Counted from the stretch's first letter, positions 1-64,000 are shown. The stretch: DNA of 64,000 bases from Bdellovibrionota bacterium (GCA_044345405.1 JBIJBE010000012.1:1-64000), one strand, 5' to 3'. Translations and numbers: made by a program. The notes: generated from the letters alone by a model not told the origin.

Positions 1-276
1 TTCGGCGACCAGGAATGGTCGCCCTCCCGTTGTGCGAGCCCGTGATCCCGGAGGGCGGTCATTCCTGACCGCCGCGTTACGAGGGGCGAATGTCTTTTGT
101 GATATGCGACATTTCGGCGACCAGGAATGGTCGCCCTCCCGTTGTGCGAGCCCGTGATCCCGGAGGGCGGTCATTCCTGACCGCCGCGTTACGAGGGGCG
201 AATGTCTTTTGTGATATGCGACATTTCAGCGACCAGCCTGTCCCGAGCACAGTCGAGGGGGAATGCTCGCCCTCCC
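1..276. repeat. Tandem REP/BIME-like array, 112-bp period (2 full units plus an interrupted third REP; may extend beyond the window start)
   Basis: Units start at 1, 113 and 225. Each full unit holds two opposed palindromes, GGCGACC-aggaat-GGTCGCCCTCCC and GGAGGGCGGTC-attcct-GACCGCC (GGAG foot plus hairpin, as in REPs). Confidence 0.85.
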
Positions 277-300
277 TGCATTGAGAGGTCAGGGAACAAT

Positions 301-339
301 AAAAAAGCCCCGCAGTAGCCTTTTACCTACCGCGGGGCC
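301..339 (-). terminator. Probable intrinsic terminator of the 363..1811 gene
   Basis: GCCCCGCaGTAG...CTACcGCGGGGC hairpin next to an A run (U tract on the minus strand). Confidence 0.6.
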
Positions 340-362
340 CTTATCACGAAAGGCGTTACGCC

Positions 363-1811
363 TTACGCTTGGTCGTCAACCGCGAGAAGGGTCGGACCCT
401 CCTCAGCGTGGTGACCTTCGCTTGAGCCGTGAGACTCATGCGACTCACCACCCTCGAAGCCACTATCAGTTTGAGCCTCTTCAGAAGCTCCCTCACGAGG
501 GATCGAAAGCGTTACGGCCCTCTTCACGTAGTACTTCGAACCGGTCGAAGGAACCGATGAATCACCGAGCTTCTCGACAACCTGATCAGCGACAGCCTCA
601 GGAACGTCAACGAATGAGTAGTTCTCACGAACGCTCACACGGTGAACATCACCAGCGTTAAGACCACACAAGTTGATCACATCCTGCGTCAAAGCCTCAC
701 CAGAGATTCCGTGAGTAGCTCCGGCGCCTACGTAGAGGCGAGCCTCTTTGTCGACCACGATCGGCTTACGTTGTTGGCGCTGACGAGGCTCCGATGAACG
801 CTCTTCGCGCTCACCACGCTCGCCCTGCTCGCCACGATCGCGTCGGTTACCGCGCTCTTGGCGGCCACCATCCCGACGTTGGCGATCACCGCCACGCTCT
901 CCACGATCGCGACCACGACGTCCCTCACGTCGACCACCTTGTCGCTCCTCTTGGCCCTCACCGGCACCCAAGAAGCGAGCTTGGCTATCATCGTCATCCT
1001 CGAAATCCTCGTCTCCACCTTGGTCCTGCCAACGTCCTCGGCTTCCGCGATCTCCACGATCTCCGCGACGGCCACCTTGGCGTCCACCACGACCACGGGA
1101 TCCACCCTCTTCCTCGTCCTCGCCGGCGGACTCGCCAGACTCATCAGCGGCTGGAGCCGCCTTGAGGGAAGGAAGAACGGTCATCGTGTTATGCAGCAGC
1201 AACGCGACGATATCGCGAGCGCTACCATCAGCGAGCACCTTATCAACGAGCTGCCCAAGAGCGGCATCACTCAAGAGCGCCTTCTCTAGAGCCTGTTCAC
1301 GAAGCTGCGTGAACTTGGCGAGGAAGAGCTCCTCTGGAGTTGGAAGATTGCCTTGAGCGAACTCAAGTTTTCCGAGCTTTTTGAGGTAGTGAAAATTGGA
1401 GAGGTCAAGCGCGGCCACCAAGCTGATAACCTTCTTGGTCTTTCGCTCTGTCTCGCTCTCAGAGTACCGATGGAAGTAAACCTCAGGATCGGTTGGAACG
1501 GAGTAGTTTACAACGACATCGAAATCATCAAGTGGAATACCACGAGCGGCGACGTCGGTAAGAACGAGGCAGGCTACCTCTTTCTTTTGAATCTGCTGGA
1601 TCGCCTTGCTCAGCTTGATCTGTGGCACGTACCCAACCAACTTAAGGGAGGAAACGCCACGCTTCTTTAAAATCACATCAGCGAAATCCGCGTCAGAAGG
1701 CGAGTTGCAAAACACGATGCACGAATGGCCACCCTCAAGCTCAAGGATATCGCAGAGCGCTTGTGGCTTTGCTAAGAGCGAAGTGGCGACTTCAAAATAA
1801 ATATGTTCCAT
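363..1811 (-). CDS. DEAD-box helicase-derived protein: C-terminal RecA2 domain, charged linker and DbpA-type RNA-binding domain; no DEAD ATPase domain
   Basis: IVFCNS (motif IV), TDVAARGI (motif V), degenerate motif VI (YFHRYSE), C-terminal RLYVGAG..HGIS..YSFVDVP; AGGAG upstream of the ATG. Confidence 0.8.
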   Translation of the reverse strand: MEHIYFEVATSLLAKPQALCDILELEGGHSCIVFCNSPSDADFADVILKKRGVSSLKLVGYVPQIKLSKAIQQIQKKEVACLVLTDVAARGIPLDDFDVVVNYSVPTDPEVYFHRYSESETERKTKKVISLVAALDLSNFHYLKKLGKLEFAQGNLPTPEELFLAKFTQLREQALEKALLSDAALGQLVDKVLADGSARDIVALLLHNTMTVLPSLKAAPAADESGESAGEDEEEGGSRGRGGRQGGRRGDRGDRGSRGRWQDQGGDEDFEDDDDSQARFLGAGEGQEERQGGRREGRRGRDRGERGGDRQRRDGGRQERGNRRDRGEQGERGEREERSSEPRQRQQRKPIVVDKEARLYVGAGATHGISGEALTQDVINLCGLNAGDVHRVSVRENYSFVDVPEAVADQVVEKLGDSSVPSTGSKYYVKRAVTLSIPREGASEEAQTDSGFEGGESHESHGSSEGHHAEEGPTLLAVDDQA

Positions 1812-2152
1812 AGTTTAATCTACGACTCCTAAATGTAGGGAGACATTACGCGCGGATTGAACACGAACCTTCTGCGGGAGCGCAGAACGGTTCTACAATA
1901 CGACCCACCTATACGTTCCTCAAATACAGCGATCGAACGATTCGGTTCAGACCGCTTTGCTCGCACCCCTCTCTAGTTGGGACCGCTTCCACTCAAACGG
2001 GAAACACCGAAGTGGGGAAGCTGTGCGAATGAATACAAGAAAAGGTCCTCTAGTGACCTTCCTAAATCCTGGTTGGTTAGTCTATACCATTGGAGTGCTT
2101 AGCGGAAGTTTCGTCTATGCTTTTTCGCCCGGCCCGAAGGACCCCCGTCGCC

Positions 2153-3379
2153 ATGACAAGAAACTCGCTTTCCCTCGCTCTTTTGCTCCTCTTTGCGACC
2201 CTTTCGGGATGTCATATCGCGGACCAGGCCGCCAACGTCTTCACCGCAAAAGACACATCCAACTATCTGGTATCACAGCAAATACCACCCATCAGCGCAC
2301 TTACTCCCATGAACTTCCCCGCCACAAAAGGGCACACCGGTGAGGTTTTAGTGATTCACCCCCTCCCCGCCAGCTCCCCCTCGGTCCTCTCTGTCGGACA
2401 GGATGGACGGGTACTGGGATGGGACCTCAGCTCCGGACAGGGGCATGAGATACAGCACCTCAATACCTCCCCAAAAGTACTCGCGGTTGGAGAGACCAAG
2501 GCTCTCATCGCCTGGGCGGATGACCGAGGAATCACCGTAGCCTGCCTCACCGGATGCTCCCAACGAAAGACGTTCTCCCGCTTAAAGGTCAGACCGACAT
2601 CCCTCGCGTTTCATGATCTGGACACCTCCCTCCTGATCGGGGGAACGGATGGTCGGATCTATCGATGGCGATTTATGGCGGAACAGGAAGCTCCCTCAAC
2701 CGAAGATTTGGAGAAAATGGTCGAGCGATACGTAGGCCATCAAACCGTGGCGAGCGGTGTCGTCGGTCACTCAGTCGGTCGAGCCTTCTTCTCGTCGGAC
2801 TGGGACGGGGCGCTCATCGGATGGCTCAGCTACTCCGCGGATGATCACGGGGGATTCTACGACAAGAACCCCTTCAAAGGCCGATTTTATACCGATATTC
2901 CGGCGGCGCAGGTTGCGGCGCGCCCTCACGATCGCGGCATCTCGGCGCTGACGATATCGGAAGATGGAGAGCACATCGGCGTAGGCACTGAGGATGGCCA
3001 CATCGAGGTGTGGCGCGTAAAAGGATTTATGCTCGCCGCGCGCAAACAGGTCCATCAAGGACGGGTAACCGGCATCGCGCTCTCGAAGGACGGCGATCGA
3101 ATAGCGTCTGTAGGAAAAGATTCGAAGGTACGCGTTCACACCCTTGAGGAGGATCCAACCTTCACAATCGTTCCAACCGCGCTTCCCAAGCTTCTTCAGG
3201 AGCTCTCCGACCATCACATACCCCTCGCCCGAAACGTGGCATTCGTTACGCCAAGCAGGCTTGCTGTCAGCACCAAGGATGGCACGTTGGCGGAGGTAAA
3301 ATTGGAAGCACCCGCGAAGACGGTCAAAGCGATTCCGACCCCGAGACAGGCTCCGAAGGCGCGGGATAGCGACTACTAA
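2153..3379 (+). CDS. WD40-repeat lipoprotein
   Basis: Signal peptide ending LSGC; repeats SVGQDGRVLGWD, GGTDGRIYRW, GTEDGHIEVW, SVGKDSKVRV; start moved to ATG 2153. Confidence 0.8.
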   Translation: MTRNSLSLALLLLFATLSGCHIADQAANVFTAKDTSNYLVSQQIPPISALTPMNFPATKGHTGEVLVIHPLPASSPSVLSVGQDGRVLGWDLSSGQGHEIQHLNTSPKVLAVGETKALIAWADDRGITVACLTGCSQRKTFSRLKVRPTSLAFHDLDTSLLIGGTDGRIYRWRFMAEQEAPSTEDLEKMVERYVGHQTVASGVVGHSVGRAFFSSDWDGALIGWLSYSADDHGGFYDKNPFKGRFYTDIPAAQVAARPHDRGISALTISEDGEHIGVGTEDGHIEVWRVKGFMLAARKQVHQGRVTGIALSKDGDRIASVGKDSKVRVHTLEEDPTFTIVPTALPKLLQELSDHHIPLARNVAFVTPSRLAVSTKDGTLAEVKLEAPAKTVKAIPTPRQAPKARDSDY

Positions 3380-3428
3380 TAATACGACCACTGCCCCATC
3401 GCCTCTCCATCTGCTAAACTCTGCGACC

Positions 3429-3986
3429 ATGACATCGTGCTGCTCCCACTCCCCGCTCAAGCGCCGCGCACTCTCACTTATTGTGAGCGTCGCGGCGTTC
3501 ACGATCCTTATCGATCAGATCTCAAAACAACTCATTCTTAAGACATTTCGCCCAGGCGAGGTTCTTCCGGTCATTCCAGGATTCTTCAATCTCACACTGA
3601 CCTTCAACCCCGGAGCCGCCTTCGGATTGTGGTCAAACCTTCCTTCCGGATGGAGGGAGGTCGCGCTTGGACTCTCGATAGCGCTCGCGCTCGTCGCGGT
3701 TATAGCTTTTCTGCTGCACCCCAACTGCCAATCAACGCTCGCCCGAGTGAGCCTCTCAGCCGTGTTAGGTGGCGCCATTGGGAACATAATCGACCGTTTT
3801 ACGTACGGATCGGTTGTCGACTTCCTCGATTTTTATATCAGCGACTACCACTGGCCCGCCTTTAATGTCGCGGACAGCGCGATCTTCCTCGGCATCATGT
3901 TTGTGGTTTTTCTTCCTCACAAGCCGGCGACTCAGGCGAGCGCGCCGACCACCGAGAACGAAACACCATCAAAAAGTCGCGAGTAA
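3429..3986 (+). CDS. lspA: Lipoprotein signal peptidase II
   Basis: DQISK, NPGAAFG, GAIGNIIDR, VVDFL, WPAFNVADSAI motifs. Confidence 0.97.
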   Translation: MTSCCSHSPLKRRALSLIVSVAAFTILIDQISKQLILKTFRPGEVLPVIPGFFNLTLTFNPGAAFGLWSNLPSGWREVALGLSIALALVAVIAFLLHPNCQSTLARVSLSAVLGGAIGNIIDRFTYGSVVDFLDFYISDYHWPAFNVADSAIFLGIMFVVFLPHKPATQASAPTTENETPSKSRE

Positions 3987-4155
3987 TCGCTCTCGGCGTT
4001 CGATTTTCAGATTGCCCGAAACGCTCATAAACCATTAGAATCAGAGAACCGCGAGCGCCCAAACTGTTGGAGCTTCGGTGACAGCACCACTAAGAGCAGG
4101 CGCCGCTCACAATGAGACGAGCCCCGTAATAAATCTCTTCATGAGAGGTAGAGAG

Positions 4156-4467
4156 ATGAAGCGCGTACCCCTGATCATCGCAGCACTTGCAACTATCGTT
4201 ATAACCGGATGTAGCGATCGTCACCAACCACCACCTCCTCTTGATACCTCGATGGACCTCAACGCTCACGAGCCTGAGAAGATGCCGTACGTTGATCCAG
4301 CCCTTCCATCCGGAGACCTTGAGAAGGCGACCGACAAGGAGCGTGAGAGCTTCGAGCAGCTGCAATACGAGCGCATGAAGAAGCAACAGAAGGAGATCGA
4401 CGATCTCCGACGACAAAAGTTCCAAGATGGTTACTACAAGCAACGCTACCCGAACGCCTCTGAGTAA
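4156..4467 (+). CDS. Small hypothetical lipoprotein with coiled-coil C-terminus
   Basis: MKRVPLIIAALATIVITGC lipobox; purine-rich RBS. Confidence 0.7.
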   Translation: MKRVPLIIAALATIVITGCSDRHQPPPPLDTSMDLNAHEPEKMPYVDPALPSGDLEKATDKERESFEQLQYERMKKQQKEIDDLRRQKFQDGYYKQRYPNASE

Positions 4468-4508
4468 CCCCCTCGATCAGTAGACGTATCAATCAAGAGC
4501 AAGTATCT

Positions 4509-5480
4509 ATGACACCATCTCTCTCCCCCTCTCGAGCACTCCTCCTTATTGCGATAACGACGATCGCTCTCACCGGATGCACCAAGCCAAAACAAACGAC
4601 CGCCGTTGGCGCGGCGGCTGGTGGAGCTATCGGCGCGGGACTCGGCGCTATCGTCGGCAACCAAACGGGGAATGCCGGTAGCGGTGTCGCGATCGGGGCG
4701 GTAGCGGGCGCCGCGACCGGAGCACTTATCGGTAACGCGCTTCAGGCACAGCAAGAGAAGGTCGACTCTCAAAAGGAGACTCTTCAACGTCAAGATCAAT
4801 CGATTCGGGCGCAACGCTCAGAGATCGAGGAGCTCCGCCGCATGCAATCCGATACAGGGTACTCATCTGCGCGAACCCAAAACGTAAACGCCTACCTCGT
4901 TGAGCAGAAACGGCTTCAACTCCAAAAGCGCGGACCAGCTCCTCGGGGCCAATCCAGCACCTCAAGCTACTCACCACCACCTCTCGCGATAAGGTCTTCG
5001 GAGCCCCTCGCCCGGTACGAGGCCAAGCCAGCTCCCCTCCCCGTAGAGCCCAAGAGGGTTAAAGCCCCCGCTCCCGTGGGTAAAGGTATCGAAGAGAAGG
5101 ATCTCGCAAGCGCCGCATCGACAAACGCCGAAGCTGTAAAGACCGAGGTGAAGACTGAGGCCGTAGCTATCAAGGATGACACCACCGCGAAAGCAGCTGC
5201 GCCAACACAAGCGAAGAGCGGATGCGAAGAAGGAAAAGAGGCGCGCGACGCGGCGGCAAGTTCGTCAGATGATTCCGACAAGCTCTTCCATCTTCGTAAA
5301 GCGCTTCGTCTCTGCCCGAACAGCGCGGAGACTCACTACGACCTCGGAAAAGCGTATCTCCACATGGACCGCGCCGCTGACGCGAACTACGAGTTCAAGC
5401 AAGCGCTCTCTATCGACCCATCGTTCAAGCCAGCCCAGGAGAGCTTGAAGGAGTTGGATCAGGGGAAGACGCATTATTAA
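4509..5480 (+). CDS. Glycine-zipper lipoprotein with coiled coil and C-terminal TPR
   Basis: LTGC lipobox; GAAAGGAIGAGLGA..GAVAGAATGALIG glycine zipper; TPR-like ALRLCPNSAETHYDLG..ALSIDP. Confidence 0.8.
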   Translation: MTPSLSPSRALLLIAITTIALTGCTKPKQTTAVGAAAGGAIGAGLGAIVGNQTGNAGSGVAIGAVAGAATGALIGNALQAQQEKVDSQKETLQRQDQSIRAQRSEIEELRRMQSDTGYSSARTQNVNAYLVEQKRLQLQKRGPAPRGQSSTSSYSPPPLAIRSSEPLARYEAKPAPLPVEPKRVKAPAPVGKGIEEKDLASAASTNAEAVKTEVKTEAVAIKDDTTAKAAAPTQAKSGCEEGKEARDAAASSSDDSDKLFHLRKALRLCPNSAETHYDLGKAYLHMDRAADANYEFKQALSIDPSFKPAQESLKELDQGKTHY

Positions 5481-5489
5481 GAGCCGCTT

Positions 5490-5517
5490 CAGAGGTCCCT
5501 GACGGGGCCCTTTTTTT
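5490..5517 (+). terminator. Intrinsic terminator
   Basis: AGGTCCC-tgacg-GGGCCCT hairpin followed by a T run. Confidence 0.6.
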
Positions 5518-5618
5518 CCGTCCCAGATCCCGGGTAACAATTAATATAAAAAAACCCCGCCCCCTCAACGCTCTCGCGGTGAGGAGACGGGGTCAGGCGT
5601 TACGCCCTGCACGATTCC

Positions 5619-6872
5619 TTAACTCGCTACGGCCTCGTTATGGAACACCTTTATCGGAGCCTGGGTGCCATTCACCACATCAGGTGTGATGATGACCTCC
5701 TTGATGCTTGAGTTGCTCGGGATATCGTACATCACATCGAGCATACAGCTCTCGATGATGGAGCGAAGTCCTCGGGCTCCGGTTCTCTTCTCAAGAGCCT
5801 TCTGAGCGATAGCGCCGAGAGCTTCCTCGGTGAAGGTCAGATCAACCCCTTCCATAGAGAGGAGGGTCTGATACTGCTTCACGAGCGCGTTCTTCGGTCG
5901 TGTCAGGATCTCGACGAGCGATCCCTGCGTAAGCGGATCCAAGCACGAGACCACTGGCAAACGTCCGATAAACTCAGGGATCATTCCGAACTTGAGGAGG
6001 TCCTCAGTCTCAAGTTGCGAGAGCGGATGTTCTGAACGCTCCGCCATCGGAACGATATTGTTTCCGAAGCCGAGGCTCTTCTTTCCTGTGCGCTGGCTGA
6101 TAATTCGCTCAACGCCGTCGAACGCGCCACCCACAATGAAGAGGATGTTGCTCGTATCGACCTGGATGAAGTCCTGCTGTGGATGTTTACGACCACCCTT
6201 TGGAGGAACGTTGGCTTTCGTTCCCTCGATTATCTTCAGGAGCGCCTGCTGAACACCCTCACCGGAAACGTCGCGAGTAACCGATGGCGTATCGCTCTTG
6301 CGGGCGATCTTATCGATTTCGTCGATGTACACGATTCCACGCTGCGTTCTCTCAATGTCGTAGTCCGCAGCTTGGAGGAGGTTCACGATGATATTCTCAA
6401 CATCCTCTCCAACGTATCCAGCCTCAGTAAGGCTCGTCGCGTCGGCGATTGTGAATGGAACATCAAGGATACGCGCGAGGGTCTGAGCCAAGAGCGTCTT
6501 TCCTGAACCAGTTGGTCCGACCAGAAGAATATTGGACTTCTGAAGCTCAACCGCGCTCTTGGTCGTTTGATTGTTTTGAATTCGTTTATAGTGATTGTGG
6601 ACCGCGACAGAGAGAACCTTCTTCGCGTGGTCCTGTCCGATGATATAATCATCGAGCGAGGTCTTAATATCTTTCGGGGTTGGCACCGAGAGGCGATTGG
6701 TCTTGGTACCGGTGTCCTCAAGCTCTTCAGTGAGGATATCGTTACAAAGATCCACACACTCATCGCAGATGTATACTGATGGACCTGCTACGAGCTTGCG
6801 AACCTCATCCTGCGTTTTGCCGCAGAATGAACAGATCAGATTTCCGCCGTGTTTTCCTGAGTCCTTGGCCAT
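5619..6872 (-). CDS. clpX: ATP-dependent Clp protease ATP-binding subunit ClpX (stand-alone paralog)
   Basis: C4 zinc finger [32 protein letters not shown] loop, GARGLR. Confidence 0.97.
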
Positions 6873-7349
6873 GGTCGTATCCCCTACAAAACCTTGAGGA
6901 AAATCCCCTTACCATTCAGATGCTCGAACTACGTCAGAAGATTGCATCTTCTTTCATTTCTCGACGCCTCTGAAAGCCAGGCCTAGCTTCGACCAGTCCT
7001 CTTCCACCTCAATTATCTTATCGGCCGATTTGTGCCCGTACTTGAGCGGAAAAACTGCGTTAAATGGACCGTTGGAGCTGTAATAACGCTTGACTTTGCG
7101 CCCCGAGGGGAGAACGAATTGGGTCTACAAACGACACGTTCGCACCGGACAAGAAAATGTTGTGAGCATCTCTCTCCCGCATCGGGAAGGGGTATGTTCG
7201 AGCGAGGGAACAACCCTTGGAGTCACAAACACCATTTCGGGCTCAGGGTAATTCTAACAGAACCGCGCTCCTTGTGATTTGAATCCTAGTAATGATGCGA
7301 AGTCCGTACTACAAAAGTAAGTAGAGAGTTGTTTCTATCCAAAGGCACT

Positions 7350-7619
7350 ATGGAAAAATTCAAAGTTAACGATCGCGTTCGTCGTAAACCGTACACCGTA
7401 ACCCTCGCAACAGATCCGTTCGCGATCAACGACGGGATGGGCGGTGAGGATCAGATTACAACCTATCAAGCTCGTGGATGTATTGGCACCGTGAAGACCC
7501 TTCGCGAGGAGACCACCTTGGCCCACAAGGAATCCCGTGAGCGATCATTGATGGTTCACGTTCTCTGGGACAACGGAACGTTGTCGTATCTTGGGCCTGA
7601 AGGCCTTGAGATGGCGTAG
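7350..7619 (+). CDS. Small hypothetical protein (possible SH3/KOW-like beta barrel)
   Basis: FKVNDRVR..GTV..VHVLWDNG pattern; followed by a terminator. Confidence 0.6.
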   Translation: MEKFKVNDRVRRKPYTVTLATDPFAINDGMGGEDQITTYQARGCIGTVKTLREETTLAHKESRERSLMVHVLWDNGTLSYLGPEGLEMA

Positions 7620-7644
7620 AGCCGTTACAGGTTAATCCTGAAGA

Positions 7645-7685
7645 GGGACCTCTCTGCCGGTGATGCGGTGGAGGGGTCTTTTTTT
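7645..7685 (+). terminator. Intrinsic terminator
   Basis: GACCTCTCTGCCG...CGGTGGAGGGGTC hairpin plus T7 run. Confidence 0.65.
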
Positions 7686-7709
7686 AGGCGCCAACGCGAC
7701 CCGGCAATC

Positions 7710-7832
7710 GGGAGGGCGACCAGCTTGTCCGCCGAAGCTTTAGCGAAGGAGGATCCTGGTCGCCGAAAATGTCACGGATAGCAACGACCATTGCATCGCG
7801 AAACACGGCGGTCAGGAATGACCGCCCTCCGG
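7710..7832. repeat. REP doublet (same family as 1..276) with a ~31-nt hairpin inserted in the left REP loop
   Basis: GGGAGGGCGACCA[gcttgtccgccgaagctttagcgaaggagga]TCCTGGTCGCC...GGCGGTCAGGAATGACCGCCCTCC; linker resembles the reverse complement of the 112-bp unit. Confidence 0.8.
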
Positions 7833-7852
7833 TTCGTAGAGGCTTCAGGGAT

Positions 7853-8473
7853 CTATTCCGCCGCTTCCTGGGACTCCCCCTTCCGACTCTCAAACCTCGG
7901 CTCTCGCCCCTCGATTAACCGCCTAATATTCTGCTCGTGACGCATGACGATCAGAGCGGCGATCACTATGAGCGAGGCGCTCACAGAATCGGAGGCGTTT
8001 GTGACAAGTGCCCACATCGGCACAACCAAAGTTGCCGCGATCGAAGCGAGCGATACGATCTTCCAGATACCGAAACACGCGCCGAAGGTCGCCAATGCGA
8101 CAATAGACGAGGAGGGGTAGAGAATAGTGATAACACCGAGCGCTGTCGCGACCCCCTTACCACCCTTGAGATAGGGAGGCACCGAGAAGCAGTGTCCTAA
8201 TACAACAGCGAAAGCAGCCGCTCCAGGAAACCAAGCGTCGTCAACGAAGAGCCCCGCGATGAGAACGCCGAGCGCGCCCTTGAGCGCGTCCCCGAGCAAC
8301 GTAAGAATACCTGCCCGTTTTCCAACGACACGAGCGACATTGGTCGCGCCGACGTTTCCACTCCCTTTGGAGGTGATATCGATTCGATATACCTTCGCGA
8401 TGAGGAGTCCCGTTGGAAACGCGCCGAGGAGATAAAACGGAACGAGCGATATGAGAATGACGATCATATTCAT
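7853..8473 (-). CDS. plsY: Glycerol-3-phosphate acyltransferase PlsY
   Basis: YLLGAFPTG, GSGNVGATN, DALKG, GGKGVAT, RHEQNI. Confidence 0.96.
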   Translation of the reverse strand: MNMIVILISLVPFYLLGAFPTGLLIAKVYRIDITSKGSGNVGATNVARVVGKRAGILTLLGDALKGALGVLIAGLFVDDAWFPGAAAFAVVLGHCFSVPPYLKGGKGVATALGVITILYPSSSIVALATFGACFGIWKIVSLASIAATLVVPMWALVTNASDSVSASLIVIAALIVMRHEQNIRRLIEGREPRFESRKGESQEAAE

Positions 8474-9135
8474 GCGCGAAGCCCAGCGATAGCTTTTCGA
8501 CGATCAGAGGATCCAAAAACATAGGAACCCGCCACAAGCGCGTTCGCTCCAGCGTTCACACATTGAGGGCCTGTCTGGGCGTTGATACCACCATCCACCT
8601 CGATGGTAACGTGGTGCAACTTCATCGCCTCAAGCTTTCGCTTCAGCTCTCGAATCTTTCCTAAAGAACTAGCGATAAACGGCTGCCCTCCCCATCCTGG
8701 GTTCACACTCATCACGAGCACGAGATCACACACCTCAAGAACATCAATGATGCTCTCAATCGGAGTGCCGGGATTGATCGCGACGCCGTTCTTCATACCG
8801 AGGGAGCGTATCTCCTCGAGGGAGCGATGCAGATGCGGGCAGGTTTCCTGGTGAATTATAACTCGATCCGCGCCAGCTTTTTGAAAGGCTTGGAAGTGTC
8901 GCTCCGGCTCAACAACCATGAGGTGCACATCGAGGAATGTTTTCGTGCGCGCTTTCAGCGCCTCGACTACGTTAGCTCCGAAGGTGATGGGGGGAACGAA
9001 CGCACCGTCCATCACATCCACGTGAAGCCAGTCAGCGCCAGCGGCGACCACATCATCGACCTCTTGTCCAAGCCGCGAAATATCTGCGGCGAGAATCGAA
9101 GGGGCGACAACAACTGAAGGGTGGGGGTGGGTCAT
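8470..9135 (-). CDS. rpe: Ribulose-phosphate 3-epimerase
   Basis: APSILAAD, HVDVMDG, DVHLM, MSVNPG, EVDGGIN; start set at ATG 9135. Confidence 0.97.
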   Translation of the reverse strand: MTHPHPSVVVAPSILAADISRLGQEVDDVVAAGADWLHVDVMDGAFVPPITFGANVVEALKARTKTFLDVHLMVVEPERHFQAFQKAGADRVIIHQETCPHLHRSLEEIRSLGMKNGVAINPGTPIESIIDVLEVCDLVLVMSVNPGWGGQPFIASSLGKIRELKRKLEAMKLHHVTIEVDGGINAQTGPQCVNAGANALVAGSYVFGSSDRRKAIAGLRA

Positions 9136-9340
9136 AGAGGTCTCATCCGAAAAAGCCCTCTCCTCCAAAGAAGGTAACGCGGGCACAACCCCGATAATTT
9201 AACCGTCCTCGAATCAGGGATCTAGCCTGATTGTGAGCTAGCTCAAACCATGGCCCATTTCCTGCAACTCAGACAGATAGGCCAGGATTGGCTCGCTCAC
9301 GGGAAGAGAAGTCGTTGGACATTTTTAGGAAGAGGCGTCC

Positions 9341-10342
9341 ATGGAAATTAACAAACTGCTCTCGCAAACGCCGTCACAACAAGGGGTTACTACCTCCTCA
9401 CCTACCCCTGCCCAAGCTCCCGCCACCACCGACTTTACCAAGTTTCTGTCGGGCGTTCTGACCCCGGACTCGGCAAATAAGGTCAACGAGGAGGATCTTT
9501 TTTCCGCTATCGTCCAGCAGCGGGTAAAGAACACCAAAGGTGACGATACCCTCAAAAAATTTCAAGAGACACTAACCCAAACGAAGGATTCAATGAGACG
9601 GCCCGACGGCAATGTGCCGGTCGAGGACGCCACCAAAGCCGCGCTTATCAAGGCACGAGACACTGGGCTTCTCACGAAGGAGGAAGCGGATACGATCTAC
9701 TCCGAGGCGTTTGAAGCTGCCCAGCTCGATGACAACAAGGAGGTGCTCTACGACGGTCGCGGAGGTGGCAACGATCCAACGATAGCCGTGGCGGCGATGC
9801 AGCAGGCGCTTCTTCTCTCCGGGGGCATGATCGATAAGTTCAATGATGGCTCTCTCAAAGCTACCATTCGCTCCGTTGAAGAGGCTACTAATTCCAAAGT
9901 AGCGACCGCCGCTGGAAATCACAGCGAATCGGGAGGAAGTGGCGGATTCCTGTACAAGCCTGTATCAGATACAACCGGTAAGCTCGTGGTGCTGATGCCT
10001 TCGAAGCTTGCTGGTATGATTGCGGGAGTTAAGATCTACGATCCTTCTGGTAACCTCCTTGAGAGTGGTCGCAATACCGGCAACGGTAACGGAGGCCGAG
10101 ACCACTACCGCTTTAAGAAGACCGGTGCCGCCTATCCTGATGGCCTCTTCGTTGAGGCTACCCTCACCACAGGGGATAAGGTCGTCTACCGTATCAAAGA
10201 GACCTCGAAGAGAACCGAGAACCTCAATCCGATGCAGAACGACGACTCCTCCTCCGAGTACGACGCGAGCGGGTCTGACTCTGAGAGCACTACCACCGGG
10301 GGAGACGCAACGTCGCCTGAGGATTCGGCAGACGCCCTGTAG
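9341..10342 (+). CDS. Hypothetical protein without signal peptide; S/T/Q-rich N-terminus, acidic tail
   Basis: 333-aa ORF with GGAAGAGG RBS; globular-looking GGFLYKPVSD..GNGNGGRDHYRF segment. Confidence 0.75.
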   Translation: MEINKLLSQTPSQQGVTTSSPTPAQAPATTDFTKFLSGVLTPDSANKVNEEDLFSAIVQQRVKNTKGDDTLKKFQETLTQTKDSMRRPDGNVPVEDATKAALIKARDTGLLTKEEADTIYSEAFEAAQLDDNKEVLYDGRGGGNDPTIAVAAMQQALLLSGGMIDKFNDGSLKATIRSVEEATNSKVATAAGNHSESGGSGGFLYKPVSDTTGKLVVLMPSKLAGMIAGVKIYDPSGNLLESGRNTGNGNGGRDHYRFKKTGAAYPDGLFVEATLTTGDKVVYRIKETSKRTENLNPMQNDDSSSEYDASGSDSESTTTGGDATSPEDSADAL

Positions 10343-10426
10343 CCTCACCAGTCCGGTCGTGAACAGTCTCGTGGGGCTGGCCCAAGGGCCTCTCAACACA
10401 TGGTCGCCGCAATTTGACTTGCCCGG

Positions 10427-10587
10427 ACGTGAACGTGCTCGTGCACGTAAACGTGAACGTACCCGGAGTATGAGAACGGAGCGGGAGACCGTTTCCTCTG
10501 ATACTAGTTGCGCTGTTTTACCTGCGACTCCCTCACTAGGGGCAGTCTTTCCTTCGGGTACGTTCACGTTTACGTTCACGTTCACGT
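10427..10587. repeat. Inverted-repeat element with hexamer-built arms (CGTGAA/CGTAAA/CGTGCT ending in TACCCG)
   Basis: Left arm ACGTGAACGTGCTCGTGCACGTAAACGTGAACGTACCCG; right arm CGGGTACGTTCACGTTTACGTTCACGTTCACGT. Confidence 0.8.
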
Positions 10588-10768
10588 GGAGCAGCTACGT
10601 CAACGTTGGAGATATAGGCGAACATTATCCGTTTCAGGTGGTTGCCTACCCCCGTTCGCTCCCATTTAACGAGGCACGACGCACAAACGCCGTCTCACCT
10701 AATCCGGTCAAGTTATCCCCCCTAACATCCGACCATCCCTGAGGATAGTCATGGAGGGATAACGCGTC

Positions 10769-11629
10769 ATGGGCGTAATCGTTGGAATCATCGGAGTACT
10801 TGCGAGCGTACTCATCGGATTCATGGGACCGGGCGGTCCTGTGTTGATCCTTTTGCAGCCGTTCGAATTCCTTACCATCGGTGGCGGTATCGGCTTCACC
10901 CTGCTGATCTCGAATCCACCATCAGTGATTAAGGCTATCGTCCCCGGAATTAAGGACGCGGTCAAAGGAAGCGGCATAGACGCCGCGATGTACAAAGATC
11001 TTCTCGGTCTCATGGGAACGGTCTTCGACACGATGCGACGTGAAGGTGTGCTCGGCATCGAGGGAGATATCTCTAATCCTCATCAAAGCGCGAGATTCAA
11101 CAAATACCCGAAGGTCGCGCACAACCACCACCTCATGGAGACCTTCTGTAGCGCCCTTCGACTCTTCGTCGATGGCGTGGTGAACGCGTTTGACCTTGAG
11201 CGGCTCCTCGACAGTGAGATCGAGACCCACCATAACGAGGCACTTCTCGCTCCAACCGCGGTGAAGGCGATGGCGGACGCGTTCCCGGCGATGGGAATCG
11301 TGGCTGCCGTACTTGGAATTATTATTACGATGCAATTCCTCGATGGACCGCCAACTGAGATCGGTCACCACGTAGCGTGCGCGCTCGTAGGAACGATGCT
11401 CGGAATCTTCCTTTCGTACGGATTCGTCGGTCCGATCGGAACGAAGATGGAGCACGTCGCGCGCGAGCAAACAGATATCTTAAAGACCGTACAAGCGGGG
11501 CTCGTTTCCTTCGCTGGAGGCTCTCCTCCCGCGGTAGCGCTCGAGTTCGCGCGCAAAACGATTCCAAGTGTTCATCGACCAACCGCGGAACAGTTAGAAG
11601 AGATTATGAAGGAGGCCAAGAAGAAGTAG
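10769..11629 (+). CDS. motA: Flagellar-type stator protein MotA
   Basis: Four hydrophobic helices; RREGVLGIE; DAFPAMGIVAAVLG; ALVGTMLGIFLSYG; EFARKTIP. Confidence 0.93.
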   Translation: MGVIVGIIGVLASVLIGFMGPGGPVLILLQPFEFLTIGGGIGFTLLISNPPSVIKAIVPGIKDAVKGSGIDAAMYKDLLGLMGTVFDTMRREGVLGIEGDISNPHQSARFNKYPKVAHNHHLMETFCSALRLFVDGVVNAFDLERLLDSEIETHHNEALLAPTAVKAMADAFPAMGIVAAVLGIIITMQFLDGPPTEIGHHVACALVGTMLGIFLSYGFVGPIGTKMEHVAREQTDILKTVQAGLVSFAGGSPPAVALEFARKTIPSVHRPTAEQLEEIMKEAKKK

Positions 11630-11650
11630 TTATTCGCTCTGGCCGGAGCT

Positions 11651-12922
11651 ATGGCAAACGATAAGCCTGTCATCGTCATTAAAAAGAAGAAGGGTGGCCA
11701 CGGTGGCCATCACGGCGGAGCGTGGAAGATCGCCTACGCTGACTTCGTAACAGCGATGATGTGTTTCTTCCTCTGTATGTGGCTGATCAACACAGCCTCC
11801 GTAGTCACCCGTGAAAACATCGCCTCCTATTTCCGAAAGCCCTCCCTCTTTAACGAGGGAACCGGTATGCCACTCCTTCTCGGCGGAGCGGGTATCCTTT
11901 CAGACGCGTATGTTCCACCAAAACCCGTTGATAAGAGACCAAATCAAAACCTGACCCAAGATCCCGCGCAGAAGATGTACGGAGAGAGTGATGTCGATCG
12001 CGACAAGCACTACGTCATGGATGGACGCAAAGAGCCGAAGCCTCACCGAGGACCGAACCAGGTTTCGGGACTCAACTCGGATAAACCAACCGCGGAGGAG
12101 ACACGTCGAGAGGTGCGCCTGAGACAGATAGCCGAGATGTCGCAAAAAACCGGAGATGAGATTAAGAAGCTTCTCGCGCAAAATCCCGCGCTCGCGCAGG
12201 CGCTCGGAAAGGTCGAACTCAAGAGTGAGGAGGACGGGTTAAAGATCGAGATCATGGATACGGACCGCTACTCAATGTTCGACAGCGGTAGCGCTCGAAT
12301 TCGAAAAGAGGCGGAACCAGCGTTCCAGGCGATCACCAATGTCGTTAAACAATATCCAAACGACCTTGATATTATGGGCCACACCGACGCGAAGCCGTTC
12401 CCAAGTCGTACAGGTGGCTACACCAATTGGGAGCTCTCCTCCGATCGCGCCAACTCCGCGCGCAGGCTCATCGAGTCGCAAGGTTTTCCAAATGAGCGCG
12501 TGGCGAGCGTCGTTGGTAAGGCGTCCAGCGAACCGAAGTTACCGGAACAACCACTCGCCGCGAGCAATCGGCGCATTACCTTGAAAGTACGATTCGATCC
12601 GGATAAGGCGGTTGAATCTTCCTCAACAAAGGGCGCTGACGAATTACGGCAACTTCTTGGACTACCTCCGGGAGCGACGCCGGAACCGGCACCAACACTC
12701 GATCCGAACGCGCCGGTACCGACAGCGACACCGACGCCAACCCCTACGCCGACCGCGACCCCAACGGTTGAGCCGACAAAGACTCCGATCACCTCACGTA
12801 ACGGTAGGATCATCCTTCCTGAGGGAACCCCGATCACCACGAACCCGGATTACATGCCGCGGGACAAGATATTCGGAAACGATCCGGTGCTTGGGACGCG
12901 GGAGTTGTATAGTGGGAGGTAG
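11651..12922 (+). CDS. motB: Stator protein MotB with OmpA-like domain and Pro/Thr-rich C-terminal extension
   Basis: GGAWKIAYADFVTAMM (conserved Asp), GHTD, NWELSSDRA, NRRI. Confidence 0.93.
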   Translation: MANDKPVIVIKKKKGGHGGHHGGAWKIAYADFVTAMMCFFLCMWLINTASVVTRENIASYFRKPSLFNEGTGMPLLLGGAGILSDAYVPPKPVDKRPNQNLTQDPAQKMYGESDVDRDKHYVMDGRKEPKPHRGPNQVSGLNSDKPTAEETRREVRLRQIAEMSQKTGDEIKKLLAQNPALAQALGKVELKSEEDGLKIEIMDTDRYSMFDSGSARIRKEAEPAFQAITNVVKQYPNDLDIMGHTDAKPFPSRTGGYTNWELSSDRANSARRLIESQGFPNERVASVVGKASSEPKLPEQPLAASNRRITLKVRFDPDKAVESSSTKGADELRQLLGLPPGATPEPAPTLDPNAPVPTATPTPTPTPTATPTVEPTKTPITSRNGRIILPEGTPITTNPDYMPRDKIFGNDPVLGTRELYSGR

Positions 12923-12936
12923 GGCGGGGCCATGAC

Positions 12937-13028
12937 GGGAGGGCGACCGTTCCCGGTCGCCGTGTCGCGTTAACCGCAGATGGTTTGCGATGCGGGAATT
13001 TCCGGCGACCGGGGACGGTCGCCCTCCC
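12937..13028. repeat. REP doublet (GGGAGGGCGACC family)
   Basis: GGGAGGGCGACCgttcccGGTCGCC...GGCGACCggggacGGTCGCCCTCCC. Confidence 0.8.
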
Positions 13029-13116
13029 ATCGTGCCGACTCGTAAGACGTCTTGGCCCAATCCACCCCACCAAAATCCCTATACCCCAACACCACCACCC
13101 AACGTAAACTCCCCGC

Positions 13117-13497
13117 ATGAAACCACTCCTCTACTCCCTCGCGGCGCTCTCCATGGCTATCGGTGTTGGGTGCGGCGCGTTCGGCGCGCACGGACTTCGA
13201 GATATCATCTCCGCTCAAGATCTTCAGATCTGGGAGAAAGCGGTTTTCTACCAACTCATTCACAGCGTTGCCGTACTCGTGCTTTTGGTGACTCCACACA
13301 CGATCTGCGATGAAAGAAAAACTACACGGTGCGCGACACTCTTCCTCCTCGGCACCCTCATCTTCTCCGGAAGCCTCTACACCCTGGTCCTCACGAATAC
13401 ACGGTGGCTCGGAGCGATCACCCCGATCGGGGGCACCTGCTTTATCATTTCGTGGATCCTGCTCGCGTTAGGAGCATACCGCCGACGGATCGCGTAA
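13117..13497 (+). CDS. DUF423/YgdD family membrane protein
   Basis: GAFGAHGL, YQLIHS, FSGSLY, GAITPIGG. Confidence 0.9.
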   Translation: MKPLLYSLAALSMAIGVGCGAFGAHGLRDIISAQDLQIWEKAVFYQLIHSVAVLVLLVTPHTICDERKTTRCATLFLLGTLIFSGSLYTLVLTNTRWLGAITPIGGTCFIISWILLALGAYRRRIA

Positions 13498-13646
13498 AGC
13501 ACAAACGGGCCTAGTTGCCCCATCTTCCAGCGATGCTCCAAGCCTATAGCAACCCAAGATTTCAAGCCCTTGCGTCCCTCGCTCCCTTTTCCCCACCCCC
13601 CGCATCCTATTAGCTACGTATACGTGTATCCCCCCTTCTACGTACC

Positions 13647-14291
13647 GTGACCATGCTCACCGACTCGCTTGAAAAACTGAAACAAATCCTTATCCCGGTC
13701 GCTATCGGCCTGACGATTGCGTCGTGCGGAGGGGTCGGTGGAGGTGGTGGGGGCGGAGGTAGTGACGCGGAGAGCAACTACCCTGGCTACGTCGAGTTCC
13801 AGGTAGAGCGCGATTCACTCGACTCAGGAGATCTCACCGACATCACCGCGACGATCACCGATGTAAACCGCGATGGCGTATTCCTGAAATTTCACTATCC
13901 ATCATCCCTTGCGTACCGAAGCGAAACCGCGATTATGCACTCTGGCGACGAGGATTCGTGGACAACCACAACCCCATTTGACGCAACCACCATCGGAACG
14001 GATAAATACCTCGTGTTCAGGGTCTCACGCCCCCCAGAGGACCAGACCAACCGGGTTTCCATCGGATTCACCCTGAGAGCCGTCTCAGGAGACCCCTCGG
14101 CGTACGTTGAGGTGGAGCTCGACAACAACGATCCGTCCCTACCGGACAACTTGGAATTTAATGACTCCTATCCTCAGTTCTCGAGCGATGATCGGTGGAA
14201 CATCAGTATCGCTGGCACCCCAGCGCCAACTCCAACCCCGGCCGCAACCGGGGCCGCGACCCCGGCGGCTACGGCTACTCCGGCTAATTAA
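13647..14291 (+). CDS. Hypothetical lipoprotein with Gly linker and Pro/Thr/Ala tail
   Basis: IASC lipobox followed by poly-Gly; beta-rich core. Confidence 0.75.
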   Translation: MTMLTDSLEKLKQILIPVAIGLTIASCGGVGGGGGGGGSDAESNYPGYVEFQVERDSLDSGDLTDITATITDVNRDGVFLKFHYPSSLAYRSETAIMHSGDEDSWTTTTPFDATTIGTDKYLVFRVSRPPEDQTNRVSIGFTLRAVSGDPSAYVEVELDNNDPSLPDNLEFNDSYPQFSSDDRWNISIAGTPAPTPTPAATGAATPAATATPAN

Positions 14292-14301
14292 TGGGTCTCT
14301 G

Positions 14302-14424
14302 ACGTGAACGTGCTCGTAAACGTGAACCTACCCGAAAAATGAGTCTCGTTGCTCGGCAAGTCCCTTCATCGGCGTATGGCACCGCCTCGGTCGGGGACGC
14401 TCACCTTTACGAGCACGAGCACGT
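14302..14424. repeat. Hexamer-arm inverted-repeat element (same family as 10427..10587)
   Basis: ACGTGAACGTGCTCGTAAACGTGAACCTACCCGA...TCGGGGACGCTCACCTTTACGAGCACGAGCACGT. Confidence 0.75.
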
Positions 14425-14551
14425 GAAATACCTGCTACAACCAGCGACGAGCTGAATTAATTGGCGATACCCCCAATCTTTGGGTTGAGCATTTCACCGC
14501 GTTTAGTAGACTACCGTTTGAAAGACACCCGTGTGCCCACAAGGTAGTTGC

Positions 14552-15415
14552 ATGACCACAGATTCCGCAGCCCTCGCCGACTCCGAGACCTCCTCAACGA
14601 AGATCGAATGTCGTCCCTTCCTGAAATGGGCCGGTGGCAAGACCCAACTCCTTCCACAGCTCTTACGACGAACTCCTAGCTCATATAACCGTTACCTTGA
14701 GCCGTTCCTCGGTGGAGGGGCCCTCTACTTCGCGATGCAACCGAAGACCGCCTACCTCGCCGATTTCAATCCTGAGCTTGTGAACTGCTTCGAGGTCGTT
14801 CGCGATCAACTCCAAGCGCTTAAAGAGGAGCTCAAAAAATATCGCTACGACAAGGACATGTTCTACGAGGTACGCGAGCTCGATCGCAAAGCTGACTATG
14901 CCTCGACATCTCCTGTCGCTCGCGCCGCTCGATTTATTTACCTCAACAAGACCTGCTTCAACGGACTCTATAGAGTAAACTCGAAGGGGCATTTCAACGT
15001 TCCGTTCGGAGCGTACAAGGATCCAACGATACTCGATGTGCCGAACCTCACCGCGTGCAGCAAGGCCCTCCAATCAGCCATCCTTAAAGTAGGGAGTTTT
15101 GAGGATATCGTCGAGGTCGCGGAGAAGGATGATTTCGTCTACTTCGATCCACCATACGCGCCAACGAGCGAGACGGCTGATTTCACCCAGTATGTCAGTG
15201 GTGGCTTCGATGAATCATCGCAAGAGCTCCTCCTCCTCACCTGTTTGAAGCTTCACCAGAAGGGTGTGAAGTGGATGCTCTCTAATTCGAACACCAACAT
15301 AATCCAGGAGCTCTACCGAGGATTTAAAGTTGAAACGGTAGAGGCTGGCCGCGCGATTAACTCAAAGGCCGAAAAACGTGGGCCGATCCTTGAGTTGATT
15401 GTTCGGAATTATTAA
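14552..15415 (+). CDS. dam: Dam-family N6-adenine DNA methyltransferase (orphan)
   Basis: PFLKWAGGK, EPFLGGG, FNGLYRVN..FNVPFG, YFDPPY, LSNS. Confidence 0.92.
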   Translation: MTTDSAALADSETSSTKIECRPFLKWAGGKTQLLPQLLRRTPSSYNRYLEPFLGGGALYFAMQPKTAYLADFNPELVNCFEVVRDQLQALKEELKKYRYDKDMFYEVRELDRKADYASTSPVARAARFIYLNKTCFNGLYRVNSKGHFNVPFGAYKDPTILDVPNLTACSKALQSAILKVGSFEDIVEVAEKDDFVYFDPPYAPTSETADFTQYVSGGFDESSQELLLLTCLKLHQKGVKWMLSNSNTNIIQELYRGFKVETVEAGRAINSKAEKRGPILELIVRNY

Positions 15416-15465
15416 CAGTTAAGCTTTTCGGCGACCGAGGTCCTCCTTTGTACGCCCCGGCAGTC

Positions 15466-15490
15466 GGGAGGGCAGTCGTCCTCGACCGCC
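15466..15490. repeat. Degenerate REP copy
   Basis: GGGAGGGCAGTCgtcctcGACCGCC between convergent genes. Confidence 0.55.
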
Positions 15491-15517
15491 GTGGGAAAAA
15501 GCTAGCGGACAACTGAC

Positions 15518-17452
15518 CTAGGGCTCTAACTCCCGCGCCAAATCATACCGCCCCATCGCCATGAGCTGTCTGCGAGCGTTTGCTCGACAAAGCTCCGTGC
15601 GATCGATCTCCTTACAGAGCGACACCATCCTCTTCGCGGTTTGGCTCGCTTTGTCCGTTTGACCCACAGTCTTTAAGAACCTCGTCTTCATCGTCAGAAA
15701 TGCGACTGAGTTTGGATTGATCGACTCTCCGACTTCAAAGTCACGCTCAAGAACGGCGGAACCATTGGACCTTTTTTTGATAATTTCGTCCGCGCCGGAG
15801 AACGGCGTGAGGTACGTGAATAGCGGAACACCTCTTCGAGCAGCCTCATCTCGCTGTATGAAGAGCATCGTGGTGTCATCAAAGTACGCCAATCCCCATC
15901 GCGGATCCGCTGATAAGAACTTGTGAAGCTGAACGATCTCACCCTCAGTGGGAGGAAGTGGAATGAGGAACGCTCGAATATCGTACTTCGCGATCTCCTC
16001 ATTAATGACCTGTTGGTCGTTCCCAAGCCTCATGTACCGCAAGAACCCCTCCTCACCGTATACCTCGTCGAGACGAGCGCCGTCGATATACACCTTGTAG
16101 TCGGGATACATTCGATAGAGGAAGTACGCCCCGGTATCGTAATCAGCGAAGACATTACCCTCTATCTTTCCCTTTTCGATGATGTCGAGCGCCTCATCGG
16201 GGAACTTGTGGGTGTCGATCCCAAGACCAAAGTGCCTTGTCACATTTCCGTTCGAATATCCGTACACCACCACCTTAGCGACCATCAAAACGGTCACCAC
16301 GAGACATCCTCCATGAAGCCATACACGCTTCCGTAGAGTCAGGTCGTAGTTCCTCACGGGCAGAATCCTCTCTCCAACGCAAATAAGAAGGCTTCCAAAC
16401 GCGAAATAAAAGAGCGGGATATGGCGAGCGGTGCCCGCGGCGAGCAGAAAGAACGCGAGCGAAAGAGGCGTTAGAATATCAGCCGAACGCACCCGCGGAG
16501 AGGCAACAAACTGCCACGCAAGGACCAATCCAAACAGAACACACGAACCATAAAACCACCACGCAAGGTGTTGCTCGGATACCGTTTGCGAGAACGGGGA
16601 GAACCACTCGAAGATGTTAGTGCGGGATGGGTGCTCACTCAACATCTCATCCGCGAATTTCGAGAACGCTCGAAAACCGATCGGAGAGAGGGCGTTCGCG
16701 GCGATAACTAACACTACAGGAAGAGCGTTTCCTCTCCACGCGTCACGCCCCTTCCAAACCGTCACCAAAAACCAGATGCCAATAAGGAACACCCCAAGAA
16801 TAGCGCTCGGATGGGAGTTAATCCACAGAACTTGGAGGGGAATCATCCACCAGATCGCCCGTCGATTCGGTGATGTAATAAGCAGAAGCGCGATCACGGT
16901 GTAGAGATACGCGAACACGTAAATACGGGTTTGCGCCCAATAGCATGACGCCAAAATCATAAGCGTCACAACTCCGAAAGAGAGGATGGGGCGGCAGGTG
17001 CGTCTCGCCCACACAATGAACAAGATAGCGTAGGTCAGAGCCAAAAGACTCGCGCAGAAGATCTGAATAGCGGAGAGCCCCCCAAGAGAGTGGACCCCGT
17101 AAAACACAAGCGAGGGAAACGCTCTATTTACCAACCAACGGTGAGGTCCCGTAAACGAGAAGGGATCCATCTCTGGAATCGACCCATGGGTCCACAGATA
17201 CTGGCCCGTTACGATATTAGAAAAGATATCCTCTGACTCAATCGGAAAGATGGAGGTGGCGAAGGTCAAAAGGGAGAGGAGGATGACGTAAAACCCGAGT
17301 GTGTTCCACCGAGGCGACGGCAACGATACCTCCGTATCGCTATCAAAACCCCTTGAGATCGATGAAGGCCCTATATCCGAAGAGCCTGGCTCACCCCCTT
17401 CCCCCTTTCGAGCTTGTTTTCTCTCTCTCTTTAAACGAGCGTTCTTTCCCAT
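15518..17452 (-). CDS. Polytopic membrane protein, possible GT-C-type glycosyltransferase
   Basis: About 11-12 hydrophobic helices; ESED in the first loop; DPFSFT, LWINSH, EWFSP, YIDGAR; soluble C-terminal domain. Confidence 0.6.
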   Translation of the reverse strand: MGKNARLKRERKQARKGEGGEPGSSDIGPSSISRGFDSDTEVSLPSPRWNTLGFYVILLSLLTFATSIFPIESEDIFSNIVTGQYLWTHGSIPEMDPFSFTGPHRWLVNRAFPSLVFYGVHSLGGLSAIQIFCASLLALTYAILFIVWARRTCRPILSFGVVTLMILASCYWAQTRIYVFAYLYTVIALLLITSPNRRAIWWMIPLQVLWINSHPSAILGVFLIGIWFLVTVWKGRDAWRGNALPVVLVIAANALSPIGFRAFSKFADEMLSEHPSRTNIFEWFSPFSQTVSEQHLAWWFYGSCVLFGLVLAWQFVASPRVRSADILTPLSLAFFLLAAGTARHIPLFYFAFGSLLICVGERILPVRNYDLTLRKRVWLHGGCLVVTVLMVAKVVVYGYSNGNVTRHFGLGIDTHKFPDEALDIIEKGKIEGNVFADYDTGAYFLYRMYPDYKVYIDGARLDEVYGEEGFLRYMRLGNDQQVINEEIAKYDIRAFLIPLPPTEGEIVQLHKFLSADPRWGLAYFDDTTMLFIQRDEAARRGVPLFTYLTPFSGADEIIKKRSNGSAVLERDFEVGESINPNSVAFLTMKTRFLKTVGQTDKASQTAKRMVSLCKEIDRTELCRANARRQLMAMGRYDLARELEP

Positions 17453-17599
17453 AAGGACCACTTCGACCAAACCGTGATTGCGTCCTTAGCTTAGATTCTT
17501 TTTTCCCATGTTTCTATCCGGGTTTTAGAAGCGGAAGGCGCTCAGGAATAAGCGCCGTGTCATGCGAGACGAGAATTCTTGGTGATAGCCGAATAGTTC

Positions 17600-17624
17600 G
17601 GCGACCAGCCATGGTTGCCCTCCC
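17600..17624. repeat. Single REP copy
   Basis: GGCGACCagccatGGTTGCCCTCCC. Confidence 0.6.
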
Positions 17625-17655
17625 GTCATGGAAACGCTACTGAAAAGCCGGGGCC

Positions 17656-18642
17656 TTATCTCCAAGTAATTCCCAAATACTCCCGTGCCCGGGTCACCGA
17701 AGTGCGCGAAATCCACGCGCGTAGGGGGGCGTCACACTCATCTCCTAACCCCATGACGGTTACCGGCTTTCCGAGCGCACGAACACCCGCGACCTCACCC
17801 GCATAGAGCCCCTCACTTCCAACAACGAGCTGTCCAAATCCAAAAATCTTAAACATGCTATAGGCTATTGGGTCCGGCCCATGCGTCAGCACGAGCGTGT
17901 GCCGCCCCCAGTCATCGCGAGAACCGGCGACTCTCCACGCCGTCATAGCCGCCACCTTACTCGGGTCATTGTCACATATCACTCGCGCATGCCCCGCTCC
18001 AACAACCGCGCCGAGGTCATCAACGATAATCGCGCCGATGGGAATCTCTCCGGCAACTTCCCCCTCATGAGCGAGACGAAGTGCTCGTCTCATAAGCGCC
18101 GCAAGCTCATCTTGTGTGAAGGATTTCGGAGGCGATGTAGGCCCGGTAGCGATACCGATATCACGCCTCCACAACACCTCGTTTCGTGGATCGTGTACCC
18201 ATCGGGCGAAGGTCTGTTCGATCTTGGGATGAGAGAGGACAATAGGAGTTATACCCGCCTTCTCATAGTCCCCTGTATCAGGACGATAGTTACGATCATC
18301 AAGGATACGAACCGTCTTTATGCCGAGCTGCCTCGCCAACGTGCACTGACAGAAGGGGCACGGACTAAGGGATGACGTGGCGACGAGATCTCCGTATCCT
18401 TCCGCAATCCGTCCCATACCCTTCACTGCTCCCGTTTCACCATGCACACCGGGAACTCCATCGGCCAGTTCGTTATGACCGAAGCCAAGGACCTCATGTC
18501 GTCCATCCGCGAGCGGACGGCTAATAATCGCGGAGATCGGGATCATCCCCTTTGCGAGGGCGTAGAGCTGCACCTCATGTACAGCGTCATCGAGTTGAGA
18601 AAGCGCAAGGATGTCGTGTTTCTTCAGTGATAGGTAAGTCAT
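17656..18642 (-). CDS. Tandem-domain nucleoside/cytosine deaminase (first domain intact, second degenerate)
   Basis: HGE and PCPFC zinc motifs in domain 1; domain 2 keeps GEIPIGAII but lacks the zinc ligands. Confidence 0.8.
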   Translation of the reverse strand: MTYLSLKKHDILALSQLDDAVHEVQLYALAKGMIPISAIISRPLADGRHEVLGFGHNELADGVPGVHGETGAVKGMGRIAEGYGDLVATSSLSPCPFCQCTLARQLGIKTVRILDDRNYRPDTGDYEKAGITPIVLSHPKIEQTFARWVHDPRNEVLWRRDIGIATGPTSPPKSFTQDELAALMRRALRLAHEGEVAGEIPIGAIIVDDLGAVVGAGHARVICDNDPSKVAAMTAWRVAGSRDDWGRHTLVLTHGPDPIAYSMFKIFGFGQLVVGSEGLYAGEVAGVRALGKPVTVMGLGDECDAPLRAWISRTSVTRAREYLGITWR

Positions 18643-18697
18643 CGCGATAGACGGAATAGTACCGTTCCGTTCGGTTCAACAAAAGGGAAATCCACAC

Positions 18698-19210
18698 TTA
18701 GAACGCATGCGCCTCGCGATGGGGCATAGGACTTCCTATCATTGAAGGGCGAGCAGGCTCCTCATCAAGCATATATCGGATTCCATAGAGTGCGCCGCTA
18801 CTGGCCAGTACGATACTCACGACCACCGCGCCCATCCTCAGTACGGACCTATCGGGCATACTACACGCCACAAAAGTCACACTGCACGCCGCGCCGATCC
18901 AACACCATCCAACGGGAAAGCTAAACAACGCTGCCCACGGACCCAAGAGAAGCCTCACAAGAACGACCCAGGCACCCCCCACAATACATCCAAAGACCAC
19001 GGAAGCCGCCACCCGTGAGCTAAAGGAGCTCTCCTTTTTCGCTCGGAAGAACGGAGCGAAAACACCTCCAAGAGCGACGGCGAATGGAAGGGTCCACCAC
19101 ACGAACGGAATAAAGTCACCCCAAGCGCGTCCCCCTTTCGCCCATATCAACGTTCCCGCCGACGTGAGGCTGACGAGCATCACAAGAATGAAACCTTTAA
19201 GAAAATTCAT
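18698..19210 (-). CDS. Hypothetical membrane protein
   Basis: About five hydrophobic segments; ATG 19210 lies 28 bp after the upstream stop. Confidence 0.6.
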   Translation of the reverse strand: MNFLKGFILVMLVSLTSAGTLIWAKGGRAWGDFIPFVWWTLPFAVALGGVFAPFFRAKKESSFSSRVAASVVFGCIVGGAWVVLVRLLLGPWAALFSFPVGWCWIGAACSVTFVACSMPDRSVLRMGAVVVSIVLASSGALYGIRYMLDEEPARPSMIGSPMPHREAHAF

Positions 19211-19238
19211 ATTCCCCCAGTATCGCTGGCCCATCCCG

Positions 19239-22200
19239 TTACTCACATGACGTATACGTATCCGGCACTTTCCGTAACTGACGCTCGAATGTGGCGACTT
19301 CCCGTTGAGACGTTTGCGCGATGTGTTCCAGCCCCCGCGGAACCTTACCTTCAAACATCCTCTTAAACGCCCTCAAAAGCGCCTTCTTTGGCACCTGTTT
19401 TGTGGTGCACGATAGTGGAGTTATCTCACACACAAAGTTCTGCCCCGAACTTTCAGAGAAACTCATCTCCATAGACTTTAGTGCGGCGGCTCCGCGAGAG
19501 AGGAACGGAATGGTGAATCTTCCTCCGGTGCCCCTCCATCTTCCCGAGCGGGCCGCGGCGATCGATTGACTAGCGAGCTTGATAATTACTCGACGGGTGT
19601 GATTGAACGGTATTCTGAGTGTCTCTGGATCAATGACGGCGCACGAGCCCGGCACTCCCCGGTCCGCGCAGATCTCGGGCGCGGCCGGCACCTCGATCTC
19701 TTGACCTAGGAATCTCCATCGACCGGCTAGACCGGCGCCGGTCATAAAGTGATTTTCCGCGATCGTAAATCCGTTGGTGCCTGGGCCAAATACCTCCGGT
19801 GGTACCGCCTGGCCGGTCACTGAGTACATGGTATTCAGTGGCGAATACAGCAGGGGAACCGCGAGCGACTGATCGCTCGTATTCACAAACGAGAAGTAGG
19901 TATAGGGTGCGCCTCCTACTACCAAGCGACACGGCACCTCACCTGATGATACGAGACGCTGAGCCGCAAGGGTGATCGGGCTTCGAGCCCCGAACGACTC
20001 GCCGGTCTCAAGAAGCGACTCAAACGATACCGCGCCCAAACCTGAGGAAACGGTGTAGAGAGAGGTCGTAACCAAACTCGTAGCTATCTCACCATTCTCA
20101 TCCGTAATCTTCGTCTCCGCGTTTACCTGAATTGGTGCCCCCGCGATAGGCGTCTCCAAGATCGTGAGCTTGAATACAACGTCCGTGGATGGTGGCGTCG
20201 GGGTAGCCGTTGGAGTGACCGTTGCGGTGTTGGTCACGGTCGGTGTTGGAGTAATGGTCGGTGTATGAGTCGTCGTCGGTGTGACGGTAGGAGTTTGTGT
20301 CGGCGTTACGGTCGGAGTCACCGTTGGCGTATGCGTTTGTGTATGCGTCGGTGTGGAAGTCGGCGTGTGTGTTGGGGTGCTCGTTGGCGTCTCTGTTGGA
20401 GTAACGGTCGGTGTATCGGTAGAGGTCGCGGTCGCGGTGGTCGTAGGCGTTGGCGTGTCGGTTGGAGTGGCCGTAGGCGTCTGTGTCGGCGTCTCCGTTG
20501 CCGTCGCGGTGGCGGTCGGCGTCTCCGTAGGAGTCTCCGTGGAGGTGGCTGTGGGTGTCGTCGTTGGAGTGGCTGTCGGAGTTATCGTCGGGGTTTCAGT
20601 TGCGGTCTCGGTCGGTGTAACGGTCGCTGTCTGAGTTGGCGTTACCGTAGCTGTCTCGGTCGCCGTATCCGTTGGGGTCGTCGTCGGGGTCTCCGTCGGG
20701 GTTCCGGTCTCTGTACTCGTAGCGGTATGGGTGAGTGTCGCAGTCGCGGTAGCTGTAGCGGTAAACGTCGGGGTTTCCGTCGGCGTCGATGTCGTTGTCT
20801 CGGTCGATGTCGGAGTTGGTGATGACGTCGCGGTCTCTGTCGGCGTTTCCGTCGGGGTCGGCGTAGCCGTCGAGGTGAAGGTTTCCGTCGGTGTAGCGGT
20901 CACCGTTTCTGTTGGTGTTTCCGTTGGAGTTTCCGTTGGTGTGTCGGTCGGCGTACTCGTCGCGGTTGCCGTAGCTGTCGTAGTTGGGGTTTCCGTTGGC
21001 GTCTCCGTGGCAGTATCCGTCGGTGTGGCTGTCGGAGTGATCGTTGGCGTCTCAGTCGGTGTTGTCGTCGATGTTTCGGTTGCGGTGGCAGTGGGCGTTT
21101 CTGTTGGCGTCGTCGTTTGAGTCGCCGTCGGGGTGGTTGTCGGTGTCTCGGTCGGCGTGATCGTCGGCGTCTCGGTCGGCGTCGTTGAAGGCGTAACGGT
21201 CGGTGTTTCCGTAGGTGTAGTAGTCGTCGTCTCCGTCGGCGTCGTGGTTGGAGTATCCGTTGGGGTGCTGGTCGGGGTTTCCGTTGGAGTGGTCGTTGGG
21301 GTAGTCGTTGCAGTTTCCGTCGGCGTGGTAGTTGGCGTCTCGGTTGGAGTGTCGGTAGGCGTACTCGTTGGCGTCTCGGTCGAGGTAGCTGTTGGAGTTT
21401 GAGTCGGCGTAGCCGTTGGTGTGTCTGTTGGCGTCGAGGTCGGAGTCTCACTCGGCGTAGCGGTTGGCGTTTCAGTTGGAGTCGTTGTTGGTGTTTCCGT
21501 AGGCGTCGTTGTTGGCGTTTCGGTTGGTGTAACGGTCGGTGTCTCAGTTGGGGTCTGCGTCGGCGTCTCCGTTGGCGTAGTAGTCGGCGTCTCAGTTGGG
21601 GTTGTGGTCGGTGTTTCGGTCGGCGTTGTTGTTGGCGTTTCAGTTGGTGTCGTGGTCGGCGTCTCTGTTGGAGTCTGTGTCGGCGTCCGCGTTGGAGTGG
21701 TAGTCGGCGTCTCTGTTGGGGTCGTTGTCGGCGTTTGAGTCGGAGTAGTAGTCGGCGTCTCAGTTGGCGTTGTAGTTGGCGTTTCCGTCGGTGTGGTTGT
21801 TGGCGTGTGTGTAGGTGTTGTGGTCGGCGTCTCCGTTGGGGTCCGCGTTGGTGTCTCTGTCGGCGTCGTTGTTGGAGTCTCCGTCGGCGTTCGTGTCGGA
21901 GTTTCGGTCGGTGTGGTCGTTGGCGTCTCTGTCGGAGTGGTAGTAGGGGTCTCTGTTGGAGTGCGCGTTGGCGTTTGGGTTGGGGTATTTGTTGCTGTCT
22001 CCGTTGGTGTCGTGGTCGGCGTCTGAGTCGGAGTAGTGGTCGGAGTCTCAGTTGGCGTTGTGGTTGGCGTTTCCGTTGGGGTGGCTGTTGGGGTTGCTGT
22101 CGGCGTTGTCGTCGGTGTCTCCGTTGGGGTCACGGTCGGAGAGTGTGTCGGCGTTGTCGTCGGAGTCTCCGTTGGCGTTGTTGTTGGCGTTTCCGTCGGC

Positions 22201-24350
22201 GTCTGCGTCGGTGTCTCTGTTGGCGTCCTGGTAGGCGTCGTCGTTGGCGTTTCAGATGGTGTAGTAGTCGGTGTTTCCGTCGGCGTAGTTGTTGGTGTTT
22301 CGGTAGGCGTTGTCGTCGGTGTCGCCGTCGGAGTGCGCGTAGGGGTCTCTGTCGGCGTAGTCGTTGGGGTTTCTGTCGGCGTTCGTGTCGGCGTTTCAGT
22401 CGGGGTGGTCGTTGGCGTCTCTGTCGGAGTAGTAGTTGGGGTCTCTGTAGGGGTTCGCGTTGGCGTTTCTGTTGGCGTATTGGTTGCGGTCTCCGTTGGT
22501 GTGATGGTCGGAGTCTCAGTCGGAGTCGTAGTAGGTGTCTCAGTTGGCGTTGTTGTTGGGGTTTCAGTTGGCGTCATCGTCGGTGTCGCTGTCGGAGTAC
22601 GAGTTGGCGTCTCGGTGGGTGTGGTCGTTGGCGTCTCTGTCGGCGTTGCTGTCGGTGTCTGTGTCGGAGTAGCGGTAGGTGTCTCTGTTGGCGTATTCGT
22701 TGGAGTCGCGGTCGGCGTAGTCGTGGCCGTCTCAGTCGGCGTTGTGGTCGGTGTCTGAGTTGGGGTGGTGGTCGGCGTCTCAGTCGGCGTCGTTGTCGGC
22801 GTTTCGGTCGGGGTGATAGTCGGAGTCTCTGTCGGCGTCGTTGTTGGGGTCTGTGTCGGTGTCCGTGTTGGTGTTTGAGTAGGCGTGGTTGTTGGCGTTT
22901 CCGTTGGGGTCGTCGTCGCTGTTTCTGTTGGAGTGTGGGTTGGAGTTTCAGTCGGCGTAGTCGTTGCCGTGTGCGTTGGGGTGGTCGTTGGCGTTTGAGT
23001 TGGCGTAGTGGTCGGTGTTTCTGTTGGAGTAGTCGTTGGCGTTTCGGTAGGAGTAGTAGTCGGACTAGCTGTCGGAGTCTCCGTCGGCGTCGTTGTTGGG
23101 GTCTCGGTCGGTGTGCGTGTTGGCGTCTCAGTCGGCGTGGTGGTTGGGGTTTGCGTTGGTGTTGTCGTCGCTGTTTCTGTTGGAGTGTGGGTTGGAGTTT
23201 CAGTTGGCGTAGTTGTTGCCGTGCGCGTTGGGGTGGTCGTTGGCGTTTGAGTCGGCGTAGTAGTCGGTGTTTCTGTTGGAGTAGTCGTTGGCGTTTCGGT
23301 AGGAGTAGTAGTCGGACTAGCTGTCGGAGTCTCTGTCGGCGTCGTTGTTGAGGTCTCGGTCGGTGTGCGTGTTGGCGTCTCAGTCGGCGTGGTGGTTGGC
23401 GTTTCCGTTGGGGTTGCCGTCGGGGTTTGGGTTGGCGTTCGGGTCGGAGTTTCCGTCGGTGTCGTGGTGGGGGTTTCCGTTGGGGTCGTGGTCGACGTCT
23501 GAGTCGGGCTAGCGGTAGGCGTATCCGTCGGGGTGCTGGTCGGCGTTTCGGTCTGGGTACTCGTTGGAGTTGTGGTCGGCGTGGTAGTGGGCGTCTGAGT
23601 CGGTGTAGAGGTCGGCGTCTCAGTGGACGTCTGTGTTGGAGTCTGCGTTGGTGTTGGAGTCTCCGTTGGTGTGGCAGTCGGTGTCCATGTCGGAGTTTGT
23701 GTCGGCGTGTTCGTTGGGGTTTCGGTCGGTGTCGCGGTTGAGGTCTCGGTTGGAGTAAGGGTGGCGGTCTCGGTCGGCGTGGTCGTTGGTGTCTCTGTAG
23801 GCGTCCTAGTTGGGGTCTGGGTCGGTGTACGGGTTGGCGTTTCAGTCGGTGTGATCGTGGGGGTCTCTGAAGGCGTCGTGGTTGGCGTCTCAGTTTGAGT
23901 AGCCGTGGGCGTCGTCGTGTAAGTACCTGTCGGCGTTTGAGTCGGTGTAGTCGTAGGCGTCTCCGTCGGTGTCAAAGTCGGAGTGCTAGTCGGTGTCGTA
24001 GTCGAGGTTGCGCTCGGACTTTGCGTCGGTGTGCTCGTTACCGTGCTCGTTGGAGTCGGGGTCGGAGTCGCTATCATAACCACCTGAGAGCTCGACCCGA
24101 GGTACGATCCATTTCCTGACGTGTATTGCGCACTCGCTGTCGTTGGGAAGATAGCCATGGAAGCGATCATCCACGCACAGGCAATGACTAGTGCGGACGC
24201 GTCTTTGAGAATGAGAGCACCGCGCGACAGACAACACGTTCCCTTCCTCGCCGAGGAGGCGAGCAAGTTACTAGTGTGCGCGCTCTTATGAAGATAAGAG
24301 CACGGGTCCCTTGAAACGCCCTCAGGGGGAGGGCGGGTATGATTATTCAC
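19239..24350 (-). CDS. Giant secreted Thr/Pro-repeat (mucin-like) protein with Cys-containing C-terminal domain
   Basis: Signal-like ..[11 protein letters not shown]; ~1300 aa of (T-P-T-X)n; globular C-terminal ~310 aa; exact start uncertain. Confidence 0.85.
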
Positions 24351-24545
24351 TCAAGTCCTAAATCGTCAGAATGAATTCAGGGGTTTAGGGCTTTTGGGAT
24401 CGGACGAACTGATCCGCCATAATATTTTCAGGGGGTTATGCGGATAGTCGTGAAAAATATGCCTCGAGGTGGGGGCAGGTGCCCCTCGAATTCACGGCGA
24501 ACCAGAACGCTCTTTCCGAGGGATGGTCGATTGAAAAACCGCAAC

Positions 24546-27509
24546 CTACTGGGCCGGAAATCTCTTAATTTGAACTGGGAAGTTCGCCACGTAATCACGC
24601 GCCACCCCGAGGGTGTAGCGTACCTCGTCGACGTAGCCGCCGCTGTAGTTACTACCACCGGCTCCACCTCCCATCGTGGGATTCGTCGAGCCTGTGTTGG
24701 CGGTTGCATTATAATAGGCGCCTATCATCTTACCGCTCTCGTAGAATCGAAACCAACTGCCCTTCCGCTGAACACGTATGTGATAGAAGGTGTTGGCTGC
24801 GGGAAGAGTCCTGGACAATATGTTCGGATACGTACTTGCGTTAAAAGACAAGTGAAAAGTAACCGCCAGGGTATTGGTAGAGACCCGCATGAAGGAGGTC
24901 CCCATGAGAGTTCGCCCCGCTGCAATAAAATTCCCCTGAACCCACCCCTCCCATGTCCAATCCGAGGAACCGACATCGAAGCGCCCATCGTTAGTAAGAA
25001 CAATATTGGTATTGTTAGTAATAAACCCAGCGGATTTCGAACCGAATTTCGGATAGCTCGTCGAGATAGGATTGCCGCCTCCGGTAGAAATTGTTGCCAC
25101 CGGCGTAGCCGATGAGTCAACGATAGGGCTCGCCTCCATGTGCATCAACAGCTTAACATTACTCCATTCCGGATCTGTATCATCGAACGCCTGTGTAGGC
25201 TCCGTAAAACTAAAATAGGAGCTATATCGGTCCACTCCTTTCGTAATTCGCAGCTCGTCTACCTGACCGTAGGTGTAGACGGTGCTGGCTCCTCCTATCC
25301 TAAGATTATTCGTTGAATTGAATAACGCCGTGGTCGAATAACTGGCATTTGAATCGTGCGGAACACCATCAATGAATAGAAAAAAGATTCCATCACGCCG
25401 CGTGAATGCAACGTTATACCATGTATTCAAAGAAAGCGTTGAGGCCGAAGTTACTACCGCTGCGGCACCCAGCCAGGCACTACCAGTGCTTGAGCAATAC
25501 ACAGAGAGTATTCCCGTCGATGCTCGATTGATAACAAACGGTCCGTATCCCGTTCCCGTTCGCTGCCCGATTATTTCTGCATTTGTTGGATTCGAGGTCG
25601 GTCGATACCAAAACTCTATGGTAAAGTCTCCCGATCCAAAATCCCAATCATTGGAATCGGCGAGATCAATGTAGTCACCTACACCATCAAAGGCTAACGC
25701 GGCGCTCCCAATTTTGTAATTACTGGCGCTTGTCTGCGTGTTGCCGTAGACGTTTACAGTTTTAGCGGAGGACGAGCTATCGACGATCGTTGTTCCTGCG
25801 TCAGCACCATCGCCTCTCAACAGAAGCACCACGTTAGACCAATACGGATCAGTTTCACGCGGCTCAGAGCGAGCTCCTCGCCCTCCCCTCGTTGAATCGC
25901 GAGTCGCCACTGTGGTGGAGGCATAGTATCGGTCGGAGAGCTTGGTGTAGGAGGACGCCACATCCCAGCTTCCTCCTCGAAGACCCACGCCAGCGGCGGT
26001 CGTTCCAGGCCAGTTCGTTGCGTTAGCGTCACCACTCGCGTCGAGTACGCCATCACCGTGAATATTGCCGTCGAACGAGCGCCCAGAGCTTGAGCCAAGG
26101 GATATGACTCGTTCCCACACGTTACCCGAGAGATCCATTACACCGAAGAAGCCTGCTCCCGCACCCTCTCTCGTCGATGCTCCCGCGCCAAAACTTCCAA
26201 CTCTCGTTGGGCCCTGCACGTTGCTGTCATTACCATACGTGATGTTCGTTCCACTCCCGCCACGCTCACTCGAAAGACCCCCGTCTGAGATGCTCGTCGC
26301 CTGGGTAATGTTGGTACTCCCCCACGAGTACTCTCCCGACACCGCGGAACTTTGCCCCCTCCCCGCCTTCTCAAATTCAAGCTCAGTAGTCGGTCGCAAT
26401 CCCGCCCAATCAAGGTACGCTGCCACATCTGCCCATGAGAGATAGTTCATCCCGACGTGCTCATAGGTCGCTCCACTTCCCTGATCGGGAAGCGTGGCAT
26501 CGCCACTCGACCAACTCACATTATTTCGATTCGAGAGACTATCGGTATTCTTTCCACCATTAGAGCTACCAGTAATGTCTCGCGAGGACTTTTGAGTGTT
26601 CGTGAGCGTGTTGAAAAACTTAACCCACTGCCCCTGACTTATCTCACCCTTCATGAGGTAAAAACCGCCGAATCCCTTCGGATAGGACGCAGCCAAGGTG
26701 AACGCGGAGCCAGCGGAATCTCCACTTCCATCTCCTGTACCTGGATAATAGTAGATGGAGGCGTTAGTTCCACTTCCGCTCGTATTGCCCGCGGAATTCG
26801 TCACGCTGAGAGCGTCCTCTGCCCCAATCCTCCATGGATCGGTGTCGGAGCTCCCCTGCTTCAATGCTGCTGACGATGTGGCGTTATCACCCGCGTAGAA
26901 GGCGCCCTCCCTCACATACACCATCTCGATGGCGAAGACCTGAACCTCTACTGAGGAGGTGATGTTGACACTATCGGCACCGTAGTTCCAACTCACACTG
27001 ACACCAGATGGAGAGAACGTTCCGGTACCGTCAGCACTTCGATACACGAAGACACCGACTCCGGGATTCGTGGATATGTTAAATGACGAGGAAGGATCCG
27101 CCAAACCAACCGCAACCGTCGCGCTTGAAGGACCGGAATTACCGCTGTTGTTTAACCGCGCATGCGTCCACGCGCCACTACCGACTCGATATTTGACGAA
27201 TACCCAGGCGGCGTCCCAATTGCTCGTTCCACTACTGGTTCGCCAGGAGTGATCCCAGCTCAGGTTGAACGTAATCGGAACGTTGCCAGTAGCGATATCA
27301 GGGGAACCGAGAGCTATGTTCGAAACCGAGATGCCGGTGCAGTAGGCGAGTCGTGGAGCTACCACACCCAACAGGAAAACGACTACCACGATAGCGGCCG
27401 TTATCTCTCTGACTCTGGCGACGAGCTCACTCCGCGCCACATACGACCGAGACTGTGAGTCGTGAAAGACAGTATTCGCCACTGTATCTTCGTACCCTAG
27501 TTTTTTCAT
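24546..27509 (-). CDS. Secreted FGE-sulfatase-domain protein fused to two LamG/concanavalin-like domains
   Basis: WDAAWVFVK, LRPTTELEFEKAGRG, DLSGNVWE, RGGSW; then DPYWSNVVLLL..DFTIEFW..GQVDELRITKG and a second copy DPEWSNVKLLM..GYVDEVRYT. Confidence 0.85.
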   Translation of the reverse strand: MKKLGYEDTVANTVFHDSQSRSYVARSELVARVREITAAIVVVVFLLGVVAPRLAYCTGISVSNIALGSPDIATGNVPITFNLSWDHSWRTSSGTSNWDAAWVFVKYRVGSGAWTHARLNNSGNSGPSSATVAVGLADPSSSFNISTNPGVGVFVYRSADGTGTFSPSGVSVSWNYGADSVNITSSVEVQVFAIEMVYVREGAFYAGDNATSSAALKQGSSDTDPWRIGAEDALSVTNSAGNTSGSGTNASIYYYPGTGDGSGDSAGSAFTLAASYPKGFGGFYLMKGEISQGQWVKFFNTLTNTQKSSRDITGSSNGGKNTDSLSNRNNVSWSSGDATLPDQGSGATYEHVGMNYLSWADVAAYLDWAGLRPTTELEFEKAGRGQSSAVSGEYSWGSTNITQATSISDGGLSSERGGSGTNITYGNDSNVQGPTRVGSFGAGASTREGAGAGFFGVMDLSGNVWERVISLGSSSGRSFDGNIHGDGVLDASGDANATNWPGTTAAGVGLRGGSWDVASSYTKLSDRYYASTTVATRDSTRGGRGARSEPRETDPYWSNVVLLLRGDGADAGTTIVDSSSSAKTVNVYGNTQTSASNYKIGSAALAFDGVGDYIDLADSNDWDFGSGDFTIEFWYRPTSNPTNAEIIGQRTGTGYGPFVINRASTGILSVYCSSTGSAWLGAAAVVTSASTLSLNTWYNVAFTRRDGIFFLFIDGVPHDSNASYSTTALFNSTNNLRIGGASTVYTYGQVDELRITKGVDRYSSYFSFTEPTQAFDDTDPEWSNVKLLMHMEASPIVDSSATPVATISTGGGNPISTSYPKFGSKSAGFITNNTNIVLTNDGRFDVGSSDWTWEGWVQGNFIAAGRTLMGTSFMRVSTNTLAVTFHLSFNASTYPNILSRTLPAANTFYHIRVQRKGSWFRFYESGKMIGAYYNATANTGSTNPTMGGGAGGSNYSGGYVDEVRYTLGVARDYVANFPVQIKRFPAQ

Positions 27510-27660
27510 ACCTCTCTTTTTATACCGCTAAAGCTCCAAGGCTGATTACCTCGGCTAGGCGGGCCCTCTCTGTAGGTATGTATCCTCTTGAATCCCAATT
27601 GAAAAGTACGGCAATGAGCAACTCGTTTGATAGAGCGACACGGTTGAGGCAAGACATGAG

Positions 27661-28024
27661 GAACCGAAGCGCTTTTCGGCTCGTTCGGCCCGTTTATCAG
27701 GGGAAAAGCCCATCCCATCCCGTCCTGCTGAGCCTTCCCTTCATTCGGGACCGGGCATGAAAACTCTTCGATTCGAACAGCGGATATCCTCCTGATTTGG
27801 GAGCCCCAAAGCTTCTGGGAACAGCAGGGTTCCCGTTGCTGCCACGCCGCTTCGACCTTTTTCCATTCACAGGCAACCGCGGACACTTGAGGGAACAGAG
27901 GATATGCCACCTCCACCCACCTTGCCGCTCACACGAACGCACACACCGAGGGTCGCCGGCCGGAGCCCCCATGAGCCCCTACGTGCGAGAGGGCGGACCG
28001 AACGCGCCGAAGAGCGCTCCGTTC
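27661..28024 (-). ncRNA. Candidate structured ncRNA or MITE-like element (~365 nt)
   Basis: ~31-bp terminal inverted repeat enclosing nested stems; no credible ORF; strand is tentative. Confidence 0.4.
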
Positions 28025-28361
28025 GAGTCGAGCTTATCCGATTTTTTACACCGCTCATGCAGCGGGGGAGAAAGGTTCGTGAAAAGCGGAAGTAAGGGAG
28101 GTCACTGAGCCGTATCCGCCAGGGTTGTATCACCCGTCGATGCCAAAGCTTGCCAAGGTAGTGGGACGCTAGTGTTCCTACGCACCAGAGTTTTGCGTTC
28201 TCCGGTTCTCAGGGCACGCGTGTATCTAGTGCCCGATTCCAGTCATTATTCGAGCAAATTAACCACCAATCGCGGCGTTGAGCCGTACCTCAAAGCCGTA
28301 CTCTCTTGTACGCTCTTGGGGTAAGTAGCCCCGGCTCAGAGGAAAAACCCCGATGCTTAGT

Positions 28362-30815
28362 TTAGACCTGCACCCCGCTGGTAGGTGAAGCAAAAGGCTT
28401 TGTCGTACCGACGGGTGGATTGGTGGGCTCGCCAGGAACCGAGCATGTACCGTTAGAACCGCAGACCTGATTAGGCTGACAGCAATTATTTCCGGCGCTA
28501 CCCTGGCAGAGCTGGGTTCCGAGCGGACACTCGAGATTTTCGGTGCATCCTCCCGCCAACGTACCGTCTCCTGCAGTACTCCATGTACAGCCCCATCCAC
28601 TTGGACAACAAACATCACCACACGCGACTCCTCCGCAGCAGCTTCCATTTGGTAAGCAAACGGCTCCAGGATCACAACAGTTTGCCGTCTGTCCATCGGG
28701 CGAGTTGGGATCGATGCTCGGCCCTGTACAGCTCGACTTTGGATACGCACATCCATCAAGCGATTGATCGGCACAGCCAGCACTTCCGTCTGAATTCCAG
28801 ACACATCCAGTCGAACCGTTACCTGGACAGCAGATAGATCCACACATAATACCATTCGGGCACGGATTGGTTGTTGGGCTCGCTACTGTTGTCGCTGTAG
28901 CCGTAACTACAGGGGACCTCGTCGCCCCCGGAGTGGGAGTCCCCGACGAATCACACGAACCGCTTCCATCCGGACCTATAGTGCACTCCCCGTAACAGCA
29001 TATGTCGTTACACATCACCCCGTTCATGCACGGGTCTACCGTTGGGGTGCTTTCTGGAGTCGGATTAAATCGTCGGACGCATGTCGCGGTTCCATCCGTG
29101 CTGACGGTGCACTCTCCTTCACAACACGCCCCGTTACACATCACTCCCGAACATGGAGGAACGGGATCTTCAGGGGTCGGAGAGTACCGTTGAACGCAGG
29201 TCGCAGTCCCATCTTGTTCGACTGAACAGTCACCAGGACAGCAGGCGCCGTTACACATGACGCCGTTCGGACAGGGGTCCGCTGTGGGGGTGGGGGTGTC
29301 ATACGGAGTTGGGGTCGCCGTCACCGATGGGGTCGCGCTTGGGGTGCTAGTTTTTGTCGGGGTCGTTGTCGGGCTAACGCTCGCCGAAGGGGTCGCGGTC
29401 AGACTAGCTGTACCCGTTGCCGTAGCAGTGTTCGTTGCCGTTTGCGTTGGTGTGCCCGTCGCGGTTTGTGTGGGCGTAGTGGTCGCGCTCAGGGTTGGTG
29501 TGGTTGTGCGCGTAGCCGTTGGTGTATCCGTAGGGGGCATCGTTGGCGTCAAAGTGGCGGTCAATGTTGGTATATTCGTCGGTGTCCTGCTTGGGGTTTG
29601 CGTTGGTGTCGCAGTTGACGTTTCTGTCGGATTCGTGGTTGCTGTCTGTGTCGACGTAATTGTCGCGGTCCGAGTCGGTGTCGTGGCAGGTGTCGCTGTT
29701 GGCGTCGCGGTCGATGTATGCGTCACTGACTGCGTCGGAGTTACGGTTGAGGTCGCGGTTGGCGACTGCGTTGACGTTTTAGTTGGCGTCGCAGCCGCCG
29801 TAGTCGTCGAGGTACTTGTTGGAGTCTGGCTCGCCGCAACGGTAGGAGTCATGGTTACGGTATTAGTTGCTGTTTGAGTCGCCGTCTCGGTCGGAATAAT
29901 AGTAGCAGTTGCCGTGGGGGTCGTTGTTGGAGTCTTTGTGGCGGTACACGTCGGTGTCTGACTTGGCGTCGCGGTCGCGGTCTGGCTTGACGTGCTTGTC
30001 GAGGTCACGGTTGGATTCTGAGTCGGCGTGTCGGTCGCAGAGCTTGTAGCGCTCGCGGTTGACGTCGGGGTGGCGGTCGGAGTTTTCGTTGGCATGGATG
30101 TCGAAGTCTGCGTTGGAGATGCCGTTACCGTCGCCGTAGGCGTCGGTGTGCAGGGCGGCGCGATTAACGTCCGCGATGAAGGGCATGCATCGCCACCACA
30201 CTTCGCGGGGGAGATGATGTTCACAGTTATGGTGTAGGGTAGTCCACATAGGATCGGATTCGGCAAGACGGACTCGGTGTACAGACAATCCGTGGGCGGT
30301 ACCGGTTGTTGAAAGCACGTCGTGCCTCCAGCGTCAGGACAGGAGTGCTTTAAGCACTCGGTGTCGGCTGGACACACGATCGGGGGGGAATCCACACAGG
30401 TCCCGTTGCCATCGCACCGACTGTGCTGTTGGCATGCACCAGTGGCCTCACGACAAATGAAACCTGCATCTTTTGGAAAATCCCCGACCACACAAATGGC
30501 GTTCCCACCCGATTTTTCGCAAATTGACTTTGTATCCATGCACTCGCTAACGGTAACAGGGTCTGAGCAAGCGGCGCCTACCGGAATCACCTCGAGGCCT
30601 TGAAGACACCCATTTGCCAATCCAAACTGTTCAGGCCCCTGGATCATGGGAGTGGAAGGCGGCGTCGGGGGAACCTGACTTACCGTCTCAATATCCCTCG
30701 CCGTCGCTGGAATCGCACTTGAGTCAGGAACCGGCAGAGCTCCGAAAAGGAGGACTACATAAGCTAAGAAAACGAAGACGACCGACAGGTGAGAGTAACG
30801 TATCCTCATCTTCAT
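28362..30815 (-). CDS. Secreted Cys-rich and Thr/Pro-rich surface protein
   Basis: N-terminal hydrophobic helix; disintegrin-like AGFICREATGAC..CDG; ~290-aa T/P linker; repeats PCPNGVMCNGACCxGxC..DGTATC. Confidence 0.8.
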   Translation of the reverse strand: MKMRIRYSHLSVVFVFLAYVVLLFGALPVPDSSAIPATARDIETVSQVPPTPPSTPMIQGPEQFGLANGCLQGLEVIPVGAACSDPVTVSECMDTKSICEKSGGNAICVVGDFPKDAGFICREATGACQQHSRCDGNGTCVDSPPIVCPADTECLKHSCPDAGGTTCFQQPVPPTDCLYTESVLPNPILCGLPYTITVNIISPAKCGGDACPSSRTLIAPPCTPTPTATVTASPTQTSTSMPTKTPTATPTSTASATSSATDTPTQNPTVTSTSTSSQTATATPSQTPTCTATKTPTTTPTATATIIPTETATQTATNTVTMTPTVAASQTPTSTSTTTAAATPTKTSTQSPTATSTVTPTQSVTHTSTATPTATPATTPTRTATITSTQTATTNPTETSTATPTQTPSRTPTNIPTLTATLTPTMPPTDTPTATRTTTPTLSATTTPTQTATGTPTQTATNTATATGTASLTATPSASVSPTTTPTKTSTPSATPSVTATPTPYDTPTPTADPCPNGVMCNGACCPGDCSVEQDGTATCVQRYSPTPEDPVPPCSGVMCNGACCEGECTVSTDGTATCVRRFNPTPESTPTVDPCMNGVMCNDICCYGECTIGPDGSGSCDSSGTPTPGATRSPVVTATATTVASPTTNPCPNGIMCGSICCPGNGSTGCVWNSDGSAGCADQSLDGCAYPKSSCTGPSIDPNSPDGQTANCCDPGAVCLPNGSCCGGVACGDVCCPSGWGCTWSTAGDGTLAGGCTENLECPLGTQLCQGSAGNNCCQPNQVCGSNGTCSVPGEPTNPPVGTTKPFASPTSGVQV

Positions 30816-31032
30816 GATTCGAACGTAATCGTGAGAGCGCCGGGGTCCAACAAGATAAGTAAAATGACTAGAGTCATTCGCTTTTTCCCGTATCAAGGCG
30901 AGACATCGTCATGTCGCCAACAAAACTCAACAGAATTTGGAGAAATGGCACCGAGGCAAATTCGCTAAAATTAGACTTAAGAGATAACCACGCGGGAGGC
31001 GGTGTCGCAAGGCTCTCTCTACCCTACCCGGA

Positions 31033-31215
31033 TTTTCTCTGTAGGGGGGCTACTCTGTTGTTTCGTTTTTTCTCTGTAGGGGGGCTGATCTGCCCCCTCA
31101 GTTAGTACCAGCCCTGATTTTTTTCTCTGTAGGGGGGCTACTCTGTTGTTTCGTTTTTCTCTGTAGGGGGGCTACTCTGTTACTCTGTTGTTTCGTTTCG
31201 TTGTAGGGGGGCTAC
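31033..31215. repeat. Array of five TGTAGGGGGGCT(AC) motifs upstream of the transposase
   Basis: Cores at about 31040, 31075, 31128, 31162 and 31202, with recurring TCTGTTGTTTCGTT spacers. Confidence 0.85.
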
Positions 31216-31266
31216 TTCCTCCGCCTCTATCAGCAACTCTTCCCTCGTTTTCCCGAATAGCTACTC

Positions 31267-32241
31267 ATGGAGCAGAAGATGAAATACCACCCCCACGGGA
31301 GCGTTTTGTTTTGCACGTTTAGCCTCGAGGAAGGATTGCTACTTTTAGCTAATCCGTTGTGTCAGGCGATTGTGAAAAGCTGCCTTGCTGCAGCATGCGC
31401 ACTCTACCCGGTTCGAGTCTGCCATATCATTGTGGAGGCTACGCACATCCATCTAGTGCTAGTGGTCATAGACCCCGACCACGTAGAGGCATTCTTTCGA
31501 CATTTCAAAACCGAGTCAGCTCACATGATTAACCGACTCCTAGGACGAAATAAACGGACCCTATGGTGTGAGGGGTACGACAGTCCGGTCGTTCTCACCC
31601 CTACAAGAGCTTTGATAGCGATAGCGTACCTCTATGCAAATCCAGCCAAGGATAACTTGGAAACCTCCATCGAAAGGTACCCGGGGTTCTCCTCATGGAG
31701 GATGTTTCAATCAGGCAAGCTTACCCGGCAATGGAAGCGGCTCAGGCGTCCCCAGTTCACCGCTCTCACACGAGATGCCAACAACCTACGAGGATATACA
31801 AAGCTCGCTGGAGAGATCTTAGCTGCCTCAGATGAGATGCAGACGTTTACCCTTGAGCCGAACGCGTGGATGGAAGCCTTTGGCTATCAGTCACCGGAAG
31901 AACAACGGAAAATCAACGAGCAGTTAGTCGCACATATCAGGTTGCTCGAGGAGCGCGCTGAGAGGAAGAGAACGCAGGAGAAAAAGCGCGTATTCGGAAG
32001 AGAGCGCCTTATTGCGCAGGTGTTTGATACTACCCACCGCCCCCGACGCAAGGGGCGTCGAATGTGGTGCCTCTCAGAGAAGCGCAGTGTGCGTGTCGAA
32101 TTCATTATATATTTCAAAGCGCTCATGCAGAAGGCGAGAGCAGTTCGCAAGCGGTGGAAGCTAGGGGATGTTACGGTTCCGTATCCTCCTGGGTTGTATC
32201 CACCCTCTATGCCGAAGCTGGCCAACGTGCTTGCACGCTAG
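31267..32241 (+). mobile_element. HUH/Y1 tyrosine transposase, RAYT-like (IS200 superfamily), with C-terminal extension
   Basis: THIHLV (HUH), LWCEGYDS, YLYANPAK (catalytic Tyr), YPGFSSW; flanked by repeat arrays. Confidence 0.8.
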
Positions 32242-32297
32242 GCTCTCTATCTACCAGATTTTTGCGATCTCCGGTTCGCGGAGCATTCGTGTATCTA

Positions 32298-32655
32298 AAA
32301 ACCAAATTCAGACGCTCGCATTTGTCATGAGCACCCTGTCGCCGGATTGATTTGTAGCCGATTATTCTAGGCGACCTTTCACCCGATCGTCTCTTAGCCC
32401 GGGTAAAGAGAGAAAAGACCCATTCCAGGCGCTCGCATTGTCATGAACACCTTGTCGCCGGATTGATTTGTAGCCGGTTATTCTAGGCGACCTTTCACCC
32501 GATCGTCTCTTAGCCCGGGTAAAGAGAGAAAAGAGAGAAAACCAAATTCAGACGCTCGCATTTGTCATGAGCACCCTGTCGCCGGATTGATTTGTAGCCG
32601 ATTATTCTAGGCGACCTTTCACCCGATCGTCTCTTAGCCCGGGTAAAGAGAGAAA
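32298..32655. repeat. Three tandem ~120-bp repeats downstream of the transposase
   Basis: Copies 1 and 3 are identical at a 240-bp offset; copy 2 is slightly diverged. Confidence 0.9.
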
Positions 32656-32813
32656 GAGAGAAAACGCCTCTCGATGGTATTCAAAAAACCAGCTCATGAA
32701 TGATGAAATGTCACGCCTCTATGAACCCTAATCATATCCCCTAAAGAATAGGTGGCACCTTTTGGACGTGAACTCGCCACCACCACTCGACGTACGATAA
32801 GGAAGGAGTTTCC

Positions 32814-33146
32814 ATGGGGGGAGCTATATCAAATTCAGTGCATCTGTTGAATTCACTGGCTCTTGTGACAGCCGTGCTTGGGGATGAGAGGTCGGTCGTT
32901 AGATCAGTAGAGGGGCAGAGCTTCCATTTGAGTTGTTTGCCTCCTTCCTTTGGTGGTGGCTACCTTCTCAGCAGCTTTCCTGATACGCAAGGGCACACCA
33001 TAAGCTTTGAGATCGCGCCTGATGGAGTTATGAGAGGGTCTTCGGCAACAGTGGAGTACAAAGGACTTACAAGCGAAGAGGCCAAGCCTACCGAGCCCCA
33101 GATGCTCGCAATCTTACGCGCCATGCAGGATACCCGTCGTCCCTAG
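32814..33146 (+). CDS. Hypothetical protein
   Basis: 110-aa ORF with strong AAGGAG RBS. Confidence 0.55.
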   Translation: MGGAISNSVHLLNSLALVTAVLGDERSVVRSVEGQSFHLSCLPPSFGGGYLLSSFPDTQGHTISFEIAPDGVMRGSSATVEYKGLTSEEAKPTEPQMLAILRAMQDTRRP

Positions 33147-33216
33147 TGAAAAGGGAGCTAAAAGGGGACGCTTCCCTTTTTCCAAGTGCCATGTACCAAG
33201 GGGGCAGGTGCGAAGC

Positions 33217-33346
33217 CCATCCACTAGTACCCTGTTCCTTCATTCAAACTTAATGAAACGTTACTACCTGCGGAGTAAAGCTCGGAAAATCAGATAATCA
33301 GCAAGTAGTTACAAGGTTAGTTCAAGGTACAGGGTACCAGCGATAT
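33217..33346. repeat. MITE/REPIN-like element, copy A
   Basis: Ends CTAGTACCCTGTTCCTT / AAGGTACAGGGTACCAG; direct repeat of 33730..33848. Confidence 0.75.
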
Positions 33347-33413
33347 ACCAGCGATATGGCCGGCCGAAGCGTAGCGGCGGTCCGCGCCCACGCACTGGTT
33401 ACTACCAGAGAGT

Positions 33414-33662
33414 TTAGGATGGGGAACCGCTCTCCAGGTAATAGACCATCCTTTCCAATGGTTCTAGGTTTCCGCCTTGGACAAGGCTAGCCGGGCTTTT
33501 GCCTTGGAATCGTTCGTTGTCTCGAAAGAACCAGTCTTTAATCCCGCTTGCACTAACACAATCGGCGATCCTTAAATAAAGATTGGGGTCGGCATAGACT
33601 CCAAGCTCTAGATACCATCTCGGAACTTGTTCTTGAGGCCGGCTCTGAGCAGTTGGCTCCAT
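33414..33662 (-). CDS. Xre/MbcA/ParS-type antitoxin C-terminal (toxin-binding) domain protein
   Basis: WFFRDNERFQGKSPASLVQGGNLEPLERMVYYLESG matches the W..N..F.G.SP..L..G pattern; GGAGG RBS. Confidence 0.65.
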   Translation of the reverse strand: MEPTAQSRPQEQVPRWYLELGVYADPNLYLRIADCVSASGIKDWFFRDNERFQGKSPASLVQGGNLEPLERMVYYLESGSPS

Positions 33663-33729
33663 ATTCCTCCTATATCAATTTTGAAGGTCACCTTCATCAC
33701 AAGCTCCTATCCATCCACTGGTACCCTGC

Positions 33730-33848
33730 CCATCCACTGGTACCCTGCACCTTCATTCAAACTTAATCAGATGTTTATACATGCAGAGTAACGCTCGGAA
33801 AATCAAATAATCAGCCAGTAGTGACAAGGTACAGGGTACCAGCGATAT
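33730..33848. repeat. MITE/REPIN-like element, copy B
   Basis: TIR CTGGTACCCTGCACCTT / AAGGTACAGGGTACCAG; left end duplicated at 33711..33729. Confidence 0.75.
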
Positions 33849-33968
33849 CCATTCACGAGCGAAGCAAGTGAAAGAACCCTGCAGCGAAAGCACCAATTGT
33901 GTTGGGGTGAACCCCCGATCAGGGGGAGAGGGGCGAAGCCCCTGGACGCAAGCGTCGAGCGGGAAATA

Positions 33969-34044
33969 TGGTGGGCGCTGCAGGGATCGAACCTACGACA
34001 TTCAGCTTGTAAGGCTGACGCTCTACCAACTGAGCTAAGCGCCC
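33969..34044 (-). tRNA. tRNA-Val(TAC)
   Basis: GGGCGCTTAGCTCAGTTGGTAGAGCG..CTTACAA..GGTTCGATCCC..CGCCCACCA, 76 nt with encoded CCA. Confidence 0.97.
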
Positions 34045-34235
34045 GCTTTGATGACAGAAAGGGAACCTTTCCGTCGCGAGAGTGGGGAGATTACCGATCC
34101 AGGATTACAAAGTCAACTGTGGCAGCTCATGAATAACACCACAAATGTTAGGCACTTATGGAAAATTAGCCCCATCGCCGGATGGCACAATACCACCGTA
34201 CCGGTGAGAGGGGCGATTATGGAATTGAACAAAGA

Positions 34236-34279
34236 GAAAGGCCCCGAAGACTCCCCTTTCAGGAGCCTCCAGGGCCTTA
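34236..34279 (-). terminator. Probable lon terminator
   Basis: AAGGCCC..CTCC..GGAG..GGGCCTT hairpin just after the lon stop. Confidence 0.55.
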
Positions 34280-34300
34280 TCTCTTGAGGAACGGCACCTC

Positions 34301-36763
34301 TTAGTGAGCTACGATGCTCGCGCTTTGACCTTTCTCATCGCGCTGCTCGCGGTCACCTTGCTCATCCTTCTTCTTCTCATCAGCGAAGAGAAGCTCATGA
34401 CGAGCGGCGTTGGAAGCCAAGAGAGACGCGAAATCCTCAGGTCTGCGGCAACGAAGCGCCTCATACAGCACCTCATCAACGTGAGATACTGGGATGAGTT
34501 CAAGCTCGTTACGAACAGTCGCTGGGATCTCTTCGATGTCGTTCTCGTTCTCCTTCGGCAAGAGTACGCGTCGGATACCACCACGGTGCGCGGCGAGCGC
34601 CTTCTCTTTAAGTCCTCCGATAGGAAGTACGTTTCCACGAAGGGTGATCTCACCGGTCATCGCGATGTGCTTATCGATCGGAATTCCCGTAAGAGCTGAC
34701 ACGATCGAGGTAGCCATCGTTATACCAGCGGATGGACCGTCCTTCGGAATCGCTCCCTCTGGAACGTGCACGTGGATATCTACCTTATCGTAGAAGTACC
34801 TCGGCAATCCGAACACCGACGCGCGTGAGCGAACGTAGCTGAGAGCGGCTCGCGCTGACTCCTGCATCACGTCACCAAGCTTACCGGTGATTTGGAGACG
34901 TCCACGACCTGGAAGAACGGTTGTCTCGATTACGAGAAGCTCTCCGCCCTTGTCAGTCCACGCCAATCCAGTTGAGAGTCCAACCTGGTCGAGGTCCTCT
35001 GATTTTCCGAAGCGAAACTTCGGCTGTCCAAGGAACTTCGGAAGGTTCTGCGCGTTGATCTCAACAACGGTGTCCATTCCGCGCTCTACAACCTCGATCG
35101 CCGCCTTACGAGCGAGCGTCGCGACCATTCGCTCAAGGTTACGAACTCCTGCCTCGCGGGTGTAACGATTGATGATGTCAGAGTATACCTGGTCATCAAC
35201 CTTAACATTCGCGATGGTAAGCCCGTTTTCAGCGAGCTGCTTCTCAAGGAGATACTTCTTACAGATAGCGATCTTCTCAAGCTCGGTGTAACCCGAGAGA
35301 CGGATGATCTCCATACGATCCATCAACGGCTGAGGAATCGTGTGAAGTGAGTTCGCGGTCGTGATGAACATTACCTTTGAGAGATCGTAATCAGCGTCAA
35401 GGTAGTGGTCATTGAACGAGTCGTTTTGCTCAGGGTCCAGAACCTCAAGGAGCGCCGATGACGGGTCACCTCGGAAGTCAGTCGACATCTTATCGATCTC
35501 GTCGAGAAGGAACACAGGGTTGCTGGTTCCAGCCTTCTTCAAGGATTGGATAACCTTTCCTGGAAGCGCTCCGATGTAGGTACGTCGATGACCACGGATC
35601 TCAGCCTCATCACGAACTCCTCCAAGGGCGGCGCGAACGAACTTACGTCCAGTGGACTTCGCGATCGATTTACCGAGCGAGGTCTTACCTACTCCCGGAG
35701 GTCCGACGAGGCACAAGATCGGCCCACGGATCTTACCAACGAGCTTCTGAACGGCGAGGTACTCAAGGATACGCTCCTTGACCTTCTCAAGGCCGTAGTG
35801 GTCCTCGTCGAGGACCTCACGCGCCTTCTCCATGTCGATCTCCTCCTTCGAGGTTTCGTTCCATGGAAGCGAGAGCATCCAGTCAACGTAGTTACGAACA
35901 ACCGTAGCCTCTGCTGACATTGGGGACATCATCTTGAGCTTGCGAATCTCCTTCTCGGTCTTCTCACGAGCCTCTTCAGGCATGTCCTTAGATTTGAACT
36001 TGTCCTCAAGCTCTTGGATCTCGTTACGGAAGTCGTCCTTCTCACCAAGCTCTTTCTGGATCGCTCGCATCTGCTCGTTGAGGTAGTACTCCTTCTGCGT
36101 CTTCTCCATCTGCTTCTTAACGCGACTTCGAATACGCTTCTCAACTTGAAGGATCTCGATCTCAGACTTCATGTGTCCAAGGATCTTCTCAAGACGCTCC
36201 TGAGGCTCGATGCACTCAAGGATCTCCTGCTTATCTTCAAGCTTGATATTGAGCTGGACGACTATGGCGTCAGCTAGGCGAGAAGGATCCTCGATCGCGT
36301 TCACCTGCATAATCGTCTCTGGATTAACCTTCTTCCCGAGCTTCACGTAGTTCTCGAAGGTCACGTTCACAGAACGCATGAGAGCTTTAAGCTCAGTCGA
36401 AACGTCAGTGGAAATCGTGATCTCTTCAACGTCAACGAGCATGAAGTCATCCTCTCGCACGAACTTCTTAATTCGAGCGCGAGCCTTACCTTCAACAAGA
36501 ACTTTGATCGGTCCATCGGCGAGTCTGATCAGCTGAACTACCTCGCCAAGTGTTCCGATGTTGTAGATATCTTTTGGTCCAGGATTGCTTGTGCGCGCGT
36601 CTTTCTGCGCGGCGAGGAGGATATACTTGCCCTCTCTCTGAGACTCTTCGATTGCGCGCACACTCTTCTCGCGACCCACGAAGAGCGGAACCACCTGCTG
36701 TGGGAACACAACAAGCTCGCGGAGCGGAAGAAGCGGGATTGGATTGTTAAGTGGTGATTTCAT
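34301..36763 (-). CDS. lon: Lon protease
   Basis: LON N-domain, [27 protein letters not shown]. Confidence 0.98.
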
Positions 36764-37309
36764 CGTTTTCTCAGATGCCTATTGGCTTTGGCTTTCCCTT
36801 CCCTTCCCTCGCAGACCGCGGGATGAGTCGGGATAAACCCGTTGATTTAACTACTAGTAACCTACAACTCACGAGCCGGCCTGGATTCCAGACTGGATCG
36901 AGTTCGGCGCATGACCGGCGTTGGTCCCTCGCTCTCCCGATGGCCCAACAGCGGCTGACCAAACAGTCACATCCCGTTTGGAACGGACCGAAGAGCCCGT
37001 AACCCTATGAGACTGACTAGAGAATCTCAGCGCCTATGAATAAGATGCTAGTCGACGCCTAGAAAAATCACAATAATGAAGCGGTAGTAGAAAGATTCTT
37101 TCTCCCGGTGAGGCTGGCATTTTCTCGATCAGCCAGGCAAGCGAACTCAACGTATGGGAAAGCTCAAAAAACTTAGATTTTTGACCGATTTTTCGGCGTG
37201 TCGCACCCTGTCGAAAAACAGCTCGCGAAAAAACAAAACGGCTTTTGAAAGCCGTTTCATGGTTCCTTATACTCTATCTCCCCAACCGATCTGAGGGGGC
37301 ATTTCGGGC

Positions 37310-38569
37310 TTACGCTGATTCGGCGTGCTGATACACGATGAGGGGTTTCTCACCCTTCGTTACCGTATCCTCGGAAACGATAACCTCTTTGATATCCGGC
37401 TCGGATGGAACCTCGTACATCACCTCAAGCATGATGGACTCAAGGATCGCTCGAAGTCCACGGGCTCCCGCTTTTCGCTCGATCGCCTGCTTGGCGACGG
37501 CAAGAAGAGCACCTTCGGTGAAACGCAACTGAACATTCTCCATCTCGAAGAGCTTCTTGTACTGCTTCGTAAGCGCGTTCTTCGGATCCACGAGGATCTT
37601 AATAAGCGCGCTCTCATCGAGGTCGTTCAACACCGCAATCATGGGGAGACGTCCGATGAATTCTGGAATGAGTCCGAACTTGAGAAGATCCTCAGGTTGC
37701 ACCTGCGCGAGGAGCGACGCTGCCTCTTTCTCCTTCGAAATCTTCTGGGTCTTTACGTGAGCGCCGAAGCCAAGCTTCTTTTCGCCAACGCGACGACGGA
37801 TGATATCCTCAAGTCCAACGAAGGCTCCTCCCACGATGAAGAGGATGTTGCTCGTATCAACCTGCAGAAACTCTTGTTGAGGGTGCTTACGACCACCCTT
37901 TGGAGGCACGCTCGCCACCGTTCCCTCAAGCATTTTGAGGAGAGCCTGCTGAACACCTTCACCGGAAACATCGCGCGTGATCGATGGGTTCTCAGCCTTC
38001 CGCGAGATCTTGTCGATCTCGTCGATGTACACGATCCCTCGTTGAGCCTTCTCAACGTCGTAGTCCGCGTTCTGAAGAAGATTGAGGATGATGTTCTCAA
38101 CGTCCTCTCCAACGTACCCAGCCTCGGTAAGAGTGGTCGCGTCGGTGATCGTGAACGGAACTTGAAGGATCCGAGCTAGGGTCTGCGCCAAGAGCGTCTT
38201 ACCCGTACCAGTTGGTCCGATCAAAAGGATGTTAGACTTCGCGATCTCAACATCGCTCTGGGAGCCCTTAATTTCAAGGCGTTTATAGTGGTTGTGTACC
38301 GCTACCGAGAGAGCGCGCTTGGCGAAATCCTGACCTACAACATACTGATCAAGGAACGCCTTGATGTCCTTGGGCTTCGGAACCTTGGACTGCGCCGGAA
38401 GAACGCTCTCGGTCTCAACCTCCTCCGCGATGATGTCATTGCAGAGGTCGATACACTCGTCACAGATATAGACTGACGGACCAGCTATGAGCTTACGAAC
38501 CTCTTCCTGCGAACGACTGCAGAAAGAACACACGAGGGTATGTCGTCCTTTGTCTCCCGACTTGCTCAT
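37310..38569 (-). CDS. clpX: ClpX (in the tig-clpP-clpX-lon cluster)
   Basis: [25 protein letters not shown] loop; synteny. Confidence 0.98.
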
Positions 38570-38589
38570 CCGTCATCCTCCTTGAGGGG

Positions 38590-39192
38590 TTAGTCTTTCT
38601 TCGCCTCAACAACGCGTCGCTCGAACACATCATCGATAAGTCCGTACTCCTTCGCCTGCATCGAGGTCATAAAGAAGTCGCGGTCACTATCCTCCGATAC
38701 CTGTTTAACGGGCTTATTGCAGTGGCGCGCCAGAAGCTCTGTGAGCTCTTGCTTGATGCGCAACATCTCCTTAGCGTGGATCTCAACGTCAGAAGCCTGA
38801 CCACTAAAACCACCAAGAGGTTGGTGAATCATGATTCGAGAATGTGGGAGAGCCGCGCGCTTGCCCTTTGCTCCACCGGCAAGAAGAACAGCGCCCATGC
38901 TGGCTGCCTGTCCAACACATACGGTAGCCACATCTGGACGGATGTACTGCATCGTATCGTAGATCGCCATGCCAGCGGTGACGACACCACCTGGGCTGTT
39001 GATGTAGAGGAAGATGTCCTTCTCTGGGTCCTCGCTCTCAAGGTGGAGAAGTTGCGCGATAATGAGGTTAGCGACCATGTCGTTCACCTCGGTACCAAGG
39101 AAGATAATTCGCTCTTTGAGAAGGCGGCTGTAGATATCGTAGGAGCGCTCGCCCCGCCCTGTCTGTTCAATTACGAATGGAATATACGCCAT
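38590..39192 (-). CDS. clpP: ClpP protease
   Basis: [33 protein letters not shown]; start at ATG 39192. Confidence 0.98.
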
Positions 39193-39423
39193 GGAAGAAA
39201 ACCCTTGAGATTGCGGCTTACTAGACGATGGGGAACTTAGCACGGGGCGACACCGGTAAAAAGACCTAAGTGTCCCTTCACCCAGCAAAAACCACCCCTC
39301 GCCACAACTTGGTTAGTTGAGAGAGTTATACACAATTAAAAATCGGAGGTAGCACGAAATGTGAGAAACGCGGGGAGAATCTGAAGGCTGGCGGAGTTCT
39401 CCGCCAGCCCGGAGAGGGACGGC

Positions 39424-40755
39424 TTACTTAGCCTTCTTTCCCTTCTTCTCAGCCTTCTCACCTTGCTCGGCGTTGGCAGCGTCCACGTACTGAACGGTTG
39501 TCTTCGCCATCAGGTGCTCGAGGATCTTGGTGCGTCGAACCTCAAGCAAGAACGACATGATCCGGCTCTTGTCGAGCAACGCCTTGCGAGTCGCCTCTAC
39601 AGTGGATCCGTTCTGTTCAGCTATCCGCTGTATCATCTTGTCGCGATCAGCCTCTTCAACTTTAATCTCCTCAGTCGAACCGACACGGTCGATGATGATA
39701 GCGCAACGAATGCGGTTGAGGGCAAACTCCTCGAACTGCGCGCGGAATGGGGTAATATCGATGGTCGATGGATCAACGTCACGACCGGAGAACCCGTATC
39801 GAGCCACAATTCCACGAATCTCCTCATCAACAAGAACCTGGGGAACCTTGAAAGGGTTCTCCTTCACAAGGAGGTCAAGGAGAGCGCCCTGGGCCTCATT
39901 CTTCACATCCTCATCAGCCTGCTTGGTGAGCTGCTCTTGAATCTTGCCCTTAAGAGCATCAACCGTCTCAACATCAAGACCCAAGGTCTTCACGAGCTCG
40001 TCCGTAAGCTCAGGCATATTCTTGGTGAAGATGCCGTGGAGGGTAACCTTGTACACAAGGTTCTTTCCAGCCATCTCTGGATTAGCGTGCTCAGCTGGAG
40101 CAACCACAGAGATCTCCTTCGAATCGTTGACCGTCATGCCAGCGACCTGAGCCTCAACGTCAGCCGAGAGCTTTCCAGCTCCGAGCTCATCAACGAACGG
40201 CTCTGGGCGGGAGAACTCACCACCATCGGCCTGAATCGAAACTGAGAGAGCTACAACATCACCCTTCTCAGCGATCTTCCGATCCTCAATCGGCTTGAGC
40301 TCCGCTCGCGCCTCGCGCAAACGCTCAAGGGACTCAGCGATCTCCTTATCGCCAACGACTCGCTTCGTTACCTCAACTGAACGATTGAGATAGTTCCCGA
40401 TCGTTGGTTGTGGATAAAGAGCGACCTTCGCGGTGAACTCAAGAGCCTTAGCTGGCTCCATCTCCTTGAGATCAACTTCTGGCTCGCCAACAACCTCAAG
40501 CTTGTGTTGCTCGAACGCGCCACGGAGGCCTTCATTGATCAATCGGTTCGCGACATCGTAACGAATGCGGTCGCCCATCAGACGCTCAACCATGTGCCGA
40601 GGAACCTTTCCTGGTCGGAATCCCTTAATCTGCGCGGTTTTACCAACACTCTTTACCGAGGTCTCGTACTCCTTAGCGACGCGCTCTTGAGGAACGGTCA
40701 CAGAGATCTGCTTGGTTACTTCATCGATATCTACAACTGACGACTGAAAATCCAT
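39424..40755 (-). CDS. tig: Trigger factor
   Basis: GFRPGKVP ribosome-binding motif; synteny with clpP. Confidence 0.95.
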   Translation of the reverse strand: MDFQSSVVDIDEVTKQISVTVPQERVAKEYETSVKSVGKTAQIKGFRPGKVPRHMVERLMGDRIRYDVANRLINEGLRGAFEQHKLEVVGEPEVDLKEMEPAKALEFTAKVALYPQPTIGNYLNRSVEVTKRVVGDKEIAESLERLREARAELKPIEDRKIAEKGDVVALSVSIQADGGEFSRPEPFVDELGAGKLSADVEAQVAGMTVNDSKEISVVAPAEHANPEMAGKNLVYKVTLHGIFTKNMPELTDELVKTLGLDVETVDALKGKIQEQLTKQADEDVKNEAQGALLDLLVKENPFKVPQVLVDEEIRGIVARYGFSGRDVDPSTIDITPFRAQFEEFALNRIRCAIIIDRVGSTEEIKVEEADRDKMIQRIAEQNGSTVEATRKALLDKSRIMSFLLEVRRTKILEHLMAKTTVQYVDAANAEQGEKAEKKGKKAK

Positions 40756-40912
40756 CTTAACTCCGAATCTATGTGAACCGTGGCTCTGGGGGCTTGATGG
40801 TCACTTGCTGCGGCAAGGCACTCCCAACCAGACTCTACACGCTCATCTGCTTACTCTTACCCAGGTCATGTAACTCATCGCGGCCGCAGTAATTATTGCA
40901 ACGAGGACCGCG

Positions 40913-40941
40913 ATTATATATGCTCCCCGCGGGTTTATAAA
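40913..40941 (-). promoter_or_regulatory. Putative sigma70 promoter of tig
   Basis: TTTATA-N17-TATAAT on the minus strand, ~160 bp upstream of the tig start. Confidence 0.45.
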
Positions 40942-41186
40942 GCCAACCGGGAAGGAAAAGGTGCCTCCAACAGGGCGCCTACATGGAGGGGTCGCCAGTT
41001 GGCGATTCCCGACATCTCGAAACGGTCTGGCTCGTTTTGCACGGTTCTAGGGAGAACGCCACGTAACCTACCCTAAACGTTATTAAAAAAATCGCAAGAA
41101 CGTCGAAAGGCGCCTCGCTTAGGTACCTTCCCACGAAGCCAGCGCTTCGAGGAAGCTCTCCTCATCATCGAACAAAGTACCCTCAT

Positions 41187-41268
41187 GCGGGGGTGGTGGA
41201 ATTGGCAGACACGCCAGACTTAGGATCTGGTGCCGCAAGGTTTGGGGGTTCAAGTCCCCCCTCCCGCA
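41187..41268 (+). tRNA. tRNA-Leu(TAG)
   Basis: GCGGGGGTGGTGGAATTGGCAGACACG..CTTAGGA..long variable arm..GGTTCAAGTCCC; CCA not encoded. Confidence 0.95.
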
Positions 41269-41296
41269 TACCTCTTTTCTGACTCAGCCTACTCTT

Positions 41297-41533
41297 CGGT
41301 TATCCAGGTATCGCTATTCCCTCGTGAACGTGCACGTGCTCGTAAACGTGAACGCACCCGAAAGAGATGAACATCCGGCATCGATATCCCCATGCATGCA
41401 GACCACTAGACCCTATCGGTTATCCAGGTATCGCTGTTCCCTCGTGAACGTGCTCGTGCTCGTAAACGTGAACGCACCCACGAAAGAAATGAACATCCGG
41501 CTGGATATCCCCATGCATGCAGACCACTAGACC
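41297..41533. repeat. Two ~120-bp tandem repeats containing hexamer arms
   Basis: CGGTTATCCAGGTATCGCT..CGTGAACGTGC..CGTAAACGTGAACGCACCC..ATGCATGCAGACCACTAGACCC twice. Confidence 0.85.
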
Positions 41534-41575
41534 CCATGCCTACAGGGTCATGAGGCTAAACCTATGAACGAGAGT

Positions 41576-41703
41576 CGTTCACGTTTCCGTTCACGTTCAC
41601 GTTCACGTTCACGTTTACGTTCACGTTCACGTTCACGTTTACGTTTACGTTTACGTTTACGTTTACGTTTACGTTTACGTTTACGTTTACGTTTACGTTT
41701 ACG
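41576..41703. repeat. Hexanucleotide microsatellite (CGTTCA/CGTTTA)n, about 21 units
   Basis: Read directly; reverse complement of the CGTGAA/CGTAAA arms at 41323..41475. Confidence 0.92.
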
Positions 41704-41729
41704 GAACTATACGTGCTAGCTGCCGTTCA

Positions 41730-42248
41730 CTAATGCAACCCAAATTCCATCGAAAGATACTCCTCAAGTGGAGTGAGGTCGTGGTCCGCGAGGCGGACAA
41801 CACCGTTGCGGTCGATGAACACGACGTACGGTATGTTCCTTCCCTTTAAATTAACGAACGCGTCATCGTAGGAATCGTTCCCTGAAAAGATGTGGGTCAT
41901 GCTCTTCAAGCCCTGCTCCTGAATCCGGCCCTTCAGAACCTCGAAGTCCTCATTCTTGTCGATGCTTACCGCGATGAACTCCATATCGGCTCGTCTCGAA
42001 TAACGACGAGCGAGCGTCTCGTACCGCTGGATCAGGGAGCGAGAGTAGGTACACCAGGTCGCCCAGAACACGATACACACATTCTTTCCACGATAGGAAC
42101 TCAGCGGCACCTCAGAACCGTCAAAAAACATCAGGCGCGCCTCGGGTGCCTCATTACCGATCATCTCCTTGCCCTTGGCGTCCATGGCGGAGCAACCGCT
42201 CAACACCACAATCAGGATCGCGAGAAAACTAGAAAGAAAAGATCTCAT
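41730..42248 (-). CDS. TlpA-family thioredoxin-like lipoprotein with CxxS active site
   Basis: LSGC lipobox; FWATWCTYS; IPYVVFIDRNG. Confidence 0.85.
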   Translation of the reverse strand: MRSFLSSFLAILIVVLSGCSAMDAKGKEMIGNEAPEARLMFFDGSEVPLSSYRGKNVCIVFWATWCTYSRSLIQRYETLARRYSRRADMEFIAVSIDKNEDFEVLKGRIQEQGLKSMTHIFSGNDSYDDAFVNLKGRNIPYVVFIDRNGVVRLADHDLTPLEEYLSMEFGLH

Positions 42249-42396
42249 GGCATTTCCACACAAGGAGAGGGAAACCTCTCGACTACATTATCACATCCGT
42301 AAAGCTACTTGATTACGGCCGGAAAAGTAACCCCCATAGAGAATATCGGTTACTGCGGATAGCGCACTCTCCGCGAACACGTTACCTGCTCGATTC

Positions 42397-44841
42397 TCAT
42401 GACGCGCGTTCTTTCACCAAGGAGATCTTCTCCTCGTACACAGCGCGCACCCGTGGATCTGTCTCATCATCGTAGCTCTGGGAGATCAACTTCAAGAGCA
42501 TGATATCGTTCACCTTGGTCAGGCTCGACACCGCCGCAACGCGCACAGGGGCCGAAGGATGACCCAACAGATCAACGATATCGAGCTGGTCCATCGAATC
42601 ACTATACCGCCTCAATAGTATCTCAATCACCTCTGGAGGCGCTCCTCGAGTGAGCTGCCGGAGAAACTCTTGGCTCCGGGGGGCGTCTCGCACAACATCA
42701 AGCTCACTATTGAGAACATCAGCGCCAACAACATCTCGCAAGTCAATCGCGGCCACGACACCGGCGAAACGGGAGCTATCATTCCCATACGAAGATCGAA
42801 CAAACTCCATAATCTTGGCGACGTAAGGATCCGCGATCGGCTTCGCGCTCAAGGCGTCAAAGGCGGCCCGCTTTAACGAGGAGCTCGAAGCTGTGAGGAC
42901 CGTGGCCTCAAGAACACGGGACGCCCCCTGTCCGTACCACTCGTCAAAGAGTCTTACATCGTCCATCGAGAGGTTTCCGAGAGCTCCCGACACCATCGCC
43001 GTCCGAAGGCGCTGTCTCAGCGCGGCTGACCGTCGCAGCTCCCTGAGAAAGACGGCGCGTCCACCAGGGATACTCTGCCTTCGCTCCGCTATTTGCGCGG
43101 CGGTGGAGACCTCTGGCCGCCCTTGCCGTCCCAACTCCTCAAGGAGCCATACGACGTCACTCGCGGGAATCTTCTCCTGCATTGCCACGATATCCTCCGA
43201 AAAGAGATCATGCACGTCGGGCAGAAGCAGCATTAATGCGTACGGGTTATGCTCGCCCCCATTCGCGATACCCACCTGTTCAGCGACCGCCTTGGCGAAC
43301 AGTCCCCGATACGCTTCCGCGTCCCCAGTATCCAGCGCGCTCGCCGCGGCGAGAATACACGCTACACGTGGTGATACTTGATATAACCGCGCAAGCTCCT
43401 CGAGACGGGAATTACTTGACAACGCGGGATCCAATAAACGAAGAAATGGGCGGGATCCCTCATCTCCGCCAAAAGTCGCTGGCTCCTTCGCGTCCTGCAT
43501 TTGTCCAAACACCACGTCCGCGGTTCGCCCTAATCCCTGTCGTCGCGCCCGAAAGGTGAGGACCTTTTCAATCTCGAGGCGTCGAGCGGGATCCGGCGCT
43601 TGAGATAGCAATTCGATTATTTCCTGATACGCCGTTGGGGAGTCAGATTGGTACAATGCGGTGAGCCTCGTAGTGTCATCGTCTCGCTTTGTCACCTCAG
43701 CGACCTCGCGGCTTTCAAGGGCGATCGCCCCGGCGCGCCCGGCGACGTAGGAATAGAGAAGAAATCCCAGGGCGAAAAAGTTGAGAAAGGCGAGGAGAAG
43801 GACCCGACTCGGGTTTCTAAAGAGACCGACGACATCCCCGGCGAGAGATACTATCCGCTGCGGTGACACAAGGTCACCGAGTGATAATCCAGGACGTCCC
43901 CGAGAATCGAAACCACCGCCGGTTGGAGGCTCCGTTCCTGACTCCTCGTCATCATCCTCACGCCCCTCCCTAAAGCCCTTAGCTTTTCCTTGTGCCGGGG
44001 ACTCTAACTCTTCTCGAGCGGCCGCCTGAATTTTCGCCGCATCCCCCACCTCAGGCCGATCCTGAGCCTCCCCTTCTCCTGGCTCCGTTGGCTCTTCGTC
44101 ATCCCGAGGAAGGCGCGTGAGAGTCGCGGAATCGTGTTTTTTGCGAAGCTCCTCAGACGCGGTGGATTCCAGAAGCCCCTTAAGCCACGAAGGCGTCGCC
44201 TTCGATTCGACACTCTTCTCGTTAACCGGCACAGCGCACAATCCCTCACCAAGTCGAGCGAGCGCGTACGCGTCCACCGACGCCGTTTGGGTTCCACCGT
44301 TACGCTGCTCTGACGGCCGAAACGCTATGTATCGGTTGCGATTAAAATCCTCATCCTCTTGCTCCAACGCGACATCACCAAGAACCGCGAAAAGCGATAC
44401 TCCTCCCCGATCGTTGAGGAGAAAGGAATCAAGACAGAGATCCCCACACGTAATTCGACGCTGGTGGAGCGAATCAACTATCGCGGCACACGCGTCGAAA
44501 CGCTCCTCAATCTCATCGGCTGATGACGCGGGACAATCGATCTTGCGCCCATCATAGGCTCGAAGAACGGCGAATCCCCGATTGTAGCAGTCAATTCCAC
44601 ACGACAGGATAGCCTCAACTCTGGGAACTCTCCGCAACGCCAAGAGCCGCTCCTGGAAGCGCCCGATCTCCCCGACCCGTAACGGACCACGAGTGCGCCA
44701 TACCGTCACCTCGCGCCCCGTCACCGTATCAACGGCGCGATACGCTTGCGCGGTGAGCGTGCCAGCGACCGGTCCCTGAAAGTCGAACCGGTCCTCGAGA
44801 GAACCGCTCATTTTTTCGAAATCGTTCGACTGATGCTCCAT
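42397..44841 (-). CDS. Membrane pseudokinase with large helical/HEAT-like C-terminal domain
   Basis: Kinase-like N-terminus (AYRAVDTVTGREVTVW, CGDLCLDSFLL, RPSEQ, VDAYAL); acidic linker; TM helix VLLLAFLNFFALGFLLY; HEAT-like LLGHPSAPVRVAAVSSL. Confidence 0.7.
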   Translation of the reverse strand: MEHQSNDFEKMSGSLEDRFDFQGPVAGTLTAQAYRAVDTVTGREVTVWRTRGPLRVGEIGRFQERLLALRRVPRVEAILSCGIDCYNRGFAVLRAYDGRKIDCPASSADEIEERFDACAAIVDSLHQRRITCGDLCLDSFLLNDRGGVSLFAVLGDVALEQEDEDFNRNRYIAFRPSEQRNGGTQTASVDAYALARLGEGLCAVPVNEKSVESKATPSWLKGLLESTASEELRKKHDSATLTRLPRDDEEPTEPGEGEAQDRPEVGDAAKIQAAAREELESPAQGKAKGFREGREDDDEESGTEPPTGGGFDSRGRPGLSLGDLVSPQRIVSLAGDVVGLFRNPSRVLLLAFLNFFALGFLLYSYVAGRAGAIALESREVAEVTKRDDDTTRLTALYQSDSPTAYQEIIELLSQAPDPARRLEIEKVLTFRARRQGLGRTADVVFGQMQDAKEPATFGGDEGSRPFLRLLDPALSSNSRLEELARLYQVSPRVACILAAASALDTGDAEAYRGLFAKAVAEQVGIANGGEHNPYALMLLLPDVHDLFSEDIVAMQEKIPASDVVWLLEELGRQGRPEVSTAAQIAERRQSIPGGRAVFLRELRRSAALRQRLRTAMVSGALGNLSMDDVRLFDEWYGQGASRVLEATVLTASSSSLKRAAFDALSAKPIADPYVAKIMEFVRSSYGNDSSRFAGVVAAIDLRDVVGADVLNSELDVVRDAPRSQEFLRQLTRGAPPEVIEILLRRYSDSMDQLDIVDLLGHPSAPVRVAAVSSLTKVNDIMLLKLISQSYDDETDPRVRAVYEEKISLVKERAS

Positions 44842-44849
44842 TCCGTTTC

Positions 44850-46970
44850 CTACCGTCCAGCCAACGTCCACATTCCAATTTGCTGCACAGACACACTCGG
44901 ATCCAACTCCTCAAAGGTCGTAACGAACAACGAGTGCTTGGTCATTCGGGTAATCGAAAGGACTTTTTCCTTCACCTCATTAGAGCAGAGGAGCGCGATC
45001 GGAAGAATTCCCTGCTCTAGGGTCGGCTTCAAGACGTTCGAGAGTCCCTGCATAAGCGCGTCCAGCACCGGTGCCTCTACAGCCACCGGCAATGATTTAT
45101 TGTTAAAGTCGGCATCCTGGAGCGTTCGTTCAACCTCATCGGAGAGAGATACCACATGAAGGCTTTGATGAGACCCAAGGAATCTTCGAAGAACCTGGCG
45201 CCGACGATTTCCACGAAGGTGCCGTACCACCTCTTCAACCTCAACACCGGCGTCATCGTCAATCGAGACGCGATGGGCGGAGCAATAGGAGGCGACGCCC
45301 TCAATGACTCCGCGGAAGTCTCGAATACTAACCCCCTGCCTTACGAGCTCATGAAGCAGCTCCGTTAGTCGTGGCACCGATACGAACTCTTTACCGAATC
45401 CCTCTGCTATGAGTCCCGGGTGGCGCTTTTCGATCTGTCGTAACAATGAATGCACATCGGTTACGGAAAGAAACTCCTCGGGATGTCGGAGACTAAAGCT
45501 CGCCACACGAAGGGAGATGTACTCGAAGAAATCGTAGCTACGCACCGTTCCAGCGTCTAGGATGCCCCGTATCTGCGGCGTGTTCTTGGTCCAGAAGACC
45601 CGATGACCTGAGATAGGATGATCCTCCTCTTTGATCACAGGAAGCCCTAGCACGGCTGCCTGACAACTCGACACCTCCACAAGGAGCGCGTCCGCGGCGA
45701 CGGTCCCAGACACCATCTCAACACCTGAATGAGACACCCGATATGAAGACGGCGCGAGTAGATCGTTGTGCCCTACGTTAAGGTCGGGCAGAACCATACC
45801 TACATTGGCGTGAAACGCTTCATTGAACTGTTCCCACGACTCCGTGTACCGCTGAACCTGCGCCCGATACGCTTTGAAGAGGACGGTGTGATCGAGCTCT
45901 AAGCGAAGGGCACCATCACCAATCTCACTAACTCCCCGTTCGTGACGCACCTCGGATCCCCCTCCGGCGCGCCGGTATTCCCCAGCGATACCGCTCCGAA
46001 CAGGAAGCTCACGCTCCTTCCTCAGAAGTAAAAGACCCGCGGCAACCGCCGTCGCGGCGACAAGCAGGAATGGCGCAGCCGGGATGCCGGGCATGACGGC
46101 GAAAACAACCAAGATAAGCGCGGTCACTAAGAGAGTGATCGGTTGAGAGAATAGCTGCGCGCGAAGATCAACTCCAAGAGTCGAGGTCTCCGATGAGGAC
46201 ACACGCGTCACGATGATACCAGCGCAGATCGAGGTTAGAATACTCGGAATCTGTGTCACGAGACCGTCACCCACGGTAAGCACGGTGTATGTCTGCGCCG
46301 CGTCAGAGAATGAGAGCCCTGACGCGATACCCATGTAGATACCACCCACGATATTCACCACGATGATGAATATGCCCGCGACCGCGTCGCCCTGAACGAA
46401 CTTCATCGCTCCGTCCATCGAACCGTAGAGCTGAGACTCAAGTCTCAAGTGGTCGCGTTTCTGCCGTGCCTCCTCGGCTGAGATAACTCCAGCGCGGGCG
46501 TCATTATCAATAACCAACTGCCGTCCAGGCAACGCGTCGAGGAAGAACCTCGCGGCGACCTCGGACACGCGGGTCGCGCCTTTGGCGATTACGATGAAGT
46601 TTACGATGGTAACGATCGAGAAGATGATGATTCCAACGACCACCTCTCCGCGAATAAGGAAGGTACCGAAGGATTCGATCACTCGCCCAGCGTCTCCCTG
46701 ACTGAGAATAAGCCTTGATGAGGCCACGTTGAGCCCGAGACGGAAGAGCGTACTCAAGAGCAGTACCGTCGGGAACGTGTACAGGGCCGCGGAGTTGGCG
46801 ACGTAGAGACCAACGAGCAGGAGAAGGATCGAGAACGAGATATTGAGAACGAGAAGGATATCGAGAAGCGGTGTGGGAAGTGGAACGATAAGCATCGCCG
46901 CGATGGCGATCACGAACGCCAAAAGAACGATCTCCGAGTACCGCATCCGTCCTGAGAGTAATCCGATCAT
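44850..46970 (-). CDS. sctV: FHIPEP-family type III export gate protein, SctV/LcrD-like
   Basis: TLFRLGLNVASSRLIL, RVSEVAARF, ESQLYGSMDGAMKFVQGDA, GDGLVTQIPS, VSIRDF; start ATG 46970 with GAGGAGAGG RBS. Confidence 0.88.
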   Translation of the reverse strand: MIGLLSGRMRYSEIVLLAFVIAIAAMLIVPLPTPLLDILLVLNISFSILLLLVGLYVANSAALYTFPTVLLLSTLFRLGLNVASSRLILSQGDAGRVIESFGTFLIRGEVVVGIIIFSIVTIVNFIVIAKGATRVSEVAARFFLDALPGRQLVIDNDARAGVISAEEARQKRDHLRLESQLYGSMDGAMKFVQGDAVAGIFIIVVNIVGGIYMGIASGLSFSDAAQTYTVLTVGDGLVTQIPSILTSICAGIIVTRVSSSETSTLGVDLRAQLFSQPITLLVTALILVVFAVMPGIPAAPFLLVAATAVAAGLLLLRKERELPVRSGIAGEYRRAGGGSEVRHERGVSEIGDGALRLELDHTVLFKAYRAQVQRYTESWEQFNEAFHANVGMVLPDLNVGHNDLLAPSSYRVSHSGVEMVSGTVAADALLVEVSSCQAAVLGLPVIKEEDHPISGHRVFWTKNTPQIRGILDAGTVRSYDFFEYISLRVASFSLRHPEEFLSVTDVHSLLRQIEKRHPGLIAEGFGKEFVSVPRLTELLHELVRQGVSIRDFRGVIEGVASYCSAHRVSIDDDAGVEVEEVVRHLRGNRRRQVLRRFLGSHQSLHVVSLSDEVERTLQDADFNNKSLPVAVEAPVLDALMQGLSNVLKPTLEQGILPIALLCSNEVKEKVLSITRMTKHSLFVTTFEELDPSVSVQQIGMWTLAGR

Positions 46971-46983
46971 GCGTCCTCTCCTC

Positions 46984-47916
46984 TTACTCCATCGCCTTAA
47001 GAAGGGTTCGCCCGAAACCGACCAAAAGGATGAACAGGAATCCAGCGAACACGAGAGCAACTGGCGCGGTCGCCGCGAGCTCCAGTTTTTTAATTTTTTC
47101 CTCTACCTTCGTCTCACGTTCGGCCGACACCGACTCAGAGAGATCCTGAAGCTGCTTCGAGATCTCTCCTCCGTATCGAGCCACCTGCGCGAGCGCTTTG
47201 AAGGAGTGCTTCACCTCATTACTACCCGACTGTCTGCCAACCTCATTGAGAGCGTCCTGCAAACTCACTCCAGACTTGATGTAGGCCTGGGCGAACCGAA
47301 GAAGTTCGGTAACAGGGTTGTGAGAATCGCGCTCATCCGCCATCTGCACGACCCGCGCTAAGCACGGACCGATATCGAGGGAGCTACTGACGCCGATAGA
47401 GATCTGCTCGATGACGAGCGGAAGATAAAAAGTGATATCCTCCTGACGTAGCTTTATCCATTTATCAAGTCGCTTGAGGGGAATATATGCTCCGAGCATA
47501 CCTCCCACGGCTCCATACAAAATAGCGCTGGCCGGATCTCCACTCATCGATCCATACCCGGCACCGAGAAGTCCCAACGCGGATGGCATGACGACTTGAA
47601 GCCGTCGAAAATCTCGTCGCTGCTCCTCAGAGAAGAGTCCCGCTTGAAACATCCGCTCATCCAGGGTGAGAGACCTCTTCTTCCCCCCACCTTTTTTCGC
47701 GGCGAGCCTGGAGAGGATCTCGTCCTCAGCGCTTCGAGACTCGTCCGAGAACTCGTCGGAGCGATCTCCCTCTATTTCGTTATCATCTGAATACCTCTGC
47801 CCCATCAAGGCGCGAAGGTTGTCTCGCTGCTCAAGGGCCTTGAGGTATCTCACGCCATAGTAGGCGGCAACCGCCAGAATAATTGAGAATATAGGGATGA
47901 GAGTCCAGTTATTCAT
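46984..47916 (-). CDS. tadC: Tad inner-membrane platform TadC (T2SS F domain)
   Basis: Three TM regions, LPLVIEQISIGVSS, GVSLQDAL, YGGEISKQL; follows tadB. Confidence 0.85.
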   Translation of the reverse strand: MNNWTLIPIFSIILAVAAYYGVRYLKALEQRDNLRALMGQRYSDDNEIEGDRSDEFSDESRSAEDEILSRLAAKKGGGKKRSLTLDERMFQAGLFSEEQRRDFRRLQVVMPSALGLLGAGYGSMSGDPASAILYGAVGGMLGAYIPLKRLDKWIKLRQEDITFYLPLVIEQISIGVSSSLDIGPCLARVVQMADERDSHNPVTELLRFAQAYIKSGVSLQDALNEVGRQSGSNEVKHSFKALAQVARYGGEISKQLQDLSESVSAERETKVEEKIKKLELAATAPVALVFAGFLFILLVGFGRTLLKAME

Positions 47917-47922
47917 AGTCCC

Positions 47923-48909
47923 TTACACCCTAATCTTCGTAACCTGCATCACCCAGTACATGCCGATCATGATCATGGTAAGGCCTCCTTGAGCTACCTT
48001 AGCCGCGACCGGATCGGTCCAGGTGACGATAACGCACTCAGGCCACGCCAGGTACAAGTACGCCTCTAACGAGAATAAGATCCCGAGAATGAAAAGGATG
48101 GAGCCGCGCTGCAAGCCAACTGCCGCTTGGGCTGACGCCCGGAAATACTGACGCTTTCGAACCTGACGAGCCAATCTGTCCACCGTCTCTGATAGGTTAC
48201 CACCGACACGACGACTAAGAAGGAGAGATTGAACGAACAGTTCGATCTCAGGATGGTTTACGTCCTCGCCGAAGGAGCCGATCGAACGCTCCTCGCTAAC
48301 CCCCAACCGAAGTCGCTCCAACATCAGTTCAACCTCTTGTCGCACAAGAGACGCTTCCTCAAGATTGACGGCACACGCCTCGAGCGCCTGCATCGGGTTC
48401 AGTCCAGTCTTGAGCATACCCACAAAGCTAAGAAGGAATTGCGGAAAATCCCTGTCGAAGCGCTTAAAGCGCGCCTTGAGACGATTATTAATGAATGCGT
48501 TGACAACCAGCGGCCCTACCGTAAGAGCCATGAGTTGAAGCAAGATATAGAAGTATTGGCGCGCGATAAGGAACGCGCCAATGCTAAGCACTATCTGCGC
48601 TACCGCGAACACGAAGGGCGGTATGTGCGAGAGCTGGGCGAACTTGAGTCGCTTCTGAAGAGTCAGCTTGTTATCAGAGCTGGGGGCCATGCCCTCATCC
48701 TGCCCTTCCTCACCCGAACGTCCGTTGGTGGTATAGGTGAAAGCTCTTCTCTCGCCAGCCGCGTCCTCATCTCGCTGAGCCGCAACCATCTCTCGGATAC
48801 TCTGTCTGATGGCGACGTCAGAGCTGACGCCAAAGCCGATCACCCCCCGCGCCATGTAGGCGACGAGACCCAGTAAAAATATGGCGGGGATAACGAGCCA
48901 GAGAGTCAT
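47923..48909 (-). CDS. tadB: Tad inner-membrane platform TadB
   Basis: FPQFL..LKTGLNPMQAL, GGNLSETVDRLA; follows the ATPase. Confidence 0.88.
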   Translation of the reverse strand: MTLWLVIPAIFLLGLVAYMARGVIGFGVSSDVAIRQSIREMVAAQRDEDAAGERRAFTYTTNGRSGEEGQDEGMAPSSDNKLTLQKRLKFAQLSHIPPFVFAVAQIVLSIGAFLIARQYFYILLQLMALTVGPLVVNAFINNRLKARFKRFDRDFPQFLLSFVGMLKTGLNPMQALEACAVNLEEASLVRQEVELMLERLRLGVSEERSIGSFGEDVNHPEIELFVQSLLLSRRVGGNLSETVDRLARQVRKRQYFRASAQAAVGLQRGSILFILGILFSLEAYLYLAWPECVIVTWTDPVAAKVAQGGLTMIMIGMYWVMQVTKIRV

Positions 48910-48912
48910 ACG

Positions 48913-50448
48913 TTAGCCTTTCCCTCCCGGACGAACAGGCGGGCCAAATGTTATCTCCTTCGGGGATTCACCGAGGTGAATCCCATCCGCCTTGAGCTGC
49001 TCGTCGAAGTTACTTGTCCAGGAATCCACTCGCCACACCGGACGTTGTCCCTGCTTGATCAGCGTGAACATCGGACGCACCTGGATCTGCCCCTCAACGA
49101 AATGGCCAACCTCGATTACCTCGGCGATGCGAGGCTTACCGGTCGACTTCTCACGAATGAGCCACACGATGGAGTCGACCGCGAGCGCAATCTGTTGTCG
49201 GATGATGTCGATGGCGACTGATTTTTGAGCGCGGCCTAGCAAACTCTCCAGGCGGACGAGGGTCTCCCGCGCGTTTCGGGCGTGGATCGTCGACATTCCA
49301 ACATGCCCCGTTTGCGCGCTCTCAAGAAACGCCTCCGCCGAGAAGGGAGTTCTCATCTCACCAAGGATTACTCGGGTTGGGGTCATTCGAAGGGTTGTCT
49401 TGATGTGCTCCTGAAGTGTCACCTCTCCCATCCCTTCGGCGTTGGCCGCTCGAGAAACGAGCGATCGGAAAAACGGATGCGCGAAATTCAACTCAGGGGT
49501 ATCCTCGACCGCCACGATAGACTCATCGGGTCCAAATTGAGTCGCCAAACATTTGATCAGCGTCGTTTTACCTGTTCCGGTCTCGCCGGCGACCATCATG
49601 GTTGCCAACCCGCTTCGGATCAGGCACGCGAGGTAGTTTACGATCAGCGGAGGCGCTACTTGATAAGTAACGATGTTCTCAAGGGCGACCTCTGACATTC
49701 GAGGAACTCGGATACACAAAAGAGGGCCGCGCTGTCCGCACACGCTCTCATGAACGGCGCATAGTCGAGTTCCGTTCGGAAAAGATCCGTCCACGGTGTG
49801 CTGCGCCGTCGTTAAAGATTTCCCGAGGCGAAGGAGGAGTCGATCCAGGAACGTCACATACGCTTGGTGATTCGGCCAACTCAGTCCGGTCAGCTCACTA
49901 ACCTTTCCTCGTTGGAGAACAACGGACTTGTAGTCATAGACGTGAATGTCGGTTACCTCTTTGTTGTCAACGAGAGGTTGAAGAACGCCCCATCCTACGA
50001 GGTCTTTTTGGAGTGAGAGAATGATGTTCGCGCGTTCGATATCATCGAGGGTCTCTCCTCGTTTTTTCAGAACCTTGTCCACAGCGCCGGCGATAACCTT
50101 CTCGGTCATCGCTGGATTGTTCATCTGTTGTTGAAGGGAGAGATCGCTTCCCAGTTCTCGGCGAACTTCACGCATGACGATCGAAGCTGTCTGGGATAGC
50201 TCGGCACTTCGCGCGATGGGCGGTTTAGCGGCGGGGCGAATTTTTTCAGGCGCTGGTTGAATTACCTCAGCGCTGTTTTTTTGAACCGCGGGAAGCGAAC
50301 CAGGATTCGCCGGTGGGTTCGCGGGCGCTTTGCCCGGAGCTACGGCGGGGGCAGGCGTTGACTTGAGTGGTGCTATTCGAGTTTGCGTGCCTCGCGCGGA
50401 GAAGATCCCGAGCAAGTCTTCCTTACCGTCTTTGTCCGAACCAGCCAT
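48913..50448 (-). CDS. cpaF: Tad pilus assembly ATPase CpaF/TadA with Pro-rich N-terminal extension
   Basis: GWGVLQPL..VTDI, GETGTGKTT, VEDTPEL, LRMTPTRVILGEMR, TGH..STIHA. Confidence 0.93.
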   Translation of the reverse strand: MAGSDKDGKEDLLGIFSARGTQTRIAPLKSTPAPAVAPGKAPANPPANPGSLPAVQKNSAEVIQPAPEKIRPAAKPPIARSAELSQTASIVMREVRRELGSDLSLQQQMNNPAMTEKVIAGAVDKVLKKRGETLDDIERANIILSLQKDLVGWGVLQPLVDNKEVTDIHVYDYKSVVLQRGKVSELTGLSWPNHQAYVTFLDRLLLRLGKSLTTAQHTVDGSFPNGTRLCAVHESVCGQRGPLLCIRVPRMSEVALENIVTYQVAPPLIVNYLACLIRSGLATMMVAGETGTGKTTLIKCLATQFGPDESIVAVEDTPELNFAHPFFRSLVSRAANAEGMGEVTLQEHIKTTLRMTPTRVILGEMRTPFSAEAFLESAQTGHVGMSTIHARNARETLVRLESLLGRAQKSVAIDIIRQQIALAVDSIVWLIREKSTGKPRIAEVIEVGHFVEGQIQVRPMFTLIKQGQRPVWRVDSWTSNFDEQLKADGIHLGESPKEITFGPPVRPGGKG

Positions 50449-50741
50449 AGTAGATCCCTCGCAGTAGAAACAGCTATCCCACTCACCTCATCGGCGTATT
50501 CTTGAGCAGGGATTAGAAAAACCCGCCAAAAAACAGAAACAGAACAGTGATTTATCAAACAACATTCCTCAGCAAGGGCTCGGCTGACGGTATCGGAGCG
50601 ATTGTGGATGATGCGCGCCCGATCAGAGGGGGAACCGGGGAATGGCTGACAAGAAGGCTTTATCTCAGAACTGAGCCCCTAAGCCCGTTCGTGCACACAG
50701 AGGTACCAGGATAGGAGTTTCTACTACGAACTATGGCGAGG

Positions 50742-51638
50742 TTATCGCTGGGGCTTGTTTGAGCCCACGGAGTCCTCAGGCACAAGCTTACCACCTATAA
50801 TGAGGTAGTTACGCCCCCCGAAGGTGATTCGCCCCTCCCTTGGGGGCCCCGAGACGGCTTGGGGTGTCGCCAAACCAAACACAGCGTCGAGGGTCACTGT
50901 CTGACTATCAGCAGACTCAACGGTGTCCTCGTCTCCACGCAGGGCGAGACTCATGACACCCGCTGTAGAGGCGAGCTGTATCTTGGTTGCCTCCTCAACG
51001 GTAACCATGATGGTGATAGTTGTCGATCCCGCGCCTTTGACTGCCCGCGTACCACCGACCTTACCGGTCGAGAGAACCTTCGCATTCTGAGCGAGAAGCG
51101 TTATGACCGGCTTGTTAGATATTTGCGAAGCCAACATAACGTCCACCTTAGCCCCAGCTCGAACCCATCCCTCGACATTCGACACGTCATCAACGGAGAC
51201 CGATACGGCTCTGAAACCCTCGGGGATATTAGCTTGTATCTCATTCACCGGAGCTTTCGTGGTGATGTATTCGGCAAGAAGTGGCTGACCAGCCGCGATA
51301 AACGAGGCCGCGTACGCTCCCCGAAGCTTCTCAAAACTCGTAACGACCGACGCGCCACCACTAATAACAGGCCGAGTCTCCTTCTTGAATCGAGAGGGAT
51401 CCAGCGGCGTACCAGGCTCGATCTTTTCGGTAGCCACGAGACAATCGACCAATTCGACCACGGGCGCGGGCAAAGGTGTTGGGGTTGGAGGGGCAACAGG
51501 CGCCTGTTCGACCGACATAGATTGAACGACGAAAATAGCGCCTACGATCACAAGCAACGATGCGCCCAAAAGAGCCACACGCAGCGGCTCGTTTCCCTTT
51601 TTCCGACTAAAACCGCCTGCGGGTTTGACTGGAGGCAT
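50742..51638 (-). CDS. cpaB: Flp pilus assembly protein CpaB/RcpC
   Basis: N-terminal TM, SAF-like region, IPEGFRAVSV, GWVRAGAKVDV, LALRG. Confidence 0.9.
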   Translation of the reverse strand: MPPVKPAGGFSRKKGNEPLRVALLGASLLVIVGAIFVVQSMSVEQAPVAPPTPTPLPAPVVELVDCLVATEKIEPGTPLDPSRFKKETRPVISGGASVVTSFEKLRGAYAASFIAAGQPLLAEYITTKAPVNEIQANIPEGFRAVSVSVDDVSNVEGWVRAGAKVDVMLASQISNKPVITLLAQNAKVLSTGKVGGTRAVKGAGSTTITIMVTVEEATKIQLASTAGVMSLALRGDEDTVESADSQTVTLDAVFGLATPQAVSGPPREGRITFGGRNYLIIGGKLVPEDSVGSNKPQR

Positions 51639-51771
51639 CTAGTTCTCTCTGGGGTCTTGTGCTTGTTGACCAAGCGAAGGAATCAATCGCGAAAAACTGG
51701 TAGTGGCAATGCCGACCTGAACAGGTTAGCTCCCGGTACCAGACTCAAAAAACCGCGGATAACCCCGAATA

Positions 51772-51812
51772 AAAAATGCTGACGGCACTCTCGTTGTACT
51801 CGAGTGCCGTCA
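51772..51812 (-). terminator. Hairpin/terminator after flp
   Basis: TGACGGCACTC...GAGTGCCGTCA stem next to an A6 run. Confidence 0.65.
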
Positions 51813-51836
51813 TGCTGAAACCAAAGACAGGTTCAG

Positions 51837-52028
51837 TTATCCGGTGATCTGATTGCTCAAGGCGCTGAATTGCTGGCTAATTGTATTTCCGAGGCTTCGG
51901 ATAGCTACGATAGCGATGATTGCGATGAGCGCCACAAGCAGCGCGTACTCAACCAACGAAGCTCCCTTCTCAGCCTTCTTCACGCTCTTTGCCTGCTCTA
52001 CCTTAACTATTTCCATCTTTATCTCCAT
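51837..52028 (-). CDS. flp: Flp (type IVb/c) pilin
   Basis: KG/ASLVEYALLVALIAI prepilin cleavage site and EY Flp motif. Confidence 0.95.
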   Translation of the reverse strand: MEIKMEIVKVEQAKSVKKAEKGASLVEYALLVALIAIIAIVAIRSLGNTISQQFSALSNQITG

Positions 52029-52132
52029 AAACAAAACGTAGCTCAGTTGGGCAAGTGGGGCCTGCGCACGAAGCTGTAGACATCTATGCTAAACACGAAG
52101 GGAAAATCGAGCAAGCGGTTTTTTGTAGGGGC

Positions 52133-53401
52133 TTAACCTACGGTACCATCTCGCTTTCGCGAGAAGATACGCTGGAACCACCTTGGGGCCCCTGCCTCCC
52201 CCGAGACGTCAGCCTCGGGAGCCACCTCTCCCGCTTCAATCTCTCCCAAGAGACCTAATTCCTTAGCCGCCACTTCGAAGGTTTGCCGAATCGCCTTTCC
52301 ACCCATACTATAGAGCGTTTTACCACTACCTGGCCAAAGGGTTCCCTTGGTATCCCTCGGCAAGGGAGCCATTCGCCACGGTCGATCGCCCAATCTATGC
52401 GCCGGCTCAAGCTCGGCAGCAATCTGCTCAACGCTTGAGATCGCCCCCGCCGTGGGATTAACGAGGAAGCAAATCCGCTCAGGACTGCCCACGACCGATT
52501 TAACGAAGGAGAGAAAGAGGTCAACGGCGGTAACGCCCAGAACGGAGTCATCGATCACCACCAGAACGATATCGGCGTTCCGTATCAACGCTCCGGTCGC
52601 CGGCCCTAATCTACCGGCCGTATCGATGATGACAACATCGTTATCAGCCCTTGCAACTTCAGCTATTCGCTGGGCTATGGCCATACTCTCCGTGTGACAC
52701 ACGAGGTCCATGGACTCCGCTAAACGATCGGGGGTCGTAAGAACCGCCACATCGTTACTAATTGGAATCACGGCTGTCCTCAGGGTGTCTCGATTTATCT
52801 CCTGCTCTCCGCTCACCCACCCGCTCACGACCCGCGCCTCGTCGCCGCTCACCTTGAGCGCCCGACTGAGGTCTCGAGTCTCTACGTCGAGATCCCATAT
52901 TAATGTGCGTCGCCCGAACTGACCACAAACGTCGGCAAGGGCGGCCGCTACCGAAGTCGCGCCGACGCCACCTTTCGCGTGAGCGACAACAACAACTTTA
53001 CCCTCATGAGTTCGCCCTTCGCGGCGAAACTCTGTATTGATCGCGACAAGCTCTTGTAGAAAATCAAGTGGACTTCCACCTTCAGGGAAGACCTTGCGAA
53101 CCCCTGCCGAGTGGGCGAGTCGAAACGCGCCACCACCGTAGGCGTCATCAGTGACAAACATGATCAATTGGGGGCGAGGTGAGAGTGCGTTAGCTTGATG
53201 AGCGAGCGCCAAACCCGCTTCGCCCATACCCGAACCTATCACCACCACATCAGCGTCAGCGGCACGGTCAGCGAAATCCTTGTCGCTAACGAGCTTAACC
53301 TTCAGATCAAGCATTTCCAAGTCGCCCCGACTGAAGGACTCGATGCGCTTCGCGCATCGCGCTTGAGCCTCTGTTGTCTTATCAACGATGAGCAGTTTCA
53401 T
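52133..53401 (-). CDS. cpaE: CpaE/TadZ-like receiver plus MinD/ParA-type ATPase
   Basis: Receiver-like MKLLIVD N-terminus; AKGGVGATS deviant Walker A; DLD; VIIDT. Confidence 0.85.
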   Translation of the reverse strand: MKLLIVDKTTEAQARCAKRIESFSRGDLEMLDLKVKLVSDKDFADRAADADVVVIGSGMGEAGLALAHQANALSPRPQLIMFVTDDAYGGGAFRLAHSAGVRKVFPEGGSPLDFLQELVAINTEFRREGRTHEGKVVVVAHAKGGVGATSVAAALADVCGQFGRRTLIWDLDVETRDLSRALKVSGDEARVVSGWVSGEQEINRDTLRTAVIPISNDVAVLTTPDRLAESMDLVCHTESMAIAQRIAEVARADNDVVIIDTAGRLGPATGALIRNADIVLVVIDDSVLGVTAVDLFLSFVKSVVGSPERICFLVNPTAGAISSVEQIAAELEPAHRLGDRPWRMAPLPRDTKGTLWPGSGKTLYSMGGKAIRQTFEVAAKELGLLGEIEAGEVAPEADVSGEAGAPRWFQRIFSRKRDGTVG

Positions 53402-53413
53402 CTTTTGACTCTC

Positions 53414-54805
53414 TTAAAAATGCCATTTAGCTAACAACGACGGAGCAAACAACTTGAGAAACATAAAGCCACACCCGATACCTACTGCTGCCGCGAAGAT
53501 AAGCACAAGGATTTCACCCCAGTGAGAATCCTTTTCACTGTTTCGGCGCGGCCCGCTTCTCGAGCGCGCAGGGCGGAACTCCGCGGACCTCTCCTTTACG
53601 TTAGCCTCTTGGAAATTAGACACAAGAGGCTCTGACGCGGAATAGGGAACATCTGTTTCAACAGGGGCGTTACTGAGTGGCTCCTCGAGCCCACGACCCT
53701 CACTTACGCGAGACCGCCCCGCCACCTGATGGGAGTGGTTGGCATACCCCTCTGGCTCAACGCTCCGCATACCAACGTTTGAGACGCCAGCCTCTTCAAA
53801 GCCTCCCCGAGAATCCTCTCCCTCTCCGTGAGAGCTCCGCATCATTCCCGCTCGCTCTCCATCACTGACCGCCTCTGAGGGAGTAGCGCGTCGTTGAGAA
53901 ACCGAGGATGAGTGTCCGGCGTTTCCTGGGGAAACCACAACCCCGCCATCGAGATCCATCTCTACCGCCAGACTCTGCAAATCGCGAAACATGTCGATTG
54001 ACGCTTGGTATCGCTTCTCTGGTTCTCGCTGCATCGCCTTCAGGATGATTCGATCGAGCTCTGGTGGGCATTCCTCGCGCAAAGAGCTAGGCGGAGCTGG
54101 ATCTGTCTTAAGACGCTTCGTCATGGTCGCGTAGACGCTCTCGCCCTTGAATGGAGAATCTCCGGTTACCATCTCATACGCCAAGATTCCAAGCGCGTAG
54201 ATGTCGGACCTCCAGTCGACCTGAGATTTTAACATATACTCGGGCGCCACATAGTCTATGGTCCCGACCACGCCTCCGTGCTCGGTCAACTTAGGTCCGT
54301 GGCGATTACGAGCTATGCCGAAATCCGCGATCTTTACGTTCCCCTCAGCTGTAAGAAGAATATTTTCCGGTTTTAAATCACGGTGCACTATCCCCGCGTC
54401 GTGAATCGCCTGACACCCGGCGGACATCTGGCTCAGGATCCGCATTATCTCTGGGATCGGAATCCGCTCATCCGAACCGAGCTTCGACGCGAGATCTCCA
54501 CCACCAACGAATTCCATCGTATATGCGACAAAGTCTCGATCCGTAAGGTACTCGTAGGCTCTCACAACATTGGGATGCGATACCTCATACGCGGCAAGGA
54601 TCTCATTCTTGAATCGCGCCGCCGCGACCTTATCCGTGGCGACCTCCGGGAACAACACCTTCATCGCGACGATCTGGCCTTGCAGCACCTGATTCTTACA
54701 CGCGTACACCGATCCCATACTGCCGGAGCCGAGGCACTTCACGACCTCGTACTTCCCGCCAATGACGGCACCCGGTTGTAGGTTTATGGTGTGCTCTTCA
54801 CTCAT
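53414..54805 (-). CDS. Hanks-type Ser/Thr protein kinase with C-terminal membrane anchor
   Basis: LGSGSMGSVY, VAMK, HRDLKPEN, DFG, APE, SDIYALG all intact. Confidence 0.95.
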   Translation of the reverse strand: MSEEHTINLQPGAVIGGKYEVVKCLGSGSMGSVYACKNQVLQGQIVAMKVLFPEVATDKVAAARFKNEILAAYEVSHPNVVRAYEYLTDRDFVAYTMEFVGGGDLASKLGSDERIPIPEIMRILSQMSAGCQAIHDAGIVHRDLKPENILLTAEGNVKIADFGIARNRHGPKLTEHGGVVGTIDYVAPEYMLKSQVDWRSDIYALGILAYEMVTGDSPFKGESVYATMTKRLKTDPAPPSSLREECPPELDRIILKAMQREPEKRYQASIDMFRDLQSLAVEMDLDGGVVVSPGNAGHSSSVSQRRATPSEAVSDGERAGMMRSSHGEGEDSRGGFEEAGVSNVGMRSVEPEGYANHSHQVAGRSRVSEGRGLEEPLSNAPVETDVPYSASEPLVSNFQEANVKERSAEFRPARSRSGPRRNSEKDSHWGEILVLIFAAAVGIGCGFMFLKLFAPSLLAKWHF

Positions 54806-54817
54806 ACAAGCGGACGA

Positions 54818-56050
54818 CTATCCCTCCTCCACCTCGCCAACGACGAGGAGGACATGAAACTTTCGATCTCCAAAGAACAGTACGTCCCCATGAGACAAGG
54901 AGCTCTTCTCGCCTGAGAGGAACTCCTCTTCCCTTTGACCGACACGTTTGACACGAGTGCCGGACTCAGAGAGTTGATCCAAAACCTGCAGACTACCGCC
55001 CGCGGCTACTCGCATGATGGCGTGCATTGGAGAAACGGAATCTCCGACAACAACGAGACAATTTCCCGAATCCTCGCGTTGATTCGAGACCATGAGGCGC
55101 CCCTGGCGAAGCTCCACATACGTTCCGTTCGAATCATGGTCATAGGTCACTAGAAATCCAACGAGCGGTGACTCGCTCTTCCAGTAAATCTGATCTCGTG
55201 GTTCGCTCATAAGCTCAGCGTCCGGCGCCTCTTGATAGGTACTCGTTTTCAGTTCAGATGGAAAAACCTGCCCCTCTCTAGATTGGACCGCCGGCGCCGC
55301 CGTTTGATGGAGCGAAGGTGGAATTATGAGGCGCTCGTTCGGCACGGCCCTCTCATCCTCTCGCACGGCCGTTGGCGTCGGTGGGGACTCCTCGACGACG
55401 GGATCGAGATTCGGCACATCCTCAAAGGTGTCCTCAAGGTCACTATCACTGAGAACCGGGGACGCCTCCGCCGACATTTGCGGATCTCGCGGCTCCTCTT
55501 CATGCTCCATGGCGGCGAATGGATCAAAGAGGTCGGTCGCGACAACCTGGACGGGCGGATTGAGGATCCCAGAGGGAGAGCGTACGATCTTCGGGGCCGC
55601 AACCTGAGCTGACGCGGCAGGAGGCGGCTCAAAAACATCAAGCACTGATTGGAAATCATCATCAAGCCCCAGATCCCTCATGAGGGTCGATGAAGCGTCT
55701 TTCGAGCCGGATTCCCCCGCGGTGACCCGCTCGACGGTCTCCTGGGCTTCGGTAGCTCTGGTATCCTCATGCATAGTCCCAAAGATCTCATCAAGGCTCT
55801 GGAAATCATCATGGTGAGAGACTGGCGTGACAAACTCGTCCTGCTCAAGAGTATCAAGTCCGAGCGGATCGAGATCTCGCGCGTGAGGTTCTCCGCGAGA
55901 ACCAAGCGGCTCGATAGGAGTAGCCCGCTCAACAGTCGCGCCGAGCGTGGAAACCCGTTCAGCTCCGATAATCATAGTGCGATTGCGAGCCCGCGTTCCC
56001 GCTGGAAGGCCCTTATCTCCGCTCCCTGGTCGCCCTGTGTCATCTTTCAT
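54818..56050 (-). CDS. Acidic disordered protein with C-terminal FHA-like domain
   Basis: DSVSPMHAIM..LDQLSESGTRV..LSHGDVLFFG; lies between the phosphatase and the kinase. Confidence 0.75.
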   Translation of the reverse strand: MKDDTGRPGSGDKGLPAGTRARNRTMIIGAERVSTLGATVERATPIEPLGSRGEPHARDLDPLGLDTLEQDEFVTPVSHHDDFQSLDEIFGTMHEDTRATEAQETVERVTAGESGSKDASSTLMRDLGLDDDFQSVLDVFEPPPAASAQVAAPKIVRSPSGILNPPVQVVATDLFDPFAAMEHEEEPRDPQMSAEASPVLSDSDLEDTFEDVPNLDPVVEESPPTPTAVREDERAVPNERLIIPPSLHQTAAPAVQSREGQVFPSELKTSTYQEAPDAELMSEPRDQIYWKSESPLVGFLVTYDHDSNGTYVELRQGRLMVSNQREDSGNCLVVVGDSVSPMHAIMRVAAGGSLQVLDQLSESGTRVKRVGQREEEFLSGEKSSLSHGDVLFFGDRKFHVLLVVGEVEEG

Positions 56051-56062
56051 AAGCAGCTCCCT

Positions 56063-57061
56063 CTACAAATTCCTTAAAACCCTGAGATAGAAAAATAGTG
56101 CCACCGCCCCCAAAGACGCCCCCACGGCGACGATGCTCGCGGTCACCATGTGGTAAATGAGGGAACGCCGCCACCAATCCCCGATTCGGCGGCTTCGCTC
56201 CCGACTCGCGATCTCTCGTCCCCAGGTGGGGGATTCCTCAGTTCGCAGATGCCCGTGAAGGGGAATTATTGAGATCGTTATGTTGTCGAACCCTCCCCTA
56301 GTATTCGCGAGCTGAATTAACTCGGCGCACGCTTTGCGAGGAGCCAGCACAGTGACGATTCGACGAATCTCCTCCTCACTGACCAAGCTGTAGAGACCAT
56401 CGGAGCACAGAACCAAGAGGTCAGACGCGCCTCCCCGCTCCAACGGCCAGATCCAATATCGATTCACATCGACCGTCACATCAGGAGAGGAACCAAGACA
56501 TTGCGTGAGCACATGGGACCGTGGATGCGTCAACGCCTCTTCTCGGGTTATCTCATTTCGGTCAACGAGTTGCTGCACATACGTATGGTCAACGGTGAGT
56601 TGCTGGATGCCTTCCTCGTGAACAAGGTACGCTCGCGAGTCCCCGACATGCGCGATGGCTACCGCGGAGTCCTCTATCAACGCCCCAACGATGGTGGTCC
56701 CCATCTCCTTGAAACGTTGACTCTGGCGGCGAAGCATGATCGTTCTGTTGGCTTCCTCGCAGGCGTTTCTCAGCGCTTCAACAACGTCCCCGTGATGTTC
56801 GGCCGTTAGAAATCTTCGAACCGCGTCAACACTGATCTGCGCGGCGAACTCTCCACCCTCCGCACCTCCCATTCCATCAAGCACGAGGAAGCACACACCC
56901 CGCTCGGTAGCGATCGTCGCGCACCTATCCTCATTCTCGGAGCGCTCAACTCCGACGTCGCTCATGGCGGCATGAACGAGCGGCTCGTCGATGACGGGGC
57001 TCGCGCGCTTGCGCTTATTTTTGCTCGACTCGCTCTGTGCTTGCATTACGTTGCGGTCCAT
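56063..57061 (-). CDS. PP2C/Stp1-family Ser/Thr phosphatase with C-terminal TM
   Basis: SDVGVERSENED, DGMGG, MGTT, HVGDSRAY, CSDGL, GGFDNIT. Confidence 0.95.
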   Translation of the reverse strand: MDRNVMQAQSESSKNKRKRASPVIDEPLVHAAMSDVGVERSENEDRCATIATERGVCFLVLDGMGGAEGGEFAAQISVDAVRRFLTAEHHGDVVEALRNACEEANRTIMLRRQSQRFKEMGTTIVGALIEDSAVAIAHVGDSRAYLVHEEGIQQLTVDHTYVQQLVDRNEITREEALTHPRSHVLTQCLGSSPDVTVDVNRYWIWPLERGGASDLLVLCSDGLYSLVSEEEIRRIVTVLAPRKACAELIQLANTRGGFDNITISIIPLHGHLRTEESPTWGREIASRERSRRIGDWWRRSLIYHMVTASIVAVGASLGAVALFFYLRVLRNL

Positions 57062-57454
57062 TCAAGTCACGGGACTCATTCATCGATCCAGTCTCAACGA
57101 GTGAGGTGACGGAGCCCACCGGCGCCGTCCGCGCAAACACCCCTGGATCGTTAAAAGTTTCCCTGCGTTGGGGGTCGGCACGAATCAAAAGGGGCTAAAT
57201 AGTTTAAGGCCCTTGAGCTACGGAAAACCTCTAAAAATAACACTGGTTTGAGAAGAGTCGGTTCGCCGTCGCGATATCGATATCGGAACGCATAGGGCTT
57301 CGAACAGAAAACACAAACAATCTTAGGCTATTGTCGCGATACAAGCGGTTCCCCCGCAAGGAGATGAGCCGTTCGCCCTTTGCGCTTCCCAAGCCGAGTG
57401 CCCTATAACCCTCACCAGAACATCGTCTATAAACCAGCTGATTGAACCACTCTC

Positions 57455-57688
57455 GTGAACGCATCCACCCCGCAAAAACTCTCGTTGCTGCTCCTCTGTT
57501 TCGTCGTTATCGCGTTACTTGCTCCCTATGCGGGCTGCAACGGGCTCACCGTTGAATCAGATAGTCCTCCTACCCACTCAACAAGCAAGCAGGAGCGAAT
57601 CGCTCCCTCCCGCACCGCGCGATCTACGGATAAGATTCCAAGAGGGAATCAGCCGCTGGACCAAATCGAGGATATCTTGTCGAACTAA
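57455..57688 (+). CDS. Possible small lipoprotein
   Basis: Hydrophobic stretch ending YAGC; divergent from the PP2C gene. Confidence 0.45.
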   Translation: MNASTPQKLSLLLLCFVVIALLAPYAGCNGLTVESDSPPTHSTSKQERIAPSRTARSTDKIPRGNQPLDQIEDILSN

Positions 57689-57860
57689 CGCCACAACCTC
57701 CCCTAAACCCGAACAAAAACGGCAAATAAGCCCACCGAGTCGAGAGATACTCCGGTCCATGGATGGGAACTTATCGCTGTTTATGTGATAGAATAACTCA
57801 TCGACGCCGCCCATCGGAGCAACGACTACACCGAGGCCCTAGTTTTTCCAGCGAGAAGAG

Positions 57861-58448
57861 ATGGTAACCCTAAATAAGATCTATACGAGGACGGGAGATG
57901 ACGGAACCACAGGTCTCGTCGGTGGAGCTAGAATAAAGAAGAACGCCATCCGCGTATCGGCCTACGGCGATATCGACGAACTCAACAGCCACCTTGGGTT
58001 GTGCGTAACGCTGTGCGTCGAGAGCATCTTTCAACCTCTGCGCGACAAACTCACGATCATTCAAAACGAATTATTCGATATCGGCTCAGAGCTCGCGTCA
58101 CCCGCGGGAACAACGAGTCCCTCAATTCCCACGACGACCCCACCACAGGTAGATCGACTGGAGAGTTGGATAGACGAGCTGAATAACTCCCTCCCTACTC
58201 TGCAATCGTTCGTTTTGCCGGGCGGTACGCTCCTCAACGCGCATCTCCATATCGCGAGAACCGTATGTCGTCGGGGCGAACGAGCGGTATTGGAGCTGCA
58301 CGAGTCGGAGCCCGTCAACGAGCACACACGACACTACCTCAACAGATTAAGCGACCTGCTGTTCGTCATGAGTCGCTCCGCCGCGACCTTAGCTGGAAAT
58401 AAGGAATTCCTGTGGGTGCCCGGCGCGTCAAGGCTCGCAAAGCCTTAG
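57861..58448 (+). CDS. pduO: Cob(I)alamin adenosyltransferase, PduO-type
   Basis: KIYTRTGDDGTT, YGDIDELNS, FVLPGG, RTVCRRGER, YLNRLSDLLF. Confidence 0.95.
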   Translation: MVTLNKIYTRTGDDGTTGLVGGARIKKNAIRVSAYGDIDELNSHLGLCVTLCVESIFQPLRDKLTIIQNELFDIGSELASPAGTTSPSIPTTTPPQVDRLESWIDELNNSLPTLQSFVLPGGTLLNAHLHIARTVCRRGERAVLELHESEPVNEHTRHYLNRLSDLLFVMSRSAATLAGNKEFLWVPGASRLAKP

Positions 58449-58459
58449 TGGAGAAAAAA

Positions 58460-58900
58460 TCACATCGAGGGGCCAACCCCGAGCCGATGGGTGAAAACGA
58501 GTCCACCACCAAGATAACCAACGAAGAGCGTCAACCCGAGCTGCACGATGAGGGTGACGCTGTAAAGGAGCGAAAGAACCCTCTTTCCATGGGTCGCTCG
58601 CGCCTCCAGCCATGCGAACGTCCCGAGAAGGAGCGCGTTCACGAGCAAGAGACGTCCGTAGGCATGATGAGTACCGAGCGCGGCTTGAACATGCGTGGGA
58701 AGATCCCCCAAGGGACTACTCGCTTGATACCCCGAAAAGAAGGCGAAGCTGGAAGAGAGAACGACTGCGAGGATCGCCACACTTCGAGTAGCTCCCAGAT
58801 AGTGACGCCATCTCGTTCCCGTTCTCGCGAGCTCAACACAGCAGAGCATCACGATAAACGCGAGAGGCATACCACTCAGGGGAGGGTGAAGAGCTACCAT
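58460..58900 (-). CDS. DUF2231-like membrane protein
   Basis: LHPP N-terminus, four TM helices, GYLGGGLVF. Confidence 0.65.
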   Translation of the reverse strand: MVALHPPLSGMPLAFIVMLCCVELARTGTRWRHYLGATRSVAILAVVLSSSFAFFSGYQASSPLGDLPTHVQAALGTHHAYGRLLLVNALLLGTFAWLEARATHGKRVLSLLYSVTLIVQLGLTLFVGYLGGGLVFTHRLGVGPSM

Positions 58901-58960
58901 GCAGAGCAAACTTTGTGATACGAGCGCGCCACGATGTCACGCTTCGCAAGCATCGTAGCC

Positions 58961-60112
58961 TTACGCCGAGCGTTTGAGAAGGACCACCGTAACGTCATCG
59001 CGAATAAGCCGTTCACCCCGGAAGGTATCAAAGGCGTCGAGAACGGTGCGCAACATATCAGCGCTCGACTGCTCCGCGGAGGTACCGCGCAACGCCGTGG
59101 CCAGTCTATCGATTCCAAACGCCTCTCCTGAGAGGTCCTGCGCCTCGGTAATTCCGTCAGTAAACATGATGAGGGTATCTCCGACCTCAAGTCGATCCTC
59201 ACAGAGTGAGTAGGTTGAATCCTCGAAGAATCCGACAGCGAAACCCTCTCCTAGCAAACGCGCCACCTCGTTGGTGGCCCGTCGCAGCCGCAGCGCGGGC
59301 GGGTGTCCCGCGCGAGACCATACAAGCTGTCCCGTCGCAGGGTCGTACAACAAGCTTCCCATCGTTACAAATCGACCTTGCGGTATCTGAGGCGCGAGCA
59401 AACGATTCATCCCTTCAAGCAGCTCATCTGGCCGCTCCTTGGCGGCCGCTGTCATAGCGAGTTTCGCCATACTTCCAATGAAAGCGGCGGAGAGCCCGTG
59501 TCCAGACACATCCGCGATCTGAAGAGAGATCCGCCCTGAGCTGCTCGTGTTGGCGAAGTACCAGTCCCCTCCCACCTCATCGAGAGGCTGATACGAGACG
59601 GCAAGCTCCATGCGCGGGTCACGCGGAAGGACACGAGGCAACAAACTTTCTTGAATAGCGCGCGCTTCGTCGAGCTCCTTTTTAAAGCGGGAGTTATGGT
59701 CACGGAGATTAGCGTTAATCTCAGCGAGGCTACTCTTCTTCTCGTCGGTACCGGCGATCTTCCTTAGGCGCAAGGTGAGCGCGATTCGACTTGCCAGCGC
59801 GCCTACCGAAAAGGGTGGATGTACAACCTCAACCGCGCGAGCGAGGTCTTCACTCTGCTCCGCGTCCAAAACATCATCAGAGATACACACGATAGGAACG
59901 GAACGAGTATTCTGTTGCGCTCGAAAGAACGCGCATATGCCGTTCGGGTCATCGATCGCTCGACAGTCGATAAGAATGAGATCCATTGAGCTCTTAGAAA
60001 CAGCTTCCGAAAGCGACACGCCCTGATGTGGCTGGGTGATTGAGTAGCCCAACCTATTGAGAAATGTGGGAAGGGTGTCGTTGTCCCCTCCAAGAAAGAA
60101 TATCGAGTCCAT
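58961..60112 (-). CDS. Receiver-like domain plus SpoIIE/RsbU-type PP2C phosphatase
   Basis: DLILID, ARAIQESLLP, VGGDWY, ADVSGHG, AGHPP, FTDGITE, DDVT. Confidence 0.9.
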   Translation of the reverse strand: MDSIFFLGGDNDTLPTFLNRLGYSITQPHQGVSLSEAVSKSSMDLILIDCRAIDDPNGICAFFRAQQNTRSVPIVCISDDVLDAEQSEDLARAVEVVHPPFSVGALASRIALTLRLRKIAGTDEKKSSLAEINANLRDHNSRFKKELDEARAIQESLLPRVLPRDPRMELAVSYQPLDEVGGDWYFANTSSSGRISLQIADVSGHGLSAAFIGSMAKLAMTAAAKERPDELLEGMNRLLAPQIPQGRFVTMGSLLYDPATGQLVWSRAGHPPALRLRRATNEVARLLGEGFAVGFFEDSTYSLCEDRLEVGDTLIMFTDGITEAQDLSGEAFGIDRLATALRGTSAEQSSADMLRTVLDAFDTFRGERLIRDDVTVVLLKRSA

Positions 60113-60257
60113 GCGCCGTTCCCTATCCCTCTGGAAAGCCCCAGGCCTCTGAGGTGTCGGCGTTTTTCCTACCAACCTCGAGATTTGCGGTCGCTATTAC
60201 CCTCTTTTTCAGACTGGACGGGAGATAGTCGTTGTAACTACCTGAATAATCGGCCGG

Positions 60258-61526
60258 CTAGCGCGCACCTTCACCCCTCGGGGCGACGGACGGCGCTGCC
60301 TCACCTCCGCGAAGCGGGACGACCGGTTTGAGGTTGTACCAAAGATAGAGATTATCCATTCCTCGCAGCGCTTCGTCGGTCTTGTGTGATTTGAAGGCAA
60401 GGTACAATTTCACCGGCCCGGCCTGCGACGGAAAAGTCCCTCGCAAGAAATCGCCATCGGGCGCGAGCGAAACCTTTTCGATTCGGGCGCTCACAACCTC
60501 CATGCCGGTCTGCGTGGCCAGTGAGAACGCATAGGGGTTGAATCCTCGAAATTTATAAACGGGATCGGAGAGATCTAGGACGACCGATATCCCTCGGTCT
60601 CGCACCTGGTAGCTCTCAACTTTGATGCTCGCGGCCGGCTCCACACTAAAACCTTGAACGAGAGCGCCGATGATAACGCAGAGCGCGACCACAAATATCC
60701 TTACGCCACTTCGCGGGGAGAGCCAATTGAACCGACTCGCTCGGCCTTGCGCCTCCAGCGTTCTCAATCGTTGGTGACGATACGGATCAAGACCCGCCGC
60801 ACGCCACACCGACTCATCGATACATACGAGCGCCAAGGCGAGGCCGGTGTATGTTGAGAGGACCCAGAAGAGCCCTTCGGCCGCCGACGCCGCGGTCGCC
60901 CAGAACAACGAACGGCCATCAGGCGCGGGATACCAGAGCAGTCCTACCACCAGTGCTGTGACCGCCACCGGCGCGATAAGCGAACGGACAGCGGCCAATG
61001 GCTCCCGGCGTCCGAGATCGATGGCGGCGCCGCACGAGTCTCGCAACGTTCCACCAAGAAGTCCAAAGGTGGCGAAGTAGAAGTAGAAACGAAAACTCCA
61101 AAATACGGCGCAAAAAAAGAGGAAGATAAAAAACGGCGAGGCCCAACTCAGGCTCGCAAAGGAGGCCCCGACCATCGGAAGTGTGAGAGCTCCCCACACG
61201 ACCAACCCCGCCGCTATGATCCGCAGAGCGGCGAGGAAGGGATTCACCAAGCTTCCCTTGACGTGTTCAAGCTTCCTACGCCACCGCAGGACGACAGCGC
61301 TGATGACCACGAGTTGGATAACGCGATCGAGGAGCACCACTCCACCGATCTCGATGAAGCTGGATGGAGAGCTGAGGCTTTGCGCGATAGAGGCAAGGGC
61401 GAGCACGCCCAGGATCGGGAGAAGAAGGGGGATATCGTTCCGAAGCATCCCGGCGGCGATAGCGAACGGATCGAGATCGGCGGAAACGCCACGAGAAGGC
61501 TCTCTCTGTTGTTGCTCGTTGGACAT
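60258..61526 (-). CDS. Hypothetical polytopic membrane protein with C-terminal soluble domain
   Basis: About seven hydrophobic helices in a 422-aa ORF. Confidence 0.7.
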   Translation of the reverse strand: MSNEQQQREPSRGVSADLDPFAIAAGMLRNDIPLLLPILGVLALASIAQSLSSPSSFIEIGGVVLLDRVIQLVVISAVVLRWRRKLEHVKGSLVNPFLAALRIIAAGLVVWGALTLPMVGASFASLSWASPFFIFLFFCAVFWSFRFYFYFATFGLLGGTLRDSCGAAIDLGRREPLAAVRSLIAPVAVTALVVGLLWYPAPDGRSLFWATAASAAEGLFWVLSTYTGLALALVCIDESVWRAAGLDPYRHQRLRTLEAQGRASRFNWLSPRSGVRIFVVALCVIIGALVQGFSVEPAASIKVESYQVRDRGISVVLDLSDPVYKFRGFNPYAFSLATQTGMEVVSARIEKVSLAPDGDFLRGTFPSQAGPVKLYLAFKSHKTDEALRGMDNLYLWYNLKPVVPLRGGEAAPSVAPRGEGAR

Positions 61527-61742
61527 GAACACTACCGGAAGCGCTCGGGTTTGAGCGCTTTGTAACGATGGTCATCCTAGACCAAGGCTGAGTTAGGCTC
61601 AATCGAGCAAAAATAACAATGAAACAGGGGATAACGTGAAGAATTTCCCCGACTCCCCCTCTCATCGAGCTCTTTGTAGAAAAAATCCAAATTTTGAATT
61701 CCGCGCAAAGAGAGCAACAAGAAGGGAAAACGGTGAGCTCCC

Positions 61743-62033
61743 TTATTGGAACCAGGGAAGCTCGGTTTCAAGATTCTTGAGAACGTCTCGCAATCCGATA
61801 CCCGATGGAGCGATCACAACACCACCGTCGACTTGTCGCGCTATCTTACCGAGCATCTGCTCCTGCTCGGACTCAGATCCCGCAACCTTCACCTTCTTGA
61901 CTCGATCTGCTCCCAAAAGTTCAAGGTCCTCTTCGAGAATGTCCTTCTCCTCCGCCAAGATGACGAGGCGATGGCCATTGATATTGACCAGAGCTGGCTT
62001 TTTACCTGTGTAGGGAACGAAGAAATTATTCAT
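61743..62033 (-). CDS. Small hypothetical protein
   Basis: MNNFFVPYTGKKPA.. with GAGG RBS. Confidence 0.65.
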   Translation of the reverse strand: MNNFFVPYTGKKPALVNINGHRLVILAEEKDILEEDLELLGADRVKKVKVAGSESEQEQMLGKIARQVDGGVVIAPSGIGLRDVLKNLETELPWFQ

Positions 62034-62091
62034 ACGTACCTCAAGGTTAATCACGCGAGTCCCACATTTCAACTCCGAACCCGCTATGTTT

Positions 62092-63036
62092 CTACGACAT
62101 TTTCTTCCCAGAGAGCCTCCATGCTTTGTAGACGCCGCTGGACAAAGAAGCTCCAACGATTGACTCCGCTAACTCAGCGGCATGACACAACTTCTCAAGA
62201 TCGAGCCCGGTGGCGACACCAAGCGCATGACAGAGATACACAACATCCTCCGTCGCCACATTTCCAGACGCGCCCGGTGTGAAGGGGCATCCACCGAGCC
62301 CTCCTATCGAGGTCTCAAATATCGACACACCCTCACATAGTCCAGCGTACACATTCGTCACGCCAAGTCCCCAGGTGTTGTGCAGGTGCAACGAGATCGG
62401 AATACCCAACGGCCGCAACAGCTGGATACACGCTCGAACCGAGTTGGGGTGCGCGACTCCTACCGTATCCGCGAGACATATCTCTAAGAGAGCTTCTCCC
62501 CTCGTGGCGAGCGCGTCACGGTATCGTTCAACGAGCCTCAACACCGCGTCCGGCTTTACCGCCCCCTCGAATCCACACCCGAACGCCGTCGAGACCATTA
62601 AACCGTGAACCCGTTTTCCTGATCTATGAAACTCGTCACACCACATCGGGACCGAGGCGAGCGCATCATCGATCGTCGTGTTGTTGTTGGAGCGCAGGAA
62701 ACTCTCGCTTGGCGAGGAATAGAGCCATCCCTTGTTTCGCAGCGCGCCACTCGCCTCGGCTCGCTGAAACCCCTTAATGTTGAGATATAACGCGGAGAAC
62801 GAGGTCCGGGAATCACGTGGGAGTGCCGCTACAAGATTCTCTGCGTCAGCCATTGAGGGCACACGATCGGGACGCACAAAGGCGGTCACTTCTATCTCAG
62901 AGAGACCTGCTTCAACCAGCGCGTGAATGAGCTTGAGTTTTTGCTCGGTCTCAAAGAAACGGGGAAGGATTTGAAAGCCCTCGCGAGGACCTACTTCTCG
63001 GATAAGAACAGATGACGGAAAAGCTTGAGCTATCAT
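62092..63036 (-). CDS. Hydroxymethylglutaryl-CoA lyase
   Basis: EVGPREGFQ, LADTVG, HLHNTWG, GGLGGCPFTPGASGNVATED. Confidence 0.93.
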   Translation of the reverse strand: MIAQAFPSSVLIREVGPREGFQILPRFFETEQKLKLIHALVEAGLSEIEVTAFVRPDRVPSMADAENLVAALPRDSRTSFSALYLNIKGFQRAEASGALRNKGWLYSSPSESFLRSNNNTTIDDALASVPMWCDEFHRSGKRVHGLMVSTAFGCGFEGAVKPDAVLRLVERYRDALATRGEALLEICLADTVGVAHPNSVRACIQLLRPLGIPISLHLHNTWGLGVTNVYAGLCEGVSIFETSIGGLGGCPFTPGASGNVATEDVVYLCHALGVATGLDLEKLCHAAELAESIVGASLSSGVYKAWRLSGKKMS

Positions 63037-63130
63037 CTACGATGTTTAGCGATCGCGTCACGCGTCGGCGCGACTACGTGAGATCACCACCTACGTTGAG
63101 TGTACCTCACACGCGGTCAGGCTTCATAGG

Positions 63131-64000
63131 TTAATTCATACCGGATACGGAAAATTCCTGTCGCTCCAGTCGAGCCGCCATGAGCCACACGATGCCAGCG
63201 AGGATCATCCCAAGTGTCGTCAGTTGCAATCCGAGCGCAAGAGCTCGCGCCTCTGGCATTCCCATCGTGCCAATAAGAAGATCCGCGACCTGACCGATCA
63301 GAACCGGAGCGAGCGCCGCGCCGAAAAGTTGAATGGCGAAGATAGTGATGCCCTGGGTGAACGCCTCAAGACCGTTCGGCGCGCGGGCGACGAGTACCGA
63401 GTTGAGCGGCGCGGTTCCCGCGAAGATCGTAATCTGCGCGACGAAGCACAACACAAAGAACATATAGGAAGAGGTAGAGAGAAACGCGATGGAGAGGAAG
63501 GGAACGCCAATCAAGGTCGAGATCGCGACAAAGAGAAGGAGTCCTCGCACCTGCATCGCCGAACCCTTCACGAGACGGGAGGCGAGTTGTCCACCCCCCA
63601 ACGCGCCCACAAATCCGGTCACCGCGAGGTTATACCCGAACGACTTCGCGGCATCCTCCGGCATGAGACCAAGACTCGCCACATGTCGGACCACGAACAT
63701 CGCGACCCCATTTAACGCGAATGTTTGAAGGATATAGCCAAGGATAGAGAGACGGAGAACTCTTGCCGCGCAGATCGCCTTAATCCCCTTCATGAAAGAG
63801 GGTCTCGGCTCCTGCAGAGCGCGAGCTCGATCCTCCTTGGCGACGAGCAGGAACCCAAGCGGCAGAAGCAATCCTGGGATAGTGGCGAGGAGGAACACCT
63901 GTCGCCATCCCCACGTAGCGGCGAGCTGACCACCAGCGATATATCCGAGCGCTGAGCCAACGGGTATCGCCACATAAAAAATTGAGAGCGCTGAATTCAA
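63131..64000 (-). CDS. MFS transporter (Spinster-like), 5' end outside the window
   Basis: IFYVAIPVGSALGY..GWRQVF; multiple TM helices. Confidence 0.85.
   Translation of the reverse strand: MNSALSIFYVAIPVGSALGYIAGGQLAATWGWRQVFLLATIPGLLLPLGFLLVAKEDRARALQEPRPSFMKGIKAICAARVLRLSILGYILQTFALNGVAMFVVRHVASLGLMPEDAAKSFGYNLAVTGFVGALGGGQLASRLVKGSAMQVRGLLLFVAISTLIGVPFLSIAFLSTSSYMFFVLCFVAQITIFAGTAPLNSVLVARAPNGLEAFTQGITIFAIQLFGAALAPVLIGQVADLLIGTMGMPEARALALGLQLTTLGMILAGIVWLMAARLERQEFSVSGMN

Follow-up and report, generated by a model that had tools for sequence, protein, structure and literature searches.

The nearest precedent for the gene cluster described here is the Kil system of Myxococcus xanthus together with its T3SS*, the two being encoded apart. 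Kil is reported to be a Tad-like system combined with a needle-less type III system, T3SS*, and in the same account KilF has an N-terminal FHA domain and Kil a short secretin, KilC (Seef 2021, PMC8460266). Kil is further reported to recruit T3SS* to prey contacts, with one complex being proposed (Nat Commun 2025, PMC12075869). As presented in a 2025 review (PMC12428579), the co-occurrence of Kil and T3SS* seems restricted to one myxobacterial suborder. In the literature, we found no description of a Tad/type III genetic fusion in one cluster.

We analyzed a 64,000-nucleotide stretch of DNA, hereafter the window, from a Bdellovibrionota bacterium (GCA_044345405.1, JBIJBE010000012.1:1-64000) whose metagenome-assembled genome comprises 85 contigs and is 99.4% complete. 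The host group consists of uncultured lake bacteria, the closest named relatives of which are labelled Bdellovibrionota. ORF calls combined with Pfam and NCBIfam searches recover in full the Tad operon with an inserted export gate that the first-pass annotation had read at positions 42397-57061: eleven co-oriented genes on the minus strand, in the order PP2C, FHA, Ser/Thr kinase, CpaE, Flp, CpaB, CpaF, TadB, TadC, FHIPEP and membrane pseudokinase. These genes and the neighbor that comes after them are:

56063..57061, minus strand: PP2C-type Ser/Thr phosphatase, 332 aa, encoded at the head of the cluster (PF13672 67.3 bits, PF00481 59.2 bits)
54818..56050, minus strand: FHA-domain protein, 410 aa (PF00498 20.1 bits, just under the cut-off of 20.7)
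53414..54805, minus strand: Hanks-type Ser/Thr kinase, 463 aa (Pkinase 183.2 bits)
52133..53401, minus strand: CpaE/TadZ-like ParA/MinD-family ATPase, 422 aa (AAA_31 52.2 bits)
51837..52034, minus strand: Flp-type pilin, 65 aa (PF04964 38.9 bits, cut-off 32.2)
50742..51638, minus strand: CpaB/RcpC, 298 aa (TIGR03177 124 bits, cut-off 71; RcpC 67.7 bits; SAF 25.8 bits)
48913..50448, minus strand: CpaF/TadA-type secretion ATPase, 511 aa (T2SSE 108.8 bits)
47923..48909, minus strand: TadB platform protein, 328 aa (T2SSF 47.4 bits)
46984..47916, minus strand: TadC platform protein, 310 aa (T2SSF 54.1 bits)
44850..46970, minus strand: FHIPEP-family export-gate protein, 706 aa (PF00771 576 bits, whole length)
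42397..44841, minus strand: membrane pseudokinase, 814 aa (profile alignment to the operon kinase)
41730..42263, minus strand: thioredoxin/AhpC-like protein, 177 aa (AhpC-TSA 46.3 bits)

The tight spacing first noted from cpaF through tadB, tadC and the FHIPEP gene to the gene of the 814-aa protein (3, 6, 13 and 8 bp) holds with starts taken at ATG 46970 and ATG 44841; the remaining gaps, from PP2C to cpaF in order, are 12, 12, 12, 98, 198 and 293 bp. Between positions 41000 and 58000, promoter-like sites number 7 against 7.5 expected, and terminator-like sites are mostly weak and intragenic, with none in the intergenic gaps between cpaF and the pseudokinase gene.

The phosphatase scores 229.4 bits on the Stp1/IreP model NF033484 (cut-off 230) and has an orthologue in the same position in relatives. 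In the FHA protein, an acidic, low-complexity N-terminal part, in which as elsewhere in the protein we looked for a hydrophobic segment and found none, precedes a C-terminal FHA domain; orthologues share 44-64% identity over the last ~120 aa, and the orthologous stretch in relatives also matches the FHA/YscD-like C-terminus of a 465-aa protein on contig C76. The kinase carries a C-terminal membrane anchor (hydrophobic segment 432-450), and across the class its kinase domain keeps 64-71% identity. The CpaE-like ATPase, 51-69% identical across the class, reaches 54 bits on CpaE_hom_Actino, under the cut-off of that model, and the Flp pilin shows a GASLVEYALL motif and a hydrophobic helix at 27-45. 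CpaF is 58-89% identical in relatives, scores 208.5 bits on TIGR03819 (under the cut-off of 373) and gave no FHA match at E up to 0.01.

With Flp pilin, CpaB, CpaF-type ATPase, TadB and TadC all identified, the locus is of the Tad/Flp type, and together with CpaE these genes stand in the order usual for canonical loci (Caulobacter cpa, Aggregatibacter tad). Unlike those loci, this one has an inserted FHIPEP gene together with a phospho-signalling module, and genes for a CpaC/RcpA secretin, a prepilin peptidase (CpaA/TadV), TadD and pseudopilins were not recognized in the locus; the single Peptidase_A24 match of the genome lies on contig C19. Most loci of the order have the thioredoxin/AhpC-like gene after that of the pseudokinase, its place being taken in other orders by a gene for an SctD-like FHA protein; it is a neighbor conserved within the order only and probably not a part of the machine.

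The FHIPEP gene opens at ATG 46970, preceded by GAGGAG, 13 bp past the tadC stop, and its product matches PF00771 with 576.4 bits (cut-off 29.1) over profile positions 2-656 of 657. The name SctV, given to it in the first-pass annotation, stands as far as it denotes an FHIPEP-family export gate and falls as far as it denotes a canonical injectisome SctV: the protein scores 562.1 bits on the SctV equivalog TIGR01399 (cut-off 692.25) and belongs to a separate clade. On the FlhA equivalog TIGR01398, it reaches 515.1 bits (cut-off 772.1). FHIPEPs from other lineages pass the SctV cut-off in 31 of 36 cases, among them all ten labelled Myxococcota or delta-proteobacteria (782-825 bits). The best solved relative is SctV 7alw, which aligns over the full length with 390 bits and likewise runs from a membrane domain through a linker to a cytoplasmic domain; FlhA gives 312 bits. 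As a lead only, the clusters nearest to it by language-model features are InvA-like.

In an LG+G4 tree, SctV (32 rows) and the Tad-linked FHIPEPs (25 rows) form separate splits with a support of 99 each, and a 49-row LG+C20 tree returns the same separation; the Tad-linked clade stands apart from FlhA and SctV with supports of 99, 99 and 98-99 (two models). A family tree including Myxococcota SctV proteins, along the lines proposed with the SctV reading, does not bring the two together: the Myxococcota SctV proteins fall in the SctV clade and the Tad-linked FHIPEP outside it. Also unlike an injectisome SctV, the protein has no adjoining sctRSTU, sctN or sctC in this genome. With flagellar FlhA, it shares the Pfam family and 32-34% identity. 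The family-defining loop between membrane helices is invariant in 23 orthologues, which argues for a working gate. The clade also adds an FHIPEP lineage that current annotation models call neither SctV nor FlhA.

The 814-aa protein encoded after the gate consists of a kinase-like N-terminal domain, one membrane helix (347-365) and a helical-repeat C-terminal domain, for which HEAT_2 gives a weak 21 bits. Direct BLASTP against the operon kinase returned nothing (E 0.67) and the fold is visible only with a family profile, which hhalign matches to the kinase domain of the operon with 98.8% probability (E 7e-17); against solved chains, no sequence match was obtained at E up to 0.1. The catalytic residues are replaced, namely the beta-3 Lys, the Lys and Asn of the catalytic loop and the DFG Asp: in the alignment, Trp stands for the beta-3 Lys, cGDlcxxSF takes the place of the HRDxKxxN loop and mG-f that of DFG. 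The protein therefore does not qualify as an active Hanks-type kinase, though a kinase fold is supported, and the original call of a pseudokinase is borne out by the profile match and the replaced residues together. Of the phylum's 124 genomes, most have a member of the family.

As first observed, the window contains no other type III or flagellar export genes, the FliP, FlhB, YscJ/FliF and FliI/SctN family matches of the genome all being on other contigs. The remainder of a needle-less type III system exists in this genome on three of them. Contig C78 holds the single non-flagellar SctRSTU set (FliP 170, Bac_export_3 46.5, Bac_export_1 92.7, Bac_export_2 130 bits), C76 carries SctD-like, SctJ and SctQ genes (Yop-YscD_cpl 56, YscJ_FliF 37, FliMN_C 51 bits), and C22 those for SctL (FliH 23.8 bits, just under cut-off) and SctN (fliI_yscN 437 bits). 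All parts of an export core (SctRSTU, SctV, SctJ, SctD, SctQ, SctL, SctN) are thus found, dispersed in the genome. A third FHIPEP has its own SctJ-like and SctQ-like neighbors. Searching the whole genome with PF00263 yielded two secretins, a GspD type (503 bits) and a PilQ type (340 bits), neither near the locus; a Tad secretin CpaC/RcpA is absent from these matches, and so is an SctC type, the two secretins scoring 102 and 115 bits against an SctC cut-off of 238. The needle family SctF (PF09392) has zero matches here and likewise zero in 14 control genomes. A 119-aa protein on C78 gives a weak SctI-like match (E 8e-4).

We examined whether the junction of tadC with the FHIPEP gene is kept in relatives. 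The two genes adjoin in 20 of 20 loci of the order to which the window belongs (6 of the same genus, 14 of other families of the order), and the pseudokinase follows in 19 of them. In other orders of the class, all six of the loci examined first read TadC, FHIPEP, pseudokinase and then an SctD-like FHA gene. Where the sequence was followed further, in G051 and G058, genes for another FHA protein and for SctJ come next on that strand, then two small genes and after them SctQ, SctR, SctS, SctT and SctU. Twenty further loci from other orders were chosen by pseudokinase matches: TadC, a recognizable FHIPEP and the pseudokinase are kept together in 10, a strongly diverged FHIPEP stands in that place in 4 (28-58 Pfam bits in family f28), contig ends cut 3, FHIPEP and pseudokinase occur without Tad genes in 2 (such a pair, with no Tad genes nearby, is found in family f22), and the pseudokinase is alone in 1. 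On a wider scale, Tad genes lie beside FHIPEP in 6 of the best 80 of at least 600 contig stretches, a sample rather than a census, and none of the 6 is labelled Myxococcota. Because it is conserved across the lineage, the arrangement goes far beyond chance. The genetic fusion claimed at first sight is in fact stronger than it appeared from the window, as in other orders the cluster runs on into SctD-like, SctJ, SctQ and SctRSTU genes. Overall, these data indicate that in this lineage the genetic fusion joining a Tad system to a needle-less type III core is genuine and of long standing, and the components of pilus and secretion machine appear to be inherited as a single unit.

On balance, we think it likely that the cluster specifies part of a composite envelope apparatus, namely its pilus half and its export gate. 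The parts of this apparatus would be a Tad/Flp pilus motor (Flp pilin, CpaB, CpaE, CpaF, TadB and TadC); a type III export core without needle or secretin, whose gate is encoded in the operon and whose other components (SctD-like FHA, SctJ, SctQ, SctRSTU, SctL, SctN) are encoded on C76, C78 and C22; a Ser/Thr phospho-switch made of the membrane kinase, the PP2C phosphatase and an FHA reader; and the membrane pseudokinase, as the component coming after the gate gene. The kinase and pseudokinase would read an envelope or contact signal, FHA proteins would read the resulting phospho-threonine marks, pilus motor and type III core would then assemble at one site, and the core would export cargo over the inner membrane while the Flp pilus gives contact and perhaps an outward route. 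Such a working would resemble the one proposed for Myxococcus Kil and T3SS*. What the analysis shows is which genes are present, how they are linked throughout the lineage and that their FHIPEPs form a separate clade; co-assembly, signal, cargo and target are inferred. So are a physical coupling of the Tad platform to the type III gate, put forward from the start, and a role in prey contact, predation or host contact, predation being presumed from the label Bdellovibrionota given to these uncultured organisms. Note that it is from synteny in the other orders that the Tad-linked gate may be paired with the single SctRSTU set.

Several other readings have to be weighed against this composite apparatus. 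Linkage demonstrates co-inheritance and probably co-expression, not contact, so that a Tad pilus plus a type III system that lacks a needle could be co-encoded in a supra-operon for shared regulation as two independent machines that never touch. The location of the core genes on other contigs in the order of the window agrees with this, as tight linkage of all parts is evidently dispensable. However, the gate gene has been kept between tadC and the pseudokinase, with gaps of only 13 and 8 bp, after the rest moved away, which is unexpected if it served the other machine only, and the Myxococcus machines are reported to co-localize, recruitment of T3SS* requiring Kil (PMC12075869); we regard two separate machines as rather unlikely. 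The same retention of the gate beside the Tad genes can be read the other way, since a gate that stayed with Tad when the core genes moved might serve the pilus alone. The FHIPEP would then have been taken over to work with the Tad platform, for example as an ion-driven energizer or, with the pseudokinase, as a membrane scaffold, leaving SctRSTU to use the third FHIPEP. Two non-flagellar FHIPEPs for one non-flagellar SctRSTU set, the SctJ-like and SctQ-like neighbors that the third paralogue has to itself, and the diverged FHIPEP that family f28 retains in its Tad operon all fit such a take-over. In the other orders, nevertheless, the single run that contains SctD-like, SctJ, SctQ and SctRSTU genes includes the Tad-linked FHIPEP and not the third paralogue, and the loop that defines the family does not vary, as is true of gates that work; we judge a pilus-only gate decidedly improbable.

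Two simpler explanations have practically no chance. Membership of the same Pfam family and the 515 bits still obtained on the FlhA model would suit a chance neighbor of the Tad operon that is simply the flagellar FlhA or a duplicate of it in decay; however, as the first-pass annotation had itself asked, we checked whether this is the only FlhA of the genome, and it is not. A canonical FlhA (850 Pfam bits, 841 on the FlhA model) lies in a complete flagellar cluster on C9 (motAB-fliL-fliM-fliPQR-flhB-flhA-flhG-fliA), the Tad-linked protein is 32% identical to it and has its own clade, and the relatives examined keep a full open frame, which speaks against decay. An assembly or binning artefact joining unrelated DNA, for which the 85-contig metagenomic origin could be invoked, is refuted by the occurrence of the same junction in dozens of separately assembled genomes. 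The G+C is also even across the region, and contigs from 13 lake-water runs that carry no possible-source flag contain the stretch too, no RNA run being listed among those that contain it. The composite apparatus itself admits a bolder and, to our mind, unlikely version, in which the system would be a third type III branch beside flagellum and injectisome, its core docked to the Tad motor with the pseudokinase as coupler, the Flp pilus serving as needle, and cargo being loaded on or pushed along the pilus to a target cell.

A lineage other than the myxobacterial one has the two sets of parts together in a single conserved cluster, with its own gate clade and a dedicated pseudokinase. Such a conserved cluster offers independent comparative support for a functional unit, names candidate coupling proteins (the gate, the pseudokinase and the FHA proteins) and suggests that the Tad/type III pairing is older or more widespread than thought. 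As far as Kil and T3SS* are described, they have in common with the present system an FHA-rich Tad-type pilus machine and a secretin-less type III basal body or sorting platform. The differences are several. In Myxococcus, the loci are separate, whereas here there is one cluster or at least a gate within the Tad operon; Myxococcota SctV proteins pass the SctV cut-off and sit in the SctV clade, whereas the Tad-linked FHIPEP does neither. Going by the published account of an FHA-fused KilF and a short secretin, the present system does not match Kil, with no FHA match in CpaF and no such secretin found in the genome. CpaF is only 28-31% identical to its best matches in four of five comparison genomes, with none in the fifth (Myxococcota-labelled genomes being among those reached), so that this comparison does not establish homology to Kil. 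Finally, this cluster, unlike Myxococcus Kil and T3SS*, has its own kinase, phosphatase and pseudokinase.

The pseudokinase also recalls EssB/YukC of type VIIb systems, compared here by description only, which likewise crosses the membrane once, has a dead-kinase domain in the cytoplasm and is encoded within a secretion locus; unlike in EssB/YukC, the outer domain of the 814-aa protein is helical-repeat (HEAT-like), and no solved chain matches its sequence. In Pseudomonas, the H1 type VI system has a switch based on threonine phosphorylation, consisting of PpkA, PppA and Fha1. This switch is named in the discussion of the Kil work (PMC8460266). As in the H1 system, a trio of membrane Hanks kinase, PP2C phosphatase and FHA protein is encoded here with a putative contact-dependent machine; unlike in that system, the trio is attached to Tad and type III parts and is joined by an additional pseudokinase.

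The window, bases 1-64000 of contig C67, comes from a 3.59-Mb metagenome-assembled genome (85 contigs; completeness 99.4%, contamination 3.5%). ORF calling, Pfam and NCBIfam confirmed the eleven co-oriented genes listed in the first-pass annotation, all on the minus strand and running from 57061 down to 42397:

Genes of the cluster (window coordinates)
56063-57061, minus, PP2C phosphatase
54818-56050, minus, 410-aa protein with a C-terminal FHA domain (Pfam 20.1 bits, slightly below cut-off)
53414-54805, minus, Hanks-type kinase (183 bits) with a hydrophobic anchor at the C-terminus
52133-53401, minus, CpaE/TadZ-like ParA-family ATPase
51837-52034, minus, Flp pilin (GASLVEYALL motif)
50742-51638, minus, CpaB
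48913-50448, minus, CpaF
47923-48909, minus, TadB
46984-47916, minus, TadC
44850-46970, minus, FHIPEP protein, 706 aa
42397-44841, minus, 814-aa protein (putative membrane pseudokinase)

The FHA part of the 410-aa protein is 44-64% identical among orthologues. For FHIPEP the start codon is the ATG at 46970, right behind a GAGGAG and 13 bp past the tadC stop, and for the 814-aa protein it is the ATG at 44841, 8 bp past the FHIPEP stop; with these starts, the gaps of 3, 6, 13 and 8 bp initially reported from cpaF through the pseudokinase gene are therefore correct. G+C content is even across the cluster region, and a consensus scan detected neither terminator-like sites in these short gaps nor an excess of promoter-like sites in the region. 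The stretch is also present in contigs of lake-water metagenomes, with no RNA run among those listed.

Upstream of the cluster, the gene for a response-regulator-SpoIIE (PP2C-type) phosphatase (58961-60175, minus) occupies a position conserved in same-genus loci. The window also carries two ClpX-type genes (5619-6872 and 37310-38569, minus), each with a ClpX zinc finger and AAA_2, the second of which sits in a tig-clpP-clpX-lon run immediately downstream of the cluster. A 1703-aa ORF without Pfam match (19239-24350, minus) consists over ~1200 residues of (T-P-T-x) repeats (55% Thr, 22% Pro), which explain why GC and AT skew are strong between 20 and 24 kb.

Three FHIPEP genes are present in this genome, on contig C9, in the window and on contig C18. 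The C9 protein (850 Pfam bits; 841 bits on the FlhA model), encoded in a motA-motB-fliL-fliM-fliP-fliQ-fliR-flhB-flhA-flhG-fliA cluster, is the flagellar gate. The window protein is neither flagellar FlhA nor standard SctV, scoring 562 bits on the SctV model (cut-off 692) and 515 bits on the FlhA model (cut-off 772). The solved SctV 7alw aligns with it end to end at 390 bits, FlhA scoring lower (312 bits). The SctV cut-off is passed by 10/10 FHIPEPs of loci labelled Myxococcota or delta-proteobacteria, and not by the Tad-linked proteins. A tree of 82 FHIPEP proteins (LG+G4), for which rooting on FlhA is an assumption, resolved 25 Tad-linked proteins (support 99), 11 third paralogues (support 100), 14 FlhA (support 99) and 32 SctV (support 99), the last group taking in Myxococcota, Chlamydiales, Yersinia, Bordetella and Rhizobiales. 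The four groups were recovered again with 49 rows under LG+C20+F+G4, and the branch uniting the Tad-linked group with the third paralogue has moderate support, 90 and then 79. Across 23 FHIPEP orthologues the family-defining loop is invariant, the cytoplasmic domain being far more variable.

The third paralogue, a 637-aa protein with Pfam matches in two pieces (C18 17112-23047; loci L007, L003, L008), is preceded, in order, by genes for a sigma factor, an SctJ-like, a 70-aa, an SctQ-like and a 138-aa protein; it was found in nearly all of 41 same-genus or same-order genomes and in 5/5 genomes of other orders.

FHIPEP matches to the window query occur in 41/41 genomes from the window's genus and order and fall into three classes: orthologues of the window protein (40-91% identity), FlhA (~32-34%) and the third paralogue (~44-52% over the membrane domain). 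In all 20 orthologue loci fetched from the order (six from the same genus, 14 from other families), tadC lies directly ahead of the FHIPEP gene, as it does in 6/6 first loci from other orders; the tadC-sctV adjacency noticed in the window is thus kept in its relatives. The pseudokinase gene comes next after FHIPEP in 19/20 loci of the order; in G026, one of the relatives' genomes, it was detected by profile alone, and in another, G027, the homologue lies on a different contig. Most order loci on long enough contigs display the full gene order, from PP2C to a thioredoxin-like gene; intergenic distances range from overlap to ~270 bp, by the chosen start codons.

Sequence comparison identifies the 814-aa protein as a membrane pseudokinase. 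A profile built from 19 orthologues matches the operon kinase domain over its first ~280 positions (probability 98.8%, E 7e-17), with the ATP-binding Lys of the kinase paired with Trp, its catalytic loop HRDLKPEN with cGDlcxxSF and its DFG with an Asp-free stretch. After the kinase-like part come a single hydrophobic helix (347-365) and a helical-repeat part of ~450 aa with a weak HEAT match. No solved chain resembles the protein by sequence, and its language-model neighbours, 'kinase plus HEAT' proteins, serve as a lead only. The pseudokinase profile matches 124/124 genomes of the phylum in the collection searched (E <= 1e-10), and the match spans the family-specific C-terminal domain in all but ~5 of them.

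Outside the order, the cluster is joined to type III genes. CpaF-TadB-TadC-FHIPEP-pseudokinase is found in 6/6 loci from other orders of the class, and the next gene encodes a protein whose homologue in the window's genome, a double-FHA protein of 448 aa, lies on contig C76. In G051 and G058, the genomes of two relatives, the run extends on that strand through a second FHA/YscD-like protein and SctJ to two small genes, then SctQ, SctR and SctS, a 294-aa gene at the SctT position, without Pfam match, and a short SctU (261-275 aa). Twenty further loci from other orders were picked by pseudokinase profile matches. In ten of them TadC, the pseudokinase and the FHA gene accompany a recognisable FHIPEP, and four (family f28; L163, L164, L167, L168) have a highly diverged FHIPEP relative (574-685 aa, 28-58 Pfam bits) between tadC and the pseudokinase. 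Contig ends cut the cluster in three, with FHIPEP and pseudokinase present; two (family f22; L165, L166; genomes of 1.2-1.8 Mb) have a FHIPEP-pseudokinase pair that adjoins the housekeeping genes gpsA, fmt, rpe and plsY, with no Tad genes within 4 kb upstream, and one has the pseudokinase only. Beyond the window's order, most families show the contiguous Tad and type III form.

In the window's genome, one non-flagellar FliP/FlhB-type set was found, on C78, with further type III parts on two other contigs:

Type III parts on other contigs of the window's genome
C78, in order: 119-aa protein (weak SctI-like match), 348-aa protein, SctR, SctS, SctT, SctU membrane part; then a GAF-PAS histidine kinase and a separate 126-aa SctU C-terminal domain
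C76: two FHA/YscD-like proteins, SctJ, 174-aa protein, SctQ, TPR protein
C22: FliH/SctL-like protein, SctN ATPase (437 bits, cut-off 379.5), two small genes

Note that SctU is split (C78 439-4853; L042) into a 331-aa membrane gene covering profile positions 2-255 and the 126-aa gene covering 262-333, the GAF-PAS histidine kinase between them being 1030 aa long. The genome encodes one prepilin peptidase and two secretins, one GspD type and one PilQ type; since these are the only secretins, the predicted type III set is called secretin-less, resembling in this the needle-less type III system of Myxococcus xanthus (T3SS*). It is probably needle-less too, again like T3SS*. The needle family PF09392 has no match in the window's genome, but 14 control genomes are equally silent, which makes this search uninformative. 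A second Tad-like locus (C1 1825-11855; L057) encodes ParA-like, CpaB, CpaF, TadB and TadC proteins without FHIPEP, with genes for a response regulator and a hybrid histidine kinase coming next.

Overall, the gene content linked throughout the lineage combines a Tad motor with a distinct FHIPEP gate, a membrane pseudokinase and a kinase/phosphatase/FHA trio, and this gene set is physically continuous with a type III core in sister orders. We infer that the cluster products would be co-produced and come together at a single site, and that assembly may be switched by threonine phosphorylation that the FHA proteins read, a kind of switch known for a type VI system. The type III core would export cargo over the inner membrane, and the Flp pilus would make contact and may carry cargo outward. 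Taken as a whole, such a co-made, co-assembled and phospho-switched Tad and type III apparatus seems to us probable, with some reserve.

Pilus and type III machine might instead be co-regulated without contact, which we consider unlikely. A takeover of the gate by the pilus alone would fit the existence of a third FHIPEP paralogue, the dispersal of core type III genes in the window's order and the divergence of the f28 FHIPEP, but the contiguous Tad and type III clusters of other orders argue against it and we judge it quite improbable. The coupling of Tad platform and type III gate suggested in the first-pass annotation finds support at the genetic level, through conserved adjacency and contiguous clusters; as a physical and working machine, the co-assembled apparatus that we favour is putative.

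Among the matches listed, the closest named records have identical synteny, a FHIPEP of 62-63% identity and the title 'MAG: Bdellovibrionota bacterium'. In the species-representative collection, Tad genes lie beside FHIPEP in six of the best 80 loci, all titled Bdellovibrionota or plain 'bacterium' (some of these six may come from genomes counted in the other surveys here); in Myxococcota- or Archangium-titled loci among the best 80, SctR and SctU adjoin SctV, without Tad genes. The window CpaF is just 28-31% identical to its best match in 4/5 genomes reached via Myxococcota-labelled and unlabelled loci, with no match in the fifth; given this identity, the Tad part is not called a homologue of the Tad-like Kil system of M. 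xanthus.

As described in two papers (PMC12075869, PMC8460266), the Kil and needle-less T3SS* genes of M. xanthus occupy separate loci, and the two systems co-localise where prey is contacted; recruitment of T3SS* requires Kil, and a joint complex has been proposed. The latter paper also suggests a threonine-phosphorylation switch for Kil. A 2025 review presents the co-occurrence of Kil and T3SS* as seemingly restricted to one myxobacterial suborder (PMC12428579). None of the papers listed by full-text searches of the open literature describes a Tad-FHIPEP fusion. Kil with T3SS* is the closest precedent, sharing with the window cluster the already known pairing of a Tad-type with a needle-less type III system; whereas the Myxococcus pair sits at separate loci, the two are fused in the window's lineage, and this fusion, the gate's own clade and the pseudokinase would be what is new.
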